A stretch of DNA of 63,028 bases, the filler included, from Octopus bimaculoides (lineage: Eukaryota): assembly GCF_001194135.2 (NCBI RefSeq). It is 4 parts of 4 records of this genome, joined end to end, with 100 filler letters (N's around TTAATTAATTAA, not from the genome) between each part and the next. Parts side by side here need not be neighbours in the genome. Positions count along the whole stretch, not along the records: positions 31,107 to 59,178 come from NC_068983.1; 3 more parts are not named here. One strand, written 5' to 3'. This document shows, piece after piece, positions 1 through 63,028 of the stretch. The first letter of the stretch is position 1; each line of letters begins with the position of its first letter. The notes under the pieces were generated by a model, which saw only the letters and a program-made list of their open reading frames with translations, ran no database searches and was not told the origin of the DNA. A program made the translations under genes and the position numbers.

Positions 1-226
1 ATATATATGCATCTATATACATATACATACATATATATACATATACATACATAATAATGGTTTGGGAGTATAGTGCAACTGATGCCTGATGAACGTATGT
101 ATGTACAGAAAACTATTAGTAGTGTGATAAGTACATGTAATTGAAATATTTAGTTATATTGAACTCTCATTGGATACTCTTCATATTGACTTTTACGCAA
201 TTAATTTCTTATGCATATGTATATAT

Positions 227-485
227 ATCATCATCATCCTCATCATTTAACGTCCGCTTTCCGTGCTAGCATGGGTTGGACGATTGGACTGGGGACTGGT
301 GAACCAGATGGCTACACCAGACTCCAATCTGATCTGGCAGAGTTTCTACAGCTGGATGCCCTTCCTAACGCTAACCACTCCAAGAGTTTAGTGGGTGCTT
401 TTTATGTGCCACTTGCACGAGGGCCAGTTTGACGTTACTGGCAATGGCCATGCTCAAATGGTGTTTTTTACGTGCCACCTGCACA
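227..485 (-). mobile_element. 3' end of the abundant RTE-LINE-derived repeat with (GAT)n tail
   Basis: Reverse complement of the GGCACGTAAAAGCACC...GTTAGGAAGGGCATCCAGCTGTAGAAACTCTGCC...GCATGGAAAGCGGACGTTAAA(TGA)n motif, which recurs more than 20 times in the window. Confidence 0.8.
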
Positions 486-1057
486 NNNNNNNNNNATATA
501 TATATATATATATATTACTGATCCTTTATATACATGTGTGTGCACATGTGTTTTTTTACAGTAGTGCTTATCCATGTATATTTTCAGGTAGTTGTGTATG
601 TATATATGTATACTTGTATATGAATGTATATATCTGTACATGAGTGTGCGTACTAGCACAGAATGGTGATGAGAGTTTTATGTGTGTTTCTGCAGCCATA
701 AGTTCTGCCTTTTTGTCTCACTTAACTGAAAAGATATCTTCTTAGACATGTTTAGGCTGGCCTGCTTGCTATCTGGCACTTCTTCACAGTGGGATATGGC
801 TATAAACTAATCAAGATAACTGATTGAAATAATTTGGTTGTCTTGCTCTCTTTATTCCAAGGATGTCCATTATACTTGTTTGATTCTTCTATAAATCAAT
901 TGTTCTCTTTTTAAAATATCACTTATTCATCATGTTATTTGTTGAATAGGTCATCATCAAGGTTTTACCTTATCTCTTTATACCTGTTTAAAATTTACCC
1001 AAGGATTATATGCTACGATGCTCCTTCATTAGAATTTCAACATCAACAACAGGGTAT

Positions 1058-1070
1058 TTTTGTATGTATG

Positions 1071-1104
<34 letters not shown>

Positions 1105-1150
1105 TGTATGTATGTATGTATGTATGTATGCATATATACATGTATGTATT
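1058..1150. repeat. (TATG)n microsatellite
   Basis: Direct tandem TATG units. Confidence 0.95.
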
Positions 1151-1261
1151 TTCAGATTTGTATGTTTTATGTATGTACTCTCATGCATATAGTTGCATAT
1201 CTAGACAAGCTCATATATATTTAAATGATAAACTTCTGGAAAGATTTTTACAGTTCCAGTG

Positions 1262-1920
1262 ATGGATTGGATCTATAGTCTTTGAATTAGCTTTCTCCTT
1301 TCTGGTTTTGAGAAGCCTAAGTTCTCAAGATTGGTATTTAGGCAGTGTGTTACATATCCCAGGGCTCCAATAATTACAGGAATAAACCTGAACTTGTAAT
1401 CTGGATAGAGTAACAGCCGATTTCTCAGTAGTTCAGCATAGGCATTCTCCTTTTCACTGATCTTCAACTTTATGTTAACATTCACTGGGCAGCTAATTTC
1501 CACAACTGTGCGCAGTTTCTCTTCTAAATCGTTATACCAGGTCTGTTGTGCTTACATTTTACTGAGGTCTTCACTAGTACATCCCACTAGTATTCCTTTT
1601 TATTATGAGTGGCTATGGCTTCTCCCATATTGTGGGTTCCTATTTCTTTGTCCTTGGGATTATCCTTCCAACAGATTTCATTATAGAGTGGCCTAGCTAC
1701 AACATCACATCTCATCGTTAGATAATACTGTGATAACATTTTTCAGACAACTGCTTATGATGTGGGTGATATCTTCAGTGTGAACTCCACAAAGTCTGCA
1801 TCAGTTGTCACACTTTACAGCTTTACCTGCATCTCTATCCCATTTGTGCATCAGGTACTTGGTTGATATTTCCTGTTCCTGGATTGCAAACGTATACCCT
1901 TATGTATGTGAAGTAGAAAA
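1262..1920 (-). mobile_element. Degenerate C-terminal fragment of an RLE-type non-LTR retrotransposon (R2/R4-Dong-like)
   Basis: Minus-strand translation gives IQEQEISTKYL...CRLCGVHTEDITHIISSC (CCHC knuckle), MRCDVVA, CKHNRP and VVEISCPVNVNIKLKISEKENAY...IPVIIGALG (restriction-like endonuclease), with stops and frameshifts. Confidence 0.8.
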
Positions 1921-2812
1921 ATGAAATGAGAAATAAGAAAGCTTCCTGGCCATACAGAAAGTTTAAAAGAACTTTATATTTCTGGCACAAAGGACTATCT
2001 TCAGAAGAATACAGTCAAAGAAATGTGTATTTACATAGATCCTACCATTTTGGATAGTCTTGGACTCATTTCATTCATTTTTTTCCCCTTCCGTAATACT
2101 ATGCTTCAAGCAAACTACAATGCTCTTCTCTCATACATGTATATGTAAACACACCGACACACATACATATATACATGTCTAGTAAGTTCATCATCATCAA
2201 TTTGCCACTAAGAAAGTTAACCATCATCAATTCCCTATTCCTAACCATTTTCCTTCAATAAAATAGTTTTTAATTATTAATGGTGAGATACTATGGATAT
2301 ATTTTCTCATTAAACTTTCCTTGCAGTGAAGTTTCCTCACAGTGAACTGATGGTGGTGAACTTACCTGTAACCACATATATATATATACATACATGCACA
2401 CTATATATTCCCTGCCTTACCCCTCTATCATACTTTAGCATTTCAACATCTAACATAAATTCACCCACTTCTGCTTTCTCCTACCAAATACTTCCTCTCT
2501 GTAGTGAAATTAATTTTCCTTTCTTTTTCAATCTTACATGTTACTTGGCAATATCATTAACTCTGGTGGCACAAAAAAAAACAACAACCCAGTACACTCT
2601 ATAAAGAGATTGGCATTAGGGAGGGCATCCAGCTGTGGAAACTATGTTAAAGATGACATTGGAGCTCAAATTGCCCTTGTGGCTTGCCAGTTTCTGTCAA
2701 ACTGTGCAACTCATACCAGCATTTAATGTTTCATTTCAATGTATTAAATCGTTTAGATTTACGTTACCAAACTGATTTCATCCATGTGTCAGGATTTTTC
2801 AAATGAATATAT

Positions 2813-3195
2813 TCAGGTGTGGGTGTGGCTGTATGGTAAGAAGCTTGCTTCTAAACCATATGGTTCCAGGTTCAGTCCCACTGCGTGGCATCTTAGGCAA
2901 GTATCTTCTTCTATAGCCTTGAACCTTGTGAGTGGATTTGGCAGACGAAAACTGAAAGCCCATCGTGTGTGTGTGTTTGTGTCTGTGTCCCCCACCCCCA
3001 TCACTGCTTGGCAACCAGTGTTGGTGTTTATGTCCCTGTAACTTAGAGGGTCAGTAAAAAGAGACTAATAGAATATGTAGGAGGCATTAAAAAATAAGTC
3101 CTAGGGTTGATTTGTTTGACTGAAAACCCTTCAAGACAGTACTCCAGCATGGCCACAGTCTAATGACTGAAATGAGTAAAAGAATAAAAGAATAT
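2813..3195 (+). mobile_element. tRNA-derived SINE with internal (GT)n
   Basis: A/B-box-like head (GTGGCTGTATGGTAAG...GGTTCAGTCCC), internal GT repeat and (AAGAATAA)-type tail; related copies at 24262, 31606(-), 34960, 45655. Confidence 0.75.
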
Positions 3196-4724
3196 TAATT
3201 GAAATATATAAGTTTTTGTAGCTGGACAGAGGACTCTATTTATAGGAGTTGCTAAATATAAGATGGAAATGCTTTTAGCTGGACAGAGAACTAGAGTGTC
3301 AAGTTACAAGACAAAAAAGAATGAGAAGACATGGCTTTTAAACAGTAAGGTAGGGAGTGTTGAGTTGGGAATTTTTTGAGGTAAGTTAGGATTTTAAACA
3401 AAAGATTGCCCTATAAAGATAAAAAAAAAAGAGAGAGAGAGAGATAGAGTATGTGGTTTTTAAATAGTAAGGCAGTGGGTGTTAGGAATTTCAGTGGCAA
3501 GTTAGATTTTTAAGCAAAAGTCTACTCTGGAGTGATAAATAGGTAGATACATTGAGGGAATCAGGTTGATAGTTTGGCTATTCCATTCATTGAATCAACT
3601 AGAATAGTCATGTTCTGGACTTGATACAGTAGTGGCCAAAATTAGAGAATGAAGATAAAATTTAAAGATATTTACATTTTTACTTCATTTTTTCAAATGG
3701 GATTTTTACTGCATATATTTTAACGTACGTTCATTATTTACCATAAATTTTGTAAGAAGTGATTAATAACTAAATAATTTATAATAGAGAAAATGTTTAT
3801 TTGAAAAATACAAGGCAGACATAGAGAACATATTGGGTAAAATTCAAAAAGTAAAATCTGGCAACACTCCGACCGATGTAAACTAAGTTGACCTAACAGT
3901 GCAAAGATTTATATTTGTAGAAATTAACACTTCCTTTTTCCGAGCTGAGATTCAAAATCGAATCTAAGGATTCTCGCTTGTCTGATCCACCACAGGCCAA
4001 ACAAGCGTGAAAGAAATTTCTTTATCCTGTCAAAAAAATGGTGGATCATTTCCCTTCAACCTTCAACCTCAGCCATGTCATTTAAGGTTTAAGTGGACAA
4101 GAGGTGACCTACATAGGTAGGAATATCTCCTGTGGCATGTCTGTCTTTCTAGCTGTCACAACCATTATAAATACAGCAATCCATCAAGGGACGAGACAGA
4201 CAGACAGACAGAGAAATAGCCAGAGGCAAGATGGCCAGCAAGTAACTTCGCCAGTTAAGCAGGCAACAGAGATCCAGATATTCAACATGATCGACCCAAC
4301 ACAGTAGCAGTCGCAGAACATAAACAGACACCACTGAATGACCAATGCACACACAAACACAAAACATGTCCAATCCTACCCTATCATATTAACACAGTAT
4401 TTACCCTGTAAATTTCTACTTGGCCAGCTCGAAGTAAAGTTGGTAATGTCATGTAGTGAGATTTTTGGTGTACACAACAAGTAAATGCAAGTGTTGTTTA
4501 AATAAATTATTTAAACTACAATCCAATGTTTTCCCATTGTTTTACTTTGATGTCATCCACATGCCTATTTCATCTGCTACCTCAACATTTGTATCAAAAA
4601 AGTTGTGAGGTAAAATATCATGAAAGAAAAAATAAGTAAGGCAAAAAAATTGGATTTAACTATAATTAACTTTTTTATTTTAAAAACAAACTATATTTTG
4701 TTCTATATTTAAGAGATGAGGAAT

Positions 4725-4826
4725 TATTTACATTATTTACATTATTTACATTTGACGGATATTTGTCCTCATCTTATTTGTTGTTAACACAACGTTTCGG
4801 CTGATATACCCTCCAGCCTTCGTCAG
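4725..4826 (+). repeat. Short interspersed repeat, possibly a Penelope terminal-repeat fragment
   Basis: CATTATTTACATTTGAC...ACAACGTTTCGGCTGATATACCCTCCAGCC; a reverse-complement copy lies at about 43888-43965. The family assignment is from recall. Confidence 0.4.
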
Positions 4827-6964
4827 AGCTTAATTCAAGGAATTTCATGGTATCAATCTCATGCTATGAAGTTTTAAAAGAAAAAAGTTATGAGTGTTTG
4901 TTTCTCAAATTTGAGGATGATAATATAGTTCTATACTTTTTTATGAATATAGTTCCATAAGAAGACTTTTAAAATATGTCACCAGCACCATTGAGGTAAG
5001 GTAAAAATTATCGATGGCACTGCCAATTGACACATTTGACACATTTTTAATTAACATAATAGCATCATCTGGAAAAAACATGGATTACATGAAAAAATGC
5101 AAGCAAGAGAAATAATATCACTTGGAAAAGTTCCAGGTTTATAATCTTAATATTATTTCTCTTGCTCACATTTTTTCATGTAATATATTTTGTCTTAGTA
5201 GTGGGATCTTTTTCCACCCTTCGCTTCTCTTCTTTCCCTGTTCTTTTTTTGTCTTGCAAGTTATATGGCAATCTCATTAGTACGAGTGATATATAAAAAG
5301 CACCCACAACCCTCTGTAAAGTGGTAGTGCCAATGGTATGAAGTGGTTGGGATTAGGAAGGGCATCCAGCCTTAGAAACCATGCCAATGATGACACTGGA
5401 ACACGACACAGCCCTGCAGTTCACTGGTTTCCTGCCAAACCGTCCTGCCCATATCAGCATGGAAAGTGGGTGCTAAATGATGACGATGATTATATAACAT
5501 ACATAAAGGGCGGGGCAAATTGAGTAATTTCTAATTGCTTGCTATTCTCTCTTTGTTTGAAACCATTATATTTCAAGTATTGCATCGTCATTTTGTACTA
5601 TTGCTTCATCTTTGGGTGTAAAAATTGGTCAGCATATTTCTTGTCGTTGAAGTTGAGAAAGTTTGAGACCTAATCAGATGAAAGGTACTATTTTTCAAGA
5701 AATTTTTCCTCAATTTTGACCTGATTGTAATTGTGATTGCTAATAAAATATCTGAATAATTTTTTATGTTTAACAATCAATACTCTTTTCTCTTTTGGAT
5801 TCCAAGTCAATTTTTTCTCACACTGATATCTAATTTGATAATTTTCAATTTCCAAAATAAAGTCTAAATTGGGGCAAAATGAATAATGATTAATTTCAAT
5901 AATTTTTGTCTCTTCAACTGCATGGTGCAAAAATAAATCAGAAAGAGAGACACACTAGAAGATTGTAAAGATGCTATAGACAATACTTTACTTTGAGTTT
6001 TTAGATCTAGTTGAGATTCGTTAATTTCAGATCATCTGCCATTTTTCCATGATCCTCTTTCATTTGAGTAAGATATTTTCAATTTTTGTTGCATTTCTGA
6101 TCCTTCTGATGCCTAAGGATGGATATTGATGTGTATGAATCATTTTGAAATGTTATTCTGGAGAACTGAAAAGGTAAATTTGCCTTATCTTGACTTACTT
6201 ATTTTGCCCTATCTAAGTTTGACTCTTATATGTTCAAAGAGAATAGAGACAGTTTTCTGGAATAGTTTTCTGAATATGTCATAAAGTTTTTAATGTATTT
6301 CGAGAAGGCCATTTGCTTAGCTGATAGATTTTTTGTAAGATAGCATATATAAAAATGTGTGAGTGTGTGTGTGTAAATCTATATATTTGCACACATAACC
6401 TTATAGATATATGTATATGCACTCACACATATATGTATGAATATACATATAAGTTGCTTAGAGGATATGTTAACCTCATAAAGGGATGGTTACATCCAAG
6501 GAAACACTGGTTGTATACCTAGTATTTTGGGGAATTGAAATTTCGTTAAATAGATAGGCATATATTAAGCTNNNNNNNNNNNNNNNNNNNNNNNNNNNNN
6601 NNNNNNNNNNNNNNNNNNNNNNNNNNNNNNNNNNNNNNNNNNNNNNNNNNNNNNNNNNNNNNNNNNNNNNNNNNNNNNNNNNNNNNNNNNNNNNNNNNNN
6701 NNNNNNNNNNNNNNNNNNNNNNNNNNNNNNNNNNNNNNNNNNNNNNNNNNNNNNNNNNNNNNNNNNNNNNNNNNNNNNNNNNNNNNNNNNNNNNNNNNNN
6801 NNNNNNNNNNNNNNNNNNNNNNNNNNNNNNNNNNNNNNNNNNNNNNNNNNNNNNNNNNNNNNNNNNNNNNNNNNNNNNNNNNNNNNNNNNNNNNNNNNNN
6901 NNNNNNNNNNNNNNNNNNNNNNNNNNNNNNNNNNNNNNNNNNNNNNNNNNNNNNNNNNNNNNNN

Positions 6965-7199
6965 CATAAAAGACACCATTTCGAGCGTGGCCGTTTTCGT
7001 GCGGGTGACACGTAAAAGCACCCACTACACTCTCTGAGTGGTTGGCGTTAGGAAGGGCATCCAGCTGTAGAAACTCTGCCAAATCAGACTGGAGCCTGGT
7101 GTTGCCATCCGGTTTCACCAGTCCTCAGTCAAATCGTCCAACCCATGCTAGCATGGAAAGCGGACGTTAAACGATGATGATGATGATGATGATGATGAT
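6965..7199 (+). mobile_element. Young RTE 3' UTR copy with (GAT)n tail
   Basis: 2 mismatches over about 209 nt to the reverse complement of 58851-59059; its 5' side runs into an N-gap. Confidence 0.85.
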
Positions 7200-7515
7200 A
7201 ATTCATGTTCAGTTAACTGACGGAAAGAAAATGGAGAGTTAAAAGTTAATAATTATTTATTATTAAAAAATTGGTAATCTTCACTTCTTACGGCCATTTA
7301 CATTAGTACCCAATAGGTAAATTACAAATTTATGCTTTCATCATCATCATCAAAAAATGTGTCATGGCCAACTGGAAACAGTGTTTCCTAGGGCTAAATA
7401 GCAGTAGCATTTTTCCCTGTCATGGGACTGCCACATTAAGTTGGCAACATACCATCACTTTATCATGCTGCTACTGTATAAATCTCTCTGAGAGATTTAG
7501 AAATGTAATATTTCT

Positions 7516-7727
7516 ATCGTCATCATCATCATCATTGTCGTTTAACGTCCGCTTTCCATGCTGGCATGGGTTGGACGGTTTGACTGAGGGTTGGCAAGCC
7601 AGAAGGCTGCACCAGGCTCCAATCTGATTTGGCAGAGTTTCTACAGCTGGATGCCCTTCCTAATGCCAACCACTCCAAGAGTGTAGTGGGTACCTTTTAC
7701 GCACCACCAGCACAAGGGCCAGTCAGT
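7516..7727 (-). mobile_element. RTE 3' end copy, inverted relative to 6965-7199
   Basis: (CAT)n followed by TTTAACGTCCGCTTTCCATGCTGGCATGGGTTGGACGG... Confidence 0.8.
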
Positions 7728-8400
7728 ATATCTTTTTCTCTGATGAAATAATGCTCATAACATATAAATGCAAATCTAAAGCATAAATTTATCATTTACC
7801 AATTGGGCACTAATGGAAACAGCCATAAGAAATGAAGATTACCAATTTTTGTGATAATGANNNNNNNNNNNNNNNNNNNNNNNNNNNNNNNNNNNNNNNN
7901 NNNNNNNNNNNNNNNNNNNNNNNNNNNNNNNNNNNNNNNNNNNNNNNNNNNNNNNNNNNNNNNNNNNNNNNNNNNNNNNNNNNNNNNNNNNNNNNNNNNN
8001 NNNNNNNNNNNNNNNNNNNNNNNNNNNNNNNNNNNNNNNNNNNNNNNNNNNNNNNNNNNNNNNNNNNNNNNNNNNNNNNNNNNNNNNNNNNNNNNNNNNN
8101 NNNNNNNNNNNNNNNNNNNNNNNNNNNNNNNNNNNNNNNNNNNNNNNNNNNNNNNNNNNNNNNNNNNNNNNNNNNNNNNNNNNNNNNNNNNNNNNNNNNN
8201 NNNNNNNNNNNNNNNNNNNNNNNNNNNNNNNNNNNNNNNNNNNNNNNNNNNNNNNNNNNNNNNNNNNNNNNNNNNNNNNNNNNNNNNNNNNNNNNNNNNN
8301 NNNNNNNNNNNNNNNNNNNNNNNNNNNNNNNNNNNNNNNNNNNNNATATACAATATACATATACACACATATATATACACGCATACATACATATATATAT

Positions 8401-8581
8401 ACATACGTGTGTGTGTGTGTGAGTGTGTGCGCGTGCGCGCGTGCCCGTTTCGCCCCCACAACGACTAGCTTATTATAGAGACATGTATTAGATTTTTTTT
8501 TTTTTTTTTGCGGTCATGATTTAATTTCGGTATTTATTTTAACAAGGGACAACATCAGTTGAAACACCGAATAGTATCATC
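8401..8581 (+). promoter_or_regulatory. Putative ASNA1 promoter / 5' UTR with an alternating purine-pyrimidine CpG tract
   Basis: (GT)n(GC)n tract at 8401-8444 and a local CpG cluster immediately upstream of the ATG at 8582; the TSS is not defined. Confidence 0.5.
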
Positions 8582-8694
8582 ATGGCTGCCGCTGAAGTTG
8601 AATATGATCCTTCACTTAAAAACATTATTGACCAACAGTCATTAAAGTGGGTGTTTGTCGGTGGAAAAGGTGGTGTTGGGAAGACAACATCTAG
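8582..8694 (+). CDS. ASNA1: ASNA1 exon 1
   Basis: [37 protein letters not shown]; donor AG|gtgaga, phase 2. Confidence 0.95.
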
Positions 8695-11600
8695 GTGAGA
8701 TATTTTGTCCACTAATTTACGTATTGCGCTTCTATACTGTTGGATCTATTTTACATATTTTTTTACCTCACTATGTTTTATATTGGCTTAAACATGGGAA
8801 TGCTCAATATCGTTTACAAGAATGAATCACTTACTATCCCTTGATATTTCCCCCTGCATAATCATTTGTATTTACATCTTCATACTTATAAATTTCTATG
8901 TATTGTATATAACCAGATTTTAGTATGAAGAGTTTCTTACGCCGATTTTATTTTTAAAAAACAAAAACATCAGTTTTATATTTGTTTGCAAGTGTGGAAA
9001 ATTCGGTCGCGTATTAATATCCTCTGAATCCTCCATGTTTATAATTAAATTGATTTTAAAGATACGGATAGAATTACAATTTTGTTAATTATTTTTTTCT
9101 CCCAACACAGAAACAGATTACAAAAATGAAAAACATCATTTCAATCTGGTGGTATTTAAATTCAAAACAAATTGACTGACAAAGTTTCACACACACACAC
9201 ACAAAAATTTGTACCACCCCTGTGTAATGTTTCTGGTTTGATCATAGGTTTGTCTGACTAAACAGATCTATGATTAAATTCGTTCCAGTCGTAAACATCC
9301 TATGTTTTCTTCCGAACATTGTATATCTAGGATTACGTCTTTTTTTTTTTTTTCTGCCTCGAGTGTGTTTATGACATCAAGTCGAAAATGTACGGTCGTG
9401 TTGATTTTGAAGCATCTATTGAGGATTGCTCAGTTTGTGTGTTTGCATGTGAAATATTGTTAAATGTGAAAATTAATTGAAATTTAAAAGCTAATTAAAA
9501 TTTTTCAAGAGGACTTATTTAAATAGTTTTATTCCNNNNNNNNNNNNNNNNNNNNNNNNNNNNNNNNNNNNNNNNNNNNNNNNNNNNNNNNNNNNNNNNN
9601 NNNNNNNNNNNNNNNNNNNNNNNNNNNNNNNNNNNNNNNNNNNNNNNNNNNNNNNNNNNNNNNNNNNNNNNNNNNNNNNNNNNNNNNNNNNNNNNNNNNN
9701 NNNNNNNNNNNNNNNNNNNNNNNNNNNNNNNNNNNNNNNNNNNNNNNNNNNNNNNNNNNNNNNNNNNNNNNNNNNNNNNNNNNNNNNNNNNNNNNNNNNN
9801 NNNNNNNNNNNNNNNNNNNNNNNNNNNNNNNNNNNNNNNNNNNNNNNNNNNNNNNNNNNNNNNNNNNNNNNNNNNNNNNNNNNNNNNNNNNNNNNNNNNN
9901 NNNNNNNNNNNNNNNNNNNNNNNNNNNNNNNNNNNNNNNNNNNNNNNNNNNNNNNNNNNNNNNNNNNNNNNNNNNNNNNNNNNNNNNNNNNNNNNNNNNN
10001 NNNNNNNNNNNNNNNNNNNNNNNNNNNNNNNNNNNNNNNNNNNNNNNNNNNNNNNNNNNNNNNNNNNNTAGTGAGATTCCTCCCCACCTCATACCATTCT
10101 TTCTTCTTTTTTGTGGGGGGGAGGTGATTTCTCAGTTTTGAATTTTTTCCAAAAAATTTCCACATTTATGCTACTCTCATTTTTAAAGAATCATAATCTT
10201 GGATATATAAGACAAATATGGAAAATAATTTCGAAAGAAAAATATCAAGCTGAAAAATCACAAAAGAAGGCGATGGTAGGGAGTGCTACTTTTTATTTTT
10301 TTCCCCAGAATACAACGCACGAAACCTACACGGCCAAAGAAATTATGGTTCTTGGTGCTGTAAATAATTTCCGACTCTATTGTATAGGAATGCTCTAATT
10401 TAAATACATGAATAATGATAGTTGCTGTTTTTTTCTTGTTAAGATGCTGGTCAACTCTGATCAAAAATGACCGATGATCAAAGGTGTTATATTTTTTATT
10501 TTACTATTTTTGTATATTTGATTGCGTTGTCCAATATGTTCTTCCTATCTAAAGACGATTGGGTGTTATTCGTGGCATATTTAACTGCTGTTTCTAGGTG
10601 GCTATGTAAGGGAGGGGTTCTCTCGTTGGCTCATTATGACATGAGTTTGCTTACATTTGTGGTAAGTCGTCATCGTTTTCAAGTCCATTTTCCTGCTTGC
10701 ATGAATCAAACGGAATTCGTTGAGGCAGATTTTTTTTACGACCAGATGCCCTTCCTATCATCAACCCTCACTTTGTTTACAAGCAAGGTAATATCTCTTC
10801 GTGACTGGACATGTTTGCATAGAAGATTGAAAATAAAGGACATCTATATATATAAAAATGAGAATGTGTGTCTGTCTGTCTGTCTGTCTGTCTGTGTGAA
10901 TCCCTAAAACTCGAGAACTACGCAACCAATTTCATTCAAATTTTACACATGCCTTACTTAGGGTTCCAGTTGTGTTTTAGTCCAAAAAAATTATTAACTT
11001 CTTGCAGAGTTCGAGCACACGGCAACATAATATCTCCTCCACTATTTAAGTATTACGTGTCAAAAGTGAAACAAAAACACTCATGTCAAATACTTTCACT
11101 TTAAAAATGAAACTATTCCACTAACTGAAACAATCACATTTCGATACTGTAGTGACAGATACTTTCACAGAGAGAGAAAGAGAGAGAGATGTATATGTAT
11201 ACATNNNNNNNNNNNNNNNNNNNNNNNNNNNNNNNNNNNNNNNNNNNNNNNNNNNNNNNNNNNNNNNNNNNNNNNNNNNNNNNNNNNNNNNNNNNNNNNN
11301 NNNNNNNNNNNNNNNNNNNNNNNNNNNNNNNNNNNNNNNNNNNNNNNNNNNNNNNNNNNNNNNNNNNNNNNNNNNNNNNNNNNNNNNNNNNNNNNNNNNN
11401 NNNNNNNNNNNNNNNNNNNNNNNNNNNNNNNNNNNNNNNNNNNNNNNNNNNNNNNNNNNNNNNNNNNNNNNNNNNNNNNNNNNNNNNNNNNNNNNNNNNN
11501 NNNNNNNNNNNNNNNNNNNNNNNNNNNNNNNNNNNNNNNNNNNNNNNNNNNNNNNNNNNNNNNNNNNNNNNNNNNNNNNNNNNNNNNNNNNNNNNNNNNN

Positions 11601-14600
11601 NNNNNNNNNNNNNNNNNNNNNNNNNNNNNNNNNNNNNNNNNNNNNNNNNNNNNNNNNNNNNNNNNNNNNNNNNNNNNNNNNNNNNNNNNNNNNNNNNNNN
11701 NNNNNNNNNNNNNNNNNNNNNNNNNNNNNNNNNNNNNNNNNNNNNNNNNNNNNNNNNNNNNNNNNNNNNNNNNNNNNNNNNNNNNNNNNNNNNNNNNNNN
11801 NNNNNNNNNNNNNNNNNNNNNNNNNNNNNNAATTCCCCCTTCGTGTGACTTTTGCCATCTCCATAAACAAATATCAGGGTCAAACACTGTCTGTAACTGG
11901 TCTTCTCTTGGAAGAGCCCTGCTTCTCACATGGACAACTGTATGTGGGCAGCAACAAAAAACCTATTTGTATATGCTCTACAAGGGAAAACAAGGAACAT
12001 AGTTTACAATGAGGTGTTATAATCACAACAGCAAGAAAGTATGTACATGATCACCTTCTTTTACGAAACTTCATTGACTTTCATATATTTATATTGATAT
12101 ACATATATATACGTGTGTTTGGGTGCGTGTGTGTATATACATCTCTATATATAAAGATGATGCGTAGTCTAGACGGCGTTTTTAGATTTCATTATTCTCC
12201 TTAACCGGGGCAACGCCGGGTATTTCTGCTAGTCATTTATATTACAATGACAGTTACTTACAGCTATCATATGATGTCAGGACAAATACACACACACACA
12301 CACACACAAGATCATTTAATGTCCACTATTTCAAGCTTGCATGGGTCAGGCGGAATTTGTTGAGGTAGATTTTCTACAGTTGGATGCCCTTCTTGCTGTC
12401 TCACTTGTTCCAAGTAAGGTAATATTTTCCCATATCTAGATATTTAGAAATGTTTTTTTCATAGAAGACTAGAGACAAACAACCTTGCTTATATGATGAT
12501 GTCATTTACAACCATCATGTGATATCCAGACAAGGGCACACACTAACGCACACATTATCTGTGTCTGTATGTGTAATTTTCTACTATAATAATACTCTTC
12601 TGTATTTCTCCATCACAACATATGAATGAAAAAGTAAGGGGTGATAGATGAATAAGGAAGAAAGAGGTGATATCAAACTGGTAGTGGAATGGTGAACATT
12701 CAATGTTCAAAAGAAAAATCAAACAACATTTCAACTCTGTGTGAGTATATGTGTGTATGTGTAGAAGGAAAGTATGTGAATGTTTGTATCTGTGATTATT
12801 ATGTACCTTATTTTGTACCATATTTATATACAATATTAGCCGTCGTTTTTGACAGCACGAAGCCAGCTACTATATATATATATATATATNNNNNNNNNNN
12901 NNNNNNNNNNNNNNNNNNNNNNNNNNNNNNNNNNNNNNNNNNNNNNNNNNNNNNNNNNNNNNNNNNNNNNNNNNNNNNNNNNNNNNNNNNNNNNNNNNNN
13001 NNNNNNNNNNNNNNNNNNNNNNNNNNNNNNNNNNNNNNNNNNNNNNNNNNNNNNNNNNNNNNNNNNNNNNNNNNNNNNNNNNNNNNNNNNNNNNNNNNNN
13101 NNNNNNNNNNNNNNNNNNNNNNNNNNNNNNNNNNNNNNNNNNNNNNNNNNNNNNNNNNNNNNNNNNNNNNNNNNNNNNNNNNNNNNNNNNNNNNNNNNNN
13201 NNNNNNNNNNNNNNNNNNNNNNNNNNNNNNNNNNNNNNNNNNNNNNNNNNNNNNNNNNNNNNNNNNNNNNNNNNNNNNNNNNTATGTATATATATATATG
13301 TGTGTGTGTGTGTATGTATATATATATATGTGTGTGTGTGTGTATGTATATATATATATGTGTGTGTGTGTGTATGTATATATATATATGTGTGTGTGTG
13401 TGTATGTATATATATATATATGTGTGTGTGTGTATGTATATATATATATCACTGAAAATGTGCAGAGAAAAGCTTCTGTCACATTCCAGGAAGAAAAACT
13501 ACAAGTAGTTGATAGCTTCCATTACCTAAGTGACCAAGTCAGTAGCAGGAGTGGATGCTCTGAAAGTGCAGCTGCTAGAAGGTACAAAAATAGCCTGGGC
13601 AAAGTTCAGAGAGTTCCTACCTCTGCTGGTGACAAAGGGCTTTTTGCTCAGAGTAAAAGGTAGACTGTATGACACATGTGTACGAACAGCCATGCTACAT
13701 GGCAGTGAAACATGGGCCGTGACTGCTGAGGACATGCGTAAGTTTGCAAGGAGTGAAGCCAGTATTCTCTGCTGGATGTGTAATGTCAATGTGCATACAC
13801 AACAGAGTGTAAGCGACCTGAGAGAAATGTTGGACTTAAGAAGCATCAGATATGGTGTGCAAGAGAGGTGACTGCGCTGGTATGGCCATGTGTTGTGAAT
13901 GGATGAGAACAGCTTTGTGGAAAAGTGTCACACTCTAGCAGTTGAGCGAACCTGTGGAAAACTTAGACCCAGGAAGACCTGGGATGAGGTGGTGAAGCAT
14001 GACCTTCAAACATTGGGCTTCACCGAAGCGATGACTAGTAACCAAGACCTTTGGAGATATGCTGTGCTTGAAAAGACCCGACAAGCCAAGTGAGACCATA
14101 ACCCGTGGCCTATGCCAATGGTGTATAACCAGCCCACTTATGAGTATCCTTCATTCACTAGACAATAAACTTTGCTTGCGAAGACATTTTGAGGCAAATG
14201 AAATCAAAATCGCTGATGTAGCCGATGACAGTACCGCCTGATTGGCACTCGTGCCAATGGAACATTAAGAGCACCATCTGAATGTGATCTTCCCAGGGCC
14301 GCTGACTGGCTCCCATGCCGGTGGCATGTAAAAGTTCACAAAGGGCCTCTCGCTCAGAGTAAACTGTATGACACATGTGTATGAACAGCCATGCTACATG
14401 GCAGTGAAATATGGGCCGTGACTGCTGATGACATGCGTAAGTTTGCAAGGAGTGAAGCCAGTATTCTCCACTGGATGTGTAATGTCAATGTCCATATACG
14501 ACAGAGTGTAAGTGCCCTGAGAGCAAAGTTGGATTTAAGAAGCATCAGACGTGGTGTGCAAGAGAGACAACTGCACTGGTATGGTCATGTGTTGTGAATG

Positions 14601-17600
14601 AATGAGGATGGCTGTGTGAGAAAGTGTCACACCCTAACAGTTGAGCTAACCTGTGGAAGAGGTAGACCCAGGAAGACCTGGGATGAGGTGGTGAAGCATG
14701 ACCTTCGAACATTGGGCCTTACCGATGCAATGACTAGTGACCGAGACCTTTGGAATTATGCTGTGCTTGAGAAGACCCGACAAGTCAACTGAGACAATAG
14801 CCCGTGGCCTATGCCAGTGGGTGTAAACAGTTCCCTCATTCATTGGACAACAAACTTTGCTTGCAAAGCCCTATTGACGCCAGTGAAATCAAAATCAAAA
14901 TCTCTGATGTGGCCGATGACAGTACTGCATGATTGGCACTATGCCAGTGGAATGTTAAAAACACATCCAAGCGTGATCGTTACCAGGGCCGCGGATTGGC
15001 TCCCTTGCCAGTGGCACGTAAAAGGCACCATTCAAGCATGATCGTTGCTGGCGTCGCCTTACTGGCACATATGCTGGTGGCACGTGAAAAACAGCATTCG
15101 AGTGTGGTCATTACCAGTGTCTCTGGACTGGCTCCTGTGCAGGTGGCACGTAAAAAACACCTTTTGAGCATGGTCATTGCCAGTACCACCTGACCAGCAC
15201 TCATGTCGGTGGCATGTAAAAGCTCTCACTACACTCTCGGAGTGATTGGCATAGGAAGGGCATCTAGCTTTAGAAACTTTGCCAGATAAGATTGGAGCCT
15301 GGTGCAGCCTTCTAGCTCGCCAGTCCTCTGTCAAAACGTCGAGCCCATGCCAGCATGGAAAGCGGACGTTATATGACGATGATGATTAGCACCATTTGAG
15401 CATGATCGTTAACAGCATTGCTTTACTGGCACGTGGAAAAAACATTCGAACGAGGTTGTTGCCAGTGCCGCTGGACTGGCTCCTGTGCAGGTGGCACGTA
15501 AAATACACCATTTCAAACATGGCCATTGCCAGTACCTCCTGACTGGCCTTCGTGCCGATGGCACGTAAAAGCACCCACTACACTCTTGGAGTGCTTGGCG
15601 TTAGGAAAGGCATCCAGCTGTAGAAACTCTTCCAGATTAGATTGGAGCCTGGTGCAGCCATCCAGTTCACTAGTCCTCAGTCAAATCATCCAACCCATGC
15701 TAGCATGGAAAGCAGACATTAAACGATGATGATGATATATATACATATAGATATATATATATATATATATATATTCATATATACATATATATATATTTAT
15801 GTATATTCATATATACATATAATTATATATATATATATATACACATATGAATATATGTGTATGGAGGGGATACAGAAATAGTATACATCACCTGTTAGAC
15901 ATTATATTATGTCTATTTATTTTAAACAATTATGAGAATATATATATTTATGTAAAGACTATGTATTACATACGTAAGTACCAGTAATTCCTAGAATAGA
16001 AAAAGAAAGAGAACAGTTTCTTACAGCCCTTTCTGCCAAGAGGTCACAATACCCCACATGTTATTTCCATCTCTTCAGTGTTCTGTAGTGATCGGTAGAT
16101 AAAATTAGGGTATTGGGTGTGCCTACAGGCTTCATCAGAGAGTTTAAAAGAGGGTCTAAAAAGTTCAAAGGGCTAATGTATGTATATATAGATATGCATA
16201 TACACACACACACACACACATATATTAGAAGGTTTGGAGGTGATGTGCAGGAATTATTTATTAGAAAAAATAATAAGGTACTCAGATATCTGGATGGTTG
16301 TACATTTACAGATTTGTATTAATATGTCACATGTTTTTATAAATCATATATTAGCACTTGCATCTATTCTAGTAGACTGTCCAGATTTATTTCTTCTTGA
16401 GAGGATTTTATCTCTTTTTATAGTATTATTGAATGTGTAGGGGTGGAGAGAGATAATATAGGATAGTAAAAGAGGGTGAGGAATGGGGAGAAAGTGAGAG
16501 AGAGTGTGTGTGTGTTTTTGTGTTTGTGTGTGTATGTGTGTGCCTGTGTATCTGAAAGGAGTGTCAATGGGAAAGAGAAGGAAAGAAAGAAGGAAGAGTG
16601 AGAGAAGAAAGAAAATTGTGTTTACAGCTGATCAGTTTTTTCAATAAAAGATGACAAGTTGATTCTTGGCCTTTAAAAATGGCAAAACCATCATTGTCCA
16701 GTGAGAGAGAGTGGGTGTGTTTTTGTGTATGTGTGTGTGTGCCTGTGTAAATACACTAAAAAGACCTATAATAAAAATCAAAAAAGTACAAAGTAATAAA
16801 TATTAAAATAGTATTTCATAACCATATTTTCAAATAGAAAATAAAAATCAAATCGATTCAAAATAAATCAATCGAAAATCAATTCTATTCAAAAATATAG
16901 CTAATCGTCAGGTCAAAATACAATAATAATAAAATCAATGTATATATATCAAGTAATAATAAATATGAAATGAATTTATATAAAAATACTTATTTTACCA
17001 ATAAATAAAAGAAAAACATTTAACAATATTACTGAAAATAAATGCAATACTTATCTTATCGAAGCTTTAGTTTAAACTAAAATTTTAAATGTTATACTTT
17101 TAACTTAGCATTTATTAGAATTAAGTCGCATGAAAATATGGCATAAAGAAAAGCAATAGCATAAAGCGATATATAAATATGTATTTAAGTTTTATTTATA
17201 AAATCAAAATGTATTTTAGCTGTAATCATAATAAATTAACTGTATTATAAACATTTACTGGAAGATTTTAAATCCTAAATAATTTTAAAGTCTAATAAAT
17301 TAAAACTAAAATACATAAATTAGATGATATACATGAAAGAAGCTAAAATACTATAAATTAATATATTTACATTAAATAAATTAATTAAAATATTTAAATT
17401 ATTTATTTTATAAAAATCATAGTATNNNNNNNNNNNNNNNNNNNNNNNNNNNNNNNNNNNNNNNNNNNNNNNNNNNNNNNNNNNNNNNNNNNNNNNNNNN
17501 NNNNNNNNNNNNNNNNNNNNNNNNNNNNNNNNNNNNNNNNNNNNNNNNNNNNNNNNNNNNNNNNNNNNNNNNNNNNNNNNNNNNNNNNNNNNNATATATA

Positions 17601-20600
17601 TATATATATATATATATACACAACTAGCTAAACTTATATAAATAATTTATTTATGTCTACATTTAATTTTACGTTCATCAAGGGAGTTATTATTATTATT
17701 TAATAATATCTCCTTATGGATAAGGGATATAATGCCTTTCTTTAACTTTTTGGGAAGTCTCCCTGTTGTGAGGAAGCTCTGAAAGAGAATCTGAAGTGGT
17801 CTAGCTAGAGCCCCTTTGCATTTCTTTAGGAGGATCACTAGGAATCCATCAGGGCCTATTGCTGAGTTTGAGCTATTTCATCAGTGGCTGATATCACATC
17901 AGTTTCCTCTATGCTGATGCTATCACTATCAATAATTGCTATTTTGTTGTGTAGGTCTGTGGATCCAAAGAACTCATCAGGCATAGCTACTTGCAAGTGC
18001 CCCAGAGGAGTTGTGAAAGCACTCTTGTATTGCACATTCAGTATTTCACTGATCCTCTGGGAGTCAGCAGTAGGTGAGCCATTTTCTTCAAGTTGTTGCC
18101 CTATTTTGTACCGTACTGAAGCAGCTTCTTTTGCATACCAATAGAAGGCTTTAGGGTTTGTCTTAATATTTTTGACAGCCCTGGCCTCCTTTTCTGCCTT
18201 CTCCTTTTTATGGGAGCATTTGAGTTCATTTTCAATCTTTAGCAATGTTCGTTTGAGATAGGATTGTTTGTTATCCTTTAGTGGCCCCTTTCAGACAATT
18301 TGAGATTTTTGCTCTTTGTCTCATTAGAATCCTCCTATCCCTGAGTATTATATTTTTCTGCTGGCTTGGAGCAAACTTACTGCAGATGTCATACATGATT
18401 GTCATAAAGTGTTGTAGCTTTATGCCAATGTCTTCTGTAGAGAGACTGACAGACCAATTATGTTCTTTCTCATTACCCTTCCAATCAGCTTTACAAAAGT
18501 TCAGGTTGGAGAGAAGTAGGGTGCTTTTAGTAGCTTGCATGTCTGTAGTCTTCTGCAGACCATACATTGTTAGTTCTATTAAATAATGGTCCAAGAAAAT
18601 CGTCAGTGCCACCTTAACATTATGGATGAGCGCTATGTTGGTTGTGAAATAGAGGTCCAGGACATTTTTTCCTCTTGTTGGGTGGAGCACTATTTGCTCC
18701 ATAAAGAGCATGTTAGTGACGTCAAGCAGAGATTCTGCATGCGTCAGGCCATGCAGTGACATACCTGAGAGAATGTGACCTTCAGGCCATTTGACGTAAG
18801 GGAGGTTGAAATCCCCTAAAAGAAGTATGTGCAGGTTGTCATCCAGGTTGGTTAATACTTCTTTCATTTCTTGGAGGCTCTCTTCAAATGAATCCCCATG
18901 GTTTGGAGCATTTGGTGGGCGATACATGGTACATATTATTAGTTCCATCTGTTTAATGTGTACCACCAGAGTGTCACAGACTGAGTTTGAGCGTGACAGC
19001 AGGACCACAGGTGTGACTTCTTACCGAATGTACATTGCCACTCCACCTTGAGTCCTTTCTCTCCTGTCAGTTCGAAACACAACATACCCTGGTATGTGTA
19101 TCTCAGCATCTGATATGTCCACATTCAGATGTGTTTCTGTTAGTGACACACATATTGCTTGATTACATGTCACTAAGTCGCTCAGGTATTGTGTTTTGCG
19201 TTGTTGGGACGTTACAAGGCCCCTGATGTGCCATAAGAATACCAGTGTGACATAGAGGGTGTGAGTAGTAGCCACTGAGCTGACATGTGCAGAAGTATCA
19301 GGGGTGGCCACTCCAGATTCTTTGCTGTTTGAGGTGGTTATGGGTACTGGTACATGTTCCTGATACTGGATGTCTGATGAAGCCAGGTCAGCTGCCTTAC
19401 AATCTTCTGTGCGACCTCCAAAAAAGCCTGTTGTTCAGCAGCTGCTATCTGCACTGCACTGACAGTTTATTTCCTCATTGGAGCAGTACATGCACCATCC
19501 ACACACTTCCATGGTAGTGACAATGTATCTTGTGATCTGGTGCTGTGTTGTTGGAGGCTGTTTTTCCTGGTCTTCAAGCAAATTGAACGAGCACTGCTCA
19601 TATGGGATTTGGGACGAGCAAATCTGCAGCCTGTCCCAATGTCACCATGCCAGCAGGTAGCCTTTACATAGAACTTGCTGACTGGTTTGGTTCCCTTTTT
19701 ACCAGCCATTACCTTTGCGGGTTCAATTTCGTTTTCCTTGTGAATCCACCATGGGCCCACATCCATTCTCAGCCCGCTGGCCCACTGGTGCCTTTGTTTT
19801 TGTTTGTTTCTCCAGCTTTACTTTGCTACTGTTTTCCTCTTTCACCTTTGGTTTTCTCCTGGTGAACTTTGGCATTCTTCTTGAACTCACAGTTGTCCAG
19901 GGTGTTGGTGTCTCCTTTGTTTTGTTCCTCTCTTTCAGCCTTATCCTGACCCTTCTTGGATTCTATGAGGTCACTAGCTCCCTTTTCCTTTTCACTGTTT
20001 TGTACCTTCACTTCCACTTCAATTATTTTCTCTAATAATTTCAAGCGTAGTTATATTAAGGTATATGAATGAATGAACTCATTCTTTTTCCTCTGGGTTG
20101 AGCTATGGTTCGATAAAAACAAAAGTTCTTCAAGGCCCCTGCAGTAAGAGTGTTTGGCGGCGCTGCTTCTGCCAGATACCATACGGGGAGCATTGTTTTA
20201 ATTTCCTCAACCTGCCAGTTTCTTTGAATTGTGAAACTTATATATCTTCTTCTAATCTAATATATAAAATAGAGATGTGTGTGTATTCGCTTTCCACGTG
20301 AAAACAGCTTCACCAATGACTGGCAAACTTGTGATGCATGAATAATTTGACCTCGGACATATAATAGTGTCTTGATTTGATTTTTTTTTTTTTTTTATTA
20401 AAAATAAAAAATTTTGCTTTATATTTATGATTCAATTCTTTAAAAAGGTTTCTTAATGACAACTTCCGGTATTGACGTTAAAACAGCGTCGTCTCTCACT
20501 TTCTATTTCAATGTTCGCTATTTGTAAACTGTTTTCAGTTTCGTTTCCTACAGGGGGGTGGAGTAGATAGATATTCTCCATTTCCCTAAAAGTTATGAGG

Positions 20601-22788
20601 GGAAAATATTCGATCTTGTGAATTCTTCGAAGGTGTCTTCCGCCCCCCCCCCNNNNNNNNNNNNNNNNNNNNNNNNNNNNNNNNNNNNNNNNNNNNNNNN
20701 NNNNNNNNNNNNNNNNNNNNNNNNNNNNNNNNNNNNNNNNNNNNNNNNNNNNNNNNNNNNNNNNNNNNATTTGACCTCGGACATATAATAGTGTCTTGAT
20801 TTGATTTTTTTTTTTTTTTTATATCCGTTGCACTATTTTTTTTTTTTCTATTTTGTTTCCGGGTAATAATGTCGACCGAAATATTTACGAAGTTCACGAA
20901 TTAAAATATTCAGTACAATATAGTTTTTAACGTGCTTTTATTTATACGATTTCTTCATTCCATGTTTATCTCAGCCATTGTTAGCAATGTTCTATCACAC
21001 ACACACACACACACACTCCAAGTTTGATTTCGTTCTGAACTCGCACACTTCATTATTTTCTGTAACAATCTTTTGTTTATTCTCTTTCTGCTCGCCGTGT
21101 TCAGCTCTATGTATTTGTATCAGTCACACATGGACACGTGTTTTTTGTATGTACGTTTGTATACATTTATGTGTGTGTGATTGAAGGGGTGTGTTGTCAT
21201 GTATACGTACATGTATAAATACATATGTATACATCTTTTTTCTATGTGTGCGTGTGTGTGTGTGAGAGAGAGAGAAAGAGAGAGAGTGATATTCAAGTGG
21301 CACTCTCTCTATCTCTCTCACACACATAAACATAGAAAAAAGATGTATACATATGTATTTATACATGTACGTATACATGACAACACACCCCTTTACTCCC
21401 TCTCTCTCTCTCTCTCCCTCTCTTCTCTTTCTCTCACACACACACACACACACACACGTCCCCTTCGTCTGATGATACTGTATGCGTGCGTGCGGCGTTC
21501 AACAATCGCTAGAAAAAAAAGCAGAGGAATTTTCTTTCTTGATGTTCCTGGTGGCACAGGTAAAACATTTGTAACATTGCTTCTCTCCAAGGTAAGGTAA
21601 TAAAAATTAGAATCGCAGTTGCTGTACCAGTGTCTGGCTTTGCTGCCACCATCCTCCCAGGAGGACGAACAGCTCATTCTGCTTTTAAATTACCACTAAA
21701 AACCTGGTCACAAATGACATTACAATTTGTAACATAAGCAAAGAGTCAGGTTCACCAGAAGTGTTGTGCCAATGCCACCTTATCATTTGGGATGAATGCA
21801 CCATGTCACATAGAGGGGCAATGGAAGCTCTTGGTGAGACCTTACAGGACATCAGAGGCAACAGTAAACCAATGGGAGGAGTTACGTTAGTTTTATCAGG
21901 AGAATTCAGACAGACATTACCAGTCATTCTGAGACAAACAAGATCTGATGAAATAAAAACATGCATTAAGTCTTCACACCTATGGAATAAAGTACTGAAA
22001 TTCCCATTCAATACTAATGTGCGACCAAATATCTATATCTATATATATGTATATCATGCTACCTACGTATATAAATATTTGGAAGACGTTTTCACATCCT
22101 GAGACTCTTTTTAACTTATTTACTCAACTAAAAACACTTCGTCTAATAAGACTTCACAAACATTTAAATGGGCTTTGCAAGATCTTTACTAAAACTGCAA
22201 GTTCTTTCTCCTTCCCTTTTCATTTCAGCTGTTGTTTAGCTGTTGAACTGGCTAAAGTACGCGATACTGTTCTGATCATTTCCACTGATCCAGCACACAA
22301 TATATCTGATGCTTTTAACCAAAAGTTCTCAAAGGTACCCAGTCAAGTACATGGGTTCCACAATCTTTATGCAATGGTAAGTTTTTTTTCCAAAATATTA
22401 AAACAACTGTTTTAATTCCAATTTAATTTTCATGTCATTTGGTTGTTGCTTTTCCCTATTGTCCCTTCTGTTCACCTTCTTGTACACTGAGGATATGCCT
22501 TGACAACTTGTCATCACCATCTACATTTCTCCTTTTAGTTACTGCTACCCACCCTTATGTAATGTGAGACAGAAATATGTGTCCACAATTGTCCTCTTAT
22601 CTGTAGACCTGTCCTTGTCCTTAATGTCACATCAGTTCTAGGAGAATTTTCGACTCTGTAGATTATCTCCCCTTTCTCAAGCAAAGCTAGTCTTGTAATT
22701 AAAACGCATTCACTAGAGGCAGATATAACTTTAATAAATCAAGAATTTATGTTGTATGGTATTTGATATACCTATTTTTTGGATATAC

Positions 22789-22825
<37 letters not shown>

Positions 22826-23710
22826 NNNNNNNNNNNNNNNNNNNNNNNNNNNNNNNNNNNNNNNNNNNNNNNNNNNNNNNNNNNNNNNNNNNNNNNNNNN
22901 NNNNNNNNNNNNNNNNNNNNNNNNNNNNNNNNNNNNNNNNNNNNNNNNNNNNNNNNNNNNNNNNNNNNNNNNNNNNNNNNNNNNNNNNNNNNNNNNNNNN
23001 NNNNNNNNNNNNNNNNNNNNNNNNNNNNNNNNNNNNNNNNNNNNNNNNNNNNNNNNNNNNNNNNNNNNNNNNNNNNNNNNNNNNNNNNNNNNNNNNNNNN
23101 NNNNNNNNNNNNNNNNNNNNNNNNNNNNNNNNNNNNNNNNNNNNNNNNNNNNNNNNNNNNNNNNNNNNNNNNNNNNNNNNNNNNNNNNNNNNNNNNNNNN
23201 NNNNNNNNNNNNNGTGCAAGGAATATTAATATAGTATATGGTGCTCAGACAATAAGCGTAAGCCAGTGTCAATGGTGATTCCAGAAATTCCAAGCCGGAA
23301 ACTACTGGCAACACACCTGTTTCTGTCTCATTATAAGCCTTTATCATCCAACACAAGATCACCTCCTCCAATGCCCCCTCCCCCTTGAAAGTTTTTTTTT
23401 TTATCTTGCAAGTACTTGGTGACCCTGTCAGTGCAAGTACCACTTAAAAGCACCCAATCCACACTCTAAAGTGGTTGGTGTTTGGAAGGGTATCCAGCTG
23501 TAAAATCCTTGCCAAAACTGACCTCGTCTGTGCTTGTGCCACATAAAAAGCACTAGGTCCACTCTGCTGAGTGGTTAGTGTTAGGAAGGGCATCCAGCTG
23601 TAAAGATCCTGCCAAAGCAATCACAGAAGTCTGGTGCAGGCTTCTGCCTGGTCAGCTCTTGTGCAACTGTCCCACCCATGCTAGCATGGAAGGCAGACGT
23701 TAAATGATGA

Positions 23711-23752
<42 letters not shown>

Positions 23753-25630
23753 CATCGACTAACCAGCTAGAAGAGGTGACCTCCTGGGGTTAAAATGATA
23801 GTAACATCAATTCGTATGGAACAACCCTGTTGAAATGGTGATAGACATTGCTTCTCAGTATAGTTAATACTTTCATCTCTTATGGAGATTTTCTAACCAG
23901 CTAATTTGCTTGTTGCAAGATCAGTGACTGGTTGTCACTTATTTTTCTGTATATTGTGAACTGGAGCAAACTACTGCTATCTCTAGCGGACAAGTATCCA
24001 CTATTAAGGATGAGCACAAATAGCTCAAAACTGTACTGTCTGTTGATCCCATTGCTGGAAGATGATAAGGGCTCACTCCCCTGCTTGCAATATATATAGG
24101 GCTCAGATTGCATCGAATAACCAGCTGGCGGAGGCGTCCTCCTGGGGTTAACATGGAACAGCCATGTTGAAACGTCAATAGACATTGCTTCTCAGTACAG
24201 TTACTGCTCTCTTTTCTTATACAGATTTTCTGACTAGCTAATTTGTTTGTTATTTAGGCACAGGAGTGGTTGTCTGGTAAGTAGCTTGCTTACCAATCAC
24301 ATGGTTCTGGGCTCAGTCTCACTGTGTGGCACCTTGGACAAGTGTCTTCTACTATAGCCTTGGGCCAACCAAAGCCTTGTGAGTGTATTTGGTAGACGGA
24401 AACTGAAAGAAGCTTGTCATGTGTGTGTGTGTGTCTGTTTGTCCCCTCACCATCGCTTGACAATCGATGTTGGTGTGTTTATATCCCCGTAACTTAGCAT
24501 TTTGGCAAAAGAGATTGATAGAATAAGTACTAGGCTTACAAAGAATAAGTCCTGGGGTCAATTTATTTGACTAAAGACGATGCTCTTGCATGGCTGCAGT
24601 CAAATGACTGAAACAAATAAAAGAATATATATATATATACATATTTGCTTGCAATAGTCAATTCTTTTGGTCAAACTATCATATCTCCAGCTGCTTCAGA
24701 TGCCAAGATATCAATAATTGTCAAAATGTAGTACAGCGGTTTTGCTATGGAACGGTGAAACTATTTTTTCTGAAAAAGCAACGTTTTTGACTTACACTTT
24801 TGCATAATAGCAACAATATATATATATTATAAAATAACGTTTGTCTGTCTTAGCAAAAAAAAAATACCAAAAATGTAATCTTTTGGGTTGTTTTGCTTTT
24901 CAGGAAATTGATCCTAATCTTGGATTATCTGAACTCCCTGAGGAATATTTTGAAGAAGGTAAAATGAAAATAAATTCTTCTGTAAATGTGCATGTTTGTA
25001 TATGTATCTGCTGTGGGACAGCACACACACACAACATTAAATTTTCCATTCAGTATGAACTTGAAAAACCTTTGAATGTTTTACTAATAGTTGATATGAC
25101 TTTCATTAGATACAACCTATTTTCATAATTAAGTTTAAATCTCCTTTTCTCTCTCTCTCTCTCTCTCTCATCATCATCATCATCTTGGCAAAGAAAGGAA
25201 GAATATCCTTGAAGAACTCATAGATTCGAATGGGGAGTTATTCCCTTTTTAATGTCCAGTTTTCCATGTTCAGACAGGAGGGATGGAATTCAATTAGGTA
25301 GAATTTCTGTGGCCAAATGTCCTTCCTGTCACTTACCTTATCTGTTTCCATGCTCAGACAGGATGGATGGAATTCATTGAGGTAGATTTTCTGTGGCCAA
25401 ATGTCCCTCCTGTTACCTAACCTTATCTGTTTTCACAGATAAGACAGACAGACAAATGTACCATTACAATTTATTACATATCCTTCTATATATTGTGTGC
25501 CTCATTCCCTCCCCTCGTATTGTAAATATATTTTCAAACTCTGCATTTTCTTTTTTTTTTCTTTATGTCCTTTAGTGAAAGTTTCTTAATATATGTATCT
25601 CTTCAAACCCTTGTGGCCAATAAAGAAAAG

Positions 25631-25729
<99 letters not shown>

Positions 25730-25914
25730 ATTATTATTGTTATATACTGTTATTATTATTATTATTATTATTATTACCCTTCAAGCTGACATGATGAGTA
25801 TGGGTAAGACAATGATGCAGGAGCTTCTTGGTGCATTCCCTGGCATTGATGAAGCAATGAGCTTTGCTGAAGTTATCAAGTAAGGGTTTTTCTCTTTTCA
25901 TTATTTCCTTTACT

Positions 25915-25958
<44 letters not shown>

Positions 25959-28900
25959 TTGCTTGACTTCTCTTCCCATTCCTCCTCCTCTCTCTTTCCA
26001 AGTATCTGACATTTTTCTTTTTAATGTGGACTTGTTTTTTTTTTAAAGATTTCTCCCTTTATTATCCAGGATATTTGAGTTAAATTTGACAGTTCACATT
26101 AAAAGGGAAAGAAAATTCAGTATCCCATCCAAAAATAAAAGTTTTTTTTTTTTTTCTAAATCAAGAAATATCAACTGGATTACAGCTGGGAAATAACAGT
26201 AATAAGATATCTTACTTTACTCACTTCTACTTTCACTTTGAAAACAATATGCTTGGCTTTTCTGCCATGTAGCTAAATTGCCAAATCATATCTCATCATT
26301 GTTTTGAACTCTGCCACCATCATTTAATGTTCGTGTTCCATGCAGGCATGAGTTGGATGGTTTGACAGGGATCTGATGGGTCTAAGGACTGCATTGTACT
26401 TCAGTATCTGTTTTGGCATAGTTTCTTTCTTCTGGATGCCCTTCCTAAAGCCAGTCATTTTACAGTGAGGACTTGGTGCTTTTTCCATGCCACCAGTACT
26501 AGTGAGGTTGCTATGCAGCTTACAAGACTGCACACTCCATGAGGGCAGCTTTATGCTTGAAGATTAGGGGTAAAAGTATGAGCGAAGGGGCTAGAGCAGA
26601 ACAGGCTTCCTGGTGTAGAGGAGCTACATGGCAACTCACATTTTAGAAGAGAGGGTGGGAGTGATCAGGTGGGGATGGAAAGTAAGTATCAGAGTGGACT
26701 TTCAAGGTTTAAGATGGGTAGAGATGAATGTGAAGAAGAATCAGGCATGTGGGCAGGTGGATGGAGGTTGCATGAGAGTATGAGGTGAATGGAAGATGGG
26801 GAATGGGTGAGGTGAAGGAAGGTAGGCAACCACTGTAAAAGTTGGGTGGGGTCGAAACTCATGTTGTGACTAGTGGATAATTAACAATGCAAGAGTTGGG
26901 GGGGGGGATATGGTGAAGTAGAAGATGATTTGTATGAATGTTTTAAATACTAGTCATATATTGGAGTCAATTCATTCAACTATGCTCTTTATGGATATAC
27001 CTTAGCCTTGTGTCAGTGTAAAAAAAAACAAAAAAAAATCAGTATGTACTCCACTTATTTCTTTTGTAATTTTTCTTTAGAGTTTGCTTCTCTTTCTTTG
27101 CAGGTTGGTTAAAGGAATGAACTTTTCCTGTGTTGTCTTTGATACAGCACCTACTGGACACACTTTGCGCCTTCTCTCTTTCCCTAGTGTAGTTGAGAAA
27201 GGACTTGGAAAACTACTACGAATTCGCAGTCATTTTAGCCCATTTTTTTCTCAGGTAAACTGAATTTTTCTCTGTGTGTATGCTTATATGGGTCAGAGAC
27301 AAATGAGCAATAGGGTCACTAGGGTAAAGTTGTCAAATAAAGTGTGTCTTGGACTGGAAAAGAATTGGGATTATCTTGGTTGAATGTCTTGCTGGTCTAA
27401 TTGAGTAGAGCTAAACTGGGTTCATTGTTTCTATTTCATGAAACAGGAGTGAAATAGAAACTACAATTATATATCTCTCAATGATTAAACTTCAGCTCCT
27501 CCCGTCATTTTGATTGTTAGTTGGCCAAACTAGTTGTCACCCAATTCTCAGTTGCCCATTTACAACCACATTGTGTGTGTATGTATGTGTGTGTGTGTGG
27601 AAACAGGAGGGCTGGCAACAGTAAGGGCATCTGGTCATAGGAAATCTGACTCAACAGATTTTACATGACTTGTGAAATAGTTATGTATGTGTGTACAATG
27701 GCTGCAACTCAGTTTTGAGTAATGTTATTGCTTGTTTGTTCTCTTAAACAAGAGCAGCATGGATATGATTTTTCAGTCCTGCTTGGAACTTAAACTCTTT
27801 TGAACAGATGTTTTAACAATGGGCACCTCTTGAAGTAGGTGTTATAAAATTGTCTTGGTGAAATTTTATAACACATATCAGTTGGCCTCTTCATGAATTC
27901 TTTTTCACACTCCCTTCAAGTAGAAATGCTATATAATGCATTGTTAGCAACTTACCTGTGTGTGTGGGGAGGGGGAGCTTCTCTGATTACATCTAAGAGC
28001 TACATTACTTAGATGACATACCCACACTTATTACATGTTGAATTGGTCTGTGTGCCCACATACTCAGGCAAATTCACATGAAGACTCTTACAAACATCTC
28101 TCTGAAACTGTTCATGCTCTATGGGATTTCAGCTATCATCTTATGAATAACTAGCCTAAAAGCCACACTCCATGCAGACTTTTAAGCTAGGTCCTCTGGC
28201 GAGCTAATTGGGCCTTCAGCCCAATATTAAGGAAAGCTAAATAGTATGACTATAATACATCTATAATGGCTATATGCCCTGGTGGTGTTTGATCAGAGGT
28301 TAAGGACTGATGAGAATTAATTCTGTATTGCACTCATTCTATTGTTCCACTTCTAAGTTGAATTCCATCTGTTGGCCAATTTGTTCCAAAGTTCTTATCT
28401 CAACATAAAATTTATGAAGTGAATGTCATTTGTCTCACCTTTGATCTCTGACGTCATCTGACAAACATCAAGCAAGATGGAGTGAATCAGCCAAGTTTTA
28501 CCTGCTAGAAATAGCAACCCAAATGCTTTTAAATCAGATCCCAATGCTGGATGTTCAAGAACCGAATGTAGGGCAGATTTTCAATCCTGGGATCATCCTG
28601 ATTCCAAAACGGTATAATATGCCTATGTAGAGCAAATGAAGATGGACAGAATTTCACTTTTATTATTGTATGTGAACAACGAAAGGAGATAATCTGTTAA
28701 AACTTTGTAAAACTATCAATAAATAGAACACAAATAAGGGAACAAAACCTGAAACCACATGGGGTTGCCAAAATTAAGTGTCAACCAAATACTGAGTTTG
28801 ATTAAGTTGATTGTGTTAATGTAAATGAGAAACTTACTATAAAACCCTAATATCATCATTACTAAGAAAGTTATTTCCTTTTTTCTCTCTCTCTCTCTCT

Positions 28901-29054
28901 CTCTAAATTTTGTGTTCTGCAATCCATATTGATCCACTTATTTCAGGTTGCAAGTCTGTTAGGTATGCAAGATTTGAATGCTGAAGAAATGACCAAGAGA
29001 TTAGATGATATGCTGGAGACTATACGGAATGTGAATATTCAGTTCAAGAATCCG
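8582..29054 (+). CDS. ASNA1: ATPase ASNA1 / GET3 (TRC40), 3'-incomplete, 6 exons
   Basis: join(8582-8694,22229-22376,24904-24958,25786-25879,27104-27254,28947-29054) = 669 nt in frame with GT-AG introns. Contains the deviant Walker [11 protein letters not shown], switch [17 protein letters not shown] and switch [14 protein letters not shown]. Confidence 0.97.
10843..12232 (+). mobile_element. Non-autonomous Helitron carrying a PIF1-like helicase C-terminal fragment
   Basis: 5' A|TCTATATATATAAAA followed by (GTCT)n; [19 protein letters not shown]...FSHGQLYV at 11832-11950; subterminal hairpin (A)CCGGGGCAACGCCGGGT then CTAG|T; internal N-gap 11205-11830. Confidence 0.8.
13283..13449. repeat. 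30-nt compound minisatellite TGTATG(TA)n(TG)n, about 5.5 copies
   Basis: Near-identical 30-nt period directly visible. Confidence 0.9.
13451..14335 (+). mobile_element. RTE-clade LINE, RT C-terminus plus partial 3' UTR
   Basis: VVDSFHYL...WAKFRE...[20 protein letters not shown]...LRWYGHV...GRPRKTW motifs with stops. Confidence 0.9.
14336..15386 (+). mobile_element. Second RTE copy (RT C-terminus plus full modular 3' UTR and GAT tail)
   Basis: MLHGSEIW...WYGHVL...[11 protein letters not shown], then repeated GGCACGTAAAA modules ending GACGATGATGAT. Confidence 0.9.
15387..15736 (+). mobile_element. Third tandem RTE 3' UTR copy
   Basis: Same modules and terminal motif, ending AAACGATGATGATGAT then (AT)n. 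Confidence 0.85.
16750..17425. other. Extremely AT-rich, A-skewed non-microsatellite block
   Basis: Composition differs visibly from the flanks; no ORF or period recognised; abuts an N-gap. Confidence 0.6.
17710..20250 (-). mobile_element. CR1/L2-like LINE, 5' half (ORF1 remnant, APE endonuclease, linker), truncated at the start of RT
   Basis: [50 protein letters not shown]...[10 protein letters not shown] motifs; ORF1 has a CCCH-like C..G..CRF..PK remnant; many stops and frameshifts. Confidence 0.85.
20256..22025 (+). mobile_element. Helitron derivative with helicase motifs I-III
   Basis: 5' A|TCTAATATATAAAATAGAGATGTGTG; [40 protein letters not shown] at 21500-22020; no 3' CTRR end found. 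Confidence 0.8.
22229..22376 (+). CDS. ASNA1: ASNA1 exon 2
   Basis: (S)[49 protein letters not shown]; tttcag| and |gtaagt. Confidence 0.97.
23330..23715 (+). mobile_element. RTE-tail-type repeat with two internal modules
   Basis: Two AAAAGCAC...GGAAGGGCATCCAGCTGTAAA units followed by a (GAT)n tail. Confidence 0.7.
23750..24250 (+). repeat. Diverged local direct repeat (about 23750-23912 and 24108-24250)
   Basis: TTGCATCGA.TAACCAGCT...CCTCCTGGGGTTAA...ATAGACATTGCTTCTCAGTA.AGTTA present twice. Confidence 0.8.
24262..24626 (+). mobile_element. tRNA-derived SINE
   Basis: Same family as 2813-3195. Confidence 0.75.
24904..24958 (+). CDS. ASNA1: ASNA1 exon 3
   Basis: [18 protein letters not shown]; tttcag| and |gtaaaa, phase 0 to 1. 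Confidence 0.95.
25460..25776 (+). mobile_element. Retroelement 3' end with (ATT)n(GTT)n(ATT)n tail
   Basis: CCCTTGTGGCCAATAAAG followed by a trinucleotide tail at 25631-25776; the same terminal motif occurs at about 31405 (+) and 43390 (-). Confidence 0.65.
25786..25879 (+). CDS. ASNA1: ASNA1 exon 4
   Basis: (A)[30 protein letters not shown](K); the phases require the acceptor ttcaag|; donor |gtaagg. Confidence 0.93.
27104..27254 (+). CDS. ASNA1: ASNA1 exon 5
   Basis: [50 protein letters not shown]; ttgcag| and |gtaaac. Confidence 0.97.
28947..29054 (+). CDS. ASNA1: ASNA1 exon 6
   Basis: [36 protein letters not shown]; tttcag| and |gtgagt. Confidence 0.95.
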
Positions 29055-29149
29055 GTGAGTTTGGTTTGCAACGTTATTTATTTTTGTTGTCATTGTCTTG
29101 TAGTATGTTTCTGTGTCTCTTCATCTTCTTAATTCAAATGCTGTTGAAA

Positions 29150-29800
29150 TAGACCTTACCATTCAATCATGCTGCTGGTTAGTCTCTCTGTTGGGTTTAC
29201 TAAGGGTAGACCCTCACTTTCACGTGCATTCTTCCCATTCAGCAGCCTCGAAACGCTGAACTTTTCATGCCTCTTTCTTTCCATTGCCAGTGAGTGCAAA
29301 AAGCACTACTATCATGCCGTATACGATTCTCCCTGAAAATATCTCAATTCTTTGTAGCACACTGTCTCACTGTGATATTTTTGTCCCTCTGACCTTCATG
29401 CCATAAACGTGCAAACTTCTTTCTTTCTGCCTCTCACCTTGCTAAGCATATTGTCTAACATCTGGCTTCTCTTCTATTTGTTTGATATTTTTCTTTGACA
29501 CCTTTTTTCCAGTCTGCTCAGACCTGTTTCTTGTTTTTTACAACCCTATGTACAATGCTCTTCTACACCAAATCACTTTCTGTGTAATTTGAGCTCTTGC
29601 TCCAATCACAGAACTTGTCTGTGGCTTTCAGCAGATTGTCCCATAGAAACTTCCAGTTTTTCTCTATATTATAAATCGCTTTGTGCTCTTCTCTCGCTTC
29701 AGATGTTTCAAGTAGTACTTCCCTCAACTTTTGAGTGTTCGGTGGCTCTTTTAGCTCCCACATCTCTTTCTCTCCAAGCTGACTTAAGCCTCTAGATCTA
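29150..29800 (-). mobile_element. Old RTE LINE fragment (EN-RT linker)
   Basis: WKFLWDNLLKATDKFCDWSK and DWKKG...KKKFA...RQC...RLLN remnants. Confidence 0.6.
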
Positions 29801-30264
29801 TCTAGCTTTAATTCTGAAATCAGTAATCATTAACCTCTGTTAATTGGTACATTCTTCTCGGGGATGAAAAGATTTATCATCCACAGCCATCTGTCTATCC
29901 ACTTTATCTGGTGAGAATGATACCTATCTTGCTTCTATGTTCACATGATTGTTAGGTAATTAGGTGGTTGACAGAAACCAATAACAACTGAAGAGGTGTA
30001 AAAAACATACATACGTACAGGGAACTGAATCTGAAGAGATGCAGTAGAGTGTAGAAGCAAAAGTTTCAAATTGGTATTACATTGAGCCATAGATACTGAT
30101 CTTAAATCTACCACAATCACTTTCATCAGTCTCAGGTCACCTAGTTTAATAGGCAAAAGCACCAAATTATTCAGAGACTGTCTTTACATAAGACTGGTAT
30201 TGTATCTCAACAGATTTACTCCTCACATTCTTAATGATATCTAACCAGAGCTAAGTATCTGCTC

Positions 30265-30490
30265 TTAACTCTTTAACATTTAAACCAGCAATATCTGGCC
30301 AAAATATTCTGCCTGGTTTATGTTCAAATCAGTTAGATCCCACCTCTCACAGCTACGCTACATTGTTATTCTAAAAATAAGCATTCACATTGTCAAAATC
30401 TTAGAGCAACAAAGCAATGCATGATTAATTCAAAACAATGTGAATAAATAAGTATTACATTTGACAGAAAAGTCTGAATGCTAAAGGATA
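30265..30490. mobile_element. Degenerate piggyBac-like MITE
   Basis: TTAACTCTTTAACATT ... AATGCTAAAGGATA imperfect terminal inverted repeats. Confidence 0.4.
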
Positions 30491-30667
30491 CATTGGAAAA
30501 TAGCTGGTAATCCTTGATAGTCATGTGACCACCACCAAAGAATTCATCTTGAAGTATGTCAAGGGCATACATTAATACATGTGTTAGTTTCTGAAAACAT
30601 CTCATGTGATTATTATTGACATGTGACAGCTAATTGCAAATTGTTCTTGAATGTCATATTGTGTAGT

Positions 30668-31006
30668 TTGGATAAGGTAATCGAGGTCGTTAGAGTAAGT
30701 GACAGAGTACTTAAGATTAGACTAGTGCTTCATCATAGATTAGCTACTGTCATCTCAGCCTATGCACCTCAACCGGAGCTACCAGATGGTCTGAAAGACC
30801 AATTCTATGACACCCTCTTGCAAACTACCTCGTCGACGAGTGACAGGGACCTTCTCTTTGTGGCTGGAGACTTCAATGGTCATGTCGGACGTCGTGCTGG
30901 AGGCTTCCATGGCATACATGGAGGCTATGGCTTCGGTTCCCGCAACGAGGAGGGAACCAGACTGATGGAGTTCTGTGATGCAACCGATCTTATGGTCTGC
31001 AATACC
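30668..31006 (+). mobile_element. RTE endonuclease domain, open frame running into the gap
   Basis: VISAYAPQ...AGDFNGHVG...GYGFGSRNEEGTRLMEFC with no stops. Confidence 0.9.
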
Positions 31007-31106
31007 NNNNNNNNNNNNNNNNNNNNNNNNNNNNNNNNNNNNNNNNNNNNTTAATTAATTAANNNNNNNNNNNNNNNNNNNNNNNNNNNNNNNNNNNNNN
31101 NNNNNN
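31007..31106. other. Unsized scaffold gap: 44 N + TTAATTAATTAA + 44 N
   Basis: Identical 100-nt structure at 59179-59278 and 60563-60662; the 12-mer is self-complementary and has stops in all six frames. Confidence 0.95.
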
Positions 31107-31149
31107 ACACCTGTAGAAAAAAAAAAGGTAATGTAAAAGGAGAAAGGGC

Positions 31150-31440
31150 TCTATACTCCTTTCTTATTTTTTCTGACCAGGCTCCTGTGGTTTTATGGGT
31201 TTTTCCACGTGTAACCTTTCCTTTTTCGAAGCGCCTCCCCCTTTGGGAGTTCTACTTATTTATTTATCTATTTATTTATCAATTTATTTATTATATCTTT
31301 CTCCGTTTTCTTCCTCTGTTTAGACGAACTTTCCTACCTTTTCGGACAAAACCTTTTGTAACCTTCGTCCTGTCTTTGTCCTTATATGTCTTTAATTGAT
31401 ATTAGCCCTTGTGGCCAATAAAACGAATTAATTATTATAA
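31150..31440 (+). mobile_element. Retroelement 3' end (CCCTTGTGGCCAATAAA family)
   Basis: Pyrimidine-rich UTR, shared terminal motif and short ATT tail. Confidence 0.55.
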
Positions 31441-31605
31441 CTATGTTATCCGTTGTCTTTACGTGAAACATTGATAAAGTTATATTCAGACATTAAGTAT
31501 GTTTTTATTACGCATTATCTTCTGTAGTACATAGGCAAATAGGAGTTTACCAAAATTCTTGTGGCGGTTGGGACTAAAAGTAAAAAAACAGAAACACCTT
31601 TAACT

Positions 31606-31995
31606 CTTTACTCTTATTCTTGTTTCAGTCATTTGACTGTGGCCATGCTGGAGCACAGCCTTTAGTCGAGCAAATCTTATTCTTTGTAAGCTTAGTACTT
31701 ATTCTATCGGTGTCTTTCGCCGAACCGCTAGATTAAGGGGATGTAAACACACTAACATCGGTTGTCAAGCGATGTTGGGGGACAAACACAGACACACAAA
31801 CATACACACACACATACTTATACACATATATATACATATATACGACGGGCTTCTTTCAGTATCCGTCTACCAAATCCACTCACAAAGCTTTGGTCAGCTA
31901 TAGTAGAAGACACTTGCCCAAGGTGCCACGCAGTGAGGCTGAACCCGGAACCATGCAGTTCGTAAGCAAGTTACTTACCACACAGCCACTCCTAC
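31606..31995 (-). mobile_element. tRNA-derived SINE
   Basis: Reverse complement of the 2813/24262 family. Confidence 0.8.
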
Positions 31996-33035
31996 GCCTA
32001 TATGTAACTATGTAAATAAAACTTTAGAGAAGCGTCGTAGTCGTCTGAACTGCTAGACAGAACAGCCAAATCTCTTTCAGACTACACTCTACCGTTTTAT
32101 GATAGGAAACATTGGATAACGTAGTCCGATGTAGACTATTCCAGAAAGAAAATGTCATAACAGGAATACGGTCTTTAATCAGAGGTTTATAGGTTTGAAA
32201 CAGCAGGAAAGAACATTAACGGATATACCAGGTTCAAATGGTGGGATACAAATTGCGCGGTAAATGTTTACCCTTGCACCTGCCTCCAAACTCTGGTCGG
32301 CGGACCTTCGGAATATCACTATCTCATGGAGAAGGACTTTCGGAATATCACTGCTTCATGGAGAAAGAAACGGACAAGGAATTGAATGGTTGCTTTCTTT
32401 TGTGAAATAACTTTTTGTCTCCAAAATTTCAGTTTTTTACATTTTTGCACCCATCTCCCCAATTCCGTGCCTTTTTTCATCTTAGGAAACGAGCATAATA
32501 GTAAAATTGTTCTACCAAACTTGCCAGAATTCTCATAACTTTAAAATCTTGGGTCGTGTTATAACCATTCTCATACTCCAAATGGAATTACAGCAGTGAA
32601 CAACATCGCAGGTCGAGCTGTTCTCCCGGGACTTATTTACATTTGTACATCAACGTTAACATAATAGATTGTATCAGGATGTATTAAGATCTAAACAACA
32701 ACAACCACAACAACGACGACAGGTCCCTGAGTGCCATCAGCAGACTTCTTTCTCTGTCAAACATTCAAATTAGACATTCGGTTTTTTACCCCGCACACAT
32801 TTTTACTTCGATTGTACGGACTGGTCATCGGTTGTGCCAATCTTAGCAGTTCGGGAGGCCCTGTAAGGACAGTGGGCACTGCATCTCCTGTTTTAACTAC
32901 TCTTTCCTTTCTCCGTCTCTCACACACGTATTCATTCGATCTTTTGTTTTGTTATTTTTTTAAACATATAAATAATCAACAAAATTTCTTAATTTTACCT
33001 GGCAGTATGTAAATAAACACTAGAGCCTGTCTTAC

Positions 33036-33116
33036 CCGTGATGTCTTTTTGTCTGTGTGACGACTAACTAGTACAGCACTATCGTATTTCACTAAAGATG
33101 CATTTGGTGGAATCAT
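33036..33116 (-). CDS. DNALI1: Axonemal dynein light intermediate chain 1 (p28), first coding exon
   Basis: ATG at 33116 gives MIPPNASLVKYDSAVLVSRHTDKKTSR (27 codons) then the donor |gtaaga. This matches my recall of the vertebrate N-terminus MIPPADSLLKYDTPVLVSRNTEKRSPK. An upstream X-box supports a ciliary gene. Too short for the ORF track. Confidence 0.88.
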
Positions 33117-33148
33117 GGTGTTTTGTTTTTACTTGAGGCAGTGCTTAG

Positions 33149-33173
33149 TTGTTTATTATGTTACCATAGCAAC
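33149..33173. promoter_or_regulatory. Adjacent forkhead site (TTGTTTAT, 33149-33156) and RFX X-box (GTTACCATAGCAAC, 33160-33173)
   Basis: Near-consensus X-box 44 nt upstream of the DNALI1 ATG; RFX plus FOXJ1 is the established motile-cilia regulatory pair. Confidence 0.75.
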
Positions 33174-33339
33174 TGAGCTAATTTTTGCGTAAGATCAAAA
33201 GTGAAAAAAATATTTAAAACTATCAGTTTAATATAAATAATTTTAATTTATTCTATCGAAATTACTTTGGCATAACGTTTTTGTATACAAATTCATATTT
33301 AATCTTTGTACAATCAACAAGGTTTTTACACGCTCAAAG

Positions 33340-33428
33340 TAATAGTATTTTCTGCGGGCCTATTAACATGGCGTAGCATTCCCTCGTGGTGTGAATAGAC
33401 TTATGTTTGTATTTACAGAATGAAACTG
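33340..33428 (+). promoter_or_regulatory. Candidate non-coding first exon of ELP1
   Basis: YY1/TISU-like AACATGGCG at 33365-33373 and donor CTG|gtaatt at 33429. An upstream exon is implied because ELP1 coding exon 1 has a strong acceptor 4 nt before its ATG. Alternative donor AAA|gtaagt at 33726. Confidence 0.45.
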
Positions 33429-34654
33429 GTAATTTATTTATAATTATTTACAGTTGCTTTAATTTTCATCACAGAGAAACATTTACATGGTTTTCTTTTA
33501 GTTGATATTTTTCTTCCTTATTTACGAATATATCTGTCATTCAATTAATTGCGAAACTGGACTCAGAATTGCGTAATTGTGTTTTTATAGATTTATTTTT
33601 TTAAAAACTCTACTTCATGTAATTCAAATTTATTTTGATAATATGAGGTATATTCACTTTTAAATCAAACTCGTTTCTCCGTGTATATATTTTAAATATA
33701 TATATTTAAGCTAAACAACGTTAAAGTAAGTATACAGCGTGCGAATTCGCGTTGTCACGCAATCGGAAATTAACTAAAGAGATACTTATTCAATTAAACA
33801 GGATGAGTCTGGTTATAACCGATCGATTAATTCTTCCACACACTTGATAGAAATGAATTCATTTTCATGTCATTGTGGCATTTTTTTTCTGTCTTAAATT
33901 AAGAAGCGGAATTCAAAGAAAACGCAACTCTTGTAACAAGTGCCCCCTTTTCCTTGATTCTAATGGTTTTGTTATTTTTTAAAGTCTCAATTTATTTATT
34001 TTGAACTTTTTTTTTTATTAAATCTAAAGGTGATCAGTTCTTTTGTTTAAACAATAATACAGATTGTTAAGTGAAACATTTTTATATTTCCGATATTTTT
34101 GTGACAATTGTTAACATAATCCCAGAGAATATATCTGTAATCTTAGCCATTTATTCTTGCTGCATTTTCACACTTTATCACTTCAACATCTCGATTACCT
34201 ACCCCAGTCGCACACATATTGATAAGAGAAAAAAGTATTTAGCATATACGGAATCATTGGAAAAAAACTTGCGAAAAATTACCAAAGCATTTTCCAAGAA
34301 CAATTTCATATCTAGAATCTTCAAATTCCTGTCTGGAATCCTGAAATCTTATCTTCAAGATAACTTTACTAAGGTTTTAGGTCATTCAATTGTAAAGTAA
34401 TTTTCTTTTTATATTTTCAAGATATGTTTAAAATATAATTCAAAGAATTTCTCAACGATTTTGAAATTTGAATAAAACCATTTTCATATGGCTTAGTTAC
34501 ACCAACACAGTCAAATTGGGCGATGTTTTGGAACAGCTGTTCTTTAAAATTCTCGTATCTCATTGGAAATATTTGAAAATAATATTTTCCCGAATTGTTA
34601 TCTGTGGTGTATGAAATAAGTGAATACGTGAAGAAAAAAAGAAGAGTTGGACCT

Positions 34655-34935
34655 CACAGAGGCAATGACCGACACCTTTGGCATTATGTCATGCTTGAGA
34701 AGAAGACCCATCAAACCAAGTAAAATTGCAGTCATGGCAGATACCTGTGTCATGCAAATGGCACGTGAAAGCACCCATTACACTCTCAGAGTGGTTAGCA
34801 TTAGGAAGGACATCCAGCCATAGAAAGCATTCCAGATCAAACTGGAGTCTGACGTAGCCTTCCAGCTTGCCAGCCCTGGTCAAACCATCCAACCCATACC
34901 AGCATGGATGATGGACATTAAATGATGAAGATGAT
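34655..34935 (+). mobile_element. RTE C-terminal end plus 3' UTR
   Basis: GACCTCACAGAGGCAATGACC...CTTGAGAAGAAGACCC then the shared terminal motif and GAT tail; similar to 46280-46560. Confidence 0.7.
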
Positions 34936-34959
34936 ATATATTGTAGCAAAATTCTTTTT

Positions 34960-35385
34960 TTGTTTACTGTGTGGTTAGAAGTTTGTTTCCCAACCACATG
35001 GTTTTAGGTTCAGTCCCACTGCACGGCACCTTGGGCGAATGTCTTCTACCTTAGCCTCATGCTGACCAAAGCTTTGTGAGTGGATTTGGGAGACAGAAAC
35101 TGGAAAATGCCTACCATATATATATATATATATATATTATACACATATCGATGTATGTATATCTTTGTGTTGGTGTTTGTCCCCCCACAACCAGTTGTCA
35201 AGTGATGTTGATGTGTTTACATCCCCATAAGTTAGTGGTTCAGCAAAAGAGACTAAAAGAATAAATATTACAATTTAAACAAAATTTTCTGGGGGTCAAT
35301 TCATTTGACTAAAATTCTTCATGGTGGTGCCCTAGCATGGCCAGAGTCTAATGACTGAAATAAGGAAAAGAAAAGATAAAGAATA
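34960..35385 (+). mobile_element. tRNA-derived SINE
   Basis: Same family as 2813-3195. Confidence 0.7.
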
Positions 35386-35451
35386 ACAAAATCTACCCTT
35401 TTTAGTTATTTAACATTTATTTCTTTGTTTTCTTTTTCATTTTGTAGTAAC

Positions 35452-35607
35452 ATGAAGAACCTTAAATTATTACACTGTTCCCAGACTGAGGAACTGAAGT
35501 CATTCTTAAAGGACACAGTTTGTATTACAACTGACTGTGACACAGGACATGTCTTCTGTGCAACAAAGCATGGGGATCTTGTACAAATAGATTCCAACCA
35601 GAACAAG
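35452..35607 (+). CDS. ELP1: ELP1 coding exon 1
   Basis: [19 protein letters not shown]...QIDSNQNK; acceptor ttgtag| at 35447, donor |gtaact. Confidence 0.93.
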
Positions 35608-38600
35608 GTAACTTTTATTTCTCAATTATGATTTTGTGTATGTGTGTAGGAAAGAAATTTTCTTTTATTGCCAAACCTTTATTGAAACACTCAAACAAAT
35701 ACAGATGTACGTCCTCATAAATGAAACATCCCCAGTACTAAACAGAAGATATACGTAGAAAGTAGTGATACCCCAATACCCACTGTTTAACCCTTTTTTT
35801 GTTATTACAAAGGGATAGTGTTGACACATATACATGCAAGCATCCATCCCATCTAAACTTGGAAAAGTGGTTGTTAAAGTGATGATGGTATATTTGACTG
35901 AGGACTGGCAAACCAGATGGCTGCACCAGGCTCCAATCTAATCTGGCAGAGTTTCTACAGCTGGATGCCCTTCCTAACACCAACCACTCTGAGAGTGTAG
36001 AGGGTGCTTTTACGTTCCACCAACACGAGGGCCAGTCTGGCAGTACTGGCAACGGCCACGCTCAAATGGTGTTTTTTATGTGCCACCTGCACAGGAGTCA
36101 GTCCAGCGGCACTGGCAACGACCTCACTCGGATGTTTTGTTCACGTGCCAGTAAGGCGACACTGTTAACGATCACGCTCAAACGGTGCTTTTTACGTGCC
36201 ACCAGCTCGGAAGCCAGACAGCTGCTCTGGCAATGATCCCGCTCGGATGGTGCTGTTAGCACTCCACTGGCACGGGTGCCAATCATCGAATTTGGTTCAA
36301 TTTCGATTTCACTTGCCCTAACAGGTCTTCGCAAGCAGAGTTTAGTGTCCAATAAAGGAAGGTTGGCATGGGTGCCAGTCGTCGAATTTGGTTTGATTTC
36401 GATACATACATACGAATGCACACACATACACACAGATGAAAAAACACATATGTCAGGGTGTAGTGGTTTGGGAGTGAAAAGGGCCAAATCAAAGAAGGTG
36501 AGATGGAATAGGAAAAGAGAGGAGGATAAATAAAAGGGTCTTTTTTTTTTTAATGATGAATTATTCTTGTTCCTGTTATATTTCAGTTCCTTAATGCTGT
36601 GAACCTGGTTTGTGAAGGCCACCTGTCTAATGAACAAAGTGTTACCTATTTACAACACCTGCCAGAACAACAAAGTGTGAGTGCTGTCACAAACAGTGGA
36701 AGTATTCTTTTATGGTTTTACCTGGAACAACTTGTAAGTTTATCATTTGCTATGCTTCTGTTTTCATTTTGACTGTTAAGTGATAGGAAATATTGAATCT
36801 GCCAGATCAGATTGGAGCCTGGTGCAGCCATCTGGTTCGCCAGTCCTCAGTCAAATCGTCCAACCCATGCTAGCATGGAAAGCAGACGTTAAACGACGAT
36901 GGTGGTGGCCGTGGCGGTCTGTTTGTGGATGATTTGATCAATAGGAAATTGTAAACTTGAGCAAGAGGGTTTTAAAGCAAAATTCACCATCATCTCTCTC
37001 ACTATCATTCTCCTTATCTTACTCTCTAACTCTCTCCTTTCTTTTTCAACTGGATTATCCCTATTTCTACATCAAGACACCTATCTTTGTCGCTCTATAC
37101 CTTTAATCTCTCAACTGGTACAAAGCCATCCACACCTCAATACTACCCCTCCCCTCTCTTTTGAGGGGTTTCTGCTTTTCTTTTAGTCTCTTTTGGTCTT
37201 GCAAGGTACTTGGTGACCCTGTCAGTGACAGTGCCACATGAAAAGCACCAGTGCTGGTGCCATGTAAAAAGCACTAGTCCTGGTGCTGCATGAAAAGCAC
37301 CCAATACACTCTGTAAAGTGGTTGATATTAGGAATGGCATCAAGCTGTAGAAACCCTGCCAAAACAGACCATGGAGCCTAGCATGGCTCCTGGTATCGCC
37401 AGCTCCTGTCAAACCTTCCAACCCATGCCAGCATGGAAAATGGATGTTAAATGATGATGATTGGTGAGAAAAATGACAAGGAATTAAAACTGCTGGCCAT
37501 TGTATAGTGGAGAAAACTCAATGTTGCTATGAACACATAACCATCAGAAAGCAGCAGTTTTTGTTTTAATGCCCATTTTTCCATGCTTGGCTGGGTCAGA
37601 CAGAATACATTGAGGTAGATTTTCTATGACCAGATTCCCTTCCTGTTGACAGCCCGCACCTGTTTCCTAGTTGGGTAATATTTCTCTATGGCCAGACATG
37701 TTTTTCCACAGAAGACTGGAAATGAAAGAATCTGCCTGTATGACTGTGATACTCATTTATAAATATCTCCTGATGTCAAGCCAAAAAATCTCAAAAACAC
37801 ATGTGGTTCATTGTCATTCCATCTGTCACCGAATGGTGACCATCTCATTGCTGTATTTGCATATATTGATATGTTTGTTGCTGGACATATTCAGCCTTCA
37901 TACCCTGCATTCTGTTACTATCTTGGAGTCTTCACAATGATGTTCCTCTTAAATTTCTTCTTTCTCACAGGTTGAATGTGTTGGTGATGTTGAAGATGGC
38001 ATTATTGGTTCTGCTTGGAGTCCTGACCAAGAACTGTTAGTTGTTATTTCAGGTATCTAATACAACATTTCTTCCATCATTCATTGGTACTGGCATAGGT
38101 TGGCTGGGTACTTAGTGGAACAAAGTAATTTTATGGTTGGATGCTCTTTCTGTCACCAATCCTTGGAGTTACTACTTTGAGAGCTTTAGGATAGAATGTT
38201 TACTAAAAATGTTAATACAATTTTTTTTTTGCTTTGTTTTGTTTATCTGGTCTCATGTGAAAAGTAAAAATGACAGCCTTCATATGTGTGCACCACACAC
38301 ATACATAATGGACTTCCAGACAACTTCAGTCAATCACTTTCACTCCCAAAGCATTGTTCAGCTCAAAGCAATAATAGAAGACACTTGCCTGAGGCACTGG
38401 ACATTGAGATTGAACTTGAGACCATGTAGTTGTGAAGTGAACTTCTTAATCTGCCAGATATGTCTGCACCTAATTTTTCTGTTCAATTAATTTTATTTTT
38501 TAACTCAGTTAACCTTATTGGGAAAGTGTAGACTGTCCTTGCCTGTCACCCAACCTGTTGGGGCTGCAGAACATTCACAGTACTTCCAAAGTGAAGGTTT

Positions 38601-41600
38601 GGAATAAGTATACCACCATAAATTTCTTTCAACAATATTTTTGAATAGAACACATACTAGACTTAAAAAGTCTATATTTGTTCTCAGAATCTCCATGACT
38701 TGTTCTGATACTCTAAGCATTCATAACTGGCATCCCATTGGTTATGATGACCTGTGTTCCAGTTGATCCGATTGTCAGAACAGCCTGCTTGGGAAATTAA
38801 CGTGTAAGTGACTGAGCACTCCACAGATATGCATATCCTTAATGTAGTTCTCAGGGAAATTCAGCATGACTCTGACTGTGACAAGGTGAGCCCTTTGGAC
38901 TACAAGTGCTACTCATTTTTGCCAGTTGAGTGTACTGGAGCAATGTAAAAGAAAGCGTCTTCATCAAGGGAACAATGTGCTGCTGGGAATTGAACTCTCA
39001 ATCTTGAACCAAATACCCTAACCACTAAGCTACACACCTTCACAAGCATGCATAGAGGAATGGAATTTCTTGGCCCAAGAGAAGAAACTCAGAACTTTCC
39101 CACATTTTTTCTCATTTCTTTCAAAATATTCCACATGGTATTTACAAGACAGACTCCTTCTGACAAATTGCAGTCATGACATTGTGATAATTTATTTGAT
39201 GCATCAGAAACTTTCAAAATACCTTCAAGAAGAATGGCAATAAAAATAAATTTGCAGTTTATAACCTGTTTCAAAATAGCAGTTTCCTCAGTTTTGATGT
39301 TTGTCTCAGAAATGTCTTTCCCACATCCTGAAGCACAATAGGTATGTCTAGCAGTAACAGTTACTAAATACCCAGATCACCATTGTTCCAGTAAGCACTT
39401 CAGATGTGTACCTTTGTATGCAGTAAACAACTTTGGTCTGCAAAGAAAGTTTTATAAATAACTTAACACACTCCAAAAAACTATTTAACACCTAGTTTCT
39501 TCAATCGCATGAATTACAACCAAATGTGACTGGTGATTGGAGCAATGCATATCCAGAATTTCCTTTCCAATTTTCTGTTATTTCTTGGATGCCACTGGCG
39601 TAGCCAGACATTGCTGTGGCAAGGCATCATCATAGTACTGAGATAAAATGTTTTCCCGTATTAGTCCAACATCGTCAGAACTTTGAAAAATAACATTAAC
39701 CAAACTTTCGACCTTTGAGTCTTTGGTCATTGTTAAAGTGATCTAACTTTCTGATTCAACCCCCCCCCCCCNNNNNNNNNNGAAATAATTTCAGTATTTG
39801 GAGGATCCATATAATTGCTCTGTTGAATTCAAGTTATTTTATTTTACTTAGAAGTTTTTTTGTGTTTTTTTTTTTTTTAGGCTCTAATTCTTTGATTTTA
39901 ATGACCAGAGATTTTGATCTTCTGCAAGAAACAGCATTGCATCCAGATACATTTGGTGAAGGTAATTATGTTCCATGTTAAATTAATTGTCATATTGTGG
40001 GTGGTGGGTGGCAGAGTCTGTAAGGTGACCATGTGATATTCGATTACATAGCCATTATATTATGTTCAGGATTCAAATTCTACTCAAGTTGATATTAACT
40101 TGATTTTTTTCCAAGGTCAGTAAGTACTGGCATCGATATAACCAGCAGTGTCCCAGCATGGTCACAGCCCATGGACCAACATGAATTAAAGAATGGACTA
40201 AGGAAATAAAATTTGATCAAATAATTAAAGTATAAGAAATATTTTAAAATGTCTGATTTATATATTTTTCCCCTTAATTGTATTACATTTTAGCTCTCAA
40301 GTTTTCATCCATCATTAAAAAACATATTGTTTTGTGCTTATCTATTTATCATCATCATGATGCTGGCATGGATTAAACAGTATGACAGGATTTGATTAAC
40401 CTGAGGACTGCATTGTGCTTTAGTGTTTGCTTTAGCATGGTTTCTATGGCTGGGTGCCCATCCTAACACCTGCCACTTTACAGAGTGTATTGAGTGCTTT
40501 TTTCATGTCACCATCACCAGTGAAGTTGCTATGCAACTTGCAAGATTACATATAATTATTTACACACATAACAGAATGCCTGTGCCATCAATAATGACAA
40601 TGGGTGTTTTACTAAACTCTGTGATAATTACAACATTTAGGCTTGTATGTATGAATATTCAATGTTTTCCAAATGGAAGACATTGTAGTGTTATTCAGGT
40701 GTTATTCAATGATGTAAATGATGAAAATTGCTAATGAGGGTATGAGAATGTAAATAGAAACCCCAAAATAAGAGAAACACAAAATTTTATTATACACGTT
40801 TTATCACTTAATATGTAAAAATATTGCAGTCAGTGATTCATTTGTTATTCTACATTATTATTTTCTACACTAAATGTCCTACCTAATTTCATAAGTGTTG
40901 CATATGTGTATGTATTCAAAAATGCCAAAATATACGCATATGTATACACTGGTACTCACATTTTTCAAGGGACTTCAGGTTTAGTTTATGCAAAAGCTGT
41001 GCATTTACAACATATTTGACATATTCCTTGCAAATAAATTTGATGCACAGCGATAAATAAGAAAAATAAGTTGTTTATTTTTGAGCTTTATAATGAGCTG
41101 TATGTATGCTCCTACAATATAATTTAAATCTGTGAAATTTATTTTTTGTTCCAATACAAAAGCATTATATATATCATCATCATCATCATTTAGTATCTGC
41201 TTTCCATGCTGGCATTGGTTAGACTGTTTGACTGGTACTGGTAAGCCAGAGAGCTGCACCAGGTTCTAGTCTGGTTTGGCATGGTTTCTATGACTGGATG
41301 CCTTTCCTAATGCCAACCACTCTGAAAGTGTAATGGGTGTTATTTATGTGCGACTGGCATGGGTATCATCCATGTGACACCAGCATTGACCATGACTATG
41401 ATTTCACTTAGCTTGATGGGTCTTCCCAAGCACAGCATATTGCCAAAGGTCTTGGTCACTAGTCATTGTCTCCACGAGGCCCAAAGTTTGAAGACCATGC
41501 TTCACCACCTTGTCCCATATTTTCCTGGGTCTACCTCTTCCACAGGTTCCCTCCACAGAGATTGGCACTTCTTTATGCAGCTGTCCTCATCCGTACACAT

Positions 41601-43157
41601 CACATGACCATACCAGTGCAGTCATCTCTCTTGCACACCACATCTGAAGCCTCTTATGCCCAACTTTTCTCTCAAGATGCTCACACTCTGTCATACATGC
41701 ACACTGACATTGCACATCCAGTGAAGCATACTAGCTTCATTTCTTTCAAATCTCTGCATGTCCTCAGTGGTCACAGCCCATGTTTCACTGCTGTGTAGCA
41801 TGACTGTTCACACACAGGCATCACACACACATATATATATAAGGAAAAGAATCTGAAAATGCAGGAGTCTTTTAAAAGTATTTACTAACCTAACTGGTTT
41901 CACTTATTTAAAAAGATTTTCAAAAGTAAAGTATGAGGCTTTGTGTATCCTCTGTGGTGTCAAAAATTAGTTTACATAAATGTATTGAAATCAAGTGATA
42001 GAGTCTTTGACAATGATAGGAAAAATGTTGAGGCTTTGTGTATCCTCTGTGATGAATCAAAAAATAGTTTACATAAAACATTCAGATCCGGGAATAAAAA
42101 GTTTTAACAATGATAAGAAAATAAAAATTAGTTTACATAAATATATCCAAATCTAGTAATAGAGTCTTTGACAAGAAGATAAGTGGTGTTTGGTTTGTCA
42201 ATCAATGGGTGCTAAAGTGTTAGTCTTATTGATGGTTTCTGATTACAGTGAGACTTGTACTTTAGCACTCACTGACTGACAAACCAAACACCATTTATCT
42301 TCTTGTCAAAGACTCTATTACTTGATTTATGTAAACAATTTTTACCTTCTTATCATTGTGAAGCATTTTATTCCCTGATCTGAATGTTTTTATGTAAACT
42401 ATTTTTTGATTCATCACAGAGGATACACAATGCCTCAATAATTTTCCTATCATTGTCAAAGACTCTATCACTTGATTTCAATACATTTGTGTAAACTAAT
42501 TTTTCACACTACAGACGATACACAAAGCCTCATACTTTACTTTTGAAAATCTTTTTAAATAAGTAAAACCGGTTAGGTTAATAAATACTTTTAAAAGATT
42601 CCTGCATTTTCAGATTCTTTTCCTTATATTTTTACTTGTGCTGTAACCCCCAACTTTAATTTGTTGTGTGTGTGTGTGTGTGTATACATAGAATGTATTG
42701 CATATATGCATAGAAATCCAATCGTGCAGTGTAATGAAAAGGCTTAAGATAAATGCATGGAATCTCTCAGTAAGTTGAATATATAAGGTAATAGTAGAAT
42801 ATATGTAGTAGAATAATTAATAGTGGAATTAATTTGCATATGCAAATACATATATTGTATTAAATATATATTGACACATAGTGTACTGTATATATTGATT
42901 AGATTTACCAATGAGAAAAAAGAGAAAATTAATTTAATCATCAGAATTTATGAATATAAAAACATTAGTCAAGCATTATGAGACAAAGAAGACAGCGGGA
43001 TGAACTTTCAAGTACAAAATATAAACAGAACAACTGCAGCCAGTAAGTAGAGCCTGTGTCAGATAATCTAGAAAGTAAACCACATAAAGGGGAACAACTT
43101 CCACAATTTGAATGGGTTGTATGCACAAAACATTATGTATATAAAAATACAATTAAC

Positions 43158-43190
<33 letters not shown>

Positions 43191-46100
43191 AAAATTTATA
43201 ATTATAAATTTTATTCTCTAGCTATTGAATGCTATTATTACTTGCTATATTTTTACACCTGTATTTTTGTTGTTGTTATTATCTAAATTTACTGCTGATA
43301 ATAATACCAATAAAATTATCTTTGTAGATATTCATTTGAATATTCACTCCTTATATATATAATATATAGATAGATAGATATCTTTCTTTATTAGCCACGC
43401 AGGGCTGAACACAGAGGGGATGATACAATGTAGAATTTTTCTTTTTGAAAGAAAGAAAAGAAAAATACGATCAAAAGGGATTGAAAGTGTTTGGGACGTG
43501 TAAACAGCAAAATAAGGCGGGGTAAAAATGTAAAACAGATCAGGTTTATCCATGGAAAGAAAGGCCTATGGCACAACTGAAATAATGGTTAACAACTTTT
43601 TTGCAAAGTTTCTCATTACACCAGGTAAAAAAAAACCAGTAAATTTTCACCATATTGCATCGTTATCATTAGCATAACAATGCTAATGATAATTGAATCC
43701 AATATTGGCAGATTGACGGGATTGGTAGACAGATAACCAAAATGCCTTTTAATATTTAGTTAATCCAAAGGTGGCCAGCTGGTAGAATCGTTAGTACACT
43801 GGGTGAAATGCTTAGTGGCATTTCTTCTGTCTTTACATTCTGAGTTCAAATTCTGCTAAGGTCAACTTTGTCTTTCATCCTTTTGAAGAGTATATCAGCT
43901 GAAACGTGTTAACAAGCAAGATGAGGACAAATATCTGTCAAATGTAAATAATGTTTCATTTTCAGATGAATTTTTTTTATAGTATTTTTAATGCTGGTTA
44001 TGAAAATGACTTTAGTTTTTATCTATTTCCAATATTTTATTTGAAATTTTATCTTGAGAATACCATTTTCGGCAAAAATGAGATAACTCATCTTCCAGTA
44101 TCTTCTTAGTATTTTTTTAATTATTGCTTTTATTTTTCCTAACTTTATCATCAAACGTAACAGGGAATTACACATTTATTTTACTCTTGTTTTAGCATGT
44201 CTTCTCAAATTTTTTTTTTATACATTTATTTTTCTGAGCTCAACTCAACATCTGTATATAATTTATACTAGAAAAAAAAACCCAGAAAATAGCTAGAAAT
44301 GCTGTAAATTGACATATTAACTTGTCTGTTACTGTTTTTGAAATTATGTTTTGGACGAGTTTACTTGTCACATTCTGAAAAAGACAAATTAGGTGAAGAC
44401 AAGTTAACTCATCTTTGCTGGGTAAGAGGTTAATGGCCATGTGCTAAAATTTGAAACTAACATTTAGTTAATCCCTCTATGTTCTAAGTTCAAATCCTGA
44501 TGAGGTCAACTTCATTCTTTTGAAGTCAATAACATAAAAGTGTTGGTCTTAGTTATATTGACTTTACTCTCCAAGAAATACATGGCTTTGTGCTTATATT
44601 AGAAATCAATAATAATTTAGAACAAATTTCTGTAGAATTACATTGTAGCTATTTGCTTACTCTGATGTTACTTGTCAATTCCCAGGCAGCGTTTATAATT
44701 TTAAAGCTGATTGAATGGTACTTCTCAAGTGTCAAAACCATAGTAATAATATCCATTGGGCAGCTGATGATGGGAATCCACATTTATTATGCTTGATTGT
44801 GAATTTCTTATATCTAAATCTCATTATTTTGAGTTGTCCTTCATTCTAGTAAAGTGGAAAGTGTTCATGGGGATCACTTTCGTATTGGTTGGTTTTTCTT
44901 CATAGGTAATCTTAGGCATAGATAATTCTTAGGTGTTGGTGTCTAATTTTGGGAGGTCTTATGACACATATTTCTATATGTAAAACATATTTTTCATATT
45001 AATTATTTTCTTTTAGCGGAATTCATAAACGTTGGCTGGGGTAAGAAAGAAACACAGTTCCATGGAACCGAAGGTAAAGAAGCAGCCAAGAAGAAATCTG
45101 AGGTTAAGATCCTTTCTTTCTACTTTCTTTAGATAATTTCTTAAGTTTCATGTATCTCTTCTGATATTTTACTACAGCTTCTTTTGTTACTCCTTCATGT
45201 ACAACAATTTATCTTTTTCATTTTTTATTTAAGCCAGCTCAGCCAGCCCTAGAATGGGACGATATGAAGGCCTATATTAGTTGGCGTGGAGATGGCCAAT
45301 ACTTTGTGACTTCTACCATACATCAAGGTATTGAATTTTTAATATTTCTGAAAAAGTGGCGAGCTGGCAGAAATGTTAGCACGCCGGGAGAAATGCTTAG
45401 CGGTATTTCGTCTGTCTTTACATTCTGAGTTCAAATTCCACCAAGGTCAACTTTGCCTTTCATCCTTTCGAGGTCGATTAAATAAGTACCGGTTATGCAC
45501 TGGGGTCGATGTAATTGAGTTAATCCCTTTGTCTGTCCTTGTTTGTCCCCTCTGTGGGCAATAGAGAAATAAATATTTCTGAAATATAATGTTATGTTAT
45601 TATAAATATTATTTGATCAGCTTTACTGTTACAAATATTTTAATTTACACCATTTGATGTGGTTAAGAGGCTCATTTTGTAACCACATGGTTTTGGGTTC
45701 AGTCCCACTACATGGCACCTTAAGCAAGTGTCTTTTATGGCCTCAGGCTGACCAATGCCTTGTGAGCGAATTAGGTAGATGGAAACTGGGTGAAAGCTCA
45801 TCATTCATGTGTGTGTGTATATATATGTGTTTTATGTTTGTCTCCTCACCACCACTTGACAACCAATGTGGGTTTGTTTACAACCAAATTAAGTTTTAAT
45901 ATAGAATGTTGTCTATCACAACAATTTAGTTTCAATTCTTTTACACAGTAAATTGAATAATTTTATTCAAAGTATTTAAAATATCTAAATCATTGCTTTA
46001 AATATCAGAAAATTTCTATGTTCAAGTATTTCAAAGTACACAGTACCGCCTGACTGGCCTTCGTGCCGGTGGCACGTAAAAGCACCCACTACACTCTCTG

Positions 46101-49100
46101 AGTGGTTGGCGTTAGGCAGGGCATCCAGCTGTAGAAACTCTGCCAAATCAGATTGGAGCCTGGTGTAGCCATCTGGTTCACCAGTCCTCAGTCAAATCGT
46201 CCAACCCATGCTAGCATGGAAAGCGGACGTTAAACGATGCTGATGATGTTGACCCAACCAAAGTCTTGTGAGAGGCTTTGGGGCCTCATGGGGGCAATGA
46301 CCAAGGCCTTTGGCATTATGTCGTGCTTGAGAAGAAGACCCGTCAAGCCAAGCAAAGCTGCAGTTGTGACAGATATCGGTGGCACGTAAAAGCACCCATT
46401 ACACTCATGGAGTGGTTGACATTAGGAAGAGTATCCAACTGTAGAAACCATACTGAAACAAACAACTGGATCCTAGTGCTACCCTCTAGTTTGTCAGTTC
46501 CTGTCAAACCATCCAACCCATGCCAGCATAGAAAATGGACTTTAAATGATTGATGATGATCTGTTATTAAACAGGGTAAATAGAAAGGCGGTGAGCTAGC
46601 AGAATCTGAGTGGTATTTTGTCCGTCACTATGTTCTGAGTTCAAATTCCACCGAGATTGACTTCACCTTTCGTCCTTTTGAGGTCGATTAAATAAGTACC
46701 AGTTCCACACTGGGGTCAATATAATCAACTAGTCCCTTCCCTAGAAATTTGAGGCCGTGTGCCTCCTGTAGAAAGAACTAATTAGGATAAAGAGGACCAT
46801 TTACTCTTGGTTTAGATGTAACTACCTATGTAGTTCTAGTACTTCAATAAAATGTACTCAGTATACTCCAAAAAGTGGTTGGTGTTAGGAAGGGCATTCA
46901 GGACATCAAAACAAAACCAAAAATTGAAACTTCAAACAGGATATGATCCTCCAGCACATCTCATCATCATCATCATCATCATCATTTAGCATCCGCCTTC
47001 AAGCAATATCTTGCTTGAAAACAGGTATGGATTGGTGACAGGAAGCGCATCCAGGTGGTGATGGTGATAAATTTGGTGTATTTTTTTCTTTTTGTTTTCT
47101 TAGGTTATCGTCAGCTCAGAGTTTGGACAAGAGAGGCTGTTCTTCATTCCACCAGTGAGTTAGTAGTCGGTCAAGAAAAAGAGGTTGCTTGGAAGTAAGA
47201 TTCTTTTTCTCGGGTTTTTTTTTTTTTTTTTTTTGCTGATAGGTTTTATAGAACAGAGATGTGTGGGGTGAAGTTGTTTCGTATGAGGCGGACTGAGAAT
47301 TTGATAGGAAAGCTGGGGTTGGAGGAATTGGTGGAATGGTTGGCAAGGCCGAATGGAGTGAGGTGGTATGCACATGTGTTGAGGAGGGTGATTGTGTTTG
47401 AGGTAAATGGAGCGCGAAAGCAAGGTAGACTGAAGGATTGGTTTGGAAAAGGAGGATGCCCAAAACCGGGCGAGATGGTGTGAGAGCAGTTGCTATGGCA
47501 TTGAACTAGATCTGGCCACCCCTGTTAATGGAGACAAAACCTGGATTTAAAACACTGGATGATGATGATGGTGAGGTAAGATTCTAATGAGTTGACAACC
47601 TGCTTTCACTTTCCAGTGGCAGCTATTGGACTTTAAAGATATGAACATCACAACATTTATATCTCTTTTCTCCGTTCTCAGCTAATCAGATATCGTTAGA
47701 TATCTTTGGTTACAACTAAAGGAATTCATTTTGGTTTATCACACTGTGATGTAGGATAAATATTGATTGATTGATTGGTTTTTACATTGAAAAGACAATC
47801 CAATCATTCAAATACTTAACTTATTGTAAAATGTTGTACAAAATAACTTAGCTAATCATCATCATCATTGATTAACGTCTGTTGTCCATGCTGGCATTGG
47901 TTGGACGGTTTGACTAAGGTCTGGAGGGCCAGTGGCTGCACCAGGCTCCAGTATGATCTGGCAGAGTTTCTACAGCTGGATGCCCTTCCTAATGCCAACC
48001 TCTCCGAGAGTGTAGTGGGTGCTTTTTACATGTCACGATCGGTTGGTGCTTTTTACATGCCACCGGTACCAGAACCAGTAATGTTGAGGTAATTATTGAA
48101 ATGTTATACAAATAATGAACCCAATAACTAGGCTTCCAAGTGTAAAGATGGTGGTAAACTACATCTTGAGGGATTTAATCTGAGACTGACCTTTTAGCTT
48201 TACAAAATAAATTTGAACGACTTAGTTGATGGTGGCTCAATTAGTTTTGTTGGAGTTTTTTAACCATTTAGTTAGCAAGGGAATGGAAGCATCCAGGATC
48301 CTTTTTCAAGGTTTCCAGGGTTAGACTTGACCCAAATACTATAACAGAGTGAAGTCCCCTAGAAGCACCTAAAGATCACATGGTGTTAAACCAGGCAATC
48401 GGCTAACTCTGATAATGTACAACTGCATTGATAGTTATAGGTTGGCCAAAAATGACTTGGAATGTGTACATTGTATCAGACCTTCTCTGCAGTTAAATTT
48501 CATCTGTATAAGGCAGTGTAGGATGGTGATATGGTCTTGTAAGAACTTATCCATTCTGTACTTAATACAAACCTCTTATCTTTTCCTTTCATTTCAGACC
48601 TACTGGCAGTTTAATTGTTAGTTCTCAGGTCAAGCCAAATAAACATGATATTATATTCTTTGAACAGAATGGTTTACAACATGGGGAGTTCACTTTACCT
48701 TTTGATGTTCAAACCACACAGGTATCTATTTCAATTTAGCCTATTAATTTTTTAAAGCTATTTACTTGTTTTGGCTGTAATTTTTTTTTTGCTTTATTTG
48801 ATTTATTTTAACGCTTTGACACCAACCCACCTGAGACACATGTGCCTCTTTGATACAAACTTTCCATTTTAAAGTGTTCTAAATTAAAATCTCCCATAAA
48901 AATTTCATGTTAATAATTAACTGAAATAAAAGCAGTGTGTTTCAACAGAAGTATGGTAATGAAAGGGCCAAATAGTTGCTATAAAGAAGGGACACTAACA
49001 CATGCATACATCTACATGAATATATATAAATATAGGTGTGCATGCTTCTTTGAGGCTTTTTCTTTAGCTGGATCACCCTTGCTTACCCCTAACCTCAGTT

Positions 49101-52100
49101 TCTAGACATGAGTGGTCCTGAGACCAAGGCCTCTACCATGATTTTTAAGAAATGTGGTGGATGCTGGGGTTGGAAGAATCAGTGGAATGGCTGGCAAGGG
49201 TGAGTGGAGTGCAGTGGTATGGGTATGTGTTGAGGCAGGATGAGGAGCATGTTCTGAAGAGGGTGCTAGAGTTTTAGGTAAATGGACAGCAAAAGTGAGG
49301 TAGACTGAGGCAAATGTGGAGGGGGCAGGTGGAGGAGGAGGTTGGGAGGTTTGGCTTGAGAAGGGAGGACGCCCAAAACTGGGCAAGATGGTGTGAGGGC
49401 GGTTGCTATGGCATTGAGGAGATCTAGCCACCCTTGTTAACGGGGAGAAAACCCGGATTCAAAATGATGGATGGATAGGCAGGTGTACATGCTTCCCAAC
49501 CATGTGGTTTCAGGTTCAGTTCCATTGCACTGTATCTTGGGTATGTGACTTCTTCTATAGTCCTGGGTCAACCAAATCCTTGTGAGTGGATTTGGTGGAC
49601 AGACACTGAAAGAAGCTCTCTGTGTTTGTGTGTGTGTGTATATCTTGTGAAATCACATGAGTGTTGTAAATAAGCATTACCGTCCTACAATCAAGGTTGT
49701 TCGTTTCCAGTCTGCCACTGAAAACATGGCTATGAAGAAATATTACTTTACTTGAAAACAGGAAGGTCATTCTGTAGAAAATCTGCCTCAACATATTCTA
49801 TCCGAACCATGCAAACCTGGGAAAGTAAATGTTAAAACAATGATGATAAGACACATACAAACAAACATATATATAAGTATACACACATACATATATACAT
49901 GGACTCATATACATGTGTGTGTGTGTGTATGTATATATATATGTATATACACACACATGTGGAGGCGCAATGGCCCAGTGGTTAGGGCAGCGGACTCGGG
50001 GTTTTGATTCCCAGACCGGGCGTTGTGAGTGTTTATTGAGCGAAAACACCTAAAGCTCCACGAGGCTCCTGCAGAGGATGGTGGCGAACCCTGCTGTACT
50101 CTTTCACCACAACTTTCTCTCACTCTTACTTCCTGTTTCTGTTGTGCCTGTAATTCAAAGGGTCAGCCTTATCACACTCTGTCACGCTGAATATCCCCGA
50201 GAACTACGTTAAGGGTACACGTGTCTGTGGAGTGCTCAGCCACTTGCATGTTAATTTCACGAGCAGGCTGTTCTGTTGATCGGATCAGCTGGAACCCTCG
50301 ACGTCATAAGCAACGGAGTGTCAACAACAATACACACACATACACATGAACCTGTGCTGGTGCCACGTAAAAAAAAGTGTGCAGTACACTCTGTAAAGTG
50401 GTTGCCATATGGAAGAGCATCCAGTCATGGAAACTATGTCAAAACAGGCAGTTGGAGCCTGGTGCAGCTCCCTGGCTTGCCAAGTCCTATCAAACTGTCA
50501 AACCCATACCAGCATGAAAAGTAGATGTTAAATGATGATAATGTTGATGAACACATAGTATTATTATAAAAGATAGTGAAATAGCAGAAACATGGGGGCA
50601 TTGGACTTGTGTTTAACCCATAAAGCACTGGGATTTGCACTTACATAGCATGGACTGCTGAGCACATTTTATAAAAATAAGACTACCATGCACACATAAA
50701 AACCAAAAATAGTTTAAATGCCTTCTTAGTATATATTGGTGGCAAGTTTTACATCATCTGAAAAGTCATTAGTTGAACTATTAGTCCTCTTGCATTCTGT
50801 GGGGTATCGGAGCATTTGAGTGACATTAGACCCCAACAAATGCCCATAAATTAAATGCATCAGTCTGGGTCACAATCATGGCCTGTCAACCTGTGCCTGA
50901 CAGCCACGATTGTGGCCCGGCTCGCTTTATGTGTTTAAAGATAAATACTGATCATGTACTCAGGTTGATTGAATTCATTGTACTCTTTCATTACAAACTC
51001 ACACTCTTGTGCCAAATAAGAACATGTTGTTGTTGTCATTGTTTTGGTTGCCAGTGTTTGTGAACAGCAAATATGTCCCGGCAGACACAGCTGTAGACGA
51101 ATCTGCTTAAAAATATTGGTAAATGATTATCTGAAGTTCATTAATGTGGCTGTTTTGTCTTTACTGTAGGTGAAGAAGCTTCTTTGGAACATAGACTCCA
51201 CAGTGTTGCTCATATGGTGTGAAGAACTGAACAAAAATGAAAAACTCCAGCCAAAGTCTTTCAGTAAGTTTGAATGCCAAAGCATAAGACTTGATAGAAT
51301 ATTGCCTCGTGTAGTAATCAAACAAATACCAGTAATAAACTGGTATGATTCAATGAGCTATCAAGTGTGATGTGTGATTGCAAGAAAATGTTCTGGTGCC
51401 AAGATAAGAAGTCATTATTACAGCTTGTAGTGCAATATGTCTAGTATTAAATCTATGAGAGTGTAAGTTATTTAATTTACTCTAGCTAGTTTGTTATCCT
51501 TGACTAATTGAAAGGAAGAATTTTAGTATGACAGAAGGCCATTTGTTAAGCGCCTAAGCGACATTACGAAATATCAAGATAGATACTTCTCACTTATAGC
51601 ATAAAGAATGAAAATGAGTGATCGAGTGACAAAGATTCCTGTAACAGCTTGAAATCACTGAAAATCCCTTAAAATTTTGGGCGTTTACATCCTTCTACTT
51701 AAGGTTCTTTGAGTTTCTCGAAGCATCTTGAATCTTAATTTTTGGAACAAAAATTGATAAAATTCAAGACGTTTTTGCCTATATGTTAAATTGACCAATG
51801 ATGGTAGACTTTCTAACATTATTTCATTGATCTAACTAATTTCACACCAAAGGAATATTTCAGCATGTTAACAAACTAATCTGCCTGAATTTATGAATAG
51901 ATGTCTTTATTACCATGTCACTACACTGGTGTCACACAAATAGCACGTAAAAGCACCCATTACATTTTCAGTGTGGTTGGCATTAGGAAGGGCATCCAGC
52001 CATAGAAAACCATGCCAAATCAGACTGGTGTCTTGTACAGCCTTCCAGCTTACCAGCCCCAGTCAAACCGTCCAACCCATGCCAGCTTGGACAACGGACA

Positions 52101-55100
52101 TTAAATGATGATGATGATGATAGAGGATATATTATCATTGAGCGAGAGAGCAGTGCATACCATCAAAGTGATGGTATGTAACCCAGTATACCCATCATGG
52201 TTACTTGTCTGATAAGAGTACACTAGGTGCATGCATCACAATCATGTGCACAACATGGTGACATCATATCTGGATAAACACAACATGACCATGTAGGTGG
52301 GGCTGAGTTAGAATTTTCTGGTTGAGTAGCCCATCCCACTCAAAGGATCTCTAAATAAGGGTTGTTTAAGAGTGATGAGTGAAACACCCATGTTTCCAGG
52401 GTTGAATTTAAACTCCTCTCAACTCATGGCTACAATGCTCCCCCACTGTTTGTGATCAAAGATGCACATATTGTCAACAACTAAAGGACATGCTCAACTG
52501 GTTATGGTCAAGCAACTGACAAGCAAATCTGTGGTATTGAGCAGAATATTTGCTATAGCTCATCTTTTACATCAAGACAAAACAAGTACATTGTTATTCA
52601 TCATCATTATCATCATTTAACGTTCGTTGTCCATGCTGGCATGGGTTGGACAGTTTGACCAGTGCTGGCAAGCCAGAGACTGCACCAGGCTCCAGTCTGA
52701 TCTAACATATTTCTACAGCTGGATGCCCTTCCTAATGCCAACCACTTTGCAGAGTATGCTGAGTAACGGCCAATCAGTATTATCCGACAGCTTTATATTT
52801 ATGACCTTCCAGAATTTTGAGAGTTAAACTTGCAATCATCAGATTATGGCTGAATGGAAAAGTGTTGCTTAGCTTCTTTGCTATTGGAGGCCTGAAACCA
52901 CCACATCTGTCTTATATTCTGTTAAAAAAAAACACATGTATGCAATCCCTAGATGGAAGAACATCATAAAGGAGACAAAACAAGAACATGGCTTGCTCAT
53001 AAGCCCCCTCAGCCCCTTGGGTTGTTTTTTTTTATTTAGTAATCTTCAAATGGCTAAATGTTTACTCCAGTTGTATGCAATATTATTTAGAATGAAGAGA
53101 AGGAGCAAAGATTGTGGTAAGGATAGAGATTTGCAGACAAGATAAGGGAGGTAGGGTTTTTTTTGTTTTGTTTTTTAACCAGAAAGCCTGCAGTTTTAGT
53201 ATGTGTATATACATATACATTTTCTTTCAATATCTATATGTAATCAGAAACGGAATGGGTGCTGAACTACTACTACTACATATTTAGAAATAATACATTT
53301 CTAAATCTCTCAGAGAGATTTATGCAGTAGTGATGCGAGTTGTATGCTGTCAACTTGATGTGACAGTCCACTGAAGNNNNNNNNNNTGCAGTAGTGATGC
53401 GAGTTGTATGCTGTCAACTTGATGTGACAGTCCACTGAAGGGAATAATACTACTGTTGGTTAGACCTAGGAAGCTGCAACACTTCCTGTCAGCCTTAACA
53501 CATTTCCTGTGTCCTTATGGTTACATAAAGACAAGAGAATTGTGGACACATAAGGACACAGGAAATGTGTCAAGGCCGACAGGAAGCGGTGCAGCTTCTT
53601 AGGTCTAACCAACAGTAGTATTATTCCCTTCAGGGGACTGTCACATTAAGTTGACAGCATACAACTATTACATATTTGTTTTTAATTTGTACAATATATT
53701 GCCATGAAATTATATTTAACCTTTTTTTCTGTTTTTTTTTCTTTGCAAATTTTCTCCTCAAGTCCAGTTATGGACAGTTAACAATTATCACTGGTACCTA
53801 AAACAGAGTTTAGTCTTTGATCCAGCCAAAGAGAAGGAAGTTGCAGCTCTTCTATGGGACCCTGAACAAGCATACAAGCTGCATATTGTCACTTCAGATG
53901 GCTGCTATATGCATTACTCATGGTACTGGAACACTGTAGTCAGTGATGATAGTGTTGTGGCTGTCATTGATGGAGGTATGTTTTTTTTTTTGTTTTTTTT
54001 TATCATATCATATTTACTTCCATTTTTTCATGCTTGTATGGTTTAGACAAGTATTTCATCTCATTAATAATTAACTAAGAATATGGTTTGAATTTTTTAA
54101 TGTTGAACGATTTGAAGCTTTAAATTTTATTTTCTCTCGAACGAAAACTGAAAATTTATTTTAAATCTTATATTTCTTTTGTAGCTCAGATTTTGGTAAC
54201 ACCCATGGCACTACAGGTGGTACCACCTCCTATGTATACCTACAAATTACTACTTCCTGCTCCTGCCAACCAGGTGTTCTTTTTTCCATCATCACCATTG
54301 AATAACTATGGTATGCCCACAGCTGATATCGGTGTTCTTTTAGACAATGGAGTGATTGCATTGTTTACTTATCATGAAAACAATAGTAAGTTATTTTCCT
54401 ATGTTAAGGAGACAAACGTGTATACACACACACACACAATGTGCCTACAGCACACAAAAAAAGCATCCTCTAATTCCTCCCCCCCCCCCCCTATTGTGGC
54501 AAGACACCTGCTTCTGTCTCTTTGTCACATTCTATTTCTAACCTTTCATCCTCTGACACAAGTTTCTCTCCTCAAATGCTCCTGCCCCTCTCACAATTCC
54601 TTGTCTTGTGAGTTACTTAGTTACCCTGCCAGTGCTGGTGCCACATTAAAAGCATCCAGTCCACACTGTAATGTGGTTGGCATTTGAAAGGGCATCCAGC
54701 TGTAAAAACCATGCCAAAACTGACCTTCCCTGTGCTGGTGCCACATAAAAAGCACTGAGTCCACTCTATGGGGTGGTTGGTGTATAGAAGGGCATCCAGC
54801 TGTAAAAATCATGTCAAAACTAACCTCGCCTGTGCTAGTGCCATATAAAAAGCACTGAGCCCATTCTGCAGAGTGGCTGGTGTTAGGAAGGGCATATGGC
54901 CGTAAAATCCCTGCCAAAAACAGATACAGTAGCATAGAGTAGTTTTCCTACCTGGCCAGCTCCAGTCAACTGTCTTACCCATGCATGCATAGAAGATGGA
55001 TGTTAAACGATGATGATAATGATGATATACATAGAAACTATGCCAAAGAAGACATTGGACCCCAACACAGCCCCTGCAACCTGTCAAACCATTCAACCCA

Positions 55101-55909
55101 TGCCAGCATGGAACATGGATGTTGGGTGGTGATGATGATAATGATAGTGATGATGGCTGCAGTGTTGGTGGTGGCGAGGAGTTGTTTAATCATAGGTCCA
55201 TAGAGCAATGATTAAAGCCATTCTAACTGTGACAGCCCTGTCTTTTTTTTTTTGTCAAACAATACATCATGTGACTACATCATCTAGTGTTTTTTTTTTG
55301 TTTTTTCCTTCTATGATGGCAGCTGTTACTAGTAGCCTTCTCCACGAGATTTTTACACATGGTAATTCAAACTGTCTGTGTTTATTTCTTTATAATGTAT
55401 CCTTTCTGTATAATATTTCAATTGTATCTCATTTTTGTATTTGGTTTGCAAGATTCTTTATGTGAATTCGCGTGTTGAAGCATCTTTTATTGTATCTGAG
55501 AGGAGTCATTCTCTTTTAGTGCCTTATTTAACACACTCACCGGTTCATTTTCCACTCATTTACTTTTTTATTTTTTCTAAAATTTTCGTTGTATCTTGCA
55601 ACCTTTTCAATAGTCAGAGTCAATGACTATTGAAAAGGTTGCAAGACGCAACGGATATTTTCAAAAAAATAAGTAAATGAGTGGAAACTGAACCAGTGTG
55701 TGTGTTAAATAAGGCACTAAAAGAGAATGACTCTCCTCAGACAATAAAATTTCAATTGTAATTTTTCTAACAATAACTTTTGGCTTGACTCCAGTATTGA
55801 AATAACTCCACTTTGAAATATATCATAGCAATTGACCACAGACAAACCTACAACACTTTCCACTGGAGTTTTTTCAAAATTTGATTTTATTTATAATCAT
55901 TAAACCTTT

Positions 55910-55940
<31 letters not shown>

Positions 55941-57701
55941 TTTTTTAGTTGAATCAACCGATAAATCAGCTGTTGAAATATGTGGAGGCAAAGAATTTAG
56001 TATAAAATGTCCTCTTCCTTGCTTATTAGGCTCATTTGAGTAAGTAAATTTTATTACATATTGCATCACACTCTGGGACCAGTTGAGCACAAGGGTCAAT
56101 GTAATCAACCAGCCCCTTTCCTCCTCCCTTCTCCCCACCAAATCTCAGCCCTTGTGCCTATAGGATTAATATGTACATTGTTTGGTCTTGGTATAAAAGA
56201 TGGGATGCAGCAAATATTCTGCTCAATATCACAGATTTGCTTGTCAGTTGTTTGACCTTAACCTGTTGAGCATGTTCCTTAGTGGCTGACAATATATACA
56301 TCTCTGATCACGAGCAGAAGTAGTGGGGAATGTATTGAGAGGAATTCTTTGGGGTTTGGATAATTCACCACTGGACACATTAATGTTTCATCCAACACCC
56401 TTAAACAACCCTTATTCAGGGACCTTTTGAGCAAGATGGGCTACTTGACCTGAAGAAAATTCTAACTGGGCCCCACCTGCAAGGCCATGCACTGTTAATC
56501 TTGATATGAGGTCACTATGTCGCGTGCACATGGTTTTGATGCATGTGCCTGGTGTACCCTTATACAGGTAGTCATGGTGACTATATTGGGCTTCGTATAT
56601 TTGCTCCCCAGTGTTACTTTGATGGCATGCACTGCTCTCTCATTCAATAATAAGGCAACAGCAACTTCCTCTCAATGATTAGCCAGAGATGATTTTTAAA
56701 ATGAGAATATCTGAAATAAACTCGACTGCTCTCACAAACAAGAATATCAAAAATGAACCCGACCCCTCTCAAAAATTAAGTAAAATAGGCGGAAAAATAA
56801 TCCAGAAATCTAATCAGTTCATGCCAGTCATGAGGTTAAACATCCCTGAAAATTTCATCTGAATCCATTCAGCAGTTCTTGAGATATCTTGTCCACAGAC
56901 AAACAAATGAACAAACAAACACAATAATAATCATGATTATAATTTCCTCTTGTTTTTCAGACCAGTAGAAAACTATGGAACATTTCCATTATCGGTACAC
57001 ACAGTTTTGGGTATCAGTGATACAATTCTCATGTATTGCCTCCAGAAAGATGATACCAGTGTCCTCTGTGAAGTAACTCTCTCTCAAAAAGATAATACTT
57101 TTACTCAAAGGTTTCAATATATTTTTTTTAATTCTCTTTTATTAATTAGTTTTTTTTTATTGTTATTATCATTACGCATTTATTATTATCATTATTTATT
57201 TCTTTTTGCATTAATTACTATAAAAATTTATCGTTAGTTTTATTATTGAAGGTTTAGAATATTCAATTATATATATATATATATACAGGGTGGCCCAAAA
57301 GTAGGTTTACAGTTATTCAAAACTATCTCTTTCGCATTCATATATTAACCATTTAGATCTTAATTATAAAAGAATATGAAACCATCATTATATGCTTATT
57401 TAATTAATTGTAAGATAGAAATTTAAATGTAATAAAATGTTTTAAAAGAAATTTAAAGTGCCTACGCCATAACTGTAAACTTACTTTTGGGCCACCCTGT
57501 ATACATATACACAAATACACACATACAAACACAACATTGTTCTCCAGATCATTTTATTTACATAAACATTCTCTTTTCTTCTGGTTACCAGCTCTACACA
57601 GGTTGTACCTGACAATATCTTTAACATGATATATGCTGCTGCTGTTGTTAATACCATTTTCATACAAACCTTGCAGAGAGAAATCCTGGCATATGATATT
57701 A
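35452..57701 (+). CDS. ELP1: Elongator complex protein 1 (IKAP), first 14 coding exons, 3'-incomplete
   Basis: join(35452-35607,36587-36733,37971-38052,39881-39961,45017-45102,45234-45327,47104-47194,48598-48721,51170-51263,53763-53975,54185-54385,55949-56039,56961-57110,57592-57701) = 1720 nt, all GT-AG, phases consistent, no stops. Diagnostic motifs [47 protein letters not shown]. Confidence 0.97.
35888..36390 (-). mobile_element. RTE 3' UTR with modules, antisense in ELP1 intron
   Basis: Reverse complement of the 14793-15386-type UTR. Confidence 0.8.
36587..36733 (+). CDS. ELP1: ELP1 coding exon 2
   Basis: [17 protein letters not shown]...[12 protein letters not shown]; phase 0/0, |gtaagt. 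Confidence 0.9.
36799..36901 (+). mobile_element. Short RTE 3' end, sense
   Basis: CTGCCAGATCAGATTGGAGCC...GACGTTAAACGACGAT. Confidence 0.8.
37971..38052 (+). CDS. ELP1: ELP1 coding exon 3
   Basis: [27 protein letters not shown]. Confidence 0.97.
38735..39045 (-). mobile_element. CORE-type tRNA SINE
   Basis: CORE-like GAGTGTACTGGAGCAATGTAAAAGAAAGCGTCTT...; its 3' domain is shared with 49960-50330. Confidence 0.65.
39085..39760 (-). mobile_element. hAT-superfamily transposase pseudogene fragment
   Basis: [42 protein letters not shown]...[11 protein letters not shown] with frameshifts. Confidence 0.7.
39881..39961 (+). CDS. ELP1: ELP1 coding exon 4
   Basis: (G)[26 protein letters not shown]. 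Confidence 0.96.
41172..41800 (-). mobile_element. RTE LINE 3' fragment
   Basis: Reverse complement of the RT C-terminus, UTR and (GAT)n tail. Confidence 0.8.
41837..42629. mobile_element. About 790-bp fold-back element (arms about 385 bp with internal subrepeats, about 25-nt spacer)
   Basis: ATATAAGGAAAAGAATCTGAAAATGCAGG ... CCTGCATTTTCAGATTCTTTTCCTTATAT; the arms align along their length at roughly 90% by eye; ends read TA|AGG...CCT|TA. Confidence 0.92.
43345..43590 (-). mobile_element. Retroelement 3' end (CCC..GTGGC.AATAAAG family) with (ATCT)n tail
   Basis: Reverse complement reads CCCTGCGTGGCTAATAAAGAAAGATATCTATCTATC. Confidence 0.55.
45017..45102 (+). CDS. ELP1: ELP1 coding exon 5
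   Basis: (A)[28 protein letters not shown]. Confidence 0.97.
45234..45327 (+). CDS. ELP1: ELP1 coding exon 6
   Basis: [31 protein letters not shown]; the acceptor could be 45234 or the in-frame 45243. Confidence 0.93.
45352..45565 (+). mobile_element. tRNA-like SINE (GAGTTCAAATTCC family)
   Basis: GTGGCGAGCTGGCAGAA...CTGAGTTCAAATTCC; relatives at about 43775, 44430, 46585. Confidence 0.65.
46025..46560 (+). mobile_element. Two adjacent RTE 3' ends
   Basis: Near-consensus terminal motif plus GAT tail, twice. Confidence 0.75.
47104..47194 (+). CDS. ELP1: ELP1 coding exon 7
   Basis: (G)[29 protein letters not shown](K). Confidence 0.95.
47250..47565 (+). mobile_element. 3' end of a second RTE subfamily
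   Basis: [20 protein letters not shown] motif and GAT tail; second copy at about 49140-49480. Confidence 0.7.
48598..48721 (+). CDS. ELP1: ELP1 coding exon 8
   Basis: [41 protein letters not shown]. Confidence 0.97.
49960..50330 (+). mobile_element. tRNA-derived SINE, well preserved
   Basis: GGAGGCGCAATGGCCCAGTGGTTAGGGC head; 3' domain GAGAACTACGTTAAGGGTACAC...; (CAA) tail. Confidence 0.75.
50851..50938. ncRNA. pri-miRNA-like hairpin (candidate only)
   Basis: Upper stem 50867-50888 / 50898-50918, 9-nt loop, extension to 50862/50922, 10-bp basal stem 50851-50860 / 50929-50938; no match to a miRNA I recognise. Confidence 0.3.
51170..51263 (+). CDS. ELP1: ELP1 coding exon 9
   Basis: [31 protein letters not shown]. 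Confidence 0.96.
52131..52590 (+). repeat. About 460-bp interspersed repeat, inverted partner at 56172-56652
   Basis: For example CAACTGACAAGCAAATCTGTGGTATTGAGCAGAATATTTGCT versus GCAAATATTCTGCTCAATATCACAGATTTGCTTGTCAGTTG. Confidence 0.8.
53402..53666. mobile_element. Hairpin MITE-like element (about 118-bp arms, 29-nt spacer)
   Basis: AGTTGTATGCTGTCAACTT...CCTTATG / CATAAGG...AAGTTGACAGCATACAACT. Confidence 0.88.
53763..53975 (+). CDS. ELP1: ELP1 coding exon 10
   Basis: (I)[16 protein letters not shown]...[12 protein letters not shown]...VAVIDG; acceptor ctcaag|. Confidence 0.97.
54185..54385 (+). CDS. ELP1: ELP1 coding exon 11
   Basis: (A)[30 protein letters not shown]...FTYHENN. Confidence 0.96.
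54625..55030 (+). mobile_element. RTE-tail-type repeat with three tandem modules of about 95 nt
   Basis: GTGCTGGTGCCACAT.AAAAGCA...AAGGGCATCCAGCTGTAAAA x3 then GAT tail. Confidence 0.75.
55485..55749. repeat. About 265-nt palindrome (7-nt loop), MITE-like
   Basis: GTCATTCTCTTTTAGTGCCTTATTTAACACAC...TCTTGCAACCTTTTCAATAGTCA-gagtcaa-TGACTATTGAAAAGGTTGCAAGA...GTGTGTTAAATAAGGCACTAAAAGAGAATGAC. Confidence 0.9.
55949..56039 (+). CDS. ELP1: ELP1 coding exon 12
   Basis: (I)[29 protein letters not shown](E); needed to convert phase 1 to 2; |gtaagt. Confidence 0.88.
56172..56652 (-). repeat. Inverted copy of the 52131-52590 repeat
   Basis: Collinear reverse-complement similarity over about 460 nt. 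Confidence 0.8.
56961..57110 (+). CDS. ELP1: ELP1 coding exon 13
   Basis: [49 protein letters not shown]; tttcag| and AG|gtttca; poorly conserved region but the phases fit. Confidence 0.82.
57286..57499. mobile_element. Tc1/mariner-type MITE, 214 bp
   Basis: 31-bp TIRs CAGGGTGGCCCAAAAGTAGGTTTACAGTTAT (1 mismatch) flanked by TA on both sides. Confidence 0.9.
57592..57701 (+). CDS. ELP1: ELP1 coding exon 14
   Basis: (S)[36 protein letters not shown]; taccag| and |gtaagt; phases fit. Confidence 0.82.
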
Positions 57702-58439
57702 GTAAGTTATATTATTTTCTGATCCCTACTCAATGAGTTGTTCATTTTACACTGATTATTTCCATTTAACAATGTCCATTTTAGTGAAATTGCTTAGACG
57801 GTTAATATAATAAAGTACATTCCCAAAAGTCAGGACTGACTCTGAAAGTGAGGAAATTATAATACTTCAGGCATGGTTGTGTGGTTGAGAAGTTCACTTC
57901 CTAACCACACTGTTTTGGGTTCAATCTCACTATGCAACAGTTAGGGCAAGTGTTTTTTTACTCTCATCCTAGTCTTACCAAAGCCTTGTGGGTGGATTTG
58001 GTCAACAAAAACTGAAAGAAGCCCATTGTGTATGTCTGTGCATATTAAATTACAAATTTAAAGCAGTGCTAGTAATATAATCTTTATCAGTCACACATAC
58101 ATAATGTATGTGTTTTGTTTAAATGCCCATTTGCTGTGGGATAGTGTCCAAGGAGAGCTCCCTACATGACACTGAGTGTTAAAGAACACCAAGTGTCCCA
58201 GACCAGGTGAGACAACTCACTCTAAACTAATCGAAAATGGTAGATACCATTATTGTGGCTTATCAATATAGTGCACTTGGGTCACCTTGAAATGAAATGA
58301 ATCGCTGGTCTGTGACTTATATGCAAATAGGGTGAAGTTTGTTTGATGATGTGTTGCAGCATAGCATGCTTGAAAGAAAATTAATTTACTAATTAAAAAC
58401 AGTTCTACTAAGGTAAACATTATCAATCACACATACATA

Positions 58440-58590
58440 GTGGAGGCACATGGCTTAGTGGTTAGGGTGTCGGGTTCAGGACTTTAAGGATTGTGGTTTC
58501 GATTCCTGGACCGGGCGATGTGTTGCGTTCTTGAGCAAAACACTTCATTGCAGGTTGCTCCAGTCCACTCAGCTGTAGAAATGAGTTGAG
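58440..58590 (+). mobile_element. CORE-type tRNA SINE, 5' part
   Basis: GGCTTAGTGGTTAGG / GGTTTCGATTCCTGG boxes then TTGAGCAAAACACTTCATT...TTGCTCCAGTCCACTCAGCTG. Confidence 0.7.
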
Positions 58591-58824
58591 CCTGGAGGGG
58601 GATGGGCTCTGCCAGGCTTTCTCGCCCTAGATACACTTCATGGCTGCAGCACCCCCAATGACCCCCCCAAGGGGTTAAGGGACTTCTTAATTGTCAATAC
58701 ATAGTGTATGCACACTCGGCATTGTATAGGGAGCTTACCCTGGATGTTATCCCATAGCAAAAGAACATTTAAATAAAACACATTCACTCTGTATGTGTGG
58801 CCGATAATATATGCATGCATGCAT

Positions 58825-59178
58825 ATCATCATCATCATCATCATCATCATCGTTTAACGTCCGCTTTCCATGCTAGCATGGGTTGGACGATTTGACTGAG
58901 GACTGGTGAAACCGGATGGCAACACCAGGCTCCAATCTAATTTGGCAGAGTTTCTACAGCTGGATGCCCTTCCTAACGCCAACCACTCAGAGAGTGTAGT
59001 GGGTGCTTTTACGTGTCACCCGCACGAAAACGGCCACGCTCGAAATGGTGTCTTTTATGTGCCACCCGCACAAGCCAGTCCAGGGGCACTGGCAACGATC
59101 TCACTCGAAAATCCTACGGGAGCCAGTCAGGCGGTACTGGCAACGGCCACGCTCAAAATGGTGCATCTCATGTGCCAC
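58825..59178 (-). mobile_element. Young RTE 3' UTR copy
   Basis: Near-identical to 6965-7199; runs into a gap. Confidence 0.85.
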
Positions 59179-59278
59179 NNNNNNNNNNNNNNNNNNNNNN
59201 NNNNNNNNNNNNNNNNNNNNNNTTAATTAATTAANNNNNNNNNNNNNNNNNNNNNNNNNNNNNNNNNNNNNNNNNNNN
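59179..59278. other. Unsized gap with six-frame-stop linker
   Basis: 44 N + TTAATTAATTAA + 44 N. Confidence 0.95.
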
Positions 59279-59389
59279 CTTGTTGTTGTCATTGTTGTTG
59301 GTGGCTGTGGCATTGTTGTTGTTGATTTCTAAATCCCTGGTTCACACACTTAGCAACAATGTATGTGCCACATACAACACTTCATTCAC

Positions 59390-60170
59390 TGCATACAGTT
59401 CTCAGGATACAGCCATAGAGAAAGGATCAGAGTATATAAAGGAGCCATGAGGAAATTTGAAACTCTCATACGTAACAATGGGAATGGGATTTGCCCACTC
59501 TATAGAAGCAAGTCATGGAACACTATTGAAAGGACTAAGAAAAAAATAGGGAAGGCCAACTCATAGTATGATAGCCACAAATACCAGAGTGTAATGTTTG
59601 TTGGCACCACCCCTAGAGGCGAATTGGTGTACCACTTGAGAAGGGCCCTAGANNNNNNNNNNACCACCCCTAGAGGCGAATTGGTGTACCACTTGAGAAG
59701 GGCCCTAGACAAACTTAAGCTAAGAATTAAGGTTGTAGAAAGGCCAGGTAACCCTATCAAATCCATAATCAGTAGAAACTACCCTTTTAGTAGAACCCCC
59801 TGTACTGATAGGAACTGTATTGTATGTAGATTTAGCCTACAAACAAACTGTAAAGCTAGGAATGTAGTCTATAGTATTAGATGTACAGAGGGACAGTGCA
59901 GTAACAAAACAATGATGTACGTAGAGGAGACAGCATGGAGCATAGGAGAGTGGGTAAATGAGCATTGGAGGGAACTTAAGGAAGCGAAGAGCTAATCAGT
60001 TCTATACCAGCACGCTAAGTGGGAACGCGGGGGCTCACTCAACAACATAGAAGTTAAAGTCTTGTCCACACATAGAACAGATGCAACACTTAGACAAATT
60101 ACGAAAGCTACACACATAATAGAATATAAACCTAGCCTGAATAAAAAACTAGAATGGAACACTAGCATAC
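59390..60170 (+). mobile_element. Penelope-like element, C-terminal linker plus GIY-YIG endonuclease remnant
   Basis: SVMFVGTTPRGEL...KVVERPG...C..CIVC...NVVYSIRC...YVEET....EH...RQITKA.HI...PSLN. Confidence 0.8.
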
Positions 60171-60562
60171 ACTGCCACACACCACAACCTATGACAGAAT
60201 AAGATCCCCATAAACTGATAATAATATGAAAATAATACAAAAAAAAATAATGCAATACACAGATAAATAAATGGAATTAAATAACTATATACATAAACAA
60301 AATAAATTAAATTAAATTAATACAAAAAAAGTGAGTAGATATAAACAAATGAATAAAATAAATAAAAGTAAATTAAACGAACGTGTATAAACAAGGGATA
60401 CTGATAATGCAGGCACCATACACAATCCCACACACACTTACTAAGCATGGACACACATAGGGGTATATGCATGCACAAATAAAGAGACATACAACAGGAA
60501 TATAAAATGGCTGATCATTAGTAAGGAGAGACACACAAAAAAGAAAGAAGAAAGCAAAGGAC

Positions 60563-60662
60563 NNNNNNNNNNNNNNNNNNNNNNNNNNNNNNNNNNNNNN
60601 NNNNNNTTAATTAATTAANNNNNNNNNNNNNNNNNNNNNNNNNNNNNNNNNNNNNNNNNNNN
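60563..60662. other. Unsized gap with six-frame-stop linker
   Basis: 44 N + TTAATTAATTAA + 44 N. Confidence 0.95.
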
Positions 60663-60739
60663 ATATATATACTATATGCTAACAGAATGGGAAAAAAGTC
60701 AGCCACAAGACTCCAAAGTATGACATTTAATATACACAC

Positions 60740-60746
60740 ATCAAAA

Positions 60747-60781
<35 letters not shown>

Positions 60782-61373
60782 TTTAACGAGAGTTACATGC
60801 ACACATTACAGCACAAAAAAACTGTGCCACTCGTGACATTTAGGATAAATATATATTGTCAAAAAACACACGTAAATACATAGCAAAATATAAATGCTTA
60901 TATGCTTATGGGTGTGTATATGTGTGTGTGTATGCATATGTGTGTGTTGTGTTTACGAAGAATGTATGAAGAATGTATATAGACTAGAAGAAAGACAATT
61001 AAAAAAGACACTGTCTAGGAAGTTGTTATGTGACATTTTTATATGTAAAGATACAACCAGGTGTATATGTATATTCATATATACATATATATATCTATGC
61101 TTACATATCTATATATACATATATATATACATATATATATATATACACACAGAGACATATATATATATACATATATATACTTACATATACAGATAAGTAT
61201 CCGTATAAAATATTCATTTATTTTTTATATGACAAGCGTATAAAAGAACGTGCACAAAGACACACATACGTACATAGATCCATACATACACACATATATA
61301 GATAAATATATACCCACCTATATAGATGTTTATATAGGCCTGCATATGTATATATATATATATATATATATAT
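60740..61373. repeat. (TA)n/(CA)n/(TG)n low-complexity field
   Basis: Degenerate dinucleotide repeats. Confidence 0.85.
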
Positions 61374-62353
61374 NNNNNNNNNNNNNNNNNNNNNNNNNNN
61401 NNNNNNNNNNNNNNNNNNNNNNNNNNNNNNNNNNNNNNNNNNNNNNNNNNNNNNNNNNNNNNNNNNNNNNNNNNNNNNNNNNNNNNNNNNNNNNNNNNNN
61501 NNNNNNNNNNNNNNNNNNNNNNNNNNNNNNNNNNNNNNNNNNNNNNNNNNNNNNNNNNNNNNNNNNNNNNNNNNNNNNNNNNNNNNNNNNNNNNNNNNNN
61601 NNNNNNNNNNNNNNNNNNNNNNNNNNNNNNNNNNNNNNNNNNNNNNNNNNNNNNNNNNNNNNNNNNNNNNNNNNNNNNNNNNNNNNNNNNNNNNNNNNNN
61701 NNNNNNNNNNNNNNNNNNNNNNNNNNNNNNNNNNNNNNNNNNNNNNNNNNNNNNNNNNNNNNNNNNNNNNNNNNNNNNNNNNNNNNNNNNNNNNNNNNNN
61801 NNNNNNNNNNNNNNNNNNNNNNNNNNNNNNNNNNNNNNNNNNNNNNNNNNNNNNNNNNNNNNNNNNNNNNNNNNNNNNNNNNNNNNNNNNNNNNNNNNNN
61901 NNNNNNNNNNNNNNNNNNNNNNNNNNNNNNNNNNNNNNNNNNNNNNNNNNNNNNNNNNNNNNNNNNNNNNNNNNNNNNNNNNNNNNNNNNNNNNNNNNNN
62001 NNNNNNNNNNNNNNNNNNNNNNNNNNNNNNNNNNNNNNNNNNNNNNNNNNNNNNNNNNNNNNNNNNNNNNNNNNNNNNNNNNNNNNNNNNNNNNNNNNNN
62101 NNNNNNNNNNNNNNNNNNNNNNNNNNNNNNNNNNNNNNNNNNNNNNNNNNNNNNNNNNNNNNNNNNNNNNNNNNNNNNNNNNNNNNNNNNNNNNNNNNNN
62201 NNNNNNNNNNNNNNNNNNNNNNNNNNNNNNNNNNNNNNNNNNNNNNNNNNNNNNNNNNNNNNNNNNNNNNNNNNNNNNNNNNNNNNNNNNNNNNNNNNNN
62301 NNNNNNNNNNNNTGTGGTTGTGGTGGTTGTGGTGGTGGTGGTGGTGGTGGTGG

Positions 62354-62530
62354 TGTCGTCAGTGATCGAACCCAAAATCCAATCAGTTCGTGCCAGTCAC
62401 GAGGCCAAACATCCCTGAAAAAGTTTCATCCGAATCCATCCATCGTTTCTCGAGATATCTTATCCACGGACAAACAAACAAACAAACACAACTGAAAACA
62501 GTACCTCCGCCTTCGCTAAGGCGAACATAA
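62354..62530 (+). mobile_element. Short interspersed element with (CAAA)n and terminal hairpin, possibly Helentron/HINE-like
   Basis: CGCCTT-CGCT-AAGGCG hairpin at 62508-62523; related copy at about 56740-56930. Confidence 0.45.
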
Positions 62531-62532
62531 TA

Positions 62533-62724
62533 AATAATTAAATCATTCTACAAAACAGACTCTCGTTAGAAGCAGAAAAAAAAGATATACCAATATATTA
62601 TTATGTCTTAAGTATACGGAACATTCGCTGTAACGTTTCGTATGCTTGACACCTAAAGATACATTGGTATATCTTTTTTTCTGCCTAACGATAAGATTCT
62701 GCTTAATTAAAGAATTTAATTATT
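62533..62724. repeat. Imperfect inverted repeat (62533-62594 / 62663-62724)
   Basis: CGTTAG..GCAGAAAAAAAAGATATACCAAT versus ATTGGTATATCTTTTTTTCTGCCTAACG. Confidence 0.7.
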
Positions 62725-63028
62725 ACAATTATAATCTTTAAAGTATGAATCGAAACTATATGAGATCATGTTTATTTTTGCAGTTAATAAATATGCATAT
62801 TAATTGATGTATCTCCATTTTTTAATTATTTTTCTAACCGTAAACCTAACCCATAAAGCTTGGTTTATCTAATTACCTGTTATTCATGAGTAATATAATT
62901 AATATTCACAGCAAATAACAGGTGATTTCTTAATGAGGCTTATCCAACCGCTAATTGAACTTTATATATATATATAACATTTATACATACATACACACAC
63001 GTATATATATATATATATATATATATAT

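Follow-up and report, generated by a model that had tools for sequence, protein, structure and literature searches.

DNALI1 is an inner-arm axonemal dynein light-intermediate chain, and ELP1 is the scaffold of Elongator. Among the closest described systems are those that control axonemal dynein genes, DNALI1 included. In Drosophila, DNALI1 (CG6971) is co-regulated by Fd3F and Rfx, and the fly Fox and X-box motifs are tightly spaced and usually lie ≤50 bp from where transcription or translation starts (Newton et al. 2012, PMC3414849; Diggle et al. 2014, PMC4168999). In mouse testis, Dnali1 belongs to the RFX2-regulated gene set (PMC4745085), and work on Rfx2 and Foxj1 in Xenopus describes vertebrate control of axonemal dynein genes by RFX2/RFX3 and FOXJ1 (PMC5245798). 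We analyzed a 63,028-nucleotide stretch of Octopus bimaculoides DNA (the window), of which a 28-kb piece, positions 31107 to 59178, comes from NC_068983.1. In this piece, as a sequence-only reading had proposed, DNALI1 (minus strand) and ELP1 (plus strand) are arranged head-to-head and divergent, with their ATGs at 33116 and 35452, respectively. A functional pairing would be a new link from a cell-type-specific ciliary program to a general translation-tuning factor.

The first coding exon of DNALI1 occupies positions 33036 to 33116 on the minus strand (81 nt, 27 codons, with the ATG at 33116 to 33114) and encodes MIPPNASLVKYDSAVLVSRHTDKKTSR, with the N-terminal peptide MIPP..SL.KYD..VLVSR at residue 1. 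That this exon is the DNALI1 N-terminus, as the sequence-only reading had suggested, was borne out by the homology check proposed with it: phmmer against the PDB with the peptide returned residues 1 to 25 of human DNALI1 (8j07; E=1.7e-4) and also Chlamydomonas p28 (E=0.011). A Pfam search of the 27-residue peptide alone gave no match. The exon shares 85% identity with the first exon of ~50 invertebrate DNALI1 loci, each with the same 27-codon exon, and the later exons of these loci carry PF10211 (Ax_dynein_light). It ends at a phase 0 5′ splice site (33030 to 33035, minus strand; CGG followed by GTAAGA) whose score of 5.75 is the best in the window, above every ELP1 donor there. The same exon end is common to all of the homologous loci, where read-through starts with a V from GTN. 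The sequence comparisons thus support the assignment of the minus-strand peptide to DNALI1. A search with a DNALI1 sequence, used as a lead, found this to be the sole DNALI1 exon inside the 28-kb piece; because intron 1 in DNALI1 homologues is often 0.3 to 2.3 kb or longer, an exon 2 beyond 31107 would be unremarkable. At four sites that are nearly invariant across the ~50 other loci, the octopus peptide departs from them (N13S, P14A, N20H, and P26S).

Upstream of this exon, the sequence-only reading had pointed to an X-box with a forkhead site beside it, and both elements held up. The predicted RFX site at 33160 to 33173 (GTTACCATAGCAAC; GTTGCTATGGTAAC in the DNALI1 orientation) lies at −57 to −44 from the DNALI1 ATG and is a full palindrome, with 0 mismatches to GTNRCC N0-3 RGYAAC and to GTTNCCATNGNAAC; the latter pattern matched once in the 28-kb piece, versus 0.012 to 0.018 matches expected (6e-5 per 150 nt). 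The forkhead core, ATAAACA, lies at 33150 to 33156 on the minus strand (−40 to −34), 3 nt past the X-box in the DNALI1 sense. With 114 RYAAAYA matches in the piece (~1 per 250 nt), the core alone is not significant, but the conserved X-box/Fox composite of other DNALI1 promoters lends support to where it sits. Nearly all other DNALI1 loci have X-box-like sites 57 to 164 nt before the ATG (background, 0.066 per 120 nt), and in 13 of them (L007, L015 to L018, L023, L025, L028, L035, L041, L045, L047, and L049) X-box and Fox follow in the same order and on the same strand, with a 4-nt gap. In a 12-species alignment (A1), TAAACA is invariant against a mean column identity of 58%; the Fox core is absent or differently placed in L003/L005, L011, L012, and the L014 group. 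DNALI1 5′UTRs in cDNA contigs of other species are 48 to 139 nt long. The core also fits RYMAAYA, close to the X-box and no more than ~50 bp from the start of translation. On motif statistics, cross-species conservation, and the published fly and mouse data, the two sites make a credible motile-cilia module of the RFX/FoxJ1 type and, by their motifs, show the familiar RFX/FoxJ1 signature of genes for axonemal dyneins. The two elements would make up a proximal promoter module for DNALI1, in which an RFX dimer would bind the palindromic X-box with a FoxJ1-type forkhead factor alongside, and together, if motif, position, conservation, and fly and mouse genetics are a guide, they would turn DNALI1 on in cells building motile cilia or flagella.

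The gene on the plus strand is ELP1, in agreement with the sequence-only reading. The exons of ELP1, DNALI1, and EMC2 (see below) were located with human sequences used as leads only, and the spliced ELP1 and EMC2 models were confirmed afterwards by Pfam and the PDB. The ELP1 model has 11 coding exons. Exon 1 (35452 to 35607; 52 codons, MKNLKLL...) is placed by the spliced model, Pfam, and human ELP1, and exons 2 to 10 are placed by the spliced model with Pfam and the PDB (36587 to 36733, 37971 to 38052, 39881 to 39961, 45017 to 45102, 45234 to 45327, 47104 to 47194, 48598 to 48721, 51170 to 51263, and 53763 to 53975); exon 11 (54185 to 54385) starts the second beta-propeller, and its 3′ boundary is the least certain. 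PF04762 (first beta-propeller) spans profile positions 1 to 359 of 359 from ELP1 residue 1 (E=9.9e-104), PF23797 (second propeller) matches the model with E=1.8e-12, and residues 1 to 425 align to residues 1 to 432 of human ELP1 (8ptx_A; E=1.6e-123). These alignments support both the identity of ELP1 and an orthologous start at 35452. Smaller or unspliced queries were uninformative: exon 1 alone gave nothing useful in Pfam and only WD-repeat noise in the PDB, four unspliced ELP1 fragments had no match in a protein database, and a 4.9-kb concatenate of all open segments had none in the PDB. No ELP1 exon beyond exon 11 was detected in 54386 to 59178; the C-terminal alpha-solenoid/TPR and dimerization region of the protein falls past the modeled exons and the end of the piece.

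The distance from ATG to ATG is 2,336 nt, of which ~620 nt is interspersed repeat (~1.7 kb without repeats). An ELP1 first exon had been expected ~200 nt beyond the X-box; there is no ELP1 coding sequence there, and the first coding exon lies 2.28 kb from the X-box. Directly before the ELP1 start, we identified a candidate 3′ splice site of a 5′UTR intron (35423 to 35447, plus strand; ctttgttttctttttcattttgtag followed by TAACATG), 4 nt before the ATG. Its pyrimidine fraction of 0.85 falls among those of the 10 coding-exon acceptors (0.70 to 0.95), and it is the single AG site among 111 in the spacer to reach ≥0.85, the other 110 being below. Solemya ELP1 has tttttttttttttgacag 20 nt before its ATG. 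Given this strong acceptor, a non-coding first exon and the gene's own promoter most likely lie upstream, and the sequence indicates that ELP1 is likely to have a non-coding upstream exon. The AT-rich spacer at 33174 to 34648 (plus strand) is the most likely zone for both, and ELP1, as a broadly expressed gene, would have a promoter of its own somewhere within it. This spacer region contains a CpG cluster (observed/expected, 1.8 to 2.6 at 33600 to 33900 versus 0 to 0.35 at 34600 to 35600, with no CpG at all in 35200 to 35600), and the top-scoring plus-strand donors of the spacer are at 33725 (AAA followed by gtaagt), 34029, and 33428. Open reading frames in 33174 to 34648 had no Pfam match, and neither Rfam families nor tRNAs were found in the 28-kb piece. 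Self-BLAST of the piece delimited two interspersed repeats, one at 34649 to 34941, from a family that has up to 12 copies there, and a second, SINE-like one at 34967 to 35270, with an inverted copy in DNALI1 intron 1 (31693 to 31985); both would probably sit in the ELP1 5′UTR intron. An ATGGCG at 33369 was considered as a YY1-type element or as the start codon of an ELP1 first exon and was rejected, being a single short motif that reads M-A-stop.

We then compared the neighborhoods of the two genes in other animals. The head-to-head partner of DNALI1 in the annelid Lamellibrachia satsuma (L004) is EMC2, with the two gene models 175 nt apart, and EMC2 is also upstream of DNALI1 in four metagenome-derived invertebrate contig sets (L003/L005, L006, L030, and L037). 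ELP1 was upstream of DNALI1 in 0 of ~50 loci, of which ~12 extend ≥2.3 kb upstream. From the other side, DNALI1 was not found within 10 kb upstream of ELP1 in the coral Desmophyllum pertusum or in the bivalve Solemya velum, on which the proposed check of mollusc microsynteny was run and went against the pairing. In human, SNIP1 and GNL2 flank DNALI1, and ELP1 is head-to-head with ABITRAM; a search for ABITRAM upstream of ELP1 in the coral and the bivalve gave no match but is uninformative, as the query sequence may be faulty. The supplements of a cephalopod microsynteny paper (PMC9023564) mention neither DNALI1 nor ELP1, and literature searches found no paper naming DNALI1 together with ELP1 and none linking DNALI1 and EMC2 as neighbors. 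Because the pairing is absent at every other locus examined, its best reading is as the product of a lineage-specific rearrangement, and the adjacency may have replaced an older EMC2-DNALI1 pair that is still present in other lophotrochozoan-like genomes. Among the compared loci, which exclude other cephalopods and close relatives, the DNALI1-ELP1 neighborhood looks like an ordinary, lineage-specific one and not a new regulatory link; other members of its clade might share the pairing, which would leave room for selection.

We consider it probable that the locus combines an RFX/Fox promoter for DNALI1 with a separate promoter for ELP1 in a lineage-specific adjacency, with nothing to indicate that Elongator is coupled to ciliogenesis. 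The sequence-only reading had described a promoter shared by both genes and suggested such a coupling. Neither was supported: the ATGs lie 2,336 nt apart, with ~620 nt of repeat between them, and the pairing is absent from all other loci examined. A shared promoter, which we regard as unlikely, would require an ELP1 non-coding exon within a few hundred nucleotides of the X-box, so that RFX/Fox boosts both genes; ELP1 would then rise along with DNALI1 in ciliated cells, testis, or sensory neurons. The head-to-head geometry over only 2,336 nt (~1.7 kb without repeats) is compatible with this, as are the strong acceptor by the ELP1 ATG, which puts the ELP1 start further toward DNALI1, and the CpG cluster and plausible donors 450 to 900 nt from the DNALI1 ATG. 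Given an exon so placed, the two promoters could overlap physically, and the X-box, being palindromic, could work toward both genes. In other taxa, the X-box of DNALI1 lies inside a very tight bidirectional region shared with EMC2 (gene models 175 nt apart in Lamellibrachia). Against a shared promoter, the pairing is conserved at no other locus examined, the X-box and Fox core are placed and oriented just as in DNALI1 promoters without ELP1, and the unique part of the spacer toward ELP1 has no second X-box (≤2 mismatches); the single further match of this kind between the genes (35207 to 35220) falls inside the SINE-like repeat. There is only a slight chance, in our estimation, that the rearrangement itself set the ELP1 promoter beside the DNALI1 X-box and Fox core, with the X-box working two ways and the DNALI1 X-box being habitually paired with a housekeeping gene. 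Were this true, RFX and FoxJ1 would raise the expression of ELP1, and with it the capacity for tRNA U34 modification, in motile-ciliated cells, sperm, or ciliated sensory neurons, and the DNALI1 X-box promoter may habitually be one half of a bidirectional unit whose other half is a housekeeping gene (EMC2 elsewhere, ELP1 here), as it would gain from a constitutively open neighbor.

Separate promoters could also arise in another way, with no 5′UTR intron and the ELP1 promoter directly before the ATG, at or past the SINE-like element, so that the two promoters would be fully independent at a distance of ~2 kb. The AT-rich DNA here has many T-rich tracts, which leaves this arrangement some plausibility, but we think it rather improbable, since the acceptor-like tract stands alone among the 111 AG sites and matches real ELP1 acceptors, and a similar tract precedes the Solemya ATG at 20 nt. 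Moreover, the repeat appears, by eye against the copy at 31693 to 31985, to reach to ~65 nt from the ATG, so that little unique promoter sequence is left, and CpG is missing from 35200 to 35600. Very improbable, finally, is that the DNALI1 exon and promoter are a relic stranded by rearrangement outside any intact gene. The piece does hold DNALI1 exon 1 only, and its four substitutions fall at nearly invariant sites; however, the frame is open, the donor is the top-scoring one in the window, the X-box is perfectly kept, the Fox core is correctly placed, and an exon 2 past 31107 fits the intron 1 lengths of the homologues.

With a known RFX/FoxJ1 signature and an ELP1 neighborhood not common to other animals, the evidence points against a functional DNALI1-ELP1 link. 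What is gained is a clean annotation of the missed DNALI1 first exon and of the 5′ end of ELP1, a non-model example to add to the conserved X-box/Fox composite, and a hint that the lineage of the window lost an older EMC2-DNALI1 pair.

Set beside known arrangements, the locus shares with generic metazoan head-to-head pairs the divergent orientation and short spacer. Such pairs are usually defined by transcription starts <1 kb apart; here the ATG-to-ATG distance is 2,336 nt, and the pairing is not conserved. In the EMC2-DNALI1 pair, DNALI1 also diverges from a housekeeping gene with an X-box in the short spacer, but the partner is EMC2 in place of ELP1, the gene models are much closer together (175 nt in L004), and the spacer carries an NRF1-like GCGCATGCG 8 to 12 nt from the X-box that the window lacks. 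As in the vertebrate RFX2/RFX3 and FOXJ1 system, where Dnali1 is within the RFX-dependent cilia/flagella set and Fox and RFX factors co-occupy ciliary promoters, the octopus gene has a predicted RFX/Fox module, known from its motifs; its genomic neighbors are different. The Drosophila Rfx/Fd3F (FoxJ1-like) module differs in that fly Fd3F targets often have one strong half-site, whereas the X-box in the window, known here from its motif, is fully palindromic. Yet the fly module targets the same gene family, including CG6971, and, as in the window, its X-box fits GTNRCCN(0-3)RGYAAC and is closely spaced with RYMAAYA, both ≤~50 bp from the translation start.

As the sequence-only reading had proposed, an 81-nt exon encodes the DNALI1 N-terminus. 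In the AT-rich (~37% G+C), repeat-rich piece at 31107-59178, minus-strand positions 33116-33036 read ATG ATT CCA CCA ... CGG, specifying the peptide MIPPNASLVKYDSAVLVSRHTDKKTSR, and GTAAGA follows immediately, a donor whose score (5.75, simple metazoan matrix) exceeds that of every ELP1 donor in the window. At 27 residues the peptide is below the useful length for Pfam; searched against all PDB chains with phmmer, it matched only axonemal dynein light-intermediate chains, including human DNALI1 (residues 1-25, E=1.7e-4) and Chlamydomonas p28 (E=0.011). With the 46-residue read-through ORF as the query, we found eleven short gene calls starting MIPPNASLVKYDNPVLVSRNTDKKTPR, one of which, from Lamellibrachia satsuma, is annotated as an inner dynein arm light chain, and PF10211 (Ax_dynein_light) occurs in later exons of contigs bearing such calls. 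A search with codons 1-12 written as a degenerate DNA pattern recovered 40 more DNALI1 loci. The exon ends after codon 27 in every genomic locus, where the read-through has a GT-derived valine, so conservation extends to both the 27-codon exon and the phase-0 intron after it. Exon 1 is all that the piece contains of DNALI1, no further exons being found there by tblastn with a DNALI1 query used as a lead only. The N-terminus in the window (33036-33116) differs by N13S, P14A, N20H and P26S from a peptide near-invariant in ~50 invertebrate loci.

Upstream of this exon, at -57 to -44 from the ATG (33160-33173), lies the X-box GTTACCATAGCAAC, which has zero mismatches to GTTNCCATNGNAAC and GTNRCCNNRGYAAC and is the sole such site in the ~28-kb piece; the number expected per 28 kb ranges from 0.012 under independent bases to 0.018 under a first-order Markov model (2,000 simulations), and per 150-nt promoter window it is ~6e-5. 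The forkhead core ATAAACA (33150-33156) follows 3 nt downstream on the DNALI1 sense strand. Taken alone it is weak evidence for a Fox site, RYAAAYA occurring 114 times in the piece (~1 per 250 nt), and our view of it changed because of the comparison with other DNALI1 promoters. Of 31 other distinct genomic DNALI1 loci whose upstream sequence reaches 150 nt or more, nearly all have an X-box-like site (at most two mismatches; background, 0.066 per 120 nt) 57-164 nt 5' of the ATG. At about -110 to -80 in the invertebrate DNALI1 locus L007 and twelve related loci (L015-L018, L023, L025, L028, L035, L041, L045, L047 and L049), the X-box is followed by exactly 4 nt and then RTAAACA on the sense strand, and L. 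satsuma (L004) has the composite in imperfect form. An alignment of the twelve related promoters (mean column identity, 58%) shows TAAACA to be invariant and most X-box columns to be invariant or nearly so. The window pair has the same order and orientation, but its gap is 3 nt. DNALI1 5'UTRs in cDNA contigs of other species measure 48-139 nt, which would place the composite at the transcription start or immediately 5' of it. Judged on sequence and conservation, the near-perfect X-box and adjacent forkhead site of the earlier reading form a real module, which by homology would work through RFX/FoxJ1 control. Two more conserved blocks, GTTACTTACT and CAGCAGGTGCTCGTTCTCGCAC, lie upstream in the X-box/RTAAACA loci; L006, another DNALI1 locus, has a perfect X-box (GTNRCCNNRGYAAC) in intron 1 (10677-10690) besides its degenerate promoter X-box. 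In the window, a single short motif on the DNALI1 side, TTACGCAA (33190-33197), is a candidate bZIP (C/EBP/PAR-like) half-palindrome and lies 17 nt upstream of the X-box.

On the opposite strand, an ATG at 35452 (+) opens MKNLKLL..., in a first coding exon that by itself is not diagnostic in Pfam or PDB. We located ELP1 exons with a human ELP1 query (a lead only), choosing AG/GT boundaries to keep frame, and then checked the resulting 456-residue model, of eleven coding exons spanning 35452-54385 (+), against both databases. It matched PF04762, the first propeller, from residue 1 (profile positions 1-359, E=9.9e-104), PF23797, the second propeller (E=1.8e-12), and human ELP1 (8ptx_A; residues 1-425 against 1-432, E=1.6e-123). 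Both the Pfam and PDB alignments begin at residue 1, which makes 35452 the orthologous start codon. The proposed head-to-head arrangement of DNALI1 and ELP1 was thus borne out, the divergent start codons lying 2,336 nt apart. Two runs of exactly 10 N (39772-39781 and 53377-53386) mark assembly gaps within ELP1 introns.

The sequence 4 nt before the ELP1 ATG, ctttgttttctttttcattttgtag, resembles an acceptor, its pyrimidine fraction (0.85) falling within the range of ten real ELP1 acceptors (0.70-0.95), and none of the 110 other AG sites in the spacer between the start codons reaches at least 0.85. In the bivalve Solemya velum, tttttttttttttgacag lies 20 nt ahead of the ELP1 ATG, and a non-coding ELP1 first exon upstream of the ATG is therefore likely. 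The ELP1-nearest part of the spacer is CpG-depleted and filled by two interspersed repeats, at 34649-34941 and 34967-35270. The former belongs to a family with up to 12 copies in 28 kb (76-84% identity), chiefly in ELP1 introns (35892-36130, 37256-37473, 41162-41361, 46041-46560, 47855-48064, 51922-52169, 52597-52765 and 58821-59107), and the latter to a second, SINE-like family (31693-31985, inverted, and 45681-45789); ARAGORN and Rfam called no tRNA in either. The sole CpG cluster of the spacer lies at ~33600-33900 (observed/expected, 1.8-2.6), and the top plus-strand donors are at 33725 (AAA|gtaagt), 34029 and 33428. The first exon that the sequence-only reading had placed ~200 nt beyond the X-box would use the weakest of the donor options, and nothing singles it out. 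We infer that ELP1 transcription starts within 33174-34648, 0.06-1.5 kb from the X-box.

A survey with the 456-residue model gave 1,292 relatives; the 120 listed include no cephalopod and only one mollusc. In S. velum, whose contig is chromosome-scale, another minus-strand gene occupies the 10 kb upstream of ELP1, and no DNALI1 exon is present there; no X-box lies close to the ELP1 start, a lone loose-consensus match being 8.3 kb off. The second half of this ELP1 (second propeller and alpha-solenoid; L001, 21317-26551) is annotated on the strand opposite the first, for which an inversion, on the one hand, and a misassembly or split gene model, on the other, are the alternatives. In Desmophyllum pertusum, a coral (L051, 7441-9354), the head-to-head neighbor ~650 nt upstream of ELP1 is a 181-residue protein that has no Pfam match and is not DNALI1. 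It may be ABITRAM-like, ABITRAM being the head-to-head partner of human ELP1; an approximate ABITRAM query did not match it. From the DNALI1 side, ELP1 was upstream at none of ~50 loci, about a dozen of which extend 2.3 kb or more upstream. EMC2 (PF22890) is head-to-head with DNALI1 in L. satsuma (L004, 1-10001), its model ending 175 nt from the DNALI1 ATG, and also in at least four other invertebrate contig sets: L003/L005 and L006 (in each case upstream of 10001), L030 and L037. These loci have an NRF1-like GCGCATGCG 8-12 nt upstream of the X-box, which the window promoter lacks. EMC2-DNALI1 may represent an ancient bidirectional pair that has been conserved; we found no paper describing it. 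The supplements of a cephalopod microsynteny paper (PMC9023564) list neither DNALI1 nor ELP1. Absence in Solemya, the coral and ~50 DNALI1 loci points therefore to a derived, lineage-specific DNALI1-ELP1 adjacency, as judged on loci sampled outside cephalopods.

The best-supported interpretation is that DNALI1 would carry a conserved RFX/FoxJ1-type proximal promoter, that ELP1 would be a housekeeping neighbor with its own predicted upstream non-coding exon, and that their adjacency would be a by-product of rearrangement. That the two genes share a promoter is unlikely, since nothing positive speaks for it and conservation, the sole test possible, came out against it. Less probable still is that DNALI1 exon 1 is a relic: its frame, donor and motifs are all intact, although we note that four residues nearly constant elsewhere are substituted here.

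Head-to-head gene pairs are common, and ELP1 as a DNALI1 partner is new but without conservation. RFX/Fox control of DNALI1 is established: Drosophila axonemal dynein genes, including CG6971 (DNALI1), are co-regulated by the FoxJ1-like Fd3F and Rfx (PMC3414849), and RFX2-regulated genes in mouse testis include Dnali1 (PMC4745085). The X-box/Fox arrangement in the window matches the Drosophila Fd3F/Rfx signature and so adds a further example, in another phylum.
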